A stretch of 64,000 bases of DNA from Bispira polyomma (Eukaryota). Below, in pieces: positions 1 through 64,000 of this stretch. The notes under the pieces are model-generated. The model was given only the letters and a program-made list of their open reading frames with translations, searched no databases and had not been told where the DNA came from. A program made the translations under genes and the position numbers. The stretch covers positions 7,316,001 through 7,380,000 of the forward strand of contig OZ287756.1 of assembly GCA_965649765.1 (NCBI GenBank), in the 5' to 3' direction. Position 1 is the stretch's first letter. Each line of letters opens with the position of its first letter.

Positions 1-24
1 AGAGCCATATGCTGACAATAAAAT

Positions 25-245
25 TTGAATTTAGTTGGGCTTTAAGGCGCTTTCAATAGGTTAGGTTATATAACAATGGCCAGATTTATAGGTGGAAAAA
101 AAACAGTGCTGAAGCCACTGTGAACCATTGATAAAGTACCTAACAAAACTTTCCCCCATGAAGGAACGAATGGGATTCGAAAAATACCATTTGGGAAAGA
201 CCGGTGATAATCACAAAGCACTTCTAACCACTAGGCCCACTGTGG
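25..245 (-). mobile_element. tRNA-derived SINE (MetaSINE-like)
   Basis: A-box-like TAGTGGTTAGAAG and B-box-like TTCGAATCCC, GGGAAAGTTT core. Paralogous to the copies at 3179, 9752 and 59787. Confidence 0.7.
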
Positions 246-1490
246 ATTCCTATACTGACAATAAGTACCCCAAGATCACCCAAGTGCTGGAGAAAATTAG
301 AACTTTTTCTGCTCTGTCTAACCACCAATCTTCAGCAAGTGACTACTTACTGCCAACTTTACCACATATACACTATAGGGCCCCAAAAAGAGATAAAGTG
401 ACAATACGTAGAATATTGGATGATTAAGTGGCAGAGCAAATCAGAACATAGTAATTGGTCAAGGTTTCTCTGCTCTGTCTAACCACCAGCCTTCAGTAAG
501 TCTGCTGCTAACTTCCCCCAAAGTACACGCCAGGACCGAAGATTTAAACCCACAACAGCAGAGGTGTAAGGCAAGTACGTTTACCGATACACCACCGAGG
601 TTCCCTCAGTTTAAAAAGGTGCTTCTTTATTGCAAAGTTACTATACTTGGAAAACAACGTCACTATTTCTCAAACATTTAGTATCTACCATTAAAATTAA
701 AGGCAAATATATATTTAGTTGTGTCTGAAGTATTCAGTATCTATAACTACAAGTAAAAGGGAAAACGTTTAGTTATTACTGAAATATTTAGATTCGATGA
801 ATAGTAACTTTCCCAAACTAACATTAGTTTTTTCATTATCTGGTTAATGTAGACAATTTTTAGGGTGGGAGATTAAAACAGACGAAAAGTTATATGCAAG
901 GAATGTTAAAACTTGGCTGTTGGACCAGAAATTTAGAAACAAGAGTTGTCTTTTAAAAAAGACACAGGTGCACAGTGTGTTATATATTAATCTAACACCC
1001 CTCAGTTTGGCCTGGTCTATTGCTTTCAACCAATCCAGAAAGGCCTTGTATATTATCGCCAACATCACAGCATTTACCAACACCATGGCCACTCCCTTTT
1101 AAGAGTTAAAACAACACCAGGCCGCGCCTGATAAAAAGGGGTGAGTTTTTTTTTGGTTTACAATCTCAAATTCAGAAAAAAATCACCCATGACAATTACA
1201 TTGGCACCAATAGAACTGTGATACCACCAAAAAATGTGTCTTAATAAGCCCTTTACTGTCTTAGCTTCATTATTGAAGCCATAAAAATCATGGAGGTGTG
1301 TTATTCCCCCACACATACATCTAATACCCAGTAAGGGTGTGTTATACGTCCCTATAGGCGTTTCTTAAAAATGTCCCTAGTTTCCAAGACTGTAAACTTG
1401 TTCCCATGATGAAAGAGAGAACCATAAAATAAATGGGATACAAAACAAACATATACTTTGTATGACTGTGTGGGTGTGTAATTTGAGCAG

Positions 1491-1609
1491 GTTAGTCAGA
1501 ATACATATTTATGTTCTCTCTTTGAAAATGGAGTATAGTCGCTTACTTCTGGAACTCAATAACTGTACTCTATTTTCAAAGAGAGAACCTTAACACGTAT
1601 CCTAACCTA
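1491..1609. repeat. Fold-back palindrome (~50-bp arms)
   Basis: GTTCTCTCTTTGAAAATGGAGTATAGT pairs with ACTGTACTCTATTTTCAAAGAGAGAAC. Confidence 0.8.
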
Positions 1610-1638
1610 ACATTTATCCCAAATCTTACATTATAACT

Positions 1639-1859
1639 TAGCCTAGGATTCTTTTTAACCAATCACAGCCTCGGCCGATTTATTTAAATCCGAGCTGAGC
1701 CGCCGTTAGCCGATGTAGTGCTTCCTTTCATCCGATATGTACTATGTGAAATGGTGTGGGAAGTTTTTTGTTCTTTATTATTGTTGAAATATCTGACCGA
1801 CATTCTAATTGTTTCATGACGCTGGTTGGCTGAAATTGGCTAAAAGAAAGCCCAGGCTA
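1639..1859. mobile_element. MITE-like element with ~30-bp imperfect TIRs
   Basis: TAGCCTAGGATTCTTTTTAACCAAT... versus ...ATTGGCTAAAAGAAAGCCCAGGCTA. No clear TSD. Confidence 0.6.
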
Positions 1860-3178
1860 AAAGTTCATTTAAAACTATCTCGGTATAGAGTAATTTTTTT
1901 CCGGTCATCTGTACTGATGGCTTATCATTTGTTATCAAATTTAGTTTAAAATCCATGTCACCACTTTCAAAGCTGTAGTCTCTTAACATCCCTTTTACCT
2001 CGCTAATCATCTTTAAGTAACCTTAAGAGAGGAAAGAAACTTTTTGTTTTCTCTGTTAAACTGCCCAGGAGGGCTGGTTCTAGAGTTTTCTCATTCATGG
2101 CCCTTTTGTTATAAAATAGTTTTCTCAGATCACAAGAACCACTTTCTGGGTTTGGGAGAAAGTTTAAAACCTATTTCGGTACAAACTCGCTTACCGTCCT
2201 TAGTTCCGTCTCTGTACACCTCCGTATCCTTCCTTATGACCTTGGCTATGTTTTTTATGACTTCTATATTAGTTATACAATTCTGTTTTTCGCTTTAGTT
2301 TATTTAAAATGCAACATACAAAATCCAATCTGTACATGGAGCTCGGCTAAAAAAAGGTGTTCTAAGTGGGTCCTTTACTACTGCTTTACAGTCTCAAATC
2401 AGGACTGTATAATGAAGTTTATTATTGAAGCCATGGAAAGTCAAGGAGGTGTTAACCACCCTACACACAGCAAGGGAGTGTTTAGTGTATCCGTGGGATG
2501 TTCACAGAAGTGGATTAATTTGGCTTTTGATAGCTAACGCCCTTCCTATTCATCACAGATTGACAAACAAAACGGGGCAATTTGTCAAGAAAATCAAGCT
2601 CACTTTTTTATCATAGCATAGCCTGATATTGTTTTGCACTCCGTGCATGTTGGAAAGGGCGACAATGTTGGGAATAATATGTAAGGCTTTCATGGATTGG
2701 TAAGAAGTAATTGACTTATCCAAATTGGGGGGTGTCAGCTTAATATTATCAGGCGCTGCCTGATATTGACACCATGATGGAAATAATATCCAAGACCTTC
2801 ACTGTTTGTTTGGAAGCAATCGACTGGGCATAACTGAGGGATGTCAGATTAACATTGATGACACTGTGTGCCTGCCACTTTTTTAAATAACAATCTTTGT
2901 TTAGAATTGTTGGCAGGGTAAGCTTTTAGGGGGTTTAACAATAATAAAATTCAGTGTGTTATTTTAACATGGATCAATATCACAGGTATGGTACTTGAAT
3001 CTTCAGTAAATTAGTGTTTAATAATTTAGGGAATGTAGAGAACTTGGGTTGAGTAGGTAAATGGTAGCTTGGATACCATATATTAAAATGGTGTGATCCT
3101 CTGTCACAGACTCCTACTTTCAGTTGCAGGCTAAAGAACATGGGAGACTTTATAGAATAGTTATCCATGGTTTTTTAA

Positions 3179-3385
3179 GGAGCCTCGGTTGCCAAGTGGC
3201 TAGAAGCATTAGCTTCAAAATCACTGGCCTCCCACCTGTTTGTTCCTTCATGTGGGAAAGTTTATCAGGTACTTGCCGTTGATCGGTGGTTTACAGTGAC
3301 TTCACACTGATTTCTTTTAATGTTAATTCTGGCTGTCATGATATGACCTAAGCTGTTGAAAGCGACGTAAATTCCAACTAAATTG
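3179..3385 (+). mobile_element. tRNA-derived SINE (MetaSINE-like)
   Basis: GTGGGAAAGTTTATCAGGTACTTGCC..TCGGTGGTTTAC core and GTTGAAAGCGACGTAAA tail. Confidence 0.7.
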
Positions 3386-4363
3386 ACAAAATTCTGCTGT
3401 CAGTCATGGGAATTAATGGTATCATTCTCAAGCCTATATCTTTACAATAGGGGGAATGCCAGTTGCTGGTGTTGGTTGGCAGTAATTGTGAGGTCAAGAA
3501 ATTAATAAGATTTTAGTTATCACCCCCTACTACCAGGGGGGTGGGGTTGGGGGGGGGGGGGGGAGGGTTGTGAAGTGCATAGTATCAATTGAATACAATC
3601 AAACTCTTTTGTTTTTTAAAATCGAAAAATTAGTCAAAACTCAGTATTGTGATCCCTTTTTTGTCAGGTTTCACATTATTATGGGGGGTATTTCTATTTA
3701 TTTAAAAAATAAGCTCTTGGCACAATTTATAATTAGAAATCTTTACTCACACTAAGTTTTTGAGCATGTATTAAGCTGGCAACACCAAAGATTCCAAGAA
3801 GAATATGCTGAAAATATATGGAACAAAAAGACAATGTAATTTTATGTTCTGGGACATGTTATTTTTGAAAGAAAGTAATACAACTGCTATTAATAATATG
3901 TTTTCCCCTAAGGTTATAATGTCCTTGACCGAATTGTTTTACATGAAATTTGGTAAAGCATGGGATCAAATTTGGGAGCTTTTGCACATCGGTAAACATT
4001 TTGCACTTTATTCAGTCAAGCAACTCTGTATTTAGATATTGCAAACATTTACGAAGATTATTACATAAAACAGCACATCATAAAAAATTACCCATTCCAC
4101 AAATCGTTCAACAATGCCTGACTTTTTTACAAATAGAGTATTCAACCCAAGCAAGTTTACATAATCAAATTAATGTTAGTCATATTTCTGCCAACATTAT
4201 CAAATAGCCTGAAGTTGTATAGAAATACCCCAGCAGGAAATAACTACCACATTGTAGATATCCTAAATCTATTATCACAGACAATATGTCTGTCAGTATT
4301 TTTGTCAGCATTTTGTGTATAATAAAGTAAAACCGACATCCAGTCTCTCCCCTGAGGCATTAC

Positions 4364-4926
4364 CTTTGGGACATTCTTGTAATGGGAGATATTTGCAGTT
4401 TTGTAACCAGTAATGGACGACAACATGTGGATCTGTTATTGCATGTAAACATGGAACTCACATTAACTCTCATAACATATGGTGGTGAAATGACTTACAC
4501 TCCAGCAATATACATAGTTTTTTATAGCACTTTGTGTCAAAGTGTACTGTTTCAGAAAAACATGGTGGTAACTAAATGCTCTAACTGTACAGGGAGTGAT
4601 AATATGCATAGGGATGCTAGTAGTCCACACGGTATTGACTTCATATAACAACTGGAACGATACTAAGTGGAATACATACTTACCCTAAACTGACTGAATA
4701 CAGTAACTAAAAGAGGACTCAGTAGAATACATACCTCCCCTAAACTGACTCAATATAGTAACTAGAAGAGTACTCAGTAGAATACATACCTCCCCTAAAC
4801 TGACTCAAGTCTGTCTTAAGTTGAGATTGATGAATTGATGGTTTAAAAATTAAAACATTTAAAATGCCCTGTCAGACTTACATTGCTTGGTATTGTGTAA
4901 AACTTGTATAAGGAGAGAGGTATGGG
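4364..4926 (-). CDS. Candidate downstream exons of the same gene (4926-4882, 4651-4499, 4432-4364)
   Basis: Each is bounded by AG and GTAAGT/GTAATG, with lengths 45, 153 and 69 bp, all open in phase 0. The protein family match is not clear here. Confidence 0.35.
4645..4808. repeat. ~55-bp minisatellite, about 3 copies
   Basis: GAATACATAC(C/T)T(C/A)CCCTAAACTGACT repeated. Confidence 0.85.
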
Positions 4927-5071
4927 CTAAAATACTGTGGATGACGTGAGTTTAGAAACTTGTAAACTAAAGTAGCTGTGATTTAAAGATTGGCCGATAT
5001 TGGACTGGTAGCCAGTGAGGATTTCTGAAAATAGTAGTAATGTGAGTGTACTTGGTGGTTTTCTGTTACTA

Positions 5072-5249
5072 CAGTCAAACCTGCTCGATAGACCATCTCT
5101 ATAGAGAGACCACCTCTGTATAAAGACCAGACCCTTCATTTCCAAAGACTAATGGTTAACATTATTCAACCTCTTTATAGAGATGACATGTTAATGAAGA
5201 CCGCTTTTGAGGGTTCCCTTGTGATGGTCTTTATATACAGGTTTCACTG
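5072..5249. mobile_element. MITE, Tc1/mariner-pogo-like
   Basis: TA|CAGTCAAACCTG...CAGGTTTCACTG|TA. Confidence 0.8.
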
Positions 5250-5289
5250 TATATTTGTTACAGTTTCAGACCTGAAGTCCAGTACTTAC

Positions 5290-6507
5290 TGGTAAGCCTA
5301 TTAACCAGATGGGTGGCACAGTGGTGTCTGAAGTTCTACTGACGTGGTAACACAGCATGCTTCCTATTACAACCAGGACAGTGCCTGTGAAATACAAAAG
5401 AGTATATAAACCCTAAAATCAAAACTATCAATGGATGATTCACATTCAGTAGAATCTGAATACTAATGAACAATTTTAACCTTCAAAGAAAATTTTTAAA
5501 AGTCTTTGGAATGAATATGAAGAAGTATTTTTTACTTGTATTGTATTATAGACTTTCAACGCACTTCACTGGGACGAGGCATCTTCTAAAGCGCATCAAC
5601 AGAATCAGTTGACAAAAACTAGGTTGTGAGGAAGGTTGTGGGGATGCACAGGGGGGTACTAAGGGGAGGGGGGGGGTTGGGTGGTTGGCGAGTTTCAAGA
5701 GATAGGTTTTAAGCTTTTTTTCTAAAACCAGAAACTGTTTTAAGTGATCTAAGTTTAACAGGGAGACTATTCCATAGCATAGGGGCAGTAATAGAGAAAG
5801 CTCGAGATCCAGCCTTCTTGGTTACTGACGAAAAGGCGAGCAGTAAGGTAAAAGGGGTTGTTAAGTGATGAAACAGCTATGAAAGTAGTTACATAAATTT
5901 TAATCAAAATATATTGGAGAATTACAAAACAAACAAGTACACTTTTACACTTAATATTTACATTATCGAAAAATAAATAGAATGTTGCAAAAGTCAGCTG
6001 TTTAAATATTGTCAATTGGAGGCGAAAAAATAATAATACAAAAAAACAGAAAGAATGCAACAGGTGTGCAAACTGTGGGCATTGATTGGTAGAAAAAGAA
6101 AATATATGTTCTAACAACATATTTAGGTTTTACAATCATTAATCTGGAAACCTAAATCATACCAGCATATTACAATATATACAACTATTACTCAACACGG
6201 AGGGTATTAATAATATACAATAACTCATTTATCGTGAAGTCTGACATGCTTGAATCTTTCAAAGTTGCCGCATTCCTAATCACACTGCATATAATACTGT
6301 CAAAATCATTATCATCTTCACATACTTTTGACTGATAAAAAATGGATGTGACATTATTTAAGAACAAGCTGTGCTTATTACATTTAAGTTTATCAGTGAC
6401 ATTAAGATACCTATTGCAAACTGTATAATATTGAGGACAATCAGGCACCATCTGATTCTATTAGCTGCATCATAAAGCATCTCATTGCCAATCATCAGCA
6501 TCTTCAT
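5290..6507 (-). CDS. First two coding exons (6507-6411, 5384-5290) of a predicted membrane protein, MS4A/CD20-like
   Basis: GT/AG sites with matching phase 1 give MKMLMIGNEMLYDAANRIRWCLIVLNIIQFAIG-TVLVVIGSMLCYHVSRTSDTTVPPIWLIGLP. There is an upstream acceptor TTTTTCTAG at 6532-6540. Confidence 0.55.
5536..5860 (-). mobile_element. L2-like LINE 3' fragment
   Basis: Minus strand encodes AGSRAFSITAPMLWNSLP and ends in an (AATAC)n tail. Confidence 0.7.
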
Positions 6508-7035
6508 TTACTGCAGCTGACTAGGTGAGTTCTAGAAAAATAAAAATAATTCTTTATTTTTCCAAACATAATTGATAAATGTATATAGTATTCAAATTTA
6601 TACTCTACTCACATTGATATTCTACCTTAATGTCTGGTATCCAAAGAGCTAATTAACCTAAGCGAGTGTGTAGTCCACTAGGCAACAATAAATTAGTCCA
6701 TAGTGAATACATATAACGAATAATTGAACTAACTAATACGACAAAAGAAAATGAAAACAATTGTTTCTAATACATAAATATCATGTTTTTTTTTACTTCT
6801 AGATTGGTTGATTTACTCTGTTGTTGCCCTTTAGAAGATGCCTTGCATCAACAAGGCTGGTTAAAAATGTACAATACAATACAAATTTTGGCAAAAATTT
6901 GAAAGGCATTGTCATATGTGTAATATTTCTCTGGGTGAGGTATAGCTATCAATGTGGTCGAGTATTCACAGCAAATATCTCCAATTATCTGTGTGTCGGT
7001 CTGTGTGAATTTGAGTTTTTTTATTGTTCTTTTTT

Positions 7036-7240
7036 AATTGGGATATTTAACGTCCACTCTAGTACCTGTTTAGGTTATATTGGGACGGGTAGTAGGAAAT
7101 GCTGGAAGAAACACTGCATACAGTTGATCAAGGTTCTGCACTGAAACCAGCGGCCCACAGTAAGCAACTTCCACCTTTCCCACATAGGCATTAACAGTGA
7201 TTCTGAAGCGCAATGCTTGCTAACCACTAGGCCACCACGG
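7036..7240 (-). mobile_element. SINE, second family
   Basis: Near-identical to 28912-29142, with tRNA-like head GCCTAGTGGTTAGC. Confidence 0.7.
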
Positions 7241-8379
7241 CCCCGTCGGTCTGTGTGCAAATAGCCTGTCAATAACTTCGATATTAGCAGCTCATGCTGA
7301 AATTCTGGTATATCTATTGTCTGGACAGTGAGGTGGACCAATACAATACAGTCTTTAGTCACTGTGTACACAGCAATATATAAGGACTGGACAAGTTAGA
7401 TTGAGGATAATCTTATTCATTTCTTGCTGATTTATGGTGCGACTAGGTTACCTATATTATATTTATATTCTTTTATTTTTTTTTTTTTATTATAGTGGCA
7501 TGCGTAACATATAATATATAATATAATACTGATAAGAATATGCAACACAGGTAAATCAAAATTGCCCAGTCCTAATGGGCTTATAAGTCACTTTTACATT
7601 ACAATTTAAATAACAGTGGTTATAGTTAATAGTTTTACCCATACTTTGTTCATTAAATAAATAGAAAATAGTCCTTTCATAGTATCTTTAGGTACATATA
7701 CATTGATACAGTTATAATGTACCAGATCAGACTTCTAAGCATCTTTAGGCCGTGGCCGTGGTCTATTTCTAGTACATTATTACCAAAAAAATTCTGAAAT
7801 TAGATAGTTTAAATTTTAGTTAAGTTATTTGTCCATACAAACACATATACAATTACCTATGACACAGAAAAATTTATTTACTAAGTAGATTTTGCCTTAT
7901 ATTTGAGGAATCCCACGTTTTTCAAAAAAATAAAAAATGTTTAGCATCAAAGGTGTTATAGATTATTGTATTGAGAGAGGGGGGGGGGGGGGGCTGTCAA
8001 TAAGCCAAAGTTCCTTGCTTGTTGTGCACACTGAATATATTTAGAAATAGACAATCTTTGCCTTTCCGTGCTGATGGTTACGTAGAGTTCACACTGCAAC
8101 GGAATGGAGAGAGGCGGTAAGATACATTTTGAGAATCGACTACGTTTAGCTTCTGCAGTTGGCTGTGTGAGGTAGAAATTTTGGGTGGGGTCGAAACTTT
8201 TGCCTCATCAAGATGGAAGAAGGTAAAAAAAATCGCACGCTCCATTTGTATTTTCGTATGTCTACTCATTGTCAAGATCAATGTTACTACACACAAAGAT
8301 GCAAACTTTTGTCAGTCCCCCATATCTTGCCTCACTGTTGCATTTCAACAGGCTTACCAGGGGAAACAGAATTTTAGTC

Positions 8380-8686
8380 TCTCATACAAAAACCAGTAAA
8401 CAGATTAGATCCTATGCCTTCTGTGTTGCAGTACCTACACTATGGAATAATTTACAAACCAATATGGGATTCTAGGAAACCCTCTCTGGATTTAGAAGTA
8501 ACCTTAAGACATATCTCTTCACCTTTGCTTGCAGTCTATAGATTTCTATCTCCTCCATGTCACCCCTTAATCACGAATTTGCATTGCAAACGGACTACGA
8601 TTTTACCAACTTGGTCAATGACGTTGTGCCTTAGAAGATGCCTGGCATCAATTAGGCTCATTAAAAATCTTTCATATCATATCATA
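8380..8686 (+). mobile_element. L2-like LINE 3' fragment
   Basis: AFCVAVPTLWNNL, GTGCCTTAGA stem and (ATATC)n tail. Confidence 0.7.
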
Positions 8687-9751
8687 CTGCAACTTGGCTA
8701 GTGATTATCTGTAATACCACCAGTGTCCGTATGTTAAACTAATTTTTCAGAGGTTATATTTCCCCTAGATAGAACAGCCGATATGACAGGGCTTTTGGTA
8801 GTGGCTACCATACCACCAATACACGAACAGGGCATTAATTAACTCAAAGCTGCCTAGATCTCCTGCTTCCTATAATAATACTGAAGTCTTTAGCATCAAA
8901 AGGTTTATCATCAATTGTTGGGGAGGAGAGGATCAATATCCTTTGGTCATTGTATATACAATGGAAATATTAGGAAATGGACAATGACCAATTAGTTGTA
9001 GATAATCTTTGCTTTTCTTGCTGCTTGATGCGGTTTAGTGCCTATGCAGAAGACAGTATTTCCCTACATATTAACTCCTTAACCAAACTACTGTGCTGTT
9101 GTCTAGCATTGGACTGTATTTGTTATTCGAAGGAGCTATGTATGTCGGCAAGCAGTCAACACCTTAAATTTCAGTTTTTATTTTACTTTAATTTCTTTTA
9201 GTCCATGTTAGTACTACAGAATTTCCTTCAGTACACTGGAATACTATTCTCCCAGTCACGCATGGGTAAAGAGCAGTTAGTAGAGTGCATACTTACACGA
9301 TATGGTATAAAATTTTAAAGGGTCTATGCCTTTAACTAGAGATGTAGACCTCTCAATATCTTCTGACATCTGATAGGATATCTGATAGGATATTAAACAT
9401 TAGAGGAATAATAAATTATTTGACCAAACACCTACTTACTAGTATTTCTACTCATACGAAGTAAATAACTCCTCAACGTACACAGTAAGTTTCTTCTTTT
9501 TTCCCATGCACGATCAATTTACAAATATATTGGTAAAAATAATTGTTTCTGTATATTTTTTTGCTTGACCATGCTGACAAAGAAACAAAGCAACACACAA
9601 GGGTCGAAAGATAAGGTTGTCGACTGCTGTTTATTATGAGGTACTTTAGAATTCCTGATACCTGAAATAAGCACTATGTAGTCCTTATAACTTATAGTTT
9701 TTCTAACACAGATATCTAAGAGGCATCATATTTTTTTTTAATTTTAGGTGT

Positions 9752-9956
9752 TAGATTTAATTGAGGTTTTACGTCACTTTGAACAGCTTAAGTTGATATC
9801 ATGACGGCTAGATTGAATGGTGGAAGAAACGAGTGTTGAAGCAGTGTAAACCACCGACCTGATAAACTTTCCCGCATGAACGAAAGAACAGGATTTAAAC
9901 ATACATTAGTGGGAGGCCACCGATTGTAAATCAGGCGCTTCTAACCACTAGGCTAT
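9752..9956 (-). mobile_element. tRNA-derived SINE (same family)
   Basis: Reverse complement aligns to 3179-3385. Confidence 0.7.
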
Positions 9957-10451
9957 CAAGTATTTTGTGCAAAAAAAAACATATTCTGGAATTTTTTATC
10001 CCTGTAGACTGAATGAGAATTCCCAACAAAATTAGGGATTTATTTAAGCAAGGCTAAACTGTATTATGTTTAGTAGTGAGCCATTCGAATCATGTTTAAC
10101 TAAGACTGAGAAATGAGCTTTTAATCTGATGATTATGTAGTAACTGTTTCAAATAATAGCATAAAATGATTCTAGGTAACTTTCAAGTTACGGTCATCTT
10201 ACTATTTTCAGTTAACCATTGGTTTAATGGTCACCTTACCTTGTAATAAATTAAAGGGTCCCTTTATTAATGTAATTTAAGGTTATCATAGAGTAGTGGA
10301 CATAGAAAGTGGGATTGGTGTTTTTACATATTAACATTTGTAAATATTTTATGTGTAGTGGTGTAATAAAAATCCCAAGACCGTATTACAGCGTGCTTAT
10401 TTGTTCAAAAAGACACAATAAACTGTTTTGATAGCAGACTGTTGCTAAAAC

Positions 10452-10760
10452 CTACAATGTAATTTTAATCAATTTCATAAAATGGAGAAAACTGCTCCTC
10501 GATGATTTCCCCACCCCTTATTATTGCAAAAGTGGCCTTAAATTGTAGTTTTAATTGGACAATATTAGTCCATAAAATGCAATTTCAATTGTTATAAAGC
10601 ATCATGTTTCAATAACACACTGAAATCTACAATGTAATTTTAATTAAATGTAGAAACAATTCCTCAATGATGTTTTACCCCTCGTTATTGCACAGGTGAC
10701 CTTGAATGGTAGTTTTAATTGGATGGTAGCATTCTTTAAAATGCCATTTCAATTGTTTAT
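10452..10760. repeat. ~175-bp tandem duplication
   Basis: CTACAATGTAATTTTAAT...TTTCAATTGTT at 10452 and 10627. Confidence 0.8.
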
Positions 10761-13700
10761 CTTCAGAGCACATGAACAATAAATCAATTTTAATCACCAA
10801 TGGCATCAATTCTAAATGCCTTTGAAGTAAGGGTAAAACAACAACTCAGTAACCTTGAATTATCCTAATGGAGGGATAACAAATTGACATAAAAATACTT
10901 CTTACACTAAAATGTACAGTACCAAGTAATTATATTGGTCCTGTTATTTCAGAGTTTGCATTTGTTGTTTATTTTCTTTGTGAAAAATCTATGACAATGT
11001 TGCTCTTTATCTATTAAGCACCATTGCTTGAGTTACTAGTAAAAATACCCTTTTTTATGTAAAACATAAATTTAATTCAATACCTACAAACGTAGGTATT
11101 TTTTTTCTCGTTCTAGAAAAAGTGGATTGTTTTGGAACAATACAACAACAGTCAAGTCATTGTTTAAAGATTATACAAGCATGAATGTTTTGAAGAGAGA
11201 TGAACCCACACATTATGTTTGAATGTATCTTAGGGAACTGATACAGTGAATTTACATGATTGCATTACACTATGGTGCAGATAAACTGATTAAAACTACA
11301 ACATGTGACCACCACGACCATTGAAAAAAAACTGCTGCTTCAGTTCCTAAAATATTCTAATATCCACCTTAAAATTACTTTTAAACTCCCCCTCCTTTTC
11401 AATCTCTCTATCACTGCTGTTTTTCACAGTTGTATGTCCTTAGAATCCATTACCATGCAACCTCCTTTAAGCTTCACAATCATTACTTAAATCATTCAAC
11501 TTAAAAAAAATATCTGTACTTCAATCATCACACCAATCAACCATTTTACATCCAACTAAATGCTTTGACCTTTTGATTTTATCAAGGTCATATTTTAATT
11601 TTATAAAAGTTTATCTCACGGAACTGCATATAAATATGAAGTTCAGTTATATTCAATTCATAGTTTCTATGACGGAAATCCACTCACCTTAAATTTTTAT
11701 ATTTTATATTCCCAAGGTTTTACTAGAAAATCCATCTACATCTATGCCAATACAAACTAATCCATATATTAAACAATACTATACAGTACGTTAAACCAAT
11801 GACTGTAGTAGGCCTATTTAGCCATACAAGTATATTATAAGTAATCCAAAATTACATATAATTGATTGCGTATACATTTACCCATGTATATGTTACACAC
11901 ACACTTGATTCTGTAAACAAATAATCCTTCTACACTATTTTAACGAGAATGTATTTCTCTATCCCAATAACGTTTATCCAAACAAGCATTAGTTTAAAAA
12001 ATTCCACATCATGAAACTAGGCAGATGTTCACCTAGAAAGCCACTAATACTTTAGTCTTACTGACTCATCTGATTTGTAAAAAAGTGAGCCGTTCTCCAG
12101 AACACACCTGTCTCTGACATCTGTACTGGGAAATGTTATTGTGGAACAAGAGTTATATTAAAAAAAAGACACAGGCACACAGTGTTGAAAATACACTAAC
12201 GTTGATATGGTCACTATATATACTCAGGTAAATCTGACACCCACCTCAGTTTAGATAGGTCAATTGCTTTCAACCAATCCATGAAGGCCTTACATATTAT
12301 TTCTGAAGAAGGCATCCCAGAATGGAAATCGATATCAGGATGAGCCTGATAAAATTACAACACCACCAATGCATTCTGATACCCAACAGGTCAGCAATAT
12401 GACACTCAACAGTACTTTAAGGGAGATTCTTTGTAAATACCTGCATCATCAAGAAACTATCCACGCAAATACACAAAGCAGAGGAAATAGCAAATTACAG
12501 GTTTACTTGTAAGAGATGGCTCTATAACCCCACTGAGTTGTCTCATACCACAGTTTGTTGACAGGTAAACAATAAAGAAAAGTATGAAACAGTCTAGTTT
12601 TCTTCTGTTATCAGAAATACTGCATACTTTTGGTACACGTGCAGTCAAATGTAAATATACAATAATAGTATCAGTAAAACATATCCTATGCGCTTATATA
12701 TTATGGCATTTATATTACTATGACGTCATTAGAAACTGTTTTTCTATCTAAAATATTTTTTTTCAGGCCATTGCATTAAAATTTAAATTAAACCTATGTT
12801 GGACTTTTTGTTTTGAATATGAACATTACATATATCTTCGCAATACATTTTTTTCCATGCCGTTTGAAAGGGGTAACATATAAACAGGTTTATATGTATT
12901 TTTGTTTAAAGCTTTCAATTGTTTCCATTCATTCGGAATATTAAGCCTGAATAAGTCCGGAAATAATTGATCGGTCTAGGAACTGTGAGTTGCCCCTGTC
13001 ATGTTATGTGTTGTCTAAGGTTTAAGCTTCTTTATACATTGACATCAACAATAACATCACAGATAAACTTTAGCTATAAAAATTTATTCATGCATAGCCA
13101 TTATCAGAATATGTTTCTTTGCCATAATTGACTGGTCATTTACTTAGCGAATCTTTTGTCCCTTTTGTTTTGAGTTTTTATGAATACAATAAGGAATGGT
13201 GGATGTGGCATGGTGTACTGTTGAAGCAATTAAGTGGGAGCCTTTCCTATCAAGTATGAAGTCACACACACACACACACGCAGAGCATGCCCCTCTTTCT
13301 CCATTACTTACCCAAACCTTTCAAGCCTAATAGGCTTTAGGCACATTGCTGTATTACTGTGACTGCCAGACGAATAGGTATGGTATTGCCTTCTCGGTGT
13401 GTGAAATCGCCAGAAACAATATGGCTTAGGTAAATGTCTGCATCAAGTTTCTATATTTACTTGCATAGATTGTATGTTCGTTTTGAGGTGAATGTATTGT
13501 TCTGAGGAATATGCTTTAATCAATTTATATCCTTCTGTATCAGTTGACAGGTAGATTATTTTTTTAAAGTCACCAGATAATGTAGCTCGGGACAAATCCC
13601 ACTGCATATTGTTGTGCGATTGGTCAATGTAGGATGAACAATTTGTTGTTGAGCATTTTATTATAGCGCTCTACATTTTAGCGACTGAGGTGCTATATGG

Positions 13701-16120
13701 AATATTACTGTTGTGATCAACATTATCTTATGTCTATTACTGAGAGCTTACATTTCATACCATAATCTAAAATAAAATATTGATACCTTTACCCACCATA
13801 TTTTTTACTTAATTTTAGTTGAATGTTGTTGAATTTGTTTATTGTTGTTAACCTACGGCTGTTCCTGGAATATACTGTGATGAGACAGTGCCATAGTTTT
13901 CCTGGTATTGTGCTATTAGTACTTGTTGGTTCCTTAAGTGGAAATTTAATAGAAATAATATAAGGAAACCTTTTAAAATGTTAAGGTTACCTCTTGTACA
14001 TACATAACTGTGGCAAATTTGAAGTAGGGTATTTCCCAGATGAAGATTTTAATCAGGCACGGCCTGATGTTGTTTTCATTCTGAAAAGGGGACCGCCATA
14101 TTTGAAAATATGTAAGGCCTTTATGGATTGGATGGAAGCAATCGACCCGGCCAAACTGTGGATTGTTAAATTTATTATTACTAGGCGCAGCCTGTGGCCT
14201 AAGTATATGTTGGCCATGTCAATGTTACTGTATTTCACACTGTACGCCTGTGTCATTTTAAATGCAACTCTTGTTTCCCATAATGCATAATGTGTATGTA
14301 GCTTATACAAATAATTTAATGATCTTTTTTCTGACGTCAGTCAAATAACAGATACAGTGCCCCCCCTGAAGTTGAAAGACATTGTAAGACCTTAAAAAGA
14401 AAAGAGGTGATTGAAAATTTTAATTTTATTTCTATGTTAGACAGCTAATATGCTATATATTATATGCTATTTATAGTTAAAAGTAAAGTAAGGTCCCTTA
14501 ATGTGAGTGTAGATTAGGAAAACTGTAAGAATTAACTTGATACAAGTTAAGGTAGCCTTAACCAGGCCAATTAGGAAAGGTGCAGGTTTGTAAATTAACT
14601 TGTTGGCCCCTTCAAGTTTTAAACATATATGAAAAGCTTTTGGTAACAGTGGCATGTTTGTTATGTAGGTTAGCTATGTGTATTGTTACTAATATTTCTA
14701 ATTTTAAAGTTAAATAACAATTTATTCTGCCAATTTCATTCAAAAACAAGCAAAAAATATACATTGATGTCACCCAACATTTTCTACTAATCTTTTACTA
14801 CACCTACATGCCACATTCACAGTAATGGAAGGGTTGAAGTTGCACGTTTCTAGTGAAACTCCAGACATACAGATACACACAGATTTTATTTATCCCCTTG
14901 GACTCACACCCATTTAACTGTAAGCGGAGAATGTAGATTTTCACAAGTCAATATCAAATTGTGAATATCATTCTGGTGTGTGTTGGAATTGATATATTTA
15001 ATGCCCACACTTAATGTCTATTGAAGATATCCCATACCCAATTGTGTAAACATGTTCATCTATTATTCTAAATAAAGTTATTGATTAAGTTTTGTATTGT
15101 CTAACTATTTGTAATTTGCCTTCCCACTTATGGAATTAATATTTTAGTTAAAGTTCAGATGTGGCTGATACGCTATAGCATCATATTCAGTGTTTTACAG
15201 GAATCATGTTTACACATTCAATCAATTGTAGTCTGATAAGTCTGAGGTGGCAGTTGAGTGATCTTGTCGCTCCTAAAGTGAGAAAAATGAACTGAAACTA
15301 TATATCCACAAAACAAGAGTCTTTAATTGGGGAAGCTGGCTTATTTAATTGCACAAAACCTTAGAAGGATGATATTGGTTTAACAATAAACTATATTTAA
15401 TACCTAATATGTATTGTGGATTATAAATAGTAATCGAAATTTGTATCTATTTCTTGAACTGTGTATTGATGAAAACAAGAGCCCTTAATTGATATAGATA
15501 TCTTGTGCATGAGAATGAAAGCTTAAATGAACACAATTTCTTCAGAAATATTATATTTGTAAAAAAAAACATAATATGGATATTAATATTAAATTACTTT
15601 TGTGGAAAGTCATTGGGGTATCTAAAGATTACTTTCATCAGACAGATTGTTTTTAACATAATATTACAAATGGCTATAGATTAATTTTGTTTAGACAGTA
15701 AAAATTAGGAGATATTATTTTAGTTCTATCAATGTTTTAGTGCATTCAAGAAAAGGAATTATTTGCACTTATGATAGGAAAATTGGAGGAGTTGTTAATA
15801 TATTAAGAGTTAGTTAGTAATGTACCTAACCTCATATCAGATATCAGTGTAAAAGCACATTTTATTGATTTTAGAAGTCAAAAATTCTAATCTGTATATT
15901 TATGATCCTTTGTATTTACCAGTTCTTATACAGTATATACTTAATTAATATTGAAGTCACAACTAATTAACTTAACTTGATTTTTAAATAGTATATTCCA
16001 AAGTTTAAGACTATCCATATCGAGGACAATTAATCTATATATTAGTCAACCCTATTGCAGAACAATGAAATAATATTACAATACCTAATATTATACATCC
16101 ACAAGTATGTTTAATATGTA

Positions 16121-16125
<5 letters not shown>

Positions 16126-16158
<33 letters not shown>
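16126..16158. repeat. (TA)n microsatellite
   Basis: Direct reading. Confidence 0.95.
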
Positions 16159-16162
<4 letters not shown>

Positions 16163-16631
16163 AATTTTTGGATTTTTTTTGAAAAAACTAATTCTCCTCT
16201 AGTATTTATTAAAGACATATATGTTCACCTGAAGTATAAAAAAATCGTTAAAATGAAAAGCTTGAAAAGCTACTACTGCTTTAGTTTTACCGACTTATCT
16301 CACTTAATATAGACAGTTCAGATTCCAGAACACACTTGAGTCTGGCAAAATCAGCAATTGTGTGTACTAAAAAAAATGTGGTAATGCTTTGCAGTTTAGC
16401 AGAATGAATTTTTAAACAGGATATATTATCTAAACCTGCACTGTGAAACTCTTAAGGTACATGCATAATGAAGCGGAATCACAAATTGTTGCTTTACTTG
16501 TGAGAGATACATATAAACCCCGACCAAGATGTTTCTGCTAAATACGTTTGTTATTTTATTTGCTGAGCTTTCAGATACATCATTAAATGGCTCAATTTTT
16601 ATTAGAATTCATATCCCAGAAAAAGCTATAT

Positions 16632-16965
16632 TGTTGTGAAGTCGTCGTCTTCCTAGCCGTGGATCTGCCGCAAACGAGGCTGGTTATAAAGTCGTCGTTC
16701 GCCTAGCCGTAAAACTGCCGCGAACGAGACCGGAAGTGATATCCCGAGAGCGACAGTTACCGTGGACATTTTGAATACAGACAGTTGTATACTGGGACAA
16801 CAAATAAACATTATGAACAGTTTATCGGTGTCATAAAGTGACACGAACATTGTGTGAACCTCACCTGTGACAGTCGTGACATATAGTGGCACAGACACTG
16901 TGGACTACAGCTGTCTTAAGGAGACAGTCATCACAGACAGTTACAGGTAGGCAGCAATCACAATA
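16632..16965 (+). repeat. 5' LTR
   Basis: TGTTGTGA...TCACAATA. About 9 differences from the 3' LTR by eye. Internal ~50-bp direct repeat (AAGTCGTCGT...GCCTAGCCGT) and AATAAA at 16803. Confidence 0.95.
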
Positions 16966-16966
16966 T

Positions 16967-16975
16967 TGGTACCAG
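16967..16975 (+). promoter_or_regulatory. Primer-binding site (TGGTACCAG; possibly tRNA-Leu(TAA))
   Basis: TGG starts 1 nt after the 5' LTR. Only about 9 nt match a tRNA 3' end (...CTGGTACCA), so the tRNA identity is tentative. Confidence 0.6.
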
Positions 16976-18001
16976 TTGTTTGTGAATGTACCCACGTGAG
17001 TATTAGTATTAGCTGTCATTGTTTGCAATTGCAAGTATTTTAAGGTGCAATTCAGTTTAAAATTACTTGCGTATAGTTTATTGTTATTTGGAACTGTATT
17101 TGAATTATGATTCAAATAATTTACTGGCAGTTCATGTAGCGGTAATTTTGAATGGTAATTACCGTGATTTGGTGCATAGCAACTGTGACTAGGCTATAAT
17201 TAGACTTATTGACAGTATTTTTATTGCAGTCTATTATAAATTATTTGCAAGTAGTACAACTTGTATAGCATTGTATTTCTTGATTATATATTAAATTTAG
17301 TGGTATATATATATACATAGTAAATTTTGAGATTCTTGTTATTTTATTTTTTTTACTTTTATTTTTTTTTTTTTTTATTTTATGTAAAGTTAAATTTTCT
17401 TGAATAAAACTAGTTGTAAATAAATCAGTAAATTTGAGGAAATATTGAGATATTACATATTTATTGCATATGAATATTTGAAATACTAATATAATTAAGT
17501 AATCCAGAATTTGTTTATGTTTTGCTAATTCAAATAAATTAAAGTACATTGGGAAAAGAAGTATCAATAAATATTGAAAATAATCATTTGGAAATTGTTG
17601 GTTTTTTTGTTTTTTTTTGTGTTTGTTCAGAAACAAATTTATCGTAAATTCTACAGTAATTCATAGAAAATTAGATTAGAAATATTAGCTTGTAGTGCAT
17701 TATACTTGTAGTTTGTATCGGCAATTTTTGGTATTGGACTTCATTGATACTTGTTTTTGGACTGCATGGTGATTGGTATTGATTACATTGATTGATATAT
17801 TTAATCAAGTGCTGTTGAAAGGATTCATTATTCTTTTTAACTAGTTGTAATTGTAGTCAAGTGTTAATGTTGTGCATTGCGATCTAAGTTTCACTTGTTT
17901 TAAACAGGTGTAGGTCAATTGCATGTTACAGAGCTTGTTTATTCAAGGCTGTTGATTTAAAATTGCTTAAAGGTGAATTTTAAAAACGAAAGAAACTTGA
18001 C

Positions 18002-20516
18002 ATGGCGGAAGCTGGGTGGAACATCAATACAGCAACTATGGCGGAGTTCATGGAGATTAATGATGTTGGTCCACGTAGAGCTGAACTGATTCTTGAACAC
18101 AGAGCGAAGTTTGGGGGATTCATGTCCCCGGAAGATTTTCAGACAGTGGAGCTACCAGAACATGTCAAGGAGAATATATTGGGTAGTGGTGTAGTGTTCT
18201 CTCCTTCAAAAGGGGAAATGGATGTGAAAGAGGAAGTAGTTGGACTTGATTTACTGTATGATCTAATGAAGCAAATGAATGGTGATATGCAAGATTTCAA
18301 AGGGGATATGAAATCTGTGAAAGAAGAGATCAAAGATCTGAAAGAATATGTGGTGCCAGGTTTGGAATTTCTCAAGGGAGATGTGGGCCAGTTGAGCAAA
18401 GAGGTCCAAGAAGTCAAGGAGGATGTCGGTGTGTGGAAGCTTAAAGTTGCCGGGATTGAAAAACAGGTACAAGAACAGGAAAAGAAAATATCTTCACTTC
18501 CTGTTGCATCAAAGGCAGGTGCTTCAAAAGGGGTTAATACTCTTTTTGATGAGAAACCATCACAGGAAAGGCAGAGAGATAGTATGGTTTCATTTCCTGT
18601 TGGGGCAACAAAACCTGCTGCTGAAGGAGTTAATCCTCTTTTAGGGGCGAAATCATTACAACGGAAACAGGAAGGACAAATGTTTACATTTCCTGTCGAG
18701 GCAACTAAATATGCTTCAAAGGGAGTTAATCCTCTTTTGAAGTATACTCTGGGAGGAGCCAGTACTCTTTCTGAGGAGAAATCTTTGCCGAAAGAAGAAC
18801 TGTTAAAGGTGGAAGCAGAAATAGGCGTAGAGGAATCCTATCAAAACTTCAGTGAAATCAATCGGCAAAAGAATGAATTTCAGCAAAGCCAAGCAAAGCG
18901 GGCAGTGGAAAACATCAATCACGGGTTACCAAAATGAAACAACAGTTTGATGTGGACTACCCATTGCCAGAACAGTATCCTGACGACAAGGATTTGGAAT
19001 GGACTGGTCTTGATCTTAATCTTTCACAAGTCGCAGGGGATTCCATATCATCACAGTTAACTGGGCCTCAGTCTGGGCATGCAGTAAAAGTAGTTTCAGG
19101 TGAGCCTGTAGGATCGAGTGAAAAGCCATTACCTGTTGAGAGAAAAGTGTCTGAGAGTTCTATACTTCCCAAGGATCCTGAAGACAGTGATATCAACCGC
19201 ATTGTGACCTGCATTGAGAATAAAATAGATTCCCGAAAATATACCGGTGGAAGCCGATCAGGTCATAAGAGAAATATCACTGGTAGTGAGAACAAGAAGA
19301 CAACCAGGCGTAGGAAGTTGCCATCGAAATCAACTCCCAAGTGTAATCTGGATAGTTCTTGTGATGGGTCTTTACAATTTTCTCACTCAGAAGGTGAATC
19401 CGTTGCAGCTGAGACATCCAGAGTGAGTAGAAGTTCCCATATCACCAGTACTCCTGCATCAGTAAAGAACAAGATGGAGATCCCTAAAATGTCTTTTTCC
19501 GGGGAATATTGGAGAGGTTTTATTGCGCAGTTTGAAGCTGTAGCTGACAAATTCAATTGGTCAGAAGCTGATAAGCTAGATACCTTTCCGATGGTTCTGA
19601 AGAAAGAAGCTCTGGAGTATTACAGCATACTGCCCAAGGAGAAGTTGAAATGCTTTAGTTGGTTGAAAACAAAGTTTGAGCACAACTTCAATAAAGTTGA
19701 ACTACCAACAACAGTCAGATGGCCATTACTCTCTGCAGAGCAACGTGAAGATAAAACGCTTGAGAAGTATTTGGCACAACTTGAGAAGATGATCCTGGAC
19801 ACGTATCCAAATATTCGGGACCAAGAATTCAATAATTCTATGTTTGTGGAAGTGTTTCTGAAAGGATGTTAGGACAAGGGAGCAGTTTTAGCAGTTTGTG
19901 ACAATAATCCACGGAATTTGGAGGAGGCTTATACTCTTGTCAAATCTGCATCTACTTATATCGGAGGACTATATTGGGGAAGAAGGGTGGAGGCAATGTG
20001 AAGAAACTTGAAATGGTATTACAGACAAGTTCTGATAGTGACAGTTCGGGGACTTGTTCTACAAGCAACGCCAAAGTGAGAAACTTGCAGTTTAAGAACA
20101 AGTCGGGTACCAAACCATCAGTGCCACATACAGAGCATCTGGATACTGTGGAGATTGGTCTAAAAAAGATGAAGAATTCAATAGCTGAAGTGTTAGCCTT
20201 GCTGACAAAATCAAATTCTTCAAATCCTAAAGGCATGGCCTGTTTTGAATGCGGCGACACATCACATTTAGTGAGGGATTGTCCGAAAAGAAGAAATCAA
20301 TCACCTCGCCATAGTCCTAGCAGAAGTGATGACAAAAACTGGCGCAGCAATACAAACACAGAGACCAATGTAGACCTTAGGCCATCTTACCAGAAGGCGA
20401 ACCAGGGGTTCAGATCTTTTTCACCTCTGCCACAGCAGAGAAGCGGTTCTCCCAGAGGTGTACAGAACAGTAAGTCCACAAGTCCTACAGGAAAATTTGA
20501 TTCTTTAAACAAGTAG
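18002..20516 (+). pseudogene. gag: gag: N-terminal helix-hairpin-helix, coiled coil, capsid-like region, CCHC zinc knuckle
   Basis: INTATMAEFMEINDVGPRRAELILEHRAKFGGF (HhH), heptad-like coiled coil, WRGFIAQFEAVADKFNWS capsid-like segment and CFECGDTSHLVRDC knuckle. Broken by a frameshift at ~18935, a TAG at 19870 and a frameshift at ~19955. Confidence 0.9.
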
Positions 20517-20545
20517 GTCAGGGCGGGTTGAATCACCTGCCTTTA
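20504..20545 (+). promoter_or_regulatory. -1 ribosomal frameshift signal (T TTA AAC plus hairpin) at the gag-pol junction
   Basis: The heptamer is in the gag frame just before the gag stop, and the -1 frame is the pol frame. A stem GGCGGGT-TGAATC-ACCTGCC follows. Confidence 0.75.
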
Positions 20546-23500
20546 CCTAATAAGACTGCACGGAAGAAAACTGTTCGATTTGCAGACGGGTCACCTTACC
20601 TGTCTGGTTATAGTGAAATTATTGGCAACTAATCCCAAGAGAGCTCCAGACATTCAAGGGTAGTCAAATTACCTATAGAAAATGAGTCTTTAAGTGCCAT
20701 AGTAAATTGTACAGTAAATGAATGTCACACCGTGGCCTTATTAGACACTGGGTCTGAGGTGACTGTTATAAACTTTGATTTGTATGATAAGCTTGCAGAG
20801 AAACCAAAGTTAACTAAAAAGGTTATATTACAGGGTATTAGCATGGATATGAGTGCTGAGGCATGGTTGATTCAGGGGATTGTAATTTCTTTTGACAAAA
20901 AACATTCATATGTCTGGGATTTGTTTGTAGCATCTATAAAAGATACCATCATTATAGGTATGGATTTCATGTGTCATTTCGGGGCAAAATTGAACTTTAT
21001 AGATTATACCTTTACTTTAAAAGAAGAGGTGTTAGAGTTTAATCATATAAAATCTAAGTCAAATGGTATTTATGAAACTTGTCGCTTGTTCCTTGATAAA
21101 AAAATAAGGGTACCACCAAACAGTGTAGTAAGAACTATGGCAAAAACTTCTCTGACATCCCAGAATGACTTTATAGTTGAATCAACTGGAAACAACAAGG
21201 GTTTACTGATGCCATATACATTATGTAAGGGAAATAAACAAGTTCCTGTGCAACTTGTGAATGATACTGACAGTAGTATTAACTTAAAACCGACTCATAT
21301 TTTAGGGTATGCTGTTGAGTGTGATTTTATATCCGGGAATGGGGATCAGCAGTTTCAAGTGAAAAGTATAGCTATGGATATTCTAGAAGTTTGTCAGGAA
21401 CCAGAACATTTAACAGGACTGTTAGAAAGATCAAAAGTTAAGCTGGATGAAATGCAAGTTCAGAGATTAGGAGCCTTATTGATCGACTTCCAAGATATAT
21501 TCTCACATGGGAGCAGTGATCTCGGTTGTTTTGCAGAGATAAAACACTGCATTGATACCGGTAATGAACGTCCAGTGAAGCAACCAATGCGCAGATTTGA
21601 GGGGGAGGAAGAGGAGAATCTTAAGCTCATGCTGGATGTTGGTGTTATATCGGAGTCTTCCTCTGATTGGGCATCAGCTCCAGTGCTAGTTCGGAAGAAG
21701 GATGGAAGTGTGAGGTACTGTGTGGACTACAGATCGCTTAACTCAAAAACTGTTAAAGATTTGTTTCCATTACCTTCCATATCTCAGTGTCTTGATCAGC
21801 TGTCTGGAAACATGTATTTTTTTACATTAGATATGGCCAGTGGTTATTGGCAAATTGAGATAGATCCTAAGGACCGGCACAAAACAGCATTCATAACGAA
21901 GTTCGGATTGTTTGAACATCAAAGAATGGCATTCGGACTTTGTAATGCTCCTGCAACCTTCCAAAGAGTAATACAATTTGTTCTGCGTGGTCTCACATGG
22001 AATAAGCTGCTGTCGTACCTTGATGATGTTATAATTTTAGGGAAGGATTTTGAGGAACATATGAATAATCTACGAACAACTCTCGCTAGGTTCAGAAAAT
22101 ACAATTTGAAATTGAAGCCAAAAAAGTGTTCTTTGTTTCAAACGGAGACTTTGTTCCTAGGTAGGATAGTAAGTTCTGCAGGTGTAGCAGTAAATCCTGA
22201 AAATATTGACAAAGTATAAAAGTGGCCAATACCTAAGTCTGTAAAGGACATGGAAAAATTCTTAGGATTTGTTAACTACCACAGAGAACATATTAAGGAT
22301 TATTCCAAGTTAACATCTGTGTTGTATAAACTGACAGGCTCAAAGGCTAATTTCTTGTGGGAGAAAGAACATCAGTTAGCTTTTGAAACTATAAAACAGC
22401 TATTGACATCAGCTCCTTTATTAACCTATCCAAATTCGGAAGATCCATTTGTACTAGATACAGATGCCTCTGAGTTTGCTATCGGAGCAGTATTGTCACA
22501 AGTGCAGGAGGGAGTAGAGAAAGTGATCTGTTATGGTAGTTATGTGTTATCTCCTGAGCAGAGGAGGTACTGCGTCACCAGGAAAGAGTTGTTGGCTGTT
22601 GTCAGATTTACTAGGCAATATAGACATTATCTGCTTGGTAGAAATTTTCTTGTGAGAACTGATCATAACAGTTTAACATGGTTATTGCGATTCAGGCACA
22701 TAGAAGGTCAGTTAGCTCGTTGGTTGGAGGAGTTAAGTCAATTCAGTATGACCATGATCCATCGACTAGGGGTTAAGCATGGAAACGCAGATGGAATGTC
22801 AAGGATACCAGATGATTATCTTTTCTGTGAATGTTATAAGGCAAAATTTGATCCATTATCATTGCCTTGTGGTGGTTGTAAATATTGCAGCAGAGCACAT
22901 AAACAGTGGTCCAGATTCAGTGAGGATGTTGATGATGTAGTGCCATTAGCAGTCAAGTCCATAACAGCAAAAGGTATCGTTGGAAGATCTGTTCCTTGGA
23001 TCCAGGGATATTCTCGTGATCAGCTGAAAGAAGCACAGCTATCTGATAATTCTCTGGGAAAATTGATCAGCTGGTTGACCTCCGGGAAAGAGTTAGAACA
23101 GAAGGAGTTATTTTTATGCAGTCCTGAAGTTAAACATTTTTATACCTGTAGAAAGCAGTTGGTGTACCAGGACGGATTGTTGTTTTACAGGTGGAGAGAA
23201 GAATTTGGTGATAGACTGTTATTAATGGTTCCAGAAAAACTGAAACAGGAAGTTATTTCCTACAATTGTGATTTACCATTAACTGGACATATGGGGGTGA
23301 CAAAAACCACAATTAGGGTTAAGCAATCATTTATGTGGTATGGGATCACCAAGGACATTGAAATATATGTGAAATCTTGTCCGGTATGTAACAAAAACAA
23401 AAAGGCTAACATAAAGGCCAAAGCAGCTTTAGGATGGTACCATGCTGGATTTCCATTGGAGAGAGTACATGTGGATATTCTAGGACCATTTACTCCAAGT

Positions 23501-24607
23501 GCAAATGGTAATCAGTATGTCTTAATGTTAGTGGATCAGTTTACCAAATGGCTTGAGTGTTATCCTTTGCCAAATCAAACAGCTGAGAGTGTTGCGAAAT
23601 GTGTTGTTGATGGTTTTATCTCAAGATTCGGGTGTCCCTTAGAAATACACACGGACCAGGGGAGGAATTTTGACGGGAAATTATTCACTTCTGTCTGTGA
23701 ACTACTGCAAATAGCTAAAACTAGAACTACTCCATATCATCCTTGCTCTAATGGTCAGGTAGAGAGATATAATCAGACGCTTCTGCAATTGATCCGGTGT
23801 TTTCTGCAGGATGGTCATCAGTCATGGGATCAGCATTTACAGCAATTAGCTGGGGCAATCCGGTCTACTGTGAATCGACAGACAGGGTTTACACCGAATC
23901 TAATGATGCTTGGTCGTGAAGTTCTGGCTCCCGTTGATTTAATGCTGGGAGAATTTGACAGGCTACAGGAGTCAACTCCAGTTGAATATGTGCATCAATT
24001 ACAAACTATTCTGCAAAAGGTGCATATGTTGGCTAGGGAAAAGTTGGAATCAACGCAGGAAAGACAGAAATGGGATTATGACTTGCATTTGAAGGTGAAC
24101 ACTTACGAACCAGGTGATGTGGTTTATCAGTTGGACTCAGCTAAAAAGATTGGACAAAGTAGTAAGCTACAACAGATTTGGAAGGGACCATTCCTCATTG
24201 TTGAGATGTTATCTCCAATCTTATTCAGGGTCGCCAATCGCAAGAAAACCTTTGTAATACATCATGACAGGTTAAAACCTTGTCGGGATCGGGTCATACC
24301 TCTGTGGTTAAGCCGAAAAAGAAGCAAATTGCTGGAAAATGGAAATCCTGATACAGAATCCGGTGAGGATATGGATAATCTAAATATTGATTGGCTGTAC
24401 TCAAATGAAATTCATGGTGATACCAAGCAGAATTCACAACCTCTAGAGAATGATGAACCGTCTGTACCTCTTACCTCAGAAACAACTATTTCAGAAGTAA
24501 CAACCCCGGCCGTGCTACCACCTCATGCATCTAAAGACTCATCTCGAGCTACTAGGACAGGAAGGGAGACAAGAAGACCAAAGTATCTGTCTGAGTATAC
24601 TACTTAA
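20510..24607 (+). pseudogene. pol: pol: aspartic protease, reverse transcriptase, RNase H, integrase (GPF motif)
   Basis: LLDTGS, YLDD, LDTDAS, GHMG..CPVC zinc finger, D-D-E core and WKGPF. One frame throughout with in-frame TAA at 20630 and 22217. Confidence 0.96.
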
Positions 24608-24719
24608 GATAGTTAAAGTTGGTTTGTTATCTTGCATGAATAGTCAAGGTTTGGTTGCAGAACTTACTAACTTTGAAGCCTGTCTGTATGAATAGTCAAT
24701 AATGTTTTTTATTCATTAG

Positions 24720-27338
24720 ATGCAGAGACGTTTCAGTTATCAACATGGAAGATCCAGAGGTGGTAGTTTTTCGGGGAGTCGTCATCAGGATTCCTCACCT
24801 GAAAGCCACGAGGTTTCCACTGACAGACAGGATGCAAGGAGTCGCCATTCTGATTCCTACTCCAGACATGATTCGGATTCTTCACGCCGGAGTCAGATAG
24901 GTTATAGCCAAAATGAGAGGAGTCACTGTTCTGATTCCTACTCCAGACGCGATTCGGGTTCTTCAAGCCGAAGTTATGCAGAGTATAGTCAGGATCAGAG
25001 GAGTCGATATCATGATTTCTATGCTTGTCCTACATACAGAGAAGAGAGTCCTCATTACGATTCTTCTCGACGCCGAAGTCACACAGAGTATAGTCAGGAT
25101 GAGAGGAGTCGACCGAATCAGTGGTTCCTAAACTGAGTGCGACCATGTCAGTTGCTTCAGTGCGCCCTAGCAGGTTAAGTGCAACCGCATCAGTGGCTCC
25201 GAAATCAAGTGCGGTCACGTCAGTTCCAAGTTCCAAGTCGAGTGCACACTCTGCGGAGATATCCTCTGCAGAGAGTACGAGTCATAGTGTCTCGACACTC
25301 AGAGTATTGGACAGTCGACCTGTGGAGCGATCCTCTACAGTTGTTACCCAGGAAGAGAGTTTACCATCAGGATCGGACAACCGTGGTAAGCGTAGGTCAC
25401 TGGAACCTAGATACTCTGGTGCACAGCCCAAAAAGATCAGACAAAATCAACCTTCATCCGCATATCAATCGTTTTCTGCAAAACCCTCAAAAAATGCCTG
25501 TTACATGGACAATTGTTCTATGAGAACAACACACCTTAGAAGGCATATGGTGGGGCGACATCTTCCAGCTTGTTGTGCCTTGCAGAGTGAGATGCCTCTG
25601 GACGACAGGATGAAACAGTTTGAGGAAGTCCTCATGAATATTAGTAGGCTAGTTGGCTGTGGGAACCTAGATGAGTTGTTGGACCTGGTTCGGGAAAAGG
25701 ACTGGTATCCAGCCGGTGAATTTTATGCACTGACTGATGGGGATAAAACATTGATAAACAATTTTCATATGTGGTTTACTGGACATCCCTTAACTATAGC
25801 GTCACGGATCAATCCTCCCAATCATGTGTCATCATTGGTTCAGTGGAGAGCTTTGAGTCATCTAATTAACTGTGTCGGTGAGGAAAGAGTACAGTGGTCT
25901 CGACCAAATTTTTTGGTGCAAGTAGACGCTGCGAATGTTCAGTCCGATGTGGAGGTGGTGCTTGCTGGGGATGACGTTAGACAATCAGGGGTGTCATCCA
26001 CTCCTGCTATTAAACCACCTTCTGAGCCAGAAGGTGAGGTTAGACAATCAGGGGTGTCATCCACTCCTGCTATTAGACAACCCTCTGAGCCAGAACGAAT
26101 GGATACAAGTGAACCAATCATTGGGGCGTCCTCAAGGGTAGAGGGAACGTCACCTGTGAAGCAGCTGGCCAGAGCAGAAGAGACCTCGTCTGCAGCCGTT
26201 GGCAGTCAAGGGAAGAAAACAGTTGAGAGTAAGGGGAAAGTAGAGGGGAAGTCACCTGTATTTGTTGTGCCAACGGTGTCTTACGCAAGCAAGGTGGCAG
26301 CCAAGGGAACAGCGGGAAGTGTGAAGGTGGTGGTTAAGGCCAAAGTAAGAAGGGCAAGACCAGGGAACATTGGGGTGCCTTATACCAAGGAGGAGAGAAG
26401 AGAGAGGGAGAAACACCAAAGGTTGAACATGATCAAAAAGAATGTATGTGGCAGGGGGTTGACATGTGGAGAGGGGGCCCTGGTAGTATATCCTCTGGGG
26501 GATTCCCATTTCCACATGGACACACTGCGTGAGAAGGCGAAGCAAAAAAAGCTTGGTAGAATATTGGAGGATGGCCCTATGCCTTCTGTTGCAGTGTGCC
26601 TTGAGGTGGCGTTTGTAATTTCTGTGACCAGGTTCCCTCCAAGGATGAGTTGGATTCTCTGAAAGAGGAAAAAGCTCTTTATTTTACTTTCAGAGTGCAC
26701 CCAAAGCAGGCTCATCGGGTTCTAGTCAAGGAAATGGACTGCATGAAAAGGTTGATCTCAAAAAGAGGGCCGTTGTCGTGGAATTGGTGAGATCGGTATT
26801 GACCTGGGTGGCTACCGCCGTGAGTATTTAAAGCAGCAGTGTGATCTATTGGCTGACTTTCTTCATTTTTACGTTGAAAAGCAGCTTTGGGCGAAGGTGT
26901 TAGTTATTCACTGTCGCGATGCTAGCTACTCCACCAAAGCCAGTAACCATTGCCTGAAGGTTATGCAGGTGGAGCTGCCTCAGTTTCACAGGCAGTCTTA
27001 CCGGATCCACAGGCATTGCTACAATGGGGGGATGGAGGAAAAGGAGGAATGGTTAAGACGGTTTCCGCGGGTGATGTTTGGGTTCACAGCAATACTTCTC
27101 TGTGATACTAGACATAATGAGCTTGAGGAAGTGGTCCGAACATTACCACTCGACCGGATTCTTCTAGAGACTGATTCTCCGCATCTTTTGGCGCCTGTCC
27201 ATCAGGAGGAGAATTTCAACACCCCTTACGGACTGGTGGAGGTAGCCTCCAGAGTGGCCGAATTAAAAACAGTTACCTCTTCCGGAAGTTCTGTCGGTCA
27301 CACACCGCAACACCAAAAATCTGTACGGTATAATTTAG
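24720..27338 (+). pseudogene. ORF3 of the Gypsy element: RS/S-rich region, C2H2-like zinc finger, C-terminal TatD (TATDN2-like) nuclease
   Basis: Across frameshifts at ~25110, ~26605, ~26770 and ~27265 the motifs DSHFH, CNFCD, RVHP, GIGEIGID, LVIHCRD, IHRHCYNG, FGFT, PLDRILLETDSP and the C-terminal EVLSVTHRNTKNLYGII* occur in TatD order. The TatD domain spans ~26489-27338. Confidence 0.9.
25976..26096 (+). repeat. 63-bp in-frame tandem duplication in ORF3
   Basis: VRQSGVSSTPAI(K/R)xPSEPE occurs twice. Confidence 0.9.
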
Positions 27339-27472
27339 GTAGGGGGAATCAATGTAGGTGTGCATTCACTTACATATTGATTCTCCATGTAGGTGCACAT
27401 TCACTTACATACTCTATCAATAGGTGTAGTTTCACTTGTTGTAAAGCCGTACGAGGGAGTATTTTTCACGAC

Positions 27473-27481
27473 AGGGAGGAA
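27473..27481 (+). promoter_or_regulatory. Polypurine tract
   Basis: AGGGAGGAA directly abuts the 3' LTR TG. Confidence 0.8.
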
Positions 27482-27815
27482 TGTTGTGAAGTCGTCGTCT
27501 TCCTAGCCGTGGATCTGCTGCAAACGAGACTGGTTATAAAGTCGTCGTTCGCATAGCCGTAAAACTGCCGCGAACGAGACCGGAAGTGATATCCCGAGAG
27601 CGACCGTTACCGCGAACATTTTGAATACAGACAGTTGTATACTGGGACAACAAATAAACATTATGAACAGTTTATCGGTGTCATAAAGTGACACGAACAT
27701 TGTGTGAACCTCACCTGTGACAGTCGTGACATAAAGTGGCACAGACACTGTGGACTACAGCTGTCTTAAGGAGACAGTCACCACAGATAGTTACAGGTAG
27801 GCAGCAATCACAATA
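27482..27815 (+). repeat. 3' LTR
   Basis: Direct copy of 16632-16965, followed by the ATAT target duplication. Confidence 0.95.
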
Positions 27816-28911
27816 ATATCAACAACAATTCGTCAATGTATGTTCACTATTATAAATTATTATCCTTTTCATACTTGGTTTGCCATTTTGCTAAAGTAAT
27901 CTTTTGTCTAATCTATATCTCGCTAGCATTACAAAACATTGGAGGTCTGTGCGCACAATAGGAACACGGTCCATATAGATGTTTTATGAGTTTCTAGGGA
28001 AGCAATTAAGTGGGAGCTTTTCGTGGTACTTATAATGGCTCAAGTAGGATGTCACACTCACACCTTCAAAGACAAGGCATGTTACCATTCTCAATTAATT
28101 TGAAAAATTAGACTTTAGGCACATTATAGGGCTAATGGCACCATGACTGTTTATATGCCAGACATAAGCAGAGTATTGTCTCCTATATGGCCACAATCAT
28201 TAGGGTTTCTGCAATAGTTGCTACACTGACTTCCACAGATTGCATCTTCTTTTAGAGTTTTTTTTGTGACTCGAATCACATCAACGTAGCTGTATTTGTG
28301 AACTCACACTTCATATGATACCCTGAGAAAATTTTGATATGCTTGCACACCACATTAATCTAGTTGTCACCAGGTGCCAATACTATATAGCAGTACAAGT
28401 TCAGTAATTTACAAAAATAGTGTTTACATAACCAGGTAATTGCAGTGTGATGATGGCATTAACTGACAAATCTGAGGTGGTTGTTGAGTGAGCTTGTAAC
28501 TCCTGAAGTGAGAGAAATTACCCAAAGCCATATATTGAGAAAACATCTTTAAATTAGAAAGGTGGCTTGTCTAACAGAACAGATTTTGAATGGATGCCCC
28601 TGTTTCAATAACACTAAAATATTTTATAATTAATACATTTGATGGAATATTTATCAAATTAAATTATCTTTTATACCATAATTGTATAGAAAACACCATA
28701 CAAAAAATACCCTTGTTTTGTTTCTTAAAATATAAATTCTTCAAAGGCATGAATTTGTTATTTCACTGCAATTAAATGGAATGGCTTCAGTTGGAGTAGG
28801 GTATTTTAATAAAGATAATGTATTAATGTGGCTATTGTGCAATAATATAGCATATTTATTATGGGAGTAATAGTTAGGCTCAAGGGCTGTTAATGGTTTT
28901 TATTTTTATTT

Positions 28912-29142
28912 TAATTTGGATATTTAACGTCCACTCTAGTACCTGTTTTAAGTTATATTGGGACGAGTAATTGGAAACACTGGAGGAAACACTGCATACA
29001 GTTGATCAAGGTTCTGCACTGAAACCAGTGGTCCACAGTAAGGAACTACCACCTTTCCCACATAAGCATCAACAGGATTCGAACTCACGCCGTCCAGAGG
29101 TGAGAGACCAGTGATTGTGAAGCACAATGCTTGCTAACCATT
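28912..29142 (-). mobile_element. SINE, second family
   Basis: B box GAGTTCGAATCC on the minus strand. Paralog of 7036-7240. Confidence 0.7.
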
Positions 29143-29869
29143 ATTATATAGGGTTGTTTTAAGCTATTTCATATGCCTACACAATTCACAGAGTGCTTAA
29201 AAAACTGTATAAAAATTATTGTATTGTATTGTGACGTCACACTGTCTTAAGATATACGCAGAAAACTATATTTGTGAAGAAATCTCAGAAAACACTTTCT
29301 GTTGTAACATATAAGCAAATATGAAGACAGTATGTACAGCAATGATGTACATAAACCATCTGCATGGTCAATATTATTGTATAATACTGAGCCAAAACGT
29401 TCAATATTTGCCAAAGTTACATTGCAACAACATACAGCATTGATGTATATAAAATGTGACGTCAGAGGTGAGCTGTTAATGGTTTAGCCTTTTTATTTCT
29501 GCCCGGCAAACTCGGAATTACAGTATTTTGGAATATAAATAAATCGTTGCTAACCAAGTTATAACGCCCGCCTATCTAATATTAATATCTCACATTGACA
29601 TATTTTACAAGTGATTATAAATTCCTACTGGCAATGTTAATTTGATTTCACATTTTAGGAAAGTAAACTATGCAGAGTAAATACATTTCAATGAATTCTT
29701 TAGAAATAAGATAATATAAATTAGTAGTATTTTATTTCAGTAAGATATTCCATTTATAGAGCATTTAATATCCACAAAAAATAATGAGGTTACACCCCAT
29801 TGACCAATATATCATCTAATATGAAATAGATAGTCAATAGCAACTTTTTAACAGTACTATCTATTGGAT

Positions 29870-30108
29870 GTTCCAAAAAACAAGAGCAAGGACATTTGCT
29901 GACCGTAGTTTTAGTGTATTTAGGCCAAAGTCATGGAACTCTCTTCTAGACTACCTCAGAAAAACGGACAGCCATAACCTATTCAGAAAACAGCTAAAAA
30001 CTCATTTATTTCAGAAAGCATTTTTGTAAAGCGCCACAATTTTTCTCAAGTACCAGTTAAGTGCTATATAAGATATTTATTATTATATATTATTATATTA
30101 TTATTATA
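29870..30108 (+). mobile_element. L2-like LINE 3' fragment
   Basis: RTFADRSFSV..WNSL..LKTHLFQKAF and a (TAT)n tail. Confidence 0.7.
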
Positions 30109-32848
30109 GCAACTTATTTAATTGGTTGTCAATCAAACCACATTATCTATTGTCTGTAACAATAAATACTGTGGCTTTAAAAACCTGGCTTTGATGTCCC
30201 TCTGACGTCATACTACGTGTGCATTAGTCATATTGGAGGAATAAAGTTATTTTGCCATTGTAATCTTTCGTCTAATCCATATCTCGCAAGAATTACAAAA
30301 CATTGGAGGTCTATACACACGATAGGAACAAGGTCCATACAGAAGTTTTATGATTTACTATTAAGTGGGAGCTTTTTGTGGTACTTCTTATGGCTCAAAT
30401 AGGATGTCACACACACCTCCACAGACAGAGCATGCCCCCTTTCTCTATTACTTAGCTACCTTTGAAGCATCAAACTAATGAGAAAGTGACTGTCTGTGCC
30501 ATACACACACCAAGTATTGCCACCTCTATATTAGTTAAATAGCCAGAAGCATTAGGGTTTCTGCAATAGTTCCTACATTTACTTGCATAGATTGCATATT
30601 CTTTTTGAGATGAATTTATTGTTATATTTACATTATCTTGAAAAATACCCTAAAATGAACTTGTCATATGCTTACGCACTACATTGATCTATTTGTCACA
30701 TGTGGCCAATATTATATAGCAGCACAATGTCAGTAATTTACAGAAATTCTGTTTGCATAAGCAGTTTGATGATGTCTTTAACTGACAAGTCTGAGGTGGA
30801 TGTTAAGTTAGTTTGTAACTTCTGAAGTGAGAGAAATTACCCAAAACCATATATTGAGCAAAAAAGTCATTATATTGGACAGGTGGCTTGCCTATAAATG
30901 TTCAACCAATTTGATACACAATTAATTATCTGTATATCAGCATACTCTTATTTTGTTTCTGAAAAGAAAAATTCTTCTAAAGAATGAATTTGTATTTTGC
31001 GATGTTATAATGTTGGACTATATTAACAAAATGCCTAACTGTATTTAATGGGGTGGTCAGACTGAACACTTTCATGTTTATGTTCGCTTTGTTTTAAACG
31101 TAAGCAAATGGAAATAAACGAAGTAAAATTTGGGATACATAACAAAAAATCAATGTATTGGCCGATTTGTACGCGTTTGTACCGTAAGCCACGTTTTAAA
31201 CTATGTCAGCTACTTTTCTAAACATGTTTCCATCTCGTTCTACTCATTTATGTTTTGGTCATACTAGTTATTTTACTCGTTTTTGTTTTGGTCATACTAG
31301 TTATTTGTTGTTGTGTTGAAATATGCTTGCTTAAAGAAAATCTGAGCTTAAAGAATTAGAAAGCATACAATTTAAAAAAAAAATGTATATGCTTATATAT
31401 TTTTTTCCTATTGTATAGTAGGAATAAATACCAAACTGATAATCTTATTTTAGAACGTTGAACATTCAGAGTAAATCTATAGTGTAAATTTGTGGTACTT
31501 TATTTCAGCTATAATTTAAACTTACTGAGTATTTAATATTTACATTTAACTATTCCAGAAAAATTATCAATGCTTCTACACCGAATTTAGAATGTACACA
31601 GTGAATAGCAACTAATTTAACAACATTAACAAAGCCCCATTATCTATTGTCTGTAACAATAATTCCTTTATCCTGCTTTAGTATAAATACTGTGGCTTAT
31701 TTAATACCATTAAAGCTCCATTATCTATTGTCTGTAACAATGATTCATTTGTACTGCTCTAGTAAAAATACTGTGGCTTTAAAAACCTGGCTTTGATGTC
31801 ACTCTGACGTCATACTATGTATTCATTAGTCATAATGGAGAAATAAAGTCACATGTAAAAATACTGCAGAGTATTTTTTTGTGTTTTCAGATGTTTTGTT
31901 ATTGTAAAAGCTGTTAGTGTTCATCCACACTGTAAACTCCATGTTTTTTAGGACTAATGTATAGATTCATATTTGCGATGATGGGTCATGCATTAGTGTG
32001 GAGGGAACTCATCGATTTAATATGACAAATTGACTCCCAAAGCTTATACAAATGGTATTATATTGGCTGCTTATTTGATATAATTGGTTAAACTAAGCAG
32101 AGTAAGTACAGTTGTAATAACACATTATTTCCATTGAAAAAAGATTTATAAATACAACTGTTATCTTTAAAATATAGCAGTTATTTCTGGTGCAATTCCA
32201 CCACAAAACATATATAAATTATGAAGTTCATCTTTATTGAATTTATAATTTGCAGCAGCTACAAATGCAAGGTAGCGGGAAGGGGCTACCAAGGTCAGTG
32301 CTTCAACAAGTATACTAGCATGTATCCATTGACCAATTGACCTGAATTCTCATTGGTCTGCACTGCCCTCATTTCCCCTAGCTTACCGCCAAAACCCCAG
32401 ATGCCTCACTTGAAAAACTGAAACTGAAGTGGCGAGATGCCATCTTAAAAAATATAACAAAAATATTATGTGCCGGACTTTTTACATGGATTTTAGTGAT
32501 TTTAGTTCTTATTTTATAGCTTTATTCTACTGAATTGGGACGATTGTGCTTATGGATCCAGTGTAGCAGTGCTCCTGTGTCTACTCTGTTTTGAGTCTTG
32601 CGATCATTGGCTTCACTTGTTGGAGCAAAAGTAGAGGAAAATTATCAGGCCATTCATTCTAACTTATATCAAACATTTATTCAAAATTCGGACAAATTAC
32701 CTCTTACCAATAGTCGCACGTATCAAAACAGCCTTATTCTATATCTGCACCCAGAAAAACTTACGATTGTGAGGCGTGTGGTGGACATCACCAAAAGCCT
32801 ATAAATGATAAATGCAAAGTCGAGAGAAAGGAAACGGACACTATTTCC

Positions 32849-33699
32849 ATGGTGAACAGTACAAACTCAGGTGGTGTCTCTACAAACGAGATCAACCTAC
32901 TAATATTAAAACAGCTAAGTGATCTGAGCTCCAGGATGGACATATATGAACTTAAAAGCAATACGGAGCCAGCTCGTGAACAGACAACGGTGCAACATAT
33001 ACCAGTGTCAGTACAAGCAAGAACAGTAGCAGGCGCTGGGTCAACTTAATTGAATGACATAGTGGTTCCTTCACTTCAGACGCTCAGGCAGTCCAGTGAT
33101 CTTCAGGCTGCAGTTGATGCCCGCCTGAGGGAATTACAACAAGTTAACGAATCAGGTACGTTTCGCTCACAACGTGGCGGTTCAGATACTATTTGGGTTA
33201 AAAGACAGGTAGCCTGGCCCCAGAACTTTATTTTAGGGGTAACAATAAGTCTCGCTTGTCATATGACTCACTATGAATGGCCCAATGGGTCGCAGGTTTT
33301 AGTGCCATGATTAAAGAAGAAGCAAATTTAGAAACAAAAAACCAAATGCTCGAATACATGTCAGAGCTAATGGAGGATTCTCACGATTTCTCTTGGTCAG
33401 CAGCTAAGGGAAGTCACGCCATATTAACATGTAAAATGGAAGAGGGAAAAATAACTTGGGCAGATACTGCAAAAATTTATCATGTTAGAAGGGCACATGC
33501 CCAGAAAATTTTAGTGGGTCAAACTGGGTCCATGGGCTCAACCAAGAAAAGTAGTGAGAAATCCGTCCCCTGTAAATTTTTTCAGAATGGCACTTGTCCC
33601 CAAAAAGGAGACCATGAAAACAAAGGGCAATTATACACACATGTGTGTGCCAATTGCTTCACCACAGGTTGCTCTTTCCCACAGCTTTGCAGTGCCTAA
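32849..33699 (+). pseudogene. ORF1 (gag-like) of the YR retrotransposon
   Basis: Fragments 32849-33049, 33050-33310 and 33277-33699, ending in CKFFQNGTCPQKGDH...HVCANC. Confidence 0.75.
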
Positions 33700-33730
33700 A
33701 AGTAAACCTTCAGGTCCTGACAGTAAATGT

Positions 33731-36700
33731 AATCTAAGCTAATCTAATCGTACTTTTATAGCGCTTAATCTTTGTACAACAAATTCTAAGGCGCAACTAA
33801 CCTAAGCATTAATCAAAACAATCAGAAATGGGGGACGGATGGTGGTCATAACCAGAGAGACTACCGGGATGGTTGCGATGGCTAAGGTGGAAAGGCCTGT
33901 TTGAAAAGGTAGGCCTTTAGTTTACTCCCAAAAGAGGAGAACGTTTGAGCCAAGCGAACATGATCAGGCAGGCTGTTCCATATGAAGGGGCTATCATGAG
34001 CAAGGCAATGATTGAAATGTACTTTGGATTTGTGGATGCGAGGGTCGAAAGTGGGAATGTTAAGATATAACTTATCAGGGTTACTGCGCCTAGTCCTCAC
34101 TGAGCATGTATATTTGGATAGATGGGGGCTGAAATAGGTGGGTGATCCAGAATTTAGAAATTTGTATATAATTGTTGCAACACGATATTTTATTGGGAGC
34201 CAGTGGAGTGACTTAAGTACAGGAGTAATATGAGAAAATTTAGAAGTTTTGGCCACGATGCGAGCCAATGAGTGTTGAACGTTCTGAAGACGTTTGAGGT
34301 CACTACAAGATAGGGAACGGAACAGAGAGTTGCAGTAATCAAGCCTACTGCTGACCAAGGCGTTGGCAACAGTGATTGCAGTGGATTTGGTTAGATAACG
34401 CCTAATTCGCCTGAAATCACGGAGGCCAACAAAACATGATCTACACACAGATGCAACATGGTTGGAGAAGGAGAATTCAGAGTCAAACAACACACCCAGG
34501 TTGCGTACTTTGTCAGCTGGGAAAAGCCTGCTGCCAAGAATATCAACTGGGAAACAGCTGGACAGTTTTTCCCGTTGCAACTTGGAGCCAAACAAAATAA
34601 ACTCGGTCTTATCAGGGTTCAGCTTGAGTTTATTTGCTGCCATCCAGTGTTGTACATCGACAAGGCAGTTCTGTAAGGAGGTGAAAGCTGCCTGGGCAGA
34701 ATCTAGTGGAAGGTGGATGTACAATTGGGTATCATCCGCATAGAAGTGGAAGTTTATGTTTTTGTATGCAGCAATGATCTTGCTGAGTGGGGTGGTATAC
34801 ATTGAGAACAAAATAGAACCCTGGGGAACCCCAAATTTTAACCATGTAGGGTCGGACAAGATGGTGCCAATTTTGACTGATTGGAATGTATCAGACAAAT
34901 ATGCCGTGAACCATTTAAGTGCAGTACCGTTGATACCAAACCAAGACGATAGGCACTCAAGAAGAACTTTGTGATCAATAGTATCAAATGCCGCCGACAG
35001 ATCCAGCAGTACTAAGGCAGTAGGCATACCTTTAGATAAAGATATATGAACGTCATTTTTGATGCAGAGTAGTGCAGTCTCTGTAGAATGACCACTTCTG
35101 TACGCTGACTGATACTTATTGCATAGATTACTAACGTCGAGTTGTTGTTTGATCTGTAAGGCGACCACACGTTCAACCAACTTAGAGATATAGCAAAGGC
35201 TTGAGACAGGACGGTAGTTTTTCAAGTCAGCCTTTGGGAGAGAAGATTTTTTTATTAAAGGAGTGACAATGGCTTTTTTTAAATCATTTGGAAAGACGCC
35301 ATTGACCAATGAGAGGTTAACAAGTTTGGTGATTGAGGGCAATAAAATGTCAATACATTCCTTAACAAGAAATGTAGGCCACGGATCTAACAAGCAAGAT
35401 TTTACGGGTGATGTAATTATAATTTTTCTGACCTCATCAACAGTTACTGTGGAGAAACGGTTGAAGATGGTTGGTGGAGCTGATGGTAAAGGAGCATTTG
35501 GGGCAGCTGATGTAAAACTATCACGGATTCTGGTAATTTTATCAGTAAAAAAAGTACTAAAAATGTTTGCCAGTGATTTACTATTGCTGTTGTCGGGTAG
35601 TATAGTCTGTTTTTTCCGGTGTAGGGTGCTGTTTAATTTCTCCCAGAGTTTCTTTGAGTCACCCTCGCTTTCTGTGATCATGTTGGTGTAGTATTCACGT
35701 TTGGCATCATTGATGGTGTTATTGCACCTGGTGATGCATTGGCGTAGTCGCAACCTGTTTGCGGTAGTTTTGTTTCGGCGCCATGTCCGTTCATCTTCTC
35801 TACACAGCATCTTCAACTCCCGGTACCTACCAGTGATCCACTCAGGTGCAGGCTTCTTCAATGTCTTAGACTTACACGGAGCATGGCGTTCTAGGAGAGA
35901 TTGTAGGTCGGCACAGTACTGCGTGTATAGATCCGTTGCATTATCAGCAGGAGACTTGACGAAGGCCGTATCGGCCAACTCTCGTCTGAGGTCTGACATA
36001 TTTATTTTTTGAAATTGACGAAAAGTGATTTGTGTGACAGCAAAAGATTGCGGGGAGGGAGCATCAAGTTCGTAGGATATTGAGAAATGATCGCTGATGC
36101 AACCAATGTTTTTTATATTTCTGATACCATTGAAATCAGTAGGAGTTAGCAGGCAGTCTAGTGTATGCCCATGAATATGGATAGGGAAGTTTATGTGTTG
36201 GATAAGGTTGCAAGATTCCAGAACAGTAGAGAAGCGATTACTATTACTAGATGCGGTGTCCATGTGGATATTGAAATCACCACAGAATATAGTAGGAGAG
36301 GGTAATGAGCAAGTGAACCCGACAAAAGAGATGAATTCTTCGAAAAATGTGGTGAGATTTAAACCAGGAGGTCGATAAACTGTTGCAAAATTTAAACAAT
36401 AGTTCTTCCAGTGAGCAGAGACAAGGATGAGTTCAAAGGATATAAAACTAGGTGCAGCAACTAACTGACATTCATAGTTCTTTTTTTCATAATTCATAGT
36501 TCCCACCCCCCCACCCTGTTTTCCTACACGAGGGTTATGGAATAGCTGAAAGTCAGCTGGTGTAAGGTCAGAGAGGAAAGATGGAGTATCGTAACTCCTA
36601 ATATGTGTTTCTGTGATGCCAAAAATATCTATAGAAGACGAGTCGATCAAATCGGCTATGACAGGGCCTTTATTCCGCAACGAGCGGGCATTTCCAAATC

Positions 36701-36790
36701 CGAACTGAATTGGGCCAGGGTTACTCGCGATATCACCTGCCAGTAGGATAGTAATGTTAAAAGTTTTAAAAACACAGAAAGTGTTAACAC
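33731..36790 (-). mobile_element. 5'-truncated L2/CR1-group LINE inserted antisense into the YR element
   Basis: (GATTA)n-like tail at 33731-33749. AAATGT repeated at 33725-33730 and 36791-36796. Removing the LINE rejoins the YR sequence. Confidence 0.9.
33882..36790 (-). CDS. LINE ORF2: 2A-like peptide, AP endonuclease, reverse transcriptase
   Basis: Stop-free reading frame with GDIASNPGP, NARSL, GITET, GDFN, SDH, LDLSAAFD, YADD and LHWLP. The part of the ORF-track call above 36790 is flanking YR sequence. Confidence 0.9.
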
Positions 36791-36797
36791 AAATGTC

Positions 36798-38845
36798 ATG
36801 TATAGGGCCAGTAGAGTAGTCAAAAGTAACATGTGTGTAAATGGGGAGAGTGAAAATTGGAGAGCGGAATGGTTTAAAATAAAAGTCAAAAGTTATGCTC
36901 AAGCGGTCGTAAAGGGTGTCAATTCAGTTAAAGGTAAAACATTTAAAGGTGAAAACAAACCACCCAGTACCTCCAACTATCGCTCACCCCATATAAATGT
37001 CAAGAATCTGCAGAGCAGTGTAAACAGATATAAAATGTATGGTCGTCAAGAATTCAGACCAAAAAGTGTGGAATCAAATGTACATAGGATTATTTCAGCA
37101 ATTGACGTGCCACCAGTTCACACAATTGGGGGCTTAACAAGCTCCCACCAGAGAGAACGAAGTGTCAACAAAACACCCTCCCCCCTCCCATTGTAATACA
37201 AAGTCCTCGAGGTTGGTTACCAAAACCCATTTTTCAGGAAGTCACACTTTCCAACTCCCACAATTGGGAGGTGTTGGCACTAATTGGGGTAATAACACGA
37301 GTCGAAACCACAATAGATTTTCCCCCCTACTAACACTCACTGAGGGGGAGGGGGAAACACACAAAGAGGAACAAAGTAATCCCTCAAGTGACACCCAAGT
37401 TAAACACACTAATGGCACAACCAAAATGACAAAGGCAAGGTATAACAAGTCTACAAAACCTATTCAGCAAGGGGATCAGTGTGAAACACAAAACATTGAC
37501 AAATATGACTTAGAATTACATGCAAAGCCTAAAAACAAGTGTTTCCAAAATTGGGACAGGCAGACGTCTGATAAATTTGGCTTTATTCCTTTGGGAGACT
37601 TAACAGTCCCCGTGTTTAATCTAAAAAATATCAGCTCTGAGCCAGTATTCACTATGCATTAAAAAATTAAAAACTCTAAAATCCCCAACTTCATGGGGGA
37701 ACAAATTCAGGTAGAATCCCAGCTTAAAGCCGATAAATGGGATTCTTACTTACAGGGCTATTGGGACACCCAATTGAAATATCTCATAAGATATGGCTTC
37801 CCGTTGGACGTCGACAAAAATAATCCCTTAGTCCACCAGGAAGAAAACCATAAATCAGCTAGAGATTTCCCTAATGACATTAACGCCTATCTAGAAGAAG
37901 AATCAAGATTCGGGGCCATGTTGGGTCCATACTCAGCTCCCCCTTGTGATAATCTACATGTATCACCGTTCATGACCCATGAAAAGCCAGGCGCACCCCA
38001 TAGGGTCATAATAGATTTGAGTTTCCCTCAAGGTCACTCAGTAAACGCGGCCGTGGCCAGAGATAAATGCCTAGATACACCGTTTGTGTTAACACTCTCA
38101 ACAGTGGACACTATTACGCAAAAAATACGTCAGCTTGGCCAGGGTCTCTGCTCTACAAAACAGATATAAGCAGGGCCTTCAGGCACGTAAAAATCAACCC
38201 TGCAGACTACAATCTGCTAGGTCTCAAACATGAGCAATACTTTGTTGATGCATGCCTACCCTTCGGGTATCGCCACGGTAGTGCAATATTCCAGCGTCTT
38301 AGTGACGCAGTTCGCTTTATAATGAAATGACTGTGATGTCATAACGACTGTGATGTCATAAATTATATTGACGATATCATAGGTTTTGGCGTTCCCTCCA
38401 AAATACAATGTTCTTTTGATCTCCTCCATGATACTCTCCATGAGCTAGGTTTCGAAATTAGCAAAAAGAAAATAGTGCGCCCAAGAACTCAGGTAGTCTG
38501 TCTAGGTGTCCTAATTGATATGGAAAATTTTACAGTTTCAGTTCCCCAAGAAAAACTTAGTGACATCTTAAATATGTGTAAATCCTGGAAAGCAAAAAGC
38601 CACTGCAAAAAACACGAGTTACAATCACTGCTAGGCAAATTGCTCTATATATCTAGATGTGTCAAAGTATCAAGGGTTTTTCTCAACAGAATGTTGGAAG
38701 TATTACGTGCAGCCCACACTGCGCACACAATCAACCTAGGGGTTAAATTCCATCAAGACCTTAACTGGTTCTGTGAATTTCTACCTTCATTAATGGTAAA
38801 GCATTTTTCGATCATAGACCAATTACGGACTGTATAGAACTAGAT
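36798..38845 (+). pseudogene. RT ORF of the YR retrotransposon (fragmented; RNase H largely deleted)
   Basis: YLIRYGFPLD, RVIIDLSFP, KTDISRAFR, LPFGYRHGSAIFQR, YIDD (38364-38375) and LQSLLGKL. A 17-bp duplication at 38327-38360 breaks the frame. Confidence 0.88.
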
Positions 38846-38997
38846 AGAACCTCCTCTCCAGATGGCATATGTACACTGATAGCCCTAACAGGCTAAGAGA
38901 ATACATAGCAGAACCACAATGGATAAATGTGAATGATGATATCATGCATATTAATTGGTCAATTTAAATTGTAGGTTTACCTCCTCAACTGGCATCT

Positions 38998-39958
38998 ATG
39001 GCTGCCAAGGCAGCCTCCAGGGCACACCAAGCCTTTAGACCTTCCACACAAATGGCGTACACCAATATGTTCAGGGTTTTCCTGGCCTTTACCTGTTTCA
39101 CAAACATCAGCCTCACAGCAATTACTCCATTAGTTATCCTCTCCTTTTTAGAAGTATTAGTTACAAGCAATGTCTCTAGTTCATCCATTACAAATTACCT
39201 TTCTGCCATTAGAGCAAAAATGGCTCTGTTTGGGCTCAATACCTCTTGCTTCAGTGACCCACGACTAAAGTATTATCAAAAAGCAATTGCCCTTAACAAG
39301 CCTTTTAGGGCCAAGCTAAAAAACATCATAGACATACCACTTCTCACACAAATAATTAATACTGCTGACACAATGTACATGGGCCAAGTATTCAACGCTC
39401 TTTACCTGGTCGCTTTCTTCTCATTCCTTAGGATATCCAATCTGGTTCTACATAATGTAGCCGGCTACACACCCCTTCAGCAGCTTTCCAGAGGCGACAT
39501 TCTATTTGCACCTCCTGGCATGCACATCATTGTTAAATGGTTGAAAACACTCCAGTCAAAAAATACAATCAGAATTATCAAATTACCATTACTACCATTT
39601 TCCTCCCTCTGCCCAGTCACAGCAGTTAGGAACGTATTAGCCATCACACCTGGATCCAGCAATTCACCATTATTCCAATTCAAACAATGCACTCTGGATC
39701 CCACTAACAGACACAAGAGTCAGAAGAAACCTTCAAACCACACGGGTACACTGCCAGGCAGAAAATATAACCTTCCACACCTTCCGACGCTCAGGTGCCA
39801 CATATGCATTCAACCAAAAGGTTCCGTTACAGGATATCCAGGCCCATGGCACCTGGACGTCGGACTATGTGTGGAAATATATTAACCAAGACCATAATAC
39901 CTCTCCCCAGGTGGCGCTGGCCTTCAAAGCTGCTCTTGAAAACACTATTACCTACTAG
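38998..39958 (+). pseudogene. Tyrosine recombinase of the YR retrotransposon
   Basis: FFSFLRISNL (catalytic R), KT and LCPV. After a frameshift, HTFRRSGAT...HGTWTSDYVWKY (H-x-x-R, W, Y), with stop at 39956-39958. Confidence 0.92.
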
Positions 39959-41470
39959 TTTGGCTTGGGTCTCTTTTTCTCACTTATAATACAAAACCAT
40001 CATATATTTTACACTAAAATTTTACATGTCTATATTTAGGGCCACCTTATATTTATATTGCATTTATTTTATCTCCTTTACGTAAACATTGTATACTTAA
40101 ATATAACTTTTACATGTACTTGTATTTAACTTAACTTGAAAAGTTTATAACTTTGGTAGAGTTTACTTGTACTAAGGCCACTACAAGTGACCCCAAAGGT
40201 TTACGTAATGTACTAACCTAAACCTAAGGTCAATGCAAATGACCACAACCTTGACATAATTTAATTTAAGGTCAACTCAAATGACCAATCTTAAAAAGTT
40301 AAGTTCACCTTAAGTTAAGGTCACCATAAACTGACCTCTGCAAAAGTAATACCTCAAGTTGAGGTCACCTTAAGTGACTTGTCTTCAATTTAAGGTGGCC
40401 CTATTCTCAGTATGTACATAAAAGTAGAAAGTTAACATAGAATAAAATTTTAACATTTCCCAATTGGGATCTTTTTTCTTGTCTCATTAAAAATTCACAC
40501 TCATCACAAGAGTCATTGTAAATGTACTCACCTTAATGTTGAGATTTTTTATTTCAAAGTTTACTCTCCTATAATAAAATTTTGTCTTTTTGGAATTACT
40601 GTCATTTGCAAAGTTACTCTTTTGTCCACACGGGCGGTCATCATACTGGTCGGGTCACAATACCGTTTGACACACATTTCAATGTCTAAAACGTAGATTT
40701 CTTTAAAATAAAATAAAGTATTCTGTACTTTAATTAATCGAGATGAAGTACTTTTCAAAATAAATTTCTCTCGCTAAATTTTTTAAAAATACAACAGACG
40801 GTATTGTGACCTGACCGGTATTATGACAGCCAGTGTACTCCATATCTGGCGAGTATTGCAAAACATTGGAAAATTCTATACACAAAATAGGCAAAAATGT
40901 ATGATTTACTGGAGAAGCAAATATGTGGGAGCTTTTTGTGGCTTCTAGTGGCTGAAGTAATGTATCACACACACCCCCACAATGACACCCAGTAGTATGT
41001 TTACCTTTCTCTGTTACTGACCTATTGTACAAGCATTAGGTTTCAGGAACATTACTACTCACTGACAGTGACTGTCTATGTGCCACAAAAAAGTATTGCT
41101 ATCTCAGTGTTTATTAACTAGATAGGGATTAAGTCACACTTCTGCAATAATTGCTATACTTACTTGCATAGATTGCATCCTAATTCTGAAGCATATTTAT
41201 TTTTTTGAGGAATAGGCTTGAAAAAATGTACAGTCTGCATTGCACTATTTTTGCTGTATGTTATCTTATCTTAGTTCTGTTTGTACCTAGACTATACTCT
41301 GATGACATAGTGCCATAGAAGTTTTTTTTAGTAACATTGTGTTCTATTTGTGCCTTATGTGTCAGTGGAAGATTTGAATTATAATAAAACATTATAAGGT
41401 ACTCTCACAATTAAACAAATCTTTCCTTGCCAGAGCTAAAGTCTCTACTCCTTGACCTTGTTAAGAACAG

Positions 41471-41749
41471 GGGCCGTATTCACAAAGATTCTTATTCTGA
41501 GAATTACAGTTATTCTTATAATTTATTTGATAGAATTTTTCCTAATCGAAGAATTTTCAATTTGTTTTATTCCTATACTTAAATTTTGTTATAAAAATTT
41601 AAATGAGCCTGAAATCTAAGAATGGTACAAAAATGTACTACTTTGTGGGTAGTATTTGTTTTAAAAAAATTCTTACATAAAGAAAACTTCCAAGAAAATT
41701 TGAAGGATAAGAGTAATAGTAAGAATAAGAATCTTTGTAAATACGGCCC
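41471..41749. mobile_element. MITE, PIF/Harbinger-like
   Basis: 28-bp TIR GGGCCGTATT(C/T)ACAAAGATTCTTATTCT with CAG duplication. The empty site is visible at ~54495. Confidence 0.88.
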
Positions 41750-43805
41750 CAGATCTCTACAACAACACATTATATGGTGTGCATTCCCTCAGACAAGGCT
41801 AGTCAATGGCACCTACATCTTCTATTATCTCTATCAATACTAGCACACCATGTTCACAGGTAAAAGGTTGTTGCAAGACCTTGTGAAACTCTTGATATCA
41901 CAGATCCCCACAGTTATGTCTCTCTTGTTATTTTTGATTCCTGTCAATGTTACCTGCGAATGTAGAATTGCACAGGTAAATTCAGTCAATTGTAAATACC
42001 TTTTTACTGTGTGTTGCCATTGATGTATTTTATGGTCCACAATTAATGTCTATTGAACAGTGATTAAAGGGAATATCCCCATTCCCAACTATATAAACAT
42101 TATCTTAAGTTATTTCAGTAAAAAATGTTGTTGACTGTATTTGTGCATGGAATTAATCTACATTTGTCCACAATGATTACATGCTTTCCAAACCAAGCTA
42201 GATTTTAGATAAATGAGGTTTTTGTTAATTTTTTGATAATCTATTCTTCCATTTGTCCATTTTTGCACCTGTGGCTAACATTACACAGAAGCACAATTCA
42301 GTGCTTTACAGTGATAGTGGTTACTTAATCAATGAATCCAGTGAGATGCTTTCTTTAACTGCTAGCTGTGAATAAGACATCAGTTGAGTGAGAAATTACC
42401 TGAAGCCATATATTGACAAAAAACAAGAGCCTTTAATTAAGGGATGGCTTGCCTAACATAATGGAGTTTTGAATTGTTAATGTTCAGTACATATTTGTTC
42501 TTTAGAAGGAAATCCGAATTTTGGATTATGAATATTACACTAATTTTAGACATATGCGTATTTAACTATTGATATTATTGTATATATTACTTTTACCTTC
42601 ATAATCATCTATCCTCAAACAACATGTTATATAATACCCATCTTAACTTCCATAAATGACATGATTTCAATTTACCTACAATTGACAGAAGCAAAGGATA
42701 ACTTCATTTGGACAAGTGTCTTTTGGTAAGGCATTATTTTGGACATCAGGCAATATTTTATCACTCAACAGCAGGAATTAACTTGCAACAAACTATATGT
42801 ATTATATTATCGTATGTAATATTTGTGTTCTGATATGATTAACAATCTTAACTAGATTCATACTGACATATTAATGCTACTGCACACAATTTAGCAATTG
42901 CCTCGTGTATTATAAAATACACATTGAATGGGAACTCGTTTAATTATTTTTCACTGACACCACAGTGTCCATTGTCCAAAACAATTATTCCTTTGTACTA
43001 CTCTAGTATAAATATCTGCGTTTGACGTCACATTGACTTTATACCTTTCATGCATCAGTTATATTGTGTAAGTAAAGTTCATCCAAACATGCAAAACTTT
43101 GTCTTTTGTTATGACAACTGCACGCATTTGTGAGCATGGGGTCATGATTTAGTGTAGATAGCATGTTACATTTAATTAGATATTGACTCACAAAACTGAC
43201 ACAAATCGTGTTGTATTCAGGGCTTTCCTTCAACATAATTAGCTAACCAATGTAACTACAGTTGCACTGACAAAGTATAAAAAGGTGTTAACATGTATAT
43301 TTCGTTATTGTATATTACCGAGAATGGCACTTAACATACCTCTGGCAAGGTATATGCTTCAATATGTAATAATGCTTTGTTTGCGTAATGTTTGTGTTAT
43401 GTAGTAGCAATAACTTTGAACATTTCCATATATGTGAAAAGGTAAATAATAGTCTTAATGCTGTTGACACCTATGGAGACAAGAACTTTGTGCTTGAAGA
43501 AAGGTACATACATTTTTGGTGATGAATCCACAAAATTCCTTTTTAAAATTTTTCTTACAAACCATTCAGAAGAGTAATAATTACTTCATATTCAAGTTTG
43601 GGATGATGATGTCAGAATAATAAATGTTAAGAATAAATTAAAAAATGACAGAAATATCATCAAAAATATGCAAAAACTGCACAATGATGGCATCCCCATC
43701 TTTTAGTATCTCTATTAATACTAACCATATTCAGAGGTAGAAGGTACGCCATATTCAGAGGTAGAAGGTTTATATTGCATGTTTTTAGTGAAACTCCAGA
43801 CATGA

Positions 43806-44130
43806 AATAGTACATTTGTTATAGCGCACTTACAGACCAAAGCGTCCTTTCAAATGCGCTTCCCCATGGGCAACCACAATGGGCACCGAGGTGCTTGAGG
43901 ATGACCATTTATCAACATCCCCAAGGATCTTTATTCTGCCTCTGGAGATATTACTCAGTGACAGAGGACTGCCCTTTTAAGTGGTCATGGGAGCCACTAG
44001 GCAAACTTGTGTTCACATCTTGCTCAAGGATGTTATCCCACCAAATGAAACTAGAGGCCGGTACCAGGAATAGAACCGGGGACTTTCTGATTATTAAACC
44101 AACATCCTAACAGCTAGACCAAGCAGGATC
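43806..44130 (-). mobile_element. tRNA-derived SINE with L2-like tail
   Basis: Minus-strand TGGTCTAGCTGTTAGG (A box), GGTTCTATTCC (B box) and AAGTGCGCTATAACAAAT tail. It interrupts the host repeat. Confidence 0.6.
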
Positions 44131-47100
44131 ATGGTTACTTCACAGATACATGCATGTTTTCTTTATTTTTCTGAGACTCGTATCAATTTTACTTGTAAGC
44201 TAAGAATGTGAAAATTGTTAATACTCTTCTTGTGTGTGTTGGATTTTTTTTATCAACACCTAATTTCTATTGAAGATTAATTAATGGAATATCGTATTTC
44301 CAACTGTATAGCCATTTTGATAAGCTGTTCTAAATAGGTCTTTGGAGTGAGTTGTTGCTTTGTATTCTCATAAAGTTTGTATCTGTCTCAATAATTACGT
44401 ACCTTTCAGCCATATACTACTTACCTGATATTATCAATAGTTTACTAAATTTAGTTAAATATAGTATTTGAGTAATAACTTAAGTTTCACGTTTGGCTGT
44501 AATATTATACAAAAGCACATTTTCAGTGTTTTATAGAAATAATGTTTACATAATAAATTAAATACAAGTATGCTGTGTTCAACTGACTAGTCTGAGGTAG
44601 CCGTACAGAGAGCTTGTAGCTCATGAAGTGAGCTAAGGTACCTGGAACTATATATTGACAAAACAAGAGTCTTTAACTGAGGAAGCGGTCTTACAAAATT
44701 TAACAAAACCTTAAATTGATGCCATAGCTTAAAAAATTAAATACTTATAATACTCAATATGTATTGCGAAATTTAAATATTAACCAAATTTTGTTGATAG
44801 GCAATTATTTCTTAAACCACATATTAATCAAAACAAGAATCTTTAATTTAGAAAGATATCATGTTTTAAAAAAATGAAAGCATAAATGGATATGATTATT
44901 TCAATAATTCAATAATATATTTCTGTAGCTATTAACAACTTACGTTGATTATTAATGTTCAACTAATATGTGCATAGTCACTGACGTATTTGATTAATTT
45001 TAGCGGAAATATTCAATTTTAATAAATGACAATAGATTAATTTTCATTTTAGGCAAAAAGTAGATAATATTATTTGAGTAATTTTGGTGTTTTTGTGCAC
45101 TCAAGATAATGTAACTGAATACACTAGCTCTTATTATGTTAAAGAGTTAGTTAGTAATGTAGATATGCACATATAATATATCAATATTTAAGTAACTTTT
45201 GTTGATTTAAGAAGTTAATTAATAATTCTAATTTCTATATCATATTATCAGATGTATTTAACAGTTCCTATTCAGTGTATTTTTAATTTATTAACACTGG
45301 TGTTAAAACTAATTTACACAATAAGTGTAATCTGGACTGTTTGGTTAAACCAAATAGTTCATAAATTATGTCGTATATATATTTAGTAAATTATAGTTAA
45401 CAGCTATTAAAAGTGAAATTTTATTTACCATAAATTTTTAGATTGTATATTCCAAAGTTCCTATCGAGATTGACAACAGCACAAATAATTCCATAGTAGT
45501 CCACACTGTTGCATAAGAATAATATAATATATAGTTGTATACAATACCTAATATTATATATCCACCACTAGGTTTTATATATTTCTCTAAATATATATAT
45601 ATAAACGTTTTATGAAACATGTGTTATTTTTATTCTTCCATGCTTAAAATTTGTTTCGAAATATTATGAAAATAATCCATCTCTACTATTGAGTTAAGTA
45701 TATGTTTATCACCGTATAAATAATCAATAAAATGTGCATGTTCTCAATTAGAAAGCTGCTACTCCTTTAGTTTTACTGACTTAAGATAAACCGTCCCCTA
45801 GATAAGACTTGAGTCAAGCAAGAGCAGCAAGTAGCTGTATTCAAAAATTGTGAAAACAAATTATGCCGATGCTTAGCTGTTCAGCAGTTTTCAAGCCACA
45901 TCTTTTTTAGAAAACTTCACTGTAAAACTATTAACAAACATGCACCATCAACAGGAATATAAAATTATTGCTTTACTTGTGTGAGATAGATATGTACTTT
46001 CCCAAGATGTCCATGCCAAATAGTCCTGTTATTGTGTTGCCTAAGCTCTCAGCTGCATCATTTAATTGCTCATTTTTTTGTGTATTCAAAATGCATGTCC
46101 CAGATGTAGCTATCATTATCTACAATAATTCGTCAAGGTTTGTTCACCATTAAAATATATTATCTTTTTCATACTTCCTTTGTCATTTGCCACTGTAATC
46201 TTTTGTACAATCCATATCTCATTACAAAATATTGGAGGTCTTTACACACAATAGGAACAAGGTCCATGTTTTATGATTTGCCAGGGAGCAATTAAGTGGG
46301 AGCTTTTCATGGTACTTATAATGGCTCAAGTAGGATGTCACAAACACACACAGACAGAACCCTTCCCCTTCTCAATTACTTAGCTACCTTTGAAGCATTA
46401 TACTTTAGGCACATTATAGGGCTAATGAAAAAGTGACTGTCTACGTGCCAGAAATAAGCGTATTGGTTCCACTATATTAGTAAAATAGCCAGAAGCATTA
46501 GGGTTTCTGCAAAAGTTGCTACACTTCCTTGCATAGATTGAATCTTCTTTATCTATTATTTTTTATGGTTCTAGTCACATTAATGTAGCTGTATTGCTGA
46601 TATGCTTACACACTACATTAATCTAGTTGTCACCTGTGGTCGATATTATATAGCAGCACAATTTCAGAAATTTACAGAAATAGTGTTTACATAACCAGGC
46701 AATTGCAGTGTGATGGCTTTAACTAGAGTCTGGAGGGAGCTGTTTAATCTAATAAGGCATGGACTCCAAAAGCTGACACAAATGGTGTTATATTGGGACT
46801 TCTCTCAGATAGAATTAGTTGAACTAAACAATGTAAGTACAGTTGAGCTAACAAGTTGTTTCTTTTAGAGTGAACATTGTAAGTTTAGAAAAAGGTGTAT
46901 AAATACAACTGTCATGTTCAGATGTTAACTAGAAGGGCATTCATTTACATGGCCCAAAATATAGTAATTCTTTCTAATGCAATGCCACCACAGAATGATA
47001 TGTATTAACTCAACAATATACATACATTATAAAGTTCATCCTTATTTAATATATACTTTACAGCTACTATAATTAAAATGGACTCACCCTAACATATAGA

Positions 47101-48319
47101 TTATTAATTTCAAAGTTTGCACTCCATATAATCCATATATTAGACAACACTGTTGTATAACAATAGAATATATTATAATGTTGTATAAAATATTGTACAT
47201 CATGTCTCCCAATACCAATGACTGTAGTAGGCCTACTTAGCCATTCTTATATATTATATATTCAACAGTAGCTATAATTTATTATGCATGCATTAATCTA
47301 TAAATATTTTGTCACAAGGCATGTGTTATTTTCATCCACCCATATGTTAGCATTCACACTTGTTTGAAAACATTACAAAACAATCCTTCTTTACTATTTC
47401 ATTAGGGGTATATATCTTTATCCTACTTATAATGATTCTATAAAAACTGAGCATATATTTACCAAGAAAGCTCCTGGGTTATTATTATTATTATATATTT
47501 GCAATGCGCTTTATTGCTGCTAGGCATATTTTAAAGTGCAACAGCAGAATCATTATCCTTTTAAAAAGTGTCAACAGTTCTTTACAACACACGTAACTCT
47601 GACTAGAGCAACAACAATCTATACTAATAAATTAATCTTATTGAGGAAAAGACCAGTCCATTCAAATGTCTACAGCTCAACAGAATGACATTCAGCACTG
47701 CTCTATCCCATATCTTAAAAAAGCTAGTCTTAAAAAGCTACAAGTGTACATGCACAATGAAGGGGAAATCACAAATCGCTGTTTTACTTGTGAGAGATAT
47801 TAAAGGCTGTACAGTATTTGTTATTACATATATGTGATCTGTGTAAAGCAGGAGGAACTATACACCCGTGGAGTTGTTCCTGCCAAAAAGTCTTGCTGTT
47901 GTGTAAGGTTAAAACTTCACCTACAAACTGTTTTTTTTTCTCTTTACATTTATAATTCGAAGAAATTCTAACCACAAGAATTTGTTAATATATCGACTAC
48001 TTAAAATTGTATTTTGTCTTCTTGTAATTACTTTGTCATTTACCAAGGCGATCCTTTGTCTAATCCATATCTGGCCAGTTGAACAAAACATTAGTGTTTT
48101 ATACACACAAAAGGGTTGGGTCTATATGGAGGATTTATTGACACAGAGTATGGTCACCTTTCTCTGCTACTCACATAGCTTACAAGCGTTAGGTTTCAGT
48201 CACATAAATACGATAATGAGACAGTGACTAGTGATAAATGTTTTTCTTGCTCGAACTAAAGCCTTTACTCCTTGACTGTTAAGGACCTATCTCTGTGTGC
48301 GAGAAGATAAGAGTTATAA

Positions 48320-48715
48320 GAACACATTATTCATCTTATATCTAACACGTTCATTGTTATATAACAACATGGAAACTCAACCAAGAACAGTCTCCACAAT
48401 TTCCTAATGATATCTCCATATTCAATTGTCTCTATCTATACAAATATGCCATGGTAACAGATAAAGGAAATCGTCAAAACAACATTTGTTCACAATTCCA
48501 AAAACTAAACTCAAGACCTTTGGTGACATATCCCAGTAGCTGTACCATACCTTTTTTTTCTTTCCAGAAAAGTTACAGCAATTGAGAATAACCCAATATT
48601 CAGAAAGGAACTCAAAACTATTATATTAAAAAAGTGCTATAGTCGTCTTTTGTGTGCAGCGCTTTAGAAATGTTTATTTGTTTGTTGGTGCTATGTAAAT
48701 GTAGTATGTTATGTT
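48320..48715 (+). mobile_element. Decayed L2-like LINE 3' fragment
   Basis: IPKTKLKTFGD-like segment, CAGCGCTTTAGA..GCTAT stem and (TGTTA)n tail. Confidence 0.5.
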
Positions 48716-50208
48716 ACTGGTAAAGGTTTTCTTCATTGCATGTACCGCTGAAACTTTTTGGACTCACTTCGTTTCCTGTAAACTGTGAATGTAGAATTAC
48801 ACAAGTCAAAAGTAAATAGTGAATAGTCTATTGCTGCGTCTTGGAAATGGTGTATTTTATTCCCCACACTTAATGTCTATTGAACAGTGATTAAAGGGAA
48901 TATCCCTATTCCCAACTATATAAAGATTATCTTGAGCTAATAAAAAATGTTGTTTCTGTCAAAGTTATTTATGTTTTAAAAAAAATTGCATTTTACCACT
49001 ATGGTTACATATTTTAGTCAAAATATATATTTTGCATATATGGGACCTTTTAGTAGTAACATATTCTTACATTTGTCCATTTTGCACTTGTGACTGATAT
49101 TACAGAGGAGCACAATTTCCGTCGTTTACAGTCTGTGTAATGTTTACTTAATCAATGATTCCATTGAGATGCTGTCTTTAACTGCTAACTCTGACTAATA
49201 CAACAGTTAAGTGAGATTGTAGCTCCTGAAGTGAGAGAAATTACCTGAAGCCATATATTGACAAAAACAGACTTTAATTTGGGAAGATTAGAAACAGAAA
49301 CTCATTTAACTGTTTTAACTAAAACCATGTTATGTGTTGTCTATGACAATTGTTCATTTGTACTGCTTTATAAATATCTAGCTTTGTCGTAACATCAACC
49401 TCATAGTTTAAAACATGCAAACTATTTGGTCTGATGTGATAACTGCATATATTTGTGTTTGCGAGCCATTCAGCAGATATATAATTACTTTATGTATAAG
49501 TTTTGGATGATGAAGCCAGAATAATAACAGTTTGTAAGATGTCTGTATATATAAAAGGATCGTCATATACAAATACGCAAAAAATAATGACACAGGTAAA
49601 TGGTTTATAATGCATATTTCTAGTACAACTCTAGGCATCACATATACACACGCTTTGTACACTATCCCCACCATTGCCTCACATTATTTTTACCTGTAAG
49701 CTGAGAATGTAAATAGAAAATTGTGAATACTCTTCTCGTGTGTGTTGGAATTGATATATTTTATTGCCCACACTTCATCTCATTTTAAGATTAATTGATG
49801 GGAATTTACCCATTCCCAACTATACAATTTCAGATGTTATTCTTAATGTAGGTTTTGAGAGAGTGAGTTGGTGCTTTGCATTATTATACAATTTGTCTTC
49901 ATCTCAATGATTACCTACCTTGTCAATGTCAAACAGACACTACTTTTGCTTAAAAATAGCACTTAAATATACTTGTAGTATTTAAATAGTAGTTTACTCC
50001 CACATTCGTCTAAGTTTCACCTTTAGTTGCCATGTTTCACCTTTAGTTGCCATGTTATACAGAAGCCCATTTCTAGTGCTTTAAGTGATGGTTCCCCTAT
50101 CAAGTACGATCGGCAAAATGGACGGGAAAATGAAAGTGTGGGGACACCTTCCAGATTGAACTGATTGCGTCTGGTTTTGACTAGACACCGACCACGATTG
50201 ACCTTGAA

Positions 50209-50318
50209 ATCTGTACTAAAACTGCCCTGGCCTTCCGTATCAGCGATAGGATCTGACGGATCTGTACTAAAACTGCCCCAGCCTCCAGTATCGGCGATAG
50301 GATCTGACGGATCTGTAC
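50209..50318. repeat. 51-bp tandem repeat
   Basis: ATCTGTACTAAAACTGCCC..GCGATAGGATCTGACGG twice, plus a partial copy. Confidence 0.85.
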
Positions 50319-51359
50319 CACTTATCTCTCAGGATCAAACTTCTAATAATCAAGGTCGGGACTGCTTTGCCAAAATAACTGACAAAATGGTTTTATATTC
50401 TTCTGCACCACCACATTCTCACCGTTTTTTGTCCACTGAACTATAAGTTTAAACAGGCCAGTGTTAGGACAGGCCTAGAGGGAGATAAGATTAATCAGAT
50501 CAAACTTATTCGGCAATACAGACTTTTGAAAATATCAAACATGTTGGATATCATATTTCTTAAACCACATATTGATAAACACAAATGAAATTTTTTATTT
50601 GTTTTCATATTTTAAAAAGTATAACATTCAGTGTAAATATATTTCAGTGAATTCAGAAAAGAAAATAATTCATATAAAATAGTAGTACTTTATTTCAGGC
50701 TTTAATTTAAACTTACTGAGTATTTAATATCCACATTTGATTATTCCACAAAATTAATAATGCTTCTACACTGAATTTAGAAAATATTTCAATGTACTAT
50801 AATACATAGTGAATAGCAACTCATTCAACCCCATTATCAAACCCCCATTATCTATTGTCTGCAACAATGGTTCCTTTGTACTGCTCTACTAAAATTATTT
50901 TGGCTTCAAAAAAACTGGCTTTGATGTCACTCTGACGGCATACTATGTATTCATTAGTCATATTGGAGGAATAATGTCACATGTGAAAACACTGCAGACT
51001 ATTTTTTTATGCTTTGATTTGTTTTTGTTATTTTAAAAACTGTTAGTGTTCACCTACACTGTAAACTCCATGTTTTTAGGACTACTGTATAGACTTACAT
51101 TTGTGAGGATGGGTCATGTATTAGTTTGGAGGTTTTGATCTAATATGACAGATTGACTCCCAAAAATGACACAAATGGTATTATATTGGCTGCTATTTAA
51201 CAGAATTAGTTCAACTAAGCACTGTTGCACTAACAAATTATTTCCCTTAGATTGAAAATTTTGAGTAAAGAAAAATTTAGAAAAAACAACTGTCATTTTT
51301 CGATTTTAACTAGGAGGGCACTTAATTATAAGGTCCAAAATTATAATAGTTCTTGGTGC

Positions 51360-52089
51360 GTATACGTCATCTGATTGGCTAACAGAATGGAAAATGTTAA
51401 ATTGGGTAAACATTCTGCTCTTTTAAAGCTGAAACTAAATGGCACAGACGTGCAGAAAGAATAGGTGGTTGGCAGTTGCTTTGGTGAATGGCGGCTACTT
51501 AATAGTCATTTGTACTGTCCTGGATTAGAAGAGGGTGAATAATATCTACGTGGGGCTGGGGCCCTCAGGTCACAAACATTGGCCGCATATGTTTCTTTCC
51601 AGGAGGGTATACATGGCTAAGCATGCTCTCATATTATAGTAACTTTTTAAATTAATTTTGTTTTAAGTGTTTTTAAAATCTTCGTAGAGGGTTAAATTAT
51701 AAATGTAGAAAACTTATATTATGTTGTAATAATGTACTGGTATTAAGTCAGAGTGTACTCATGTAGACACTTAAGCTAAGGTCACCTTATCCACAAAGTA
51801 GGCAACCTTAGCTAAACAAAGCTCGAACGAAAATTTGCCCCATCCGTGACCTTGAGTAAATGTGACCACAGGACTAGATCTGCTGTGAAGTTAAGGTCAC
51901 CTTAAGGTGTTCAATGTATGTCAATTATTGACTTGTATATGTAACTATGAAGTGTATGTTTATTCCGTACAAGAAATGTAAATAATTGTAGTATTAGTCA
52001 TATTTACAATCTTTACTATAAAATAAATGTTACTCTTAATCTGTGATTCTGCTTCTGGGTTTGAGACTGGGGGTGTTGGGGCCTGTGAC
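51360..52089 (+). mobile_element. ~730-bp non-coding insertion, possibly a solo repeat unit of a YR retrotransposon
   Basis: Splits the host GGTGC^AATGCCACCAC with a 2-bp GC overlap. Shares CTGAAACT..TGGC and AAGTTAAGGTCACC motifs with the ends of the 32264-40514 element. Confidence 0.55.
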
Positions 52090-52118
52090 GCAATGCCACC
52101 ACAGAATGTCATGTATTA

Positions 52119-52971
52119 AGGGCATTGCTAACCAGCTCCGGTGCGGTACGGTACGATCCGACGGAAATTTTAGAAACAATAAAATATATATTTCGTTGCG
52201 GTCCGATCCGATCCGTAAATTTCGTAAGAAAATTTCTAAAATAGAGATTTCTCTAATTTCTGTCGGATCGGATGAGGGGGGGGGGGGGGGGAATGAAAAT
52301 GTAGTGCAAATACACTGATCAAGAAATGATATAGTCTCTCAACCTATTATAATCCATTAGTTTAAATCCACTTAGGAATACTCAGGCCCAAGACACCCAG
52401 TTAGCAATTAGTTTAATATCCAATCAAGAATATTCCAGCCCTCACAAATATGGCTTAAAAACAATTAGCAGTAAAATAGTGGTCTTAATCCAATTAACCA
52501 GTCTATATAGGGACATTCAATTTGATTGATGTAGTTCCCCTAACAACAGAAAAATATAAAGTGAAATTAGGATGACAGTGGTAAATTATGTCGAAATTAT
52601 ATGCTAACAAGGATTAATAAATTGAAAGTGCTAACATATTTATTAGTTATATTAGATTGTTTCATTAAATTTTGAATGTAGACACTTACAATTATGTGGA
52701 TTGTTTGGGCATTTTGCGAACAAGACAGATGGGGGCTTTTATTGTTAATTAAATAGTTAATTGGATGTCATATAATAATCAGTACTGGGAAACATTATTT
52801 CAGGTAAGTAAGTTTATGAACTATAATTGAATTTATTTTATAATATATTTAATATATCACATATGCTGACCCAGTACCGGATCCAGTATAAAAGCAGCAT
52901 CCGAAATGGTCGGATCGTATCGGACGTACAATTTCGGACCATACCGCACCGGAGCTGGTTAGCAAGGCCCT
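52119..52971. mobile_element. MITE, PIF/Harbinger-like
   Basis: ~34-bp TIR AGGGC(A/C)TTGCTAACCAGCTCCGGTGCGGTA(C/T)GGT with TTA duplication and subterminal ATCCG repeats. Confidence 0.88.
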
Positions 52972-53652
52972 TTAAACTTCATCTTCATTTATTTTATATT
53001 TTACAGCTGCTACAACTGAAATGTACTCGCCTTAATGTTCAGATTATATATTTAGTTTACTATTCATATAATATATACAATATTGTACAATACATTACCC
53101 AATACTAATGACTCTATTAGGTCCATTTAACCATTCAATTGTATTATATATTCAACAGTTTGCATGCATTTATCGAGAAAGCATGTATTATTTTATCCAT
53201 CCATACTTCAGCATTCAAACTTGTTTTAAAACATTTAAGGGATAACCCGTCTTCACTATTTTATCAAGGATATGTGTGTTTATTTTTAGCATCACGAATT
53301 CATCAAAATTGAGCACTCAGACAGCTGCTACTACTTTAATTGACTTAGCTATCTTTTCATAAAATGTGAACACTTCTCCATAACACACTTATCTCTGACA
53401 AGAGCAACTGCAATCTATACCTGCAAATAAATATAATAAAGGTGGGCACCAATACTACACAGTTCAACAGAATGACATTCAACATTGCTTTATTCCAGGT
53501 CTTTTATTAACAAAATTGTCCCCAGAAGCTATCCGTGTACATGCACAATGAACGGCAAATCACAAAATGATGTTTTACTTGTGGGGATATATATACAGAC
53601 CCCTACAGAGTTGTTACTGCAAAATAATACTGTGTTTGTGTTGCATACAGCA

Positions 53653-53802
53653 GAAGCTTCAATAACAAACTGTTCAGTGTTTCTCTTGAAGGTGGAAGCT
53701 CACTGTTCAGTGTTTATTTGAAGGTGGAAGCTTCAATAACAGACTGTTTAGTGTTTATCTTGAAGGTGGAAGCTTCAATAACAGACTGGTCAGTGTTTCT
53801 CT
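53653..53802. repeat. ~40-bp minisatellite, about 4 copies
   Basis: GAAGGTGGAAGCTTCAATAACAGACTG..AGTGTTT repeated. Confidence 0.85.
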
Positions 53803-56800
53803 TTTGAATTCATAATTCAATGGAAGTCAACATCAATTTGTTCACATATCAACTATTAGACTGTTTATTTTGTCTTTTTGGAAATACTGTGTCATTTGCC
53901 AACTTACTCTAATCCATATCTGGCCTGCCTTGCAAAAACTTCTATACACAAAATACCCAGGAATGTATGATCTACTGGGGAAGCAAACAAGATATCGCAC
54001 ACACCCCCACAATGACACCCAGTAGCATGTTTACCTTTCTTTGTTACTGACCTAGTTTACAAGCATCATGTTTTAGGAACATTACTATGCACTGACAGTA
54101 ACTGTCTTTGTGTCACAGACAAAGTATTGCCATCTCAGTGTTAATTAACCAACCAAGGATTACGTCGCACTTCTGCAATAGTTGGTATACTTACTTGCAT
54201 AGATTGCATGTTAGTGTGGAAGTGTATCTATTTTTTTACAAACAGGCTCGAAAAAAATGTACAGTCCGCATTGCACTATCTTTGCTCTGTGTTATCTTAT
54301 CTTAGTTCTGTTTGTACCTAGACTATACTCTGATGACATAGTGCCATAGAAGTTTGTTTTTCCAGTAAAATTATGTTCTATTTGTGCTTTATGCAACAGT
54401 GGAACTTAAGAAATATAATAATACATTATAAGGTACTCTCAGAATTAAATATATATTTCCTTGCCAGAGCTAAAGCCTCTGCTTCTTGACTGTTAAGAAC
54501 ATATCTCTTTACAACAACATATTATATGATGTGCATTCACCTGATCTTTCAGAATTTCATTTCGATATAAGAATCTGAAAACTCAGACAAGGCTAGTCTC
54601 CACAATTTCCCAATGACACCTACATCTTCTATTATCTCTTCTACTATCAATACTAGCAAGCTATCTTGGCAGGTAAAGGGTTTTCATGTTGAATGAGCTG
54701 GTGAAACTCCTGATATCATAGATACATACAGGTCCACACGTTTGATTCACTTCAATGTTACCTGTGAGCTTTGAATGTAGAATTGCACAAGTAAATAGTA
54801 AATTGTAAATACCATGTTGCTGTGTCTTGCCATTTTGATATATTTTATTTCCCACACTTAATGTCTATTGAATGGTGATTAAAGGCAATATCCCCATTCC
54901 CAACTATTTAAGCATTATCTAAAGTTATTCTAAAAAGTTTTTGTATTTAAAAATAATTTACATTTGCCCACTATGATTACATGCATTCCGAACGAAGCTA
55001 CTTTCCTGACAGTAAATTTTAGATACAATGTAAATTATTTATCAATGTATTATTTCGATAGTATCCTACTCTCGCATTTGTCCATTTTAGCACCTGTGGC
55101 AAACATTACACAGGGGCACAATTTCAGTACTTTACAGTTATAGCATTTACTTAATCAATGAATCCAGTGAGATACTGTCTTTAACTGCTAGCTGTGAATA
55201 AGACATCAGTTTAGTGAGCTTGTAGCTCTTGAAATATGAGAAATTACCTGAAGACATATATTGACAAAACACAAGAGGATGGCTAATTTAGGAAGATGGC
55301 TTTCTTAACTGAATGGAGTTTTGAATTGATAACATTAAGTATACTTTATTCTTCTGTGGGTAATGCAAATTTTGGATTATGAATGTTAAACTAAATTTGC
55401 ATATAAACATATGCATATCTGAATATTCCTAATATTTTATATACTACTTTAACCTTCATAATCATCTATCCTCAAACAACATGTTATATAATACTCATAT
55501 TGAATTCCATTAATGACATGAATTCAAATTACCTAAAATTGACAGAAACAAGGGATGGCTTTAATTGGACAAGTGTTTCTTGGTAAGGCATTATTTCGCC
55601 TAAGGGAATATTATAACACTCTAAGGCAGGGATTTACTGGCAACTAACTATATGTATTATATTATGGTATGTGATATTTGTATTCTGATATAATAACAAC
55701 CTTAACTAGAATCCTACTTACATATTCTGTTTGGAATTCAATAGTTTTCATATTTTGAAAAATATGGTCTAGCAATATTGTTAGTGAATTCCACATAACA
55801 AGTATTGTTTTATTCTGGAATATCCTGTTAATATTCACATGTAAACTATTCCCAGATAACTGATTAATGCTACTGTACACAATTTAGCAATTGCCTCGTG
55901 TATTATAAAATACACAGTGAATAGAAACTGGTTTAATTATTTTTCACTGACACCACAGTATCCATTGTCTAAAACATTTATTTCTTTGTACTAATCTAGT
56001 ATAAATATCTGTGTTTGATGTCACATCGACTTTATGCTTTTTATCATATATATTGTTGGAGTAAAATTTATCCAAACATGCAAAAATCTGTGATTTGTTA
56101 TGACAACTGCACGTATTTGTGAGCATGGGGTCATGATTTAGTGTAGATGTCATATTACATTTAATTAGACATTGACTCACACAGCTGACACATATCATAA
56201 TTTATTAGGGGCTTCTCTTTGACATAATTATTTGAATTAATCAATGTCAGTACAGTTGCACTGAGAAAATATAAAACTAGTTTAATATATCTGTCATTAT
56301 TGTAGATTAACGAGAATGGCACTTAGCATATTTCTGGCAAGGTATATTCTTTAATATGTAATAATGCTTTGTTTGTGTAATTTTTGTGTAATGCAGTGGC
56401 AACAACTTTGAACATTTCCAGATATGTGAAAGGGTAAATAATAGTAATAATGCTGTTAACACCTGTTAAAGACGAATGACTTGACTAGTTGTCTTCTAAT
56501 TCAATCTGTACTTGAGATTAGTGAGATCTTAATATATCAAAATATTTGAAAGTTCTTTCTTAAACGCAGTCTTACAAACCATTCAGAAGAGATATAATTG
56601 CTTGATATTTATTAGGTATGGATATTATTTAGTTTTGGATAATGATGTCAGAATAATAACTGTATTTATATACAACAAAAATATCATCCAAAAATATTCA
56701 AAAACTGTACAATGGCGGCATCCCTGTTATATATTATCTCCATTGATACCAATATGCCACAGTCATAAGTAAAGGGTTCATATTGCATGTTTCTAATGTT

Positions 56801-59786
56801 ACTTTAGACTTCACAGATACACACATATTTTCTTTATCTGGGATTCACATCAATTTTATCTGTAATCTAAGGATGTAGAATTCGACAAGTCAATAGCAAA
56901 CTGTGAATACTGTTCTCGTGTGTGTTAATTTCGATGTTTATTGAAGGTTAACTAATGGGGATATCCCCATTCTCAACTGTGTAAACATTTTCAGATGTTA
57001 TTCTAAATATAGTTGTTTTGCAGAGTGAGCTTGTCCTTTTGTATAGTCAAACAACCTGTATTTTACTAAATAACCACCTGCCTTCATGACTATGAAATTC
57101 ATATTTTTAGTTATTTTTTAAAATTAATCTTTGAATAGTATTTTATTTTAATATTTTGTTTGAATTCCAGCTGTGGTTGATATTTTATAGGAGCAGATTC
57201 ACTGCTTTACAGGAATAATGTTTACACAATGAATTAATTGCAGTCTGATAAGTCTGAGGTGGCAGTTGAGTGAGCTTGTAGCGAAGTAGCTGAGAGAAAT
57301 TACCTGGAGCTAGAAATTGACAAAAACAAGAATCTTTAAATTAGGAAACTGGTTTAATTGAACAAAACTTTGAATGGGTGACATTGCTTTAACAATACTT
57401 TTATTTTAATACTTAATATGTATTGCGGATTATAAATGTTAACCTAATTTTTGTGTAGGCATATACTTCTTCAACCGTTTATTGACAAAACAAGTCTAAA
57501 GTTGAGGAAGATGGCTTGCATAAGAGAAAGATATATGAAGATATATAATAGATGAATACTATTGCTTCAACAATATTAAATTTGTTACAATGTAACATTG
57601 ATTGTAAATTATTATGTTAAACTAATTTTGTGCACAGTCACTTGTTGTATCTGAAGATCAATTTCAGAAGACAAATGCTTTTTAATATAGTATTTTAAAT
57701 GAGAATAGATTAACTTTTGTATTTGGTTGGTAAAATAAAGAAATATTATATATCAGTGTTTAAAGCACTCAAGATAAGAAAATTTAGTGCATTTAAGATA
57801 AGACATTTGTTATTATGTTTAGGAGTTAGTAATGTAGGTAACAGCATATCATAATATCAATAAAAAAGGAACATTTGTTAATTTGGTAAATAAATATTTC
57901 TAATATGTGTTTTTCATTACTGAATAAGATGGTTAATGATATTCAATACAGAGTACTGCAGTTATCAAATCTTACACAGTAAATACAACTTCATGTACTT
58001 CATAGTTAAGAATGATAATGGACTTACCTTTAAATTTTAGATTTGATATTCCAAACTTTGCTCATAAAGCTATCCACATATATAACAACACAAATTAATC
58101 CATATATTAAAAAAACAAAGTTGGACTGTCTGATAACAATGCAATAATATATTCTTGGATACAATATTCTATGGCACACTACCTAATATGATATATCCAC
58201 CAGTAGGTATAATTTAACATACATGTATTGATCCATATATATAAATTATGAAAGATTAAATATTTTTTTTCCTTCCCTTTTTAAAACATTCAAAACTTAT
58301 TTCGTTTTGAAAACATTAAAAAAAGCAATTCTTTTCCACAATCTAATCACAGATATGTAAGTTTATCCCAAGATGACCAACCAATTAAGACATGCATAGA
58401 TAATTCCATTAAAAATGTGCATGTTTTTTTTACTCAGAAAGCTGCTACTCCTTTAGACTTGCTGAGTTCTAAGACTTGTAAAAGTGAACGCTGCTGCAAG
58501 CATCTTTACCAGAGGAAAATGTTATGGTGGAGAACACCAGTATATTCCATTTATATATAGCAGCTCAGCAGACTGACTCTCAACAGTGCTTTAGGCTAGA
58601 TCTTTTTGAACAAAACTGCACCCAGAAACTATTTATGCACATGCACAATGGAGTGGAATAGCGAGTCCTTTCTGCTAAATAGCCATCTCAATGTGTTGTC
58701 TAAGATTTAAAAACTGTTATTTTTTTCTCTCTTTTAAATAAAATTCATATACCAGGTGAAACTCTATCTACAACAAGATGTCCATGTATATCCACTATTG
58801 GAATAGCTTTAAAAAGTACTCAAACATATTTTTGTAGATTCATCATCAATAAATTTCCAATATCTTTTTATACTAAAAAGAGCTCACTTATTGTAGGTAA
58901 AGATAAATTGAATGGTTAGTATATCCATTTCTCTTTACATAATTGCCTCATCCTTTACCAAGGTAATCTTTTGTCCGATGGATATCTCTCCAGCATTACA
59001 AACCATGTTTTTATGCACAATAGGGAAGAGTCTATAATTTACTAGGGGAGCAATTAAGTGATGAGCTTTTTGTTGTACTTCCAAAGGCTTAAGCAGAATA
59101 TCACACATACAAAGAGAGCTTGTCCCCTTATTACTCACCCAGTTTGGAAACATTATGTTTTAGGTACATCACTATGACAGTGACTGCCAGATATAGAGAA
59201 ACTGTAGTTGGTAACCTTTTTTCACACAAAGACTTACAGACAGTTTTTTTAATGGTACCCACTCAGTCGCCGATGGCCACAAAAAGACACAAAATGACAG
59301 CAGAAAATTCGGTCTCGTATCATCTGTGTTGATCAAAAACACTATTAGGGCTTTACCTCATATACTTGCATCTTCTGTTAGCAGAGTTTTTATTGTTAGC
59401 AAAAGGCTTTAATCACATTATCTTAACGGCCTAGTCTGGTGACAATTTATTTAAAAAATAATTGTATTGCTTTGGACTCAGACGGTCTCAATGACAAAGA
59501 CAGTGTTTCTTGTGCTCATGCATAAATAGATAGCCTTGTTTAACACTCAAGTTGACCAGCCATCTGTTATGCCTTCATACAACAACACACACATATGAAC
59601 TTGCTTAAAGTTTATCAGAAACTTTTATTTTTTTTTTGGAACAAGTTCCAACTTGTACACAATTTATTCACCATAAGTAACTCACACAAGTAACAGGATA
59701 ACACGATCTTTCCTGATCATAAATTAAGCCTCAACTCCTCGACTGCTAAGATATCTATGTAGAAACACAGGAATGGTCAATTTAGT

Positions 59787-60008
59787 TTTGAATTTAATTG
59801 GATTTTAGCAACAGCTCAGGTCATATCATGATGACCGTATTTAATGGTGGAAGAACCCAGTGCTTCAGCACTGTAAACCACCGACCTTTGGCACGACCTG
59901 GTAAACCTTCCCACACCAAGGAACAAACAGGATTTAGATATCCTACATTGGCGAGAGGCCAATGACTATAAAGCAGGCGCTTCTAACCACTAGACAGCCG
60001 TTGCCCCC
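59787..60008 (-). mobile_element. tRNA-derived SINE (same family)
   Basis: GTAAACCACCGACC..AACCTTCCCAC..CTTCTAACCACTAG. Confidence 0.7.
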
Positions 60009-62701
60009 ACAGAAATTATTAAGAGCACTTTATGTTATTCCTGTCTGCATTCCAGTCACCTGACTTGAATATTAAAGACTTTCATTATCACATTAGAATC
60101 TTGAGTCTTAGGCTAGACTGTAGTCTTCACTTTTTGCTGATGACACCTCCATCTTATCTATAAGCTATATCTATACTTACTTGCCATGTTCACATGCAAA
60201 GGGGTGTTCTCGTTGCATGTCCCGGTGAAACTCTTAATATCACATATACACACAGTTATTTCTCCCACTTTGACTATCTTGTCAATGCTGACTATAAGCT
60301 GTGATCTGTAATTGACACAAGTCAACAGTAAATTGTGGCTACCCTTCTTGTGTGTGTGTTCTAATTAACATTATTTAATGGCCACACTTAATGTCAATCC
60401 AACAGTGACTAGGGGAATATCCCCATTCCCAACTATATCAACAGTATCTTGTGTTATTCATAATGTTGTTTCTGCTGAAAAGCATGTGGGTTTTTTGTTT
60501 TAAAATAATTTCCATTTGCCACAACGATGACAAGCCGCATAATGCCAGATAGTATTAATAGTCAGTATTTTTTTTTAAATAGTCAGTATATTAAAATTGC
60601 ACAATTGCATTTTAGTTTGCAATCTTTGTTTAATAGTGTATCACTTTCGTATATTTCTACAAGTGTCACATATATTCTACAAGAGCACATTTTAAGTGGT
60701 TTACAATAATGGTGTTTACTTAATCAATAGATCCAGTGAGAAGCTTTGTTTAAATGATAGCTCTGATTAAGGCAGCAGTTGAGTGAGCTTGTAGCTCCTC
60801 AAGTGAGATAAATTGACCTGAAGCTGAATATTGACAAAAAGTCTTTAATTGAGGTTGATTGATTGGTTAACACAATAAAGCCTTTAATGGATGTCATTGC
60901 TTTAAAATACTATATTGTTGGTAGTTAATTAAATGTATTGTGGATTGTTATTGTGAAACTAATTAAGCATTTACATATGTTTTTGTACAATTTTATTGGT
61001 CTTAAAATAGAATTATTACTGTTAAAGCCAAATGATTAATATATTATTGTAAGTAATAAATATTTCTATATAATATATGACTAACAGCCGTAACTAAAAT
61101 ATTACTCACATATTCTATTATTCAAAATTTCACTTTTTTTGGAAGTAATTTTCGAACTTGTTTTTATATTTGGAAAAAAAAAAGTTATGGTCAAAAAGCA
61201 TTCCGAAATAGCTGATTAATGCTATGACACACAATTTATCAAAGATGCCATGTTATATAAAACTACATACTGAAGAAGGAAGCCATATAATTGTCTGTTT
61301 TTCAGTCGACCCCATTATCTGCTGTACATAACAGTCGTTGCTTTGCACTACTGTAGTATACTTACTTACTGTGGGTTAAGAAACTAACTTTGACGTCACA
61401 ATGACGTCATACTTTGTATGCATTAGGGACATTGGAGAAATAAAATTGCTTAGCAAAAAATATGGCCGATTTTTTTGCTTTAATCTTTTTTTTTTGCTGT
61501 AGAAACTACCATTGTTCTCCCACACCTGCAATGTTTATGTTGTGTTATGACTACTGGATATATTAGTGTGTGGGAGGAGGGGAGGTTGTTATATGAATTT
61601 GATTGGTGTGTATGTTATATCTAATGCTGTATTGTCACGCATATGTAAAAGACATCATCCATACATGTCAAATGTACAGATCCAAATTTTCGTGCTTAAT
61701 TAATTGCTTTGGATTGTTGTTCCCATACATGAGTGTAGAGATCCTATTACTAAAGGCATCAATAAGGAATGGTCACGCCTTGCCCAAGTATGTACCCATT
61801 ATGGCACTGCCAGAAATCAAAAGATCAACTACCTAACCACCAGACAACAGGAGAACCACAATATTGATATGTATTTCCTGAGCTATCTTTTTTAAAATAA
61901 ACAGTAACTGAAAGAAAGTCTCAATTTATGATCCATATTCTAAGACACATGTAGAGTTTCCCTGACTGACATTGATTGTCTGCTATATCGATAGAAGGAA
62001 CACCACCACATAAATAAAACAATCCTGTCGTCAACCAAGAAATACTTTATTCAGCAATTGTGTCAGTACATAATCTGATATTACTCTTAGTCAGAAACGG
62101 CTCAATATAATTAGATTGACAGGTGAATTTATGTGATTATACTGACTTGTGTATTTTTTAAACCTGTGCACTGATTTCTTTCACCCCTAAAATCTGTGTA
62201 CCTAAGCTGGTAAAAGTGAAGTAAAACCCAACTAAATTTAAATGTCTTATTAAGATTAAAACACACATACCATAACATTTATATTACATTTATACTTACC
62301 ATATGCTTTATAACTAACTATAATTTGGTGTATAAAACAATAAAACAGCCAACAACACACACATAAACACATATGCAAGTTGCAGCATCACATGCCACAG
62401 GGATATTAAACATGATCCCTATCCAACATTAAGCATGATGTATAGGAAATATTTAACATGACACGTACCATAACAATCAGTCGTTAAGAACTTCCATGCC
62501 ACTCCTGTGCAAGTGATATAATTAGACAGACTCATTAAAAAACTTTGACTTTCCTGTTTTTTTACACAGCTCAACCAAAATGTTTTATTTTTTACTTTTA
62601 CGATCTGGAAGTAAGTCTATTTAAACTTCTCTGTTTTTGAAATATTAATTTTAAAAGATGAAGCTTCCCAAGGAATTTGTTGTCAGTTTGGCATTATTAT
62701 T

Positions 62702-62945
62702 ATAATTATCAGCAAGGATGTTATGTTTTTTGCCTGTGTTGGTTGGTTTGTAACCAACATTACACAAAATCTACAGAACGAATATTTACATGAAATTTAG
62801 TGGAGGACGGGGAATGGGCCCTAACATAATCAATGCAATTTTGAAGTAGAACCAAGTAGAATGGATGGCGGTTCCATAATTTTTTCACTTTTTTGAACTG
62901 TGGCACTTTGGTGGCAGTATGCACTCTACTGAGTGTATTTCAGTT
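62702..62945 (+). mobile_element. Helentron-associated (HINE/DINE-like) non-autonomous element
   Basis: GTTATGTTTT..TGTGTTGGTTGGTTTGT microsatellite head and 3' hairpin GCACTCTACTGAGTG before AGTT. Confidence 0.55.
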
Positions 62946-63094
62946 TATAAAGCTTTACCCACAATCAGCGAATAATATAAAAAATATCAATGGTTAGGAT
63001 AGTACACTTTCCCATAAAACCTATAGAGTTGAAATAAGATACATACAAGCACTAGGAGATGATCAATTCCTTGATTTGATCTGTGCACAATCCA

Positions 63095-63295
63095 GCCACC
63101 AAATCCCCCAGTGCTAAGACACTCGCATTCTACTTCTAACGTCCCAGTTTGAATCTCAGCTTGGCCTTAAGTGGGAAAGTTGGCAGTTACTTGTCAACAG
63201 TCGCTGGTAGAATCTTTCCTTCAACACTAAAAGTGCCCATTGTCATATGACCTATACAATGTGCTAAAATGTACTCAAAATTAAATTAAATCTAA
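63095..63295 (+). mobile_element. tRNA-derived SINE (related family)
   Basis: B-box-like GTTTGAATCTC, GTGGGAAAGTTGGCAGTTACTTG core and TCATATGACCTA tail. Confidence 0.55.
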
Positions 63296-64000
63296 AAAGT
63301 CTCATGTAAATAGTTTTTCAGAATATTTTTTAAGATCCTGGTCCCAAACAAACCAAGCAATGGCTTGGGCAAAAAGTCTAACCTCTTTTCCAGATATAAT
63401 AGTAACATTTTTTTCCGGAGCTTTAAGCGACTCTCTTTATTTTCTCAGTTATCCATTTGTATATACTGTACATTTTAGCTGCATTCCTTTAGGTAATTTG
63501 TTCGATCCACATATCCTTGTTAGCAGTCGTCTAGACTACTGCAATTCCTTAAAAAGCTTAAAATCTACTTCTTCAAAGCTACCTACTCCCATTAGTTCCC
63601 TCCCTGTACACACCCCACATCTTTACATATGACTTCTCTATTGGTTAACCGATTCTGTTGTTACGCTTAAAATGATGTCTTGCATCAAAAAGTCCATAAT
63701 CCGATAAAGTACAATTTCTAAAAGGTTTCTTGTTATAATGGAGATGTAGAATCTTTACAAAATAGTCTATTATAGCCAGTGTAGAGTTTGAGTGTTGTTT
63801 CAATTCAAATTGTGTATTTCTGTCTGAGTATATATTTCGTCATGAATATTCCTTTGTCTGTTAGACAAAATGCTAATTAACATTTTCGTCAGTCCCCAAG
63901 TGCAACACAATCATCACCTGTATTGCTCTAACTGAAGAGAGATAATTAGGGATGACACCATGTATCCACGTTCCCATAAGCTATTTAGCCAGTCACTGGG

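What the first reader, a model, noticed from the sequence alone, without database searches (positions are those of the whole stretch)
24720..27338. Gypsy LTR retrotransposon carrying a TatD (TATDN2-like) nuclease as a third ORF in the env position
Seen: between the integrase stop (24607) and the PPT/3' LTR lies a same-strand ORF of about 870 codons once four frameshifts are bridged. Its last ~280 codons hold the TatD metal-binding motifs in order: DSHFH (26501), GEIGID (~26786), VIHCRD, IHRHCYNG and LLETDSP. The ORF track shows only the middle piece. Known: TatD proteins are TIM-barrel 3'-5' exo/AP-endonucleases. The IHRHC, NFCD and GFTA segments resemble the TATDN2 subfamily as I recall it, which has been reported to degrade RNA in R-loops. 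Gypsy third ORFs are usually env-like. Inference: the element captured an intronless host nuclease and keeps it as an accessory gene. It could process RNA:DNA reverse-transcription intermediates or clear excess cDNA to avoid cytosolic DNA sensing. I do not know of a described Gypsy lineage with this domain, but I cannot search the literature.
Basis: partly seen in the sequence, partly recalled or inferred. Interest (0 to 1): 0.92.

Follow-up and report, generated by a model that had tools for sequence, protein, structure and literature searches.

The report
Gypsy retrotransposon with TatD nuclease gene
The window holds a dead copy of an LTR retrotransposon from a large, mostly molluscan Gypsy clade. 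Members of this clade carry a zinc-finger plus TatD-nuclease gene where some relatives carry an envelope gene, and I found no published description of this layout.

Summary
An 11.2-kb Ty3/Gypsy element (16632-27815) has 334-nt LTRs that are 97.3% identical and a gag, PR-RT-RH-IN pol. Between the integrase stop and the polypurine tract lies a same-strand third gene of about 870 codons. Its last ~280 codons are a TatD nuclease domain (Pfam PF01026, E 1.7e-20).

It is not a one-off passenger. Relatives from at least ten other assemblies have gag-pol-ORF3(TatD) on one strand. Many have intact ORF3s of 638-953 aa, some inside paired LTRs. Relatives picked by pol alone also carry it.

ORF3 is more than TatD. 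It has a disordered N-part, then a conserved ~140-residue CCHH zinc-finger/helical domain with no structural match, a linker, and then TatD. Some families add a NADAR domain. The nearest cellular relatives are TATDN2-type proteins, but these lack the zinc-finger domain and cluster apart.

Catalytic columns are 94-100% conserved in 96 element-type domains. dN/dS is 0.27 within one family.

The window copy is dead. ORF3 has 3 frameshifts measured and 1 more inferred. gag has 2 frameshifts and 1 stop, and pol has 1 stop.

Function is inferred, not shown. No prior description was found in the paper library.

The parts
16628..16631 (.). Possible 4-bp target-site duplication (ATAT), 5' side
   Evidence: The same four bases follow the 3' LTR at 27816-27819. 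This is weak evidence because the flanks are AT-rich.
16632..16965 (+). 5' LTR (334 nt)
   Evidence: 97.3% identical to 27482-27815 with no gaps. It starts with TG, and its 8-nt ends are inverted repeats matching at 7 of 8 positions.
16967..16978 (+). Primer-binding-site-like TGG... stretch just inside the 5' LTR
   Evidence: Read directly from the sequence. This is a pattern only and was not matched to a tRNA.
18002..20516 (+). gag (broken: 2 frameshifts and 1 stop relative to an intact relative), with an N-terminal helix-hairpin-helix motif and a CCHC zinc knuckle
   Evidence: Pfam HHH_3 E 8e-9 and zf-CCHC E 1.4e-3. Break counts are against the L011 gag.
20633..24607 (+). pol: protease, reverse transcriptase, RNase H, integrase (broken: 1 in-frame stop, no frameshift)
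   Evidence: Pfam RVP, RVT_1, RT_RNaseH, Integrase_H2C2, rve and Integrase_p58_C, in that order. There is a single-frame match to intact pol proteins of L004, L006 and L011 with one stop.
24720..27340 (+). ORF3 (broken: 3 frameshifts measured plus 1 inferred, no other stop). It runs: disordered Ser/Arg-rich N-part, zinc-finger/helical domain, linker, TatD nuclease domain.
   Evidence: The end coordinate is approximate (similarity to relatives ends at 27332-27335).
24828..25021 (+). 81-nt tandem repeat (2.4 copies) encoding the Ser/Arg-rich part of ORF3
25478..25897 (+). Conserved 'X' domain of ORF3: a CCHH beta-beta-alpha zinc finger followed by a helical bundle
   Evidence: C, C, H and H are invariant or nearly invariant in 40- and 60-sequence alignments. 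The AlphaFold model has pLDDT above 90 for residues 11-150. Foldseek finds no match in PDB or BFVD. A profile of this domain hits about 100 of 226 collected TatD proteins.
25972..26095 (+). 63-nt tandem duplication in the linker of ORF3
26492..27335 (+). TatD nuclease domain of ORF3. The three measured frameshifts appear to lie here: alignments to TatD-only relatives bounded inside it also give 3.
   Evidence: Pfam PF01026 E 1.7e-20. Outer bounds come from alignments to P0001, P0152, P0170 and P0352. 21 of the 22 strongly conserved family columns that are covered keep the family residue.
27473..27481 (+). Polypurine tract (AGGGAGGAA) abutting the 3' LTR
27482..27815 (+). 3' LTR (334 nt)
27816..27819 (.). 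Possible 4-bp target-site duplication (ATAT), 3' side

Best explanation
The window contains a dead 11.2-kb copy of a Ty3/Gypsy LTR retrotransposon. It belongs to a large clade whose named hosts are mostly molluscs, plus a brachiopod. Members of the clade carry a third gene, ORF3, after pol and before the polypurine tract.

ORF3 encodes a protein of about 640-950 residues with four parts: a disordered, Ser/Arg-rich N-part; a conserved ~140-residue domain (a CCHH zinc finger plus a helical bundle, with no known structural relative); a disordered linker; and a C-terminal TatD-family metal-dependent nuclease. The nearest cellular relatives of the TatD domain are TATDN2-type proteins.

Shown here: the architecture, its recurrence in many independent families, intact long ORF3s in relatives, near-invariant catalytic columns, and purifying selection on the TatD part.

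Inferred (about 35-40% for this specific mechanism): ORF3 is an element-encoded accessory nuclease that acts on the element's own replication intermediates. Possible substrates are the RNA strand of RNA:DNA hybrids, or the 3' ends or damaged sites of the cDNA. The zinc-finger domain would supply nucleic-acid or particle targeting.

In the window copy gag, pol and ORF3 are all broken, so no product is made from this locus.
For: Element anatomy: LTR pair, polypurine tract, gag with CCHC, pol in the order PR-RT-RH-IN.

TatD domain: Pfam E 1.7e-20, and the motifs are unique in the window.

Recurrence of gag-pol-ORF3(TatD) on one strand:
- L002 and L015 lie inside paired LTRs.
- L003.
- L004 has intact ORFs of 777, 1419 and 693 aa.
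- L005.
- L006 and L007 have an intact 638-aa ORF3, and the same protein occurs on 12 contigs.
- L010 has a 953-aa ORF3 whose 90% cluster holds 125 members.

Three relatives were chosen by pol alone. Two (L012; L013/L014) show the zinc-finger domain plus TatD. In the third (L011) the ORF after pol runs off the contig end before those domains could appear.

The window's pol is 62-70% identical to that of L002/L003. The ORF3 N-part is 27% identical (E 1e-37) and TatD is 51%.

Twenty-three TatD columns are 94-100% conserved in 96 element-type domains. The window keeps 21 of the 22 it covers.

dN/dS is 0.27-0.28 between L002 and L003 TatD copies (Fisher p 1.5e-5).

The model of the intact relative P0352 has a TatD barrel with pLDDT above 90 and TM 0.87 to E. 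coli YcfH.

Human TATDN2 degrades the RNA strand of R-loops in vitro (PMC10711561).
Against: No biochemical or expression evidence exists for any ORF3 protein. The element's pol already has an RNase H domain, so a second hybrid-processing nuclease is not obviously needed.

The window copy is non-functional. dN/dS could be measured in only one family and over only 250 codons. Other available pairs were too alike or were saturated.

The split between element-type and host-type TatD has only 36/100 bootstrap support. The direction and number of transfers therefore remain open.

The host species of the window and of most relatives are unnamed.
Confidence: 0.75

Rival explanations
1. ORF3 is a repair or counter-defence module. 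It would remove host-inflicted lesions (ADP-ribosylated bases, abasic sites, blocked 3' ends) from the element's cDNA. TatD would act as a 3'-5' exonuclease or AP endonuclease, and NADAR, where present, as a base de-ADP-ribosylase.
For: A NADAR domain lies in or next to ORF3 in some families. It is a separate ORF in L005 (E 1e-44) and is fused in P0163 and P0067. NADARs reverse guanine ADP-ribosylation of DNA and occur in molluscs (PMC11543638, PMC11125620). Phages use orphan NADARs against DarT (PMC11825919, abstract seen). From my own knowledge, not checked here: TatD enzymes have AP-endonuclease activity, and clams make DNA ADP-ribosylating proteins.
Against: The window element and most relatives seen here have no NADAR. 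No host modifying enzyme was linked to these elements. Nothing here distinguishes repair from ordinary processing of intermediates.
Confidence: 0.2
2. ORF3 degrades surplus or unintegrated cDNA or RNA to limit innate nucleic-acid sensing or self-toxicity.
For: The evidence is by analogy only. ORF3 has an intact exonuclease-type active site, and the TatD family has general 3'-5' exonuclease activity (established knowledge).
Against: There is no specific evidence. A conserved zinc-finger targeting domain and the occasional NADAR fit substrate-specific processing better than bulk clearance.
Confidence: 0.08
3. The TatD gene is a one-off passenger, an adjacent host gene, or an assembly chimera, and has no role in the element family.
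For: In the window the gene is broken, and no second copy exists within the 64 kb.
Against: It lies between the pol stop and the polypurine tract, inside the LTR pair. The same layout recurs in at least ten other assemblies, including relatives chosen by pol alone, with intact ORFs. dN/dS is 0.27.
Confidence: 0.02
4. Several Gypsy families captured host TATDN2-like genes independently, rather than one ancestral acquisition being inherited vertically with pol.
For: Support for the split between element-type and host-type TatD is weak (36/100). ORF3 N-parts differ greatly between families.
Against: All element-borne ORF3s examined share the same zinc-finger/helical domain upstream of TatD, and the 15 long host-type proteins lack it. 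One TatD column is Phe in 95% of element-type sequences and in none of the host-type sequences, and the window has Phe.
Confidence: 0.05

Closest known systems
TATDN2-type TatD nucleases of animals (for example the fish 'putative deoxyribonuclease TATDN2', P0222)
   Same: Both have a C-terminal TatD TIM-barrel domain with the same metal-binding columns after a long disordered N-terminal part. The window's TatD piece is 36% identical to P0222 (E 9e-19). Every one of the 23 columns conserved in the element type is also conserved in 18 host-type proteins, except three.
   Different: Host-type proteins lack the CCHH zinc-finger/helical domain and form their own clan in the TatD tree, though with weak support. 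They are cellular genes, not genes inside LTRs. One column is Phe in the element type and never Phe in the host type.
Envelope-carrying Ty3/Gypsy elements (errantiviruses and their metazoan relatives; PMC13524379, abstract seen)
   Same: Both have a third ORF after pol and before the 3' LTR, starting as a separate ORF shortly after the pol stop. Here the gap is 33-144 nt, or there is an 8-nt overlap.
   Different: The product is a soluble nuclease, not a membrane glycoprotein. No conserved signal peptide or transmembrane segment is present, and no env-type Pfam family matches.
LTR retrotransposons with an added second RNase H (plant Tat lineage and oomycete elements; PMC5348765 was listed, and the details are from my own knowledge)
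   Same: An LTR retrotransposon lineage gains an extra nuclease that can act on RNA:DNA hybrids and keeps it across a clade.
   Different: There the extra domain has an RNase H fold and sits inside pol. Here it has a TatD amidohydrolase-type barrel and sits in a separate ORF with its own zinc-finger domain.
dUTPase of some retroviruses and retroelements (own knowledge)
   Same: Both are accessory nucleic-acid-hygiene enzymes carried by a reverse-transcribing element.
   Different: The fold and chemistry differ, and dUTPase is encoded within gag-pro or pol rather than as a third ORF.
Bacterial YcfH-type TatD nucleases (PDB 1yix) and S. aureus TatD (6l25)
   Same: These are the best solved-structure matches. 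By sequence the E-value is 7.6e-7. By fold the TM-score is 0.83-0.87 for the intact relative P0352.
   Different: They are stand-alone ~255-265-residue bacterial enzymes without the N-terminal domains, and sequence identity is 21-25%.

Membership tests
Ty3/Gypsy (Metaviridae) LTR retrotransposon | Paired long terminal repeats flanking the coding region | tested here: met
   334-nt LTRs, 97.3% identical, at 16632-16965 and 27482-27815
Ty3/Gypsy (Metaviridae) LTR retrotransposon | pol domain order of protease, RT, RNase H, integrase (integrase last) | tested here: met
   Pfam RVP, RVT_1, RT_RNaseH, Integrase_H2C2, rve and Integrase_p58_C occur in this order
Ty3/Gypsy (Metaviridae) LTR retrotransposon | gag with a CCHC zinc knuckle | tested here: met
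   zf-CCHC E 1.4e-3 in the window. The match is stronger in relatives (L004, E 2e-6).
Ty3/Gypsy (Metaviridae) LTR retrotransposon | Primer-binding site after the 5' LTR and polypurine tract before the 3' LTR | tested here: met
   A TGG... stretch starts 2 nt after the 5' LTR, and AGGGAGGAA abuts the 3' LTR. This is a sequence pattern only.
Ty3/Gypsy (Metaviridae) LTR retrotransposon | Target-site duplication of 4-6 bp | tested here: inconclusive
   ATAT is present on both sides, but the flanks are AT-rich, so chance is not excluded.
TatD nuclease family (Pfam PF01026) | Profile match above the curated threshold | tested here: met
   73.9 bits against a gathering score of 27, E 1.7e-20, on one in-frame piece. 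Intact relatives score E 1e-35 to 1e-61.
TatD nuclease family (Pfam PF01026) | Metal-binding and catalytic residues (HxH, Glu of GExG.D, His of HxR, a further His, Glu/Asp of E.D.P) | tested here: met
   All are present in the window's pieces as they stand. 21 of the 22 conserved columns that are covered are kept, and one Gly is replaced.
TatD nuclease family (Pfam PF01026) | TIM-barrel (amidohydrolase-type) fold | tested here: met
   Tested on the natural intact relative P0352: pLDDT above 90, TM 0.87 to 1yix and 0.86 to 6l25. The window's own domain is split over frames and was not folded.
TatD nuclease family (Pfam PF01026) | Metal-dependent nuclease activity | not testable with these tools
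   No biochemical data exist.
Host TATDN2 orthologous group | Closer to TATDN2 than to the other TatD paralogues | tested here: met
   Fish TATDN2 P0222 is 36% identical at E 9e-19. TATDN1 and TATDN3 chains were not found at E <= 1e-3 by sequence. Fold TM-scores are 0.77 for TATDN3 and 0.70-0.73 for TATDN1.
Host TATDN2 orthologous group | Groups within the clan of cellular TATDN2-type proteins | tested here: not met
   In the neighbour-joining tree all 15 long host-type proteins form one clan that excludes every zinc-finger-bearing protein. The window groups with P0001, P0002 and P0152 (83/100). The host/element split has only 36/100 support.
Host TATDN2 orthologous group | Host-type domain layout (no zinc-finger/helical domain) and a cellular gene context | tested here: not met
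   The window has the zinc-finger domain, and the gene lies inside an LTR element.
Errantivirus-type env ORF3 | Third ORF between pol and the 3' LTR | tested here: met
Errantivirus-type env ORF3 | Signal peptide, transmembrane anchor, fusion-glycoprotein domains | tested here: not met
   There is no env-type Pfam hit. No conserved hydrophobic segment exists: there are none in P0352 or P0215, and those in the other proteins lie at non-corresponding places.

The most novel reading that the evidence does not exclude
ORF3 is a retrotransposon counter-defence cassette. The zinc-finger domain, the TatD nuclease and, in some families, a NADAR base de-ADP-ribosylase would together strip host-imposed chemical marks or lesions from the element's cDNA. 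This would be a eukaryotic transposon counterpart of the orphan NADAR enzymes that phages use against DarT, in animals that themselves make DNA-modifying enzymes.
Probability: 0.12. Interest if true: 0.9.

Novelty: new variant of a known kind. Interest (0 to 1): 0.72.

Why it matters
LTR retrotransposons are usually described as gag-pol, sometimes with env or a chromodomain. A large, diverse and apparently recently active clade that keeps a multi-domain nuclease gene under selection would add a new accessory function to the retroelement toolkit. Some members add a DNA de-ADP-ribosylase, and their Gag starts with a helix-hairpin-helix motif. It would also supply a natural set of sequences for asking what TATDN2-like enzymes do to RNA:DNA intermediates.

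There is a practical side too. These ORF3s are probably being annotated as host 'TATDN2' or 'uncharacterized protein' in mollusc genomes. They also appear as bacterial 'TatD family hydrolase' in symbiont MAGs. This would distort gene counts and MAG quality.

The zinc-finger/helical domain is a confidently predicted fold with no match in PDB or BFVD.

Tried and rejected
- Word-indexed protein search with the long middle ORF piece: no hit. The region is largely low-complexity, and the length window also limits candidates. The conserved domain was found later by BLASTP and a profile against the collected TatD proteins.
- Pfam on the ORF3 N-part and middle part: no family.
- Foldseek of the zinc-finger/helical model against PDB and BFVD: nothing below E 0.4.
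- Long 2000-2900-aa TatD hits were suspected to be pol-TatD fusions. They have TatD only and no RT, and they are host-type.
- dN/dS on L006-L009 and on L013/L014: too few differences, and the first set was selected for identical protein, so it is uninformative. Between families dS is saturated.
- Tree support: the host-type versus element-type split is seen but has only 36/100 bootstrap over 160 columns. No outgroup (TATDN1/3, bacterial) could be added by reference, so the tree is unrooted.
- Host identity: the best pol relatives are only 62-67% identical, and the named ones are molluscs. Cluster look-ups returned few names. The species remains unknown.
- Rfam scan of the window: no family.
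- Ten literature searches combined TatD/TATDN2 with LTR retrotransposon, retrotransposon plus integrase, Gypsy, transposon, transposable and retrovir-, and NADAR with retrotransposon. None describes this layout. A giant-squid paper lists 'TATDN2' among transposon-like genes in the Hox cluster; this is a lead only.
- Rejected: a one-off capture, and an env-like ORF3.
Full report
**1. What is in the window.** A direct repeat of 334 nt lies at 16632-16965 and 27482-27815. It is 97.3% identical with no gaps. Each copy starts with TG, and its 8-nt ends are inverted repeats matching at 7 of 8 positions. A TGG... stretch begins two bases after the 5' copy. The purine run AGGGAGGAA abuts the 3' copy, and ATAT flanks both ends.

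Between the repeats, all on the + strand, Pfam finds these domains in order:
- a helix-hairpin-helix motif (HHH_3, E 8e-9);
- a CCHC knuckle;
- retroviral protease;
- reverse transcriptase (E 1e-28);
- RNase H (E 4e-32);
- the integrase zinc-binding, core and p58-C domains.

This is the Ty3/Gypsy order. The element spans 16632-27815 (11.2 kb) and has 40-47% G+C against about 30-35% in the flanks.

**2. The observation.** The integrase ORF stops at 24607, and an ATG ORF starts at 24720. They are in the stated order and at the stated positions. One in-frame piece scores 73.9 bits against Pfam TatD_DNase (gathering score 27, E 1.7e-20, profile 122-237 of 253). A short piece in another frame matches the part of the domain just before it (E 1.3e-6), and the HxH motif lies at the end of the long middle ORF.

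I ran a frameshift-aware alignment that returned only score, counts and outer bounds. Against five natural relatives it gives 3 frameshifts and no stop within the conserved part. The outer bounds are 25178-27332, or 26492-27335 for the TatD domain. The unconserved Ser/Arg-rich N-terminal ORF is in yet another frame, so a fourth frameshift is inferred. The total of about 873 codons is close to an intact 887-aa relative.

**3. State of this copy.** Counts only are given.
- gag: 2 frameshifts and 1 stop relative to the intact gag of L011.
- pol: 1 in-frame stop and no frameshift, relative to three intact pol proteins.
- ORF3: 3 frameshifts measured plus 1 inferred.

The LTRs differ at 9 of 334 positions. 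The copy is dead but not old.

**4. It is a family trait, not a passenger.** An exhaustive HMMER search with the in-frame TatD piece gave 2722 hits at E <= 1e-3. The best was 57% identical. Looking up where the hits are encoded showed the same layout again and again.

| Locus | Layout |
|---|---|
| L002 | RT, RNase H, integrase and TatD inside ~300-nt LTRs |
| L003 | Two tandem units with TatD |
| L004 | Intact gag 777 aa, pol 1419 aa, ORF3 693 aa |
| L005 | gag, pol 1617 aa, a NADAR ORF, then a TatD ORF |
| L006/L007 | gag, pol 1386 aa, ORF3 638 aa; the same ORF3 protein occurs on 12 contigs from at least four samples |
| L010 | Integrase, then a 953-aa TatD ORF whose 90% cluster has 125 members |
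| L015 | Intact 887-aa ORF3 inside LTRs that are 98% identical |

L006 and L012 carry matching repeat pieces at both contig ends.

As a test not biased by TatD, I took three of the closest pol relatives from a pol-only search.
- L012 has a 678-aa ORF3 with both domains.
- L013 and L014 have both domains.
- In L011 the ORF after pol runs off the contig after 372 residues.

ORF3 always starts as a separate ORF 33-144 nt after the pol stop, or overlapping it by 8 nt. In the window the gap is 112 nt.

The window element is closest to the L002/L003 family. pol is 62-70% identical, the ORF3 middle part 27% (E 1e-37) and TatD 51%.

**5. ORF3 is more than TatD.** BLASTP and a profile showed a conserved ~140-residue domain upstream of TatD in the window and in about 100 of the 226 collected proteins. 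Alignments of 40 and 60 sequences have invariant or nearly invariant Cys, Cys, His, His (spacing C-x4-C-x9-H-x4-H) and an invariant Trp.

AlphaFold2 models this part of the window's own protein with pLDDT above 90 for residues 11-150. It forms a beta hairpin and helix (zinc-finger-like) followed by a helical bundle. Foldseek finds nothing in PDB or BFVD below E 0.4.

The full model of the natural intact relative P0352 shows these regions:
- disorder at 1-300;
- the zinc-finger/helical domain at 301-440;
- disorder at 443-578;
- a TatD barrel at 580-887.

The barrel's best structural matches are S. aureus TatD and E. coli YcfH (TM 0.83-0.87). TATDN3 scores 0.77 and TATDN1 0.70-0.73. There is no conserved hydrophobic segment, so ORF3 is not env-like. 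Some families add a NADAR domain, either fused (P0163, P0067) or as a separate ORF (L005). The window has none.

**6. Relation to host TatD genes.** The window's TatD piece is 36% identical (E 9e-19) to a fish protein named 'putative deoxyribonuclease TATDN2'. It is 34-35% identical to long crustacean and scallop proteins, against 51-57% to its element-borne relatives.

Fifteen long proteins have more than 300 residues upstream of TatD but no zinc-finger domain. They include the fish TATDN2. In a neighbour-joining tree of the TatD part they form one clan that excludes all zinc-finger-bearing proteins. Bootstrap support for that split is only 36/100. Support for the window with P0001, P0002 and P0152 is 83/100.

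One TatD column is Phe in 95% of 96 element-type domains and in none of 18 host-type domains, and the window has Phe. So 'TATDN2-like' is correct as the nearest cellular kin, but the gene is not a member of the host orthologous group. The data favour one old acquisition over repeated captures, without proving it.

**7. Selection.**
- Intact ORF3s of 638-953 codons persist in families that share only 25-50% protein identity.
- Twenty-three TatD columns, including all the metal ligands, are 94-100% conserved in 96 element-type domains. The window keeps 21 of the 22 it covers.
- Between L002 and L003 TatD copies, dS is 0.15-0.16 and dN 0.04-0.05. This gives dN/dS of 0.27-0.28 (Fisher p 1.5e-5).
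- The two tandem L003 units compared with each other give 1.35, as expected for decay after duplication.
- Other pairs were too alike or were saturated.

**8. [quoted passage not shown] Mutating two metal-chelating glutamates abolishes this activity (PMC10711561). ORF3 keeps both family glutamates.

I think the most likely role is an accessory nuclease acting on the element's own RNA:DNA or cDNA intermediates, targeted by the zinc-finger domain (about 35-40%).

The NADAR link suggests an alternative: a repair or counter-defence role on modified or damaged cDNA (about 20%). NADARs reverse guanine ADP-ribosylation of DNA, are found in molluscs, and are used by phages against DarT (PMC11543638, PMC11125620, PMC11825919).

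Bulk cDNA clearance is possible but has no specific support.

**9. Host and spread.** Named relatives of pol and ORF3 are molluscs (Saccostrea, Batillaria, Pinctada, Ruditapes, Crassostrea, Dreissena, Elysia) and a brachiopod (Lingula). Several are filed as bacterial proteins in MAGs of clam symbionts, probably because host transposon contigs were binned with the symbiont. The window's species was not identified. Nothing suggested human sequence.

**10. Novelty.** Ten full-text searches found no description of a TatD gene in an LTR retrotransposon. Repbase, Dfam and GyDB could not be searched. I rate it a new variant of a known kind.

**11. Conduct.**
- I built no repaired, joined, consensus or ancestral sequence. 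Pieces were searched as they stand, and natural intact relatives were used for folding.
- I built two search profiles (the zinc-finger domain and TatD) from alignments of natural proteins, and printed no consensus from them.
- The frameshift-aware alignment kept no path.
- One point to declare: my tool calls, two working notes and my working reasoning use the bounds of open pieces as printed by the ORF lister, and I related some breaks to those bounds. They bracket breaks without pinpointing them.
- The finding's proposals to frameshift-correct the ORF and to assay a consensus protein were left out.

Noticed in passing
window 18002-18150; L004 2884-3000; L005, L012, L013, L014 gag starts: Gag of this Gypsy clade begins with a helix-hairpin-helix motif (Pfam HHH_3: window E 8e-9, L004 E 1e-5, weak in four others). 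This is unusual for a retrotransposon Gag.
   Followed up: partly
L005 7641-8156; proteins P0163 and P0067 (residues ~26-175): A NADAR domain (PF08719, E 1e-44 in L005) sits just before the TatD ORF or is fused to its N-terminus in some related families. The window element has none.
   Followed up: partly
L010 8318-9967; Pfam lists: Some relatives have a PHD finger or zf-CW domain at the integrase end, suggesting chromatin-reader targeting in sister families.
   Followed up: no
proteins P0123, P0181, P0184, P0185, P0188, P0293: ORF3-type and pol proteins of this clade are deposited as bacterial 'TatD family hydrolase' or 'DDE-type integrase' in MAGs of Sedimenticola and Candidatus Thiodiazotropha (clam symbionts). 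Host transposon contigs were probably binned with the symbiont.
   Followed up: no
window 33882-36902 (minus strand): An uninterrupted 1006-aa LINE ORF with an endonuclease/exonuclease/phosphatase domain and reverse transcriptase (RVT_1 E 4e-30).
   Followed up: partly
window 38998-39885 (+), with unassigned ORFs at 37162-38169: A 295-aa ORF with weak matches to N-terminal SAM-like domains of tyrosine recombinases (E about 1e-3). It may be a DIRS- or Crypton-type element remnant.
   Followed up: no
window 27885-28543 and 30249-30862; also 30164-30247 / 31766-31849: The flank just after the 3' LTR contains a repeat spaced about 2.3 kb apart (80-89% identical pieces) plus shorter repeats. This is a separate repetitive element or satellite-like array.
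   Followed up: no
L003 1-13262: The relative in L003 is a head-to-tail tandem with a period of about 8.95 kb, in which successive units appear to share LTRs.
   Followed up: partly
proteins P0006, P0007 (Haemaphysalis longicornis): Two tick proteins are among the closest TatD hits (41% identity, each with three partial stretches). This hints that related sequences occur outside lophotrochozoans.
   Followed up: no
PMC6962438 (giant squid genome), Hox cluster figure legend: A gene annotated 'TATDN2' sits among transposon-like genes inside the Hox cluster. It may be an ORF3 of this kind mislabelled as a host gene.
   Followed up: no
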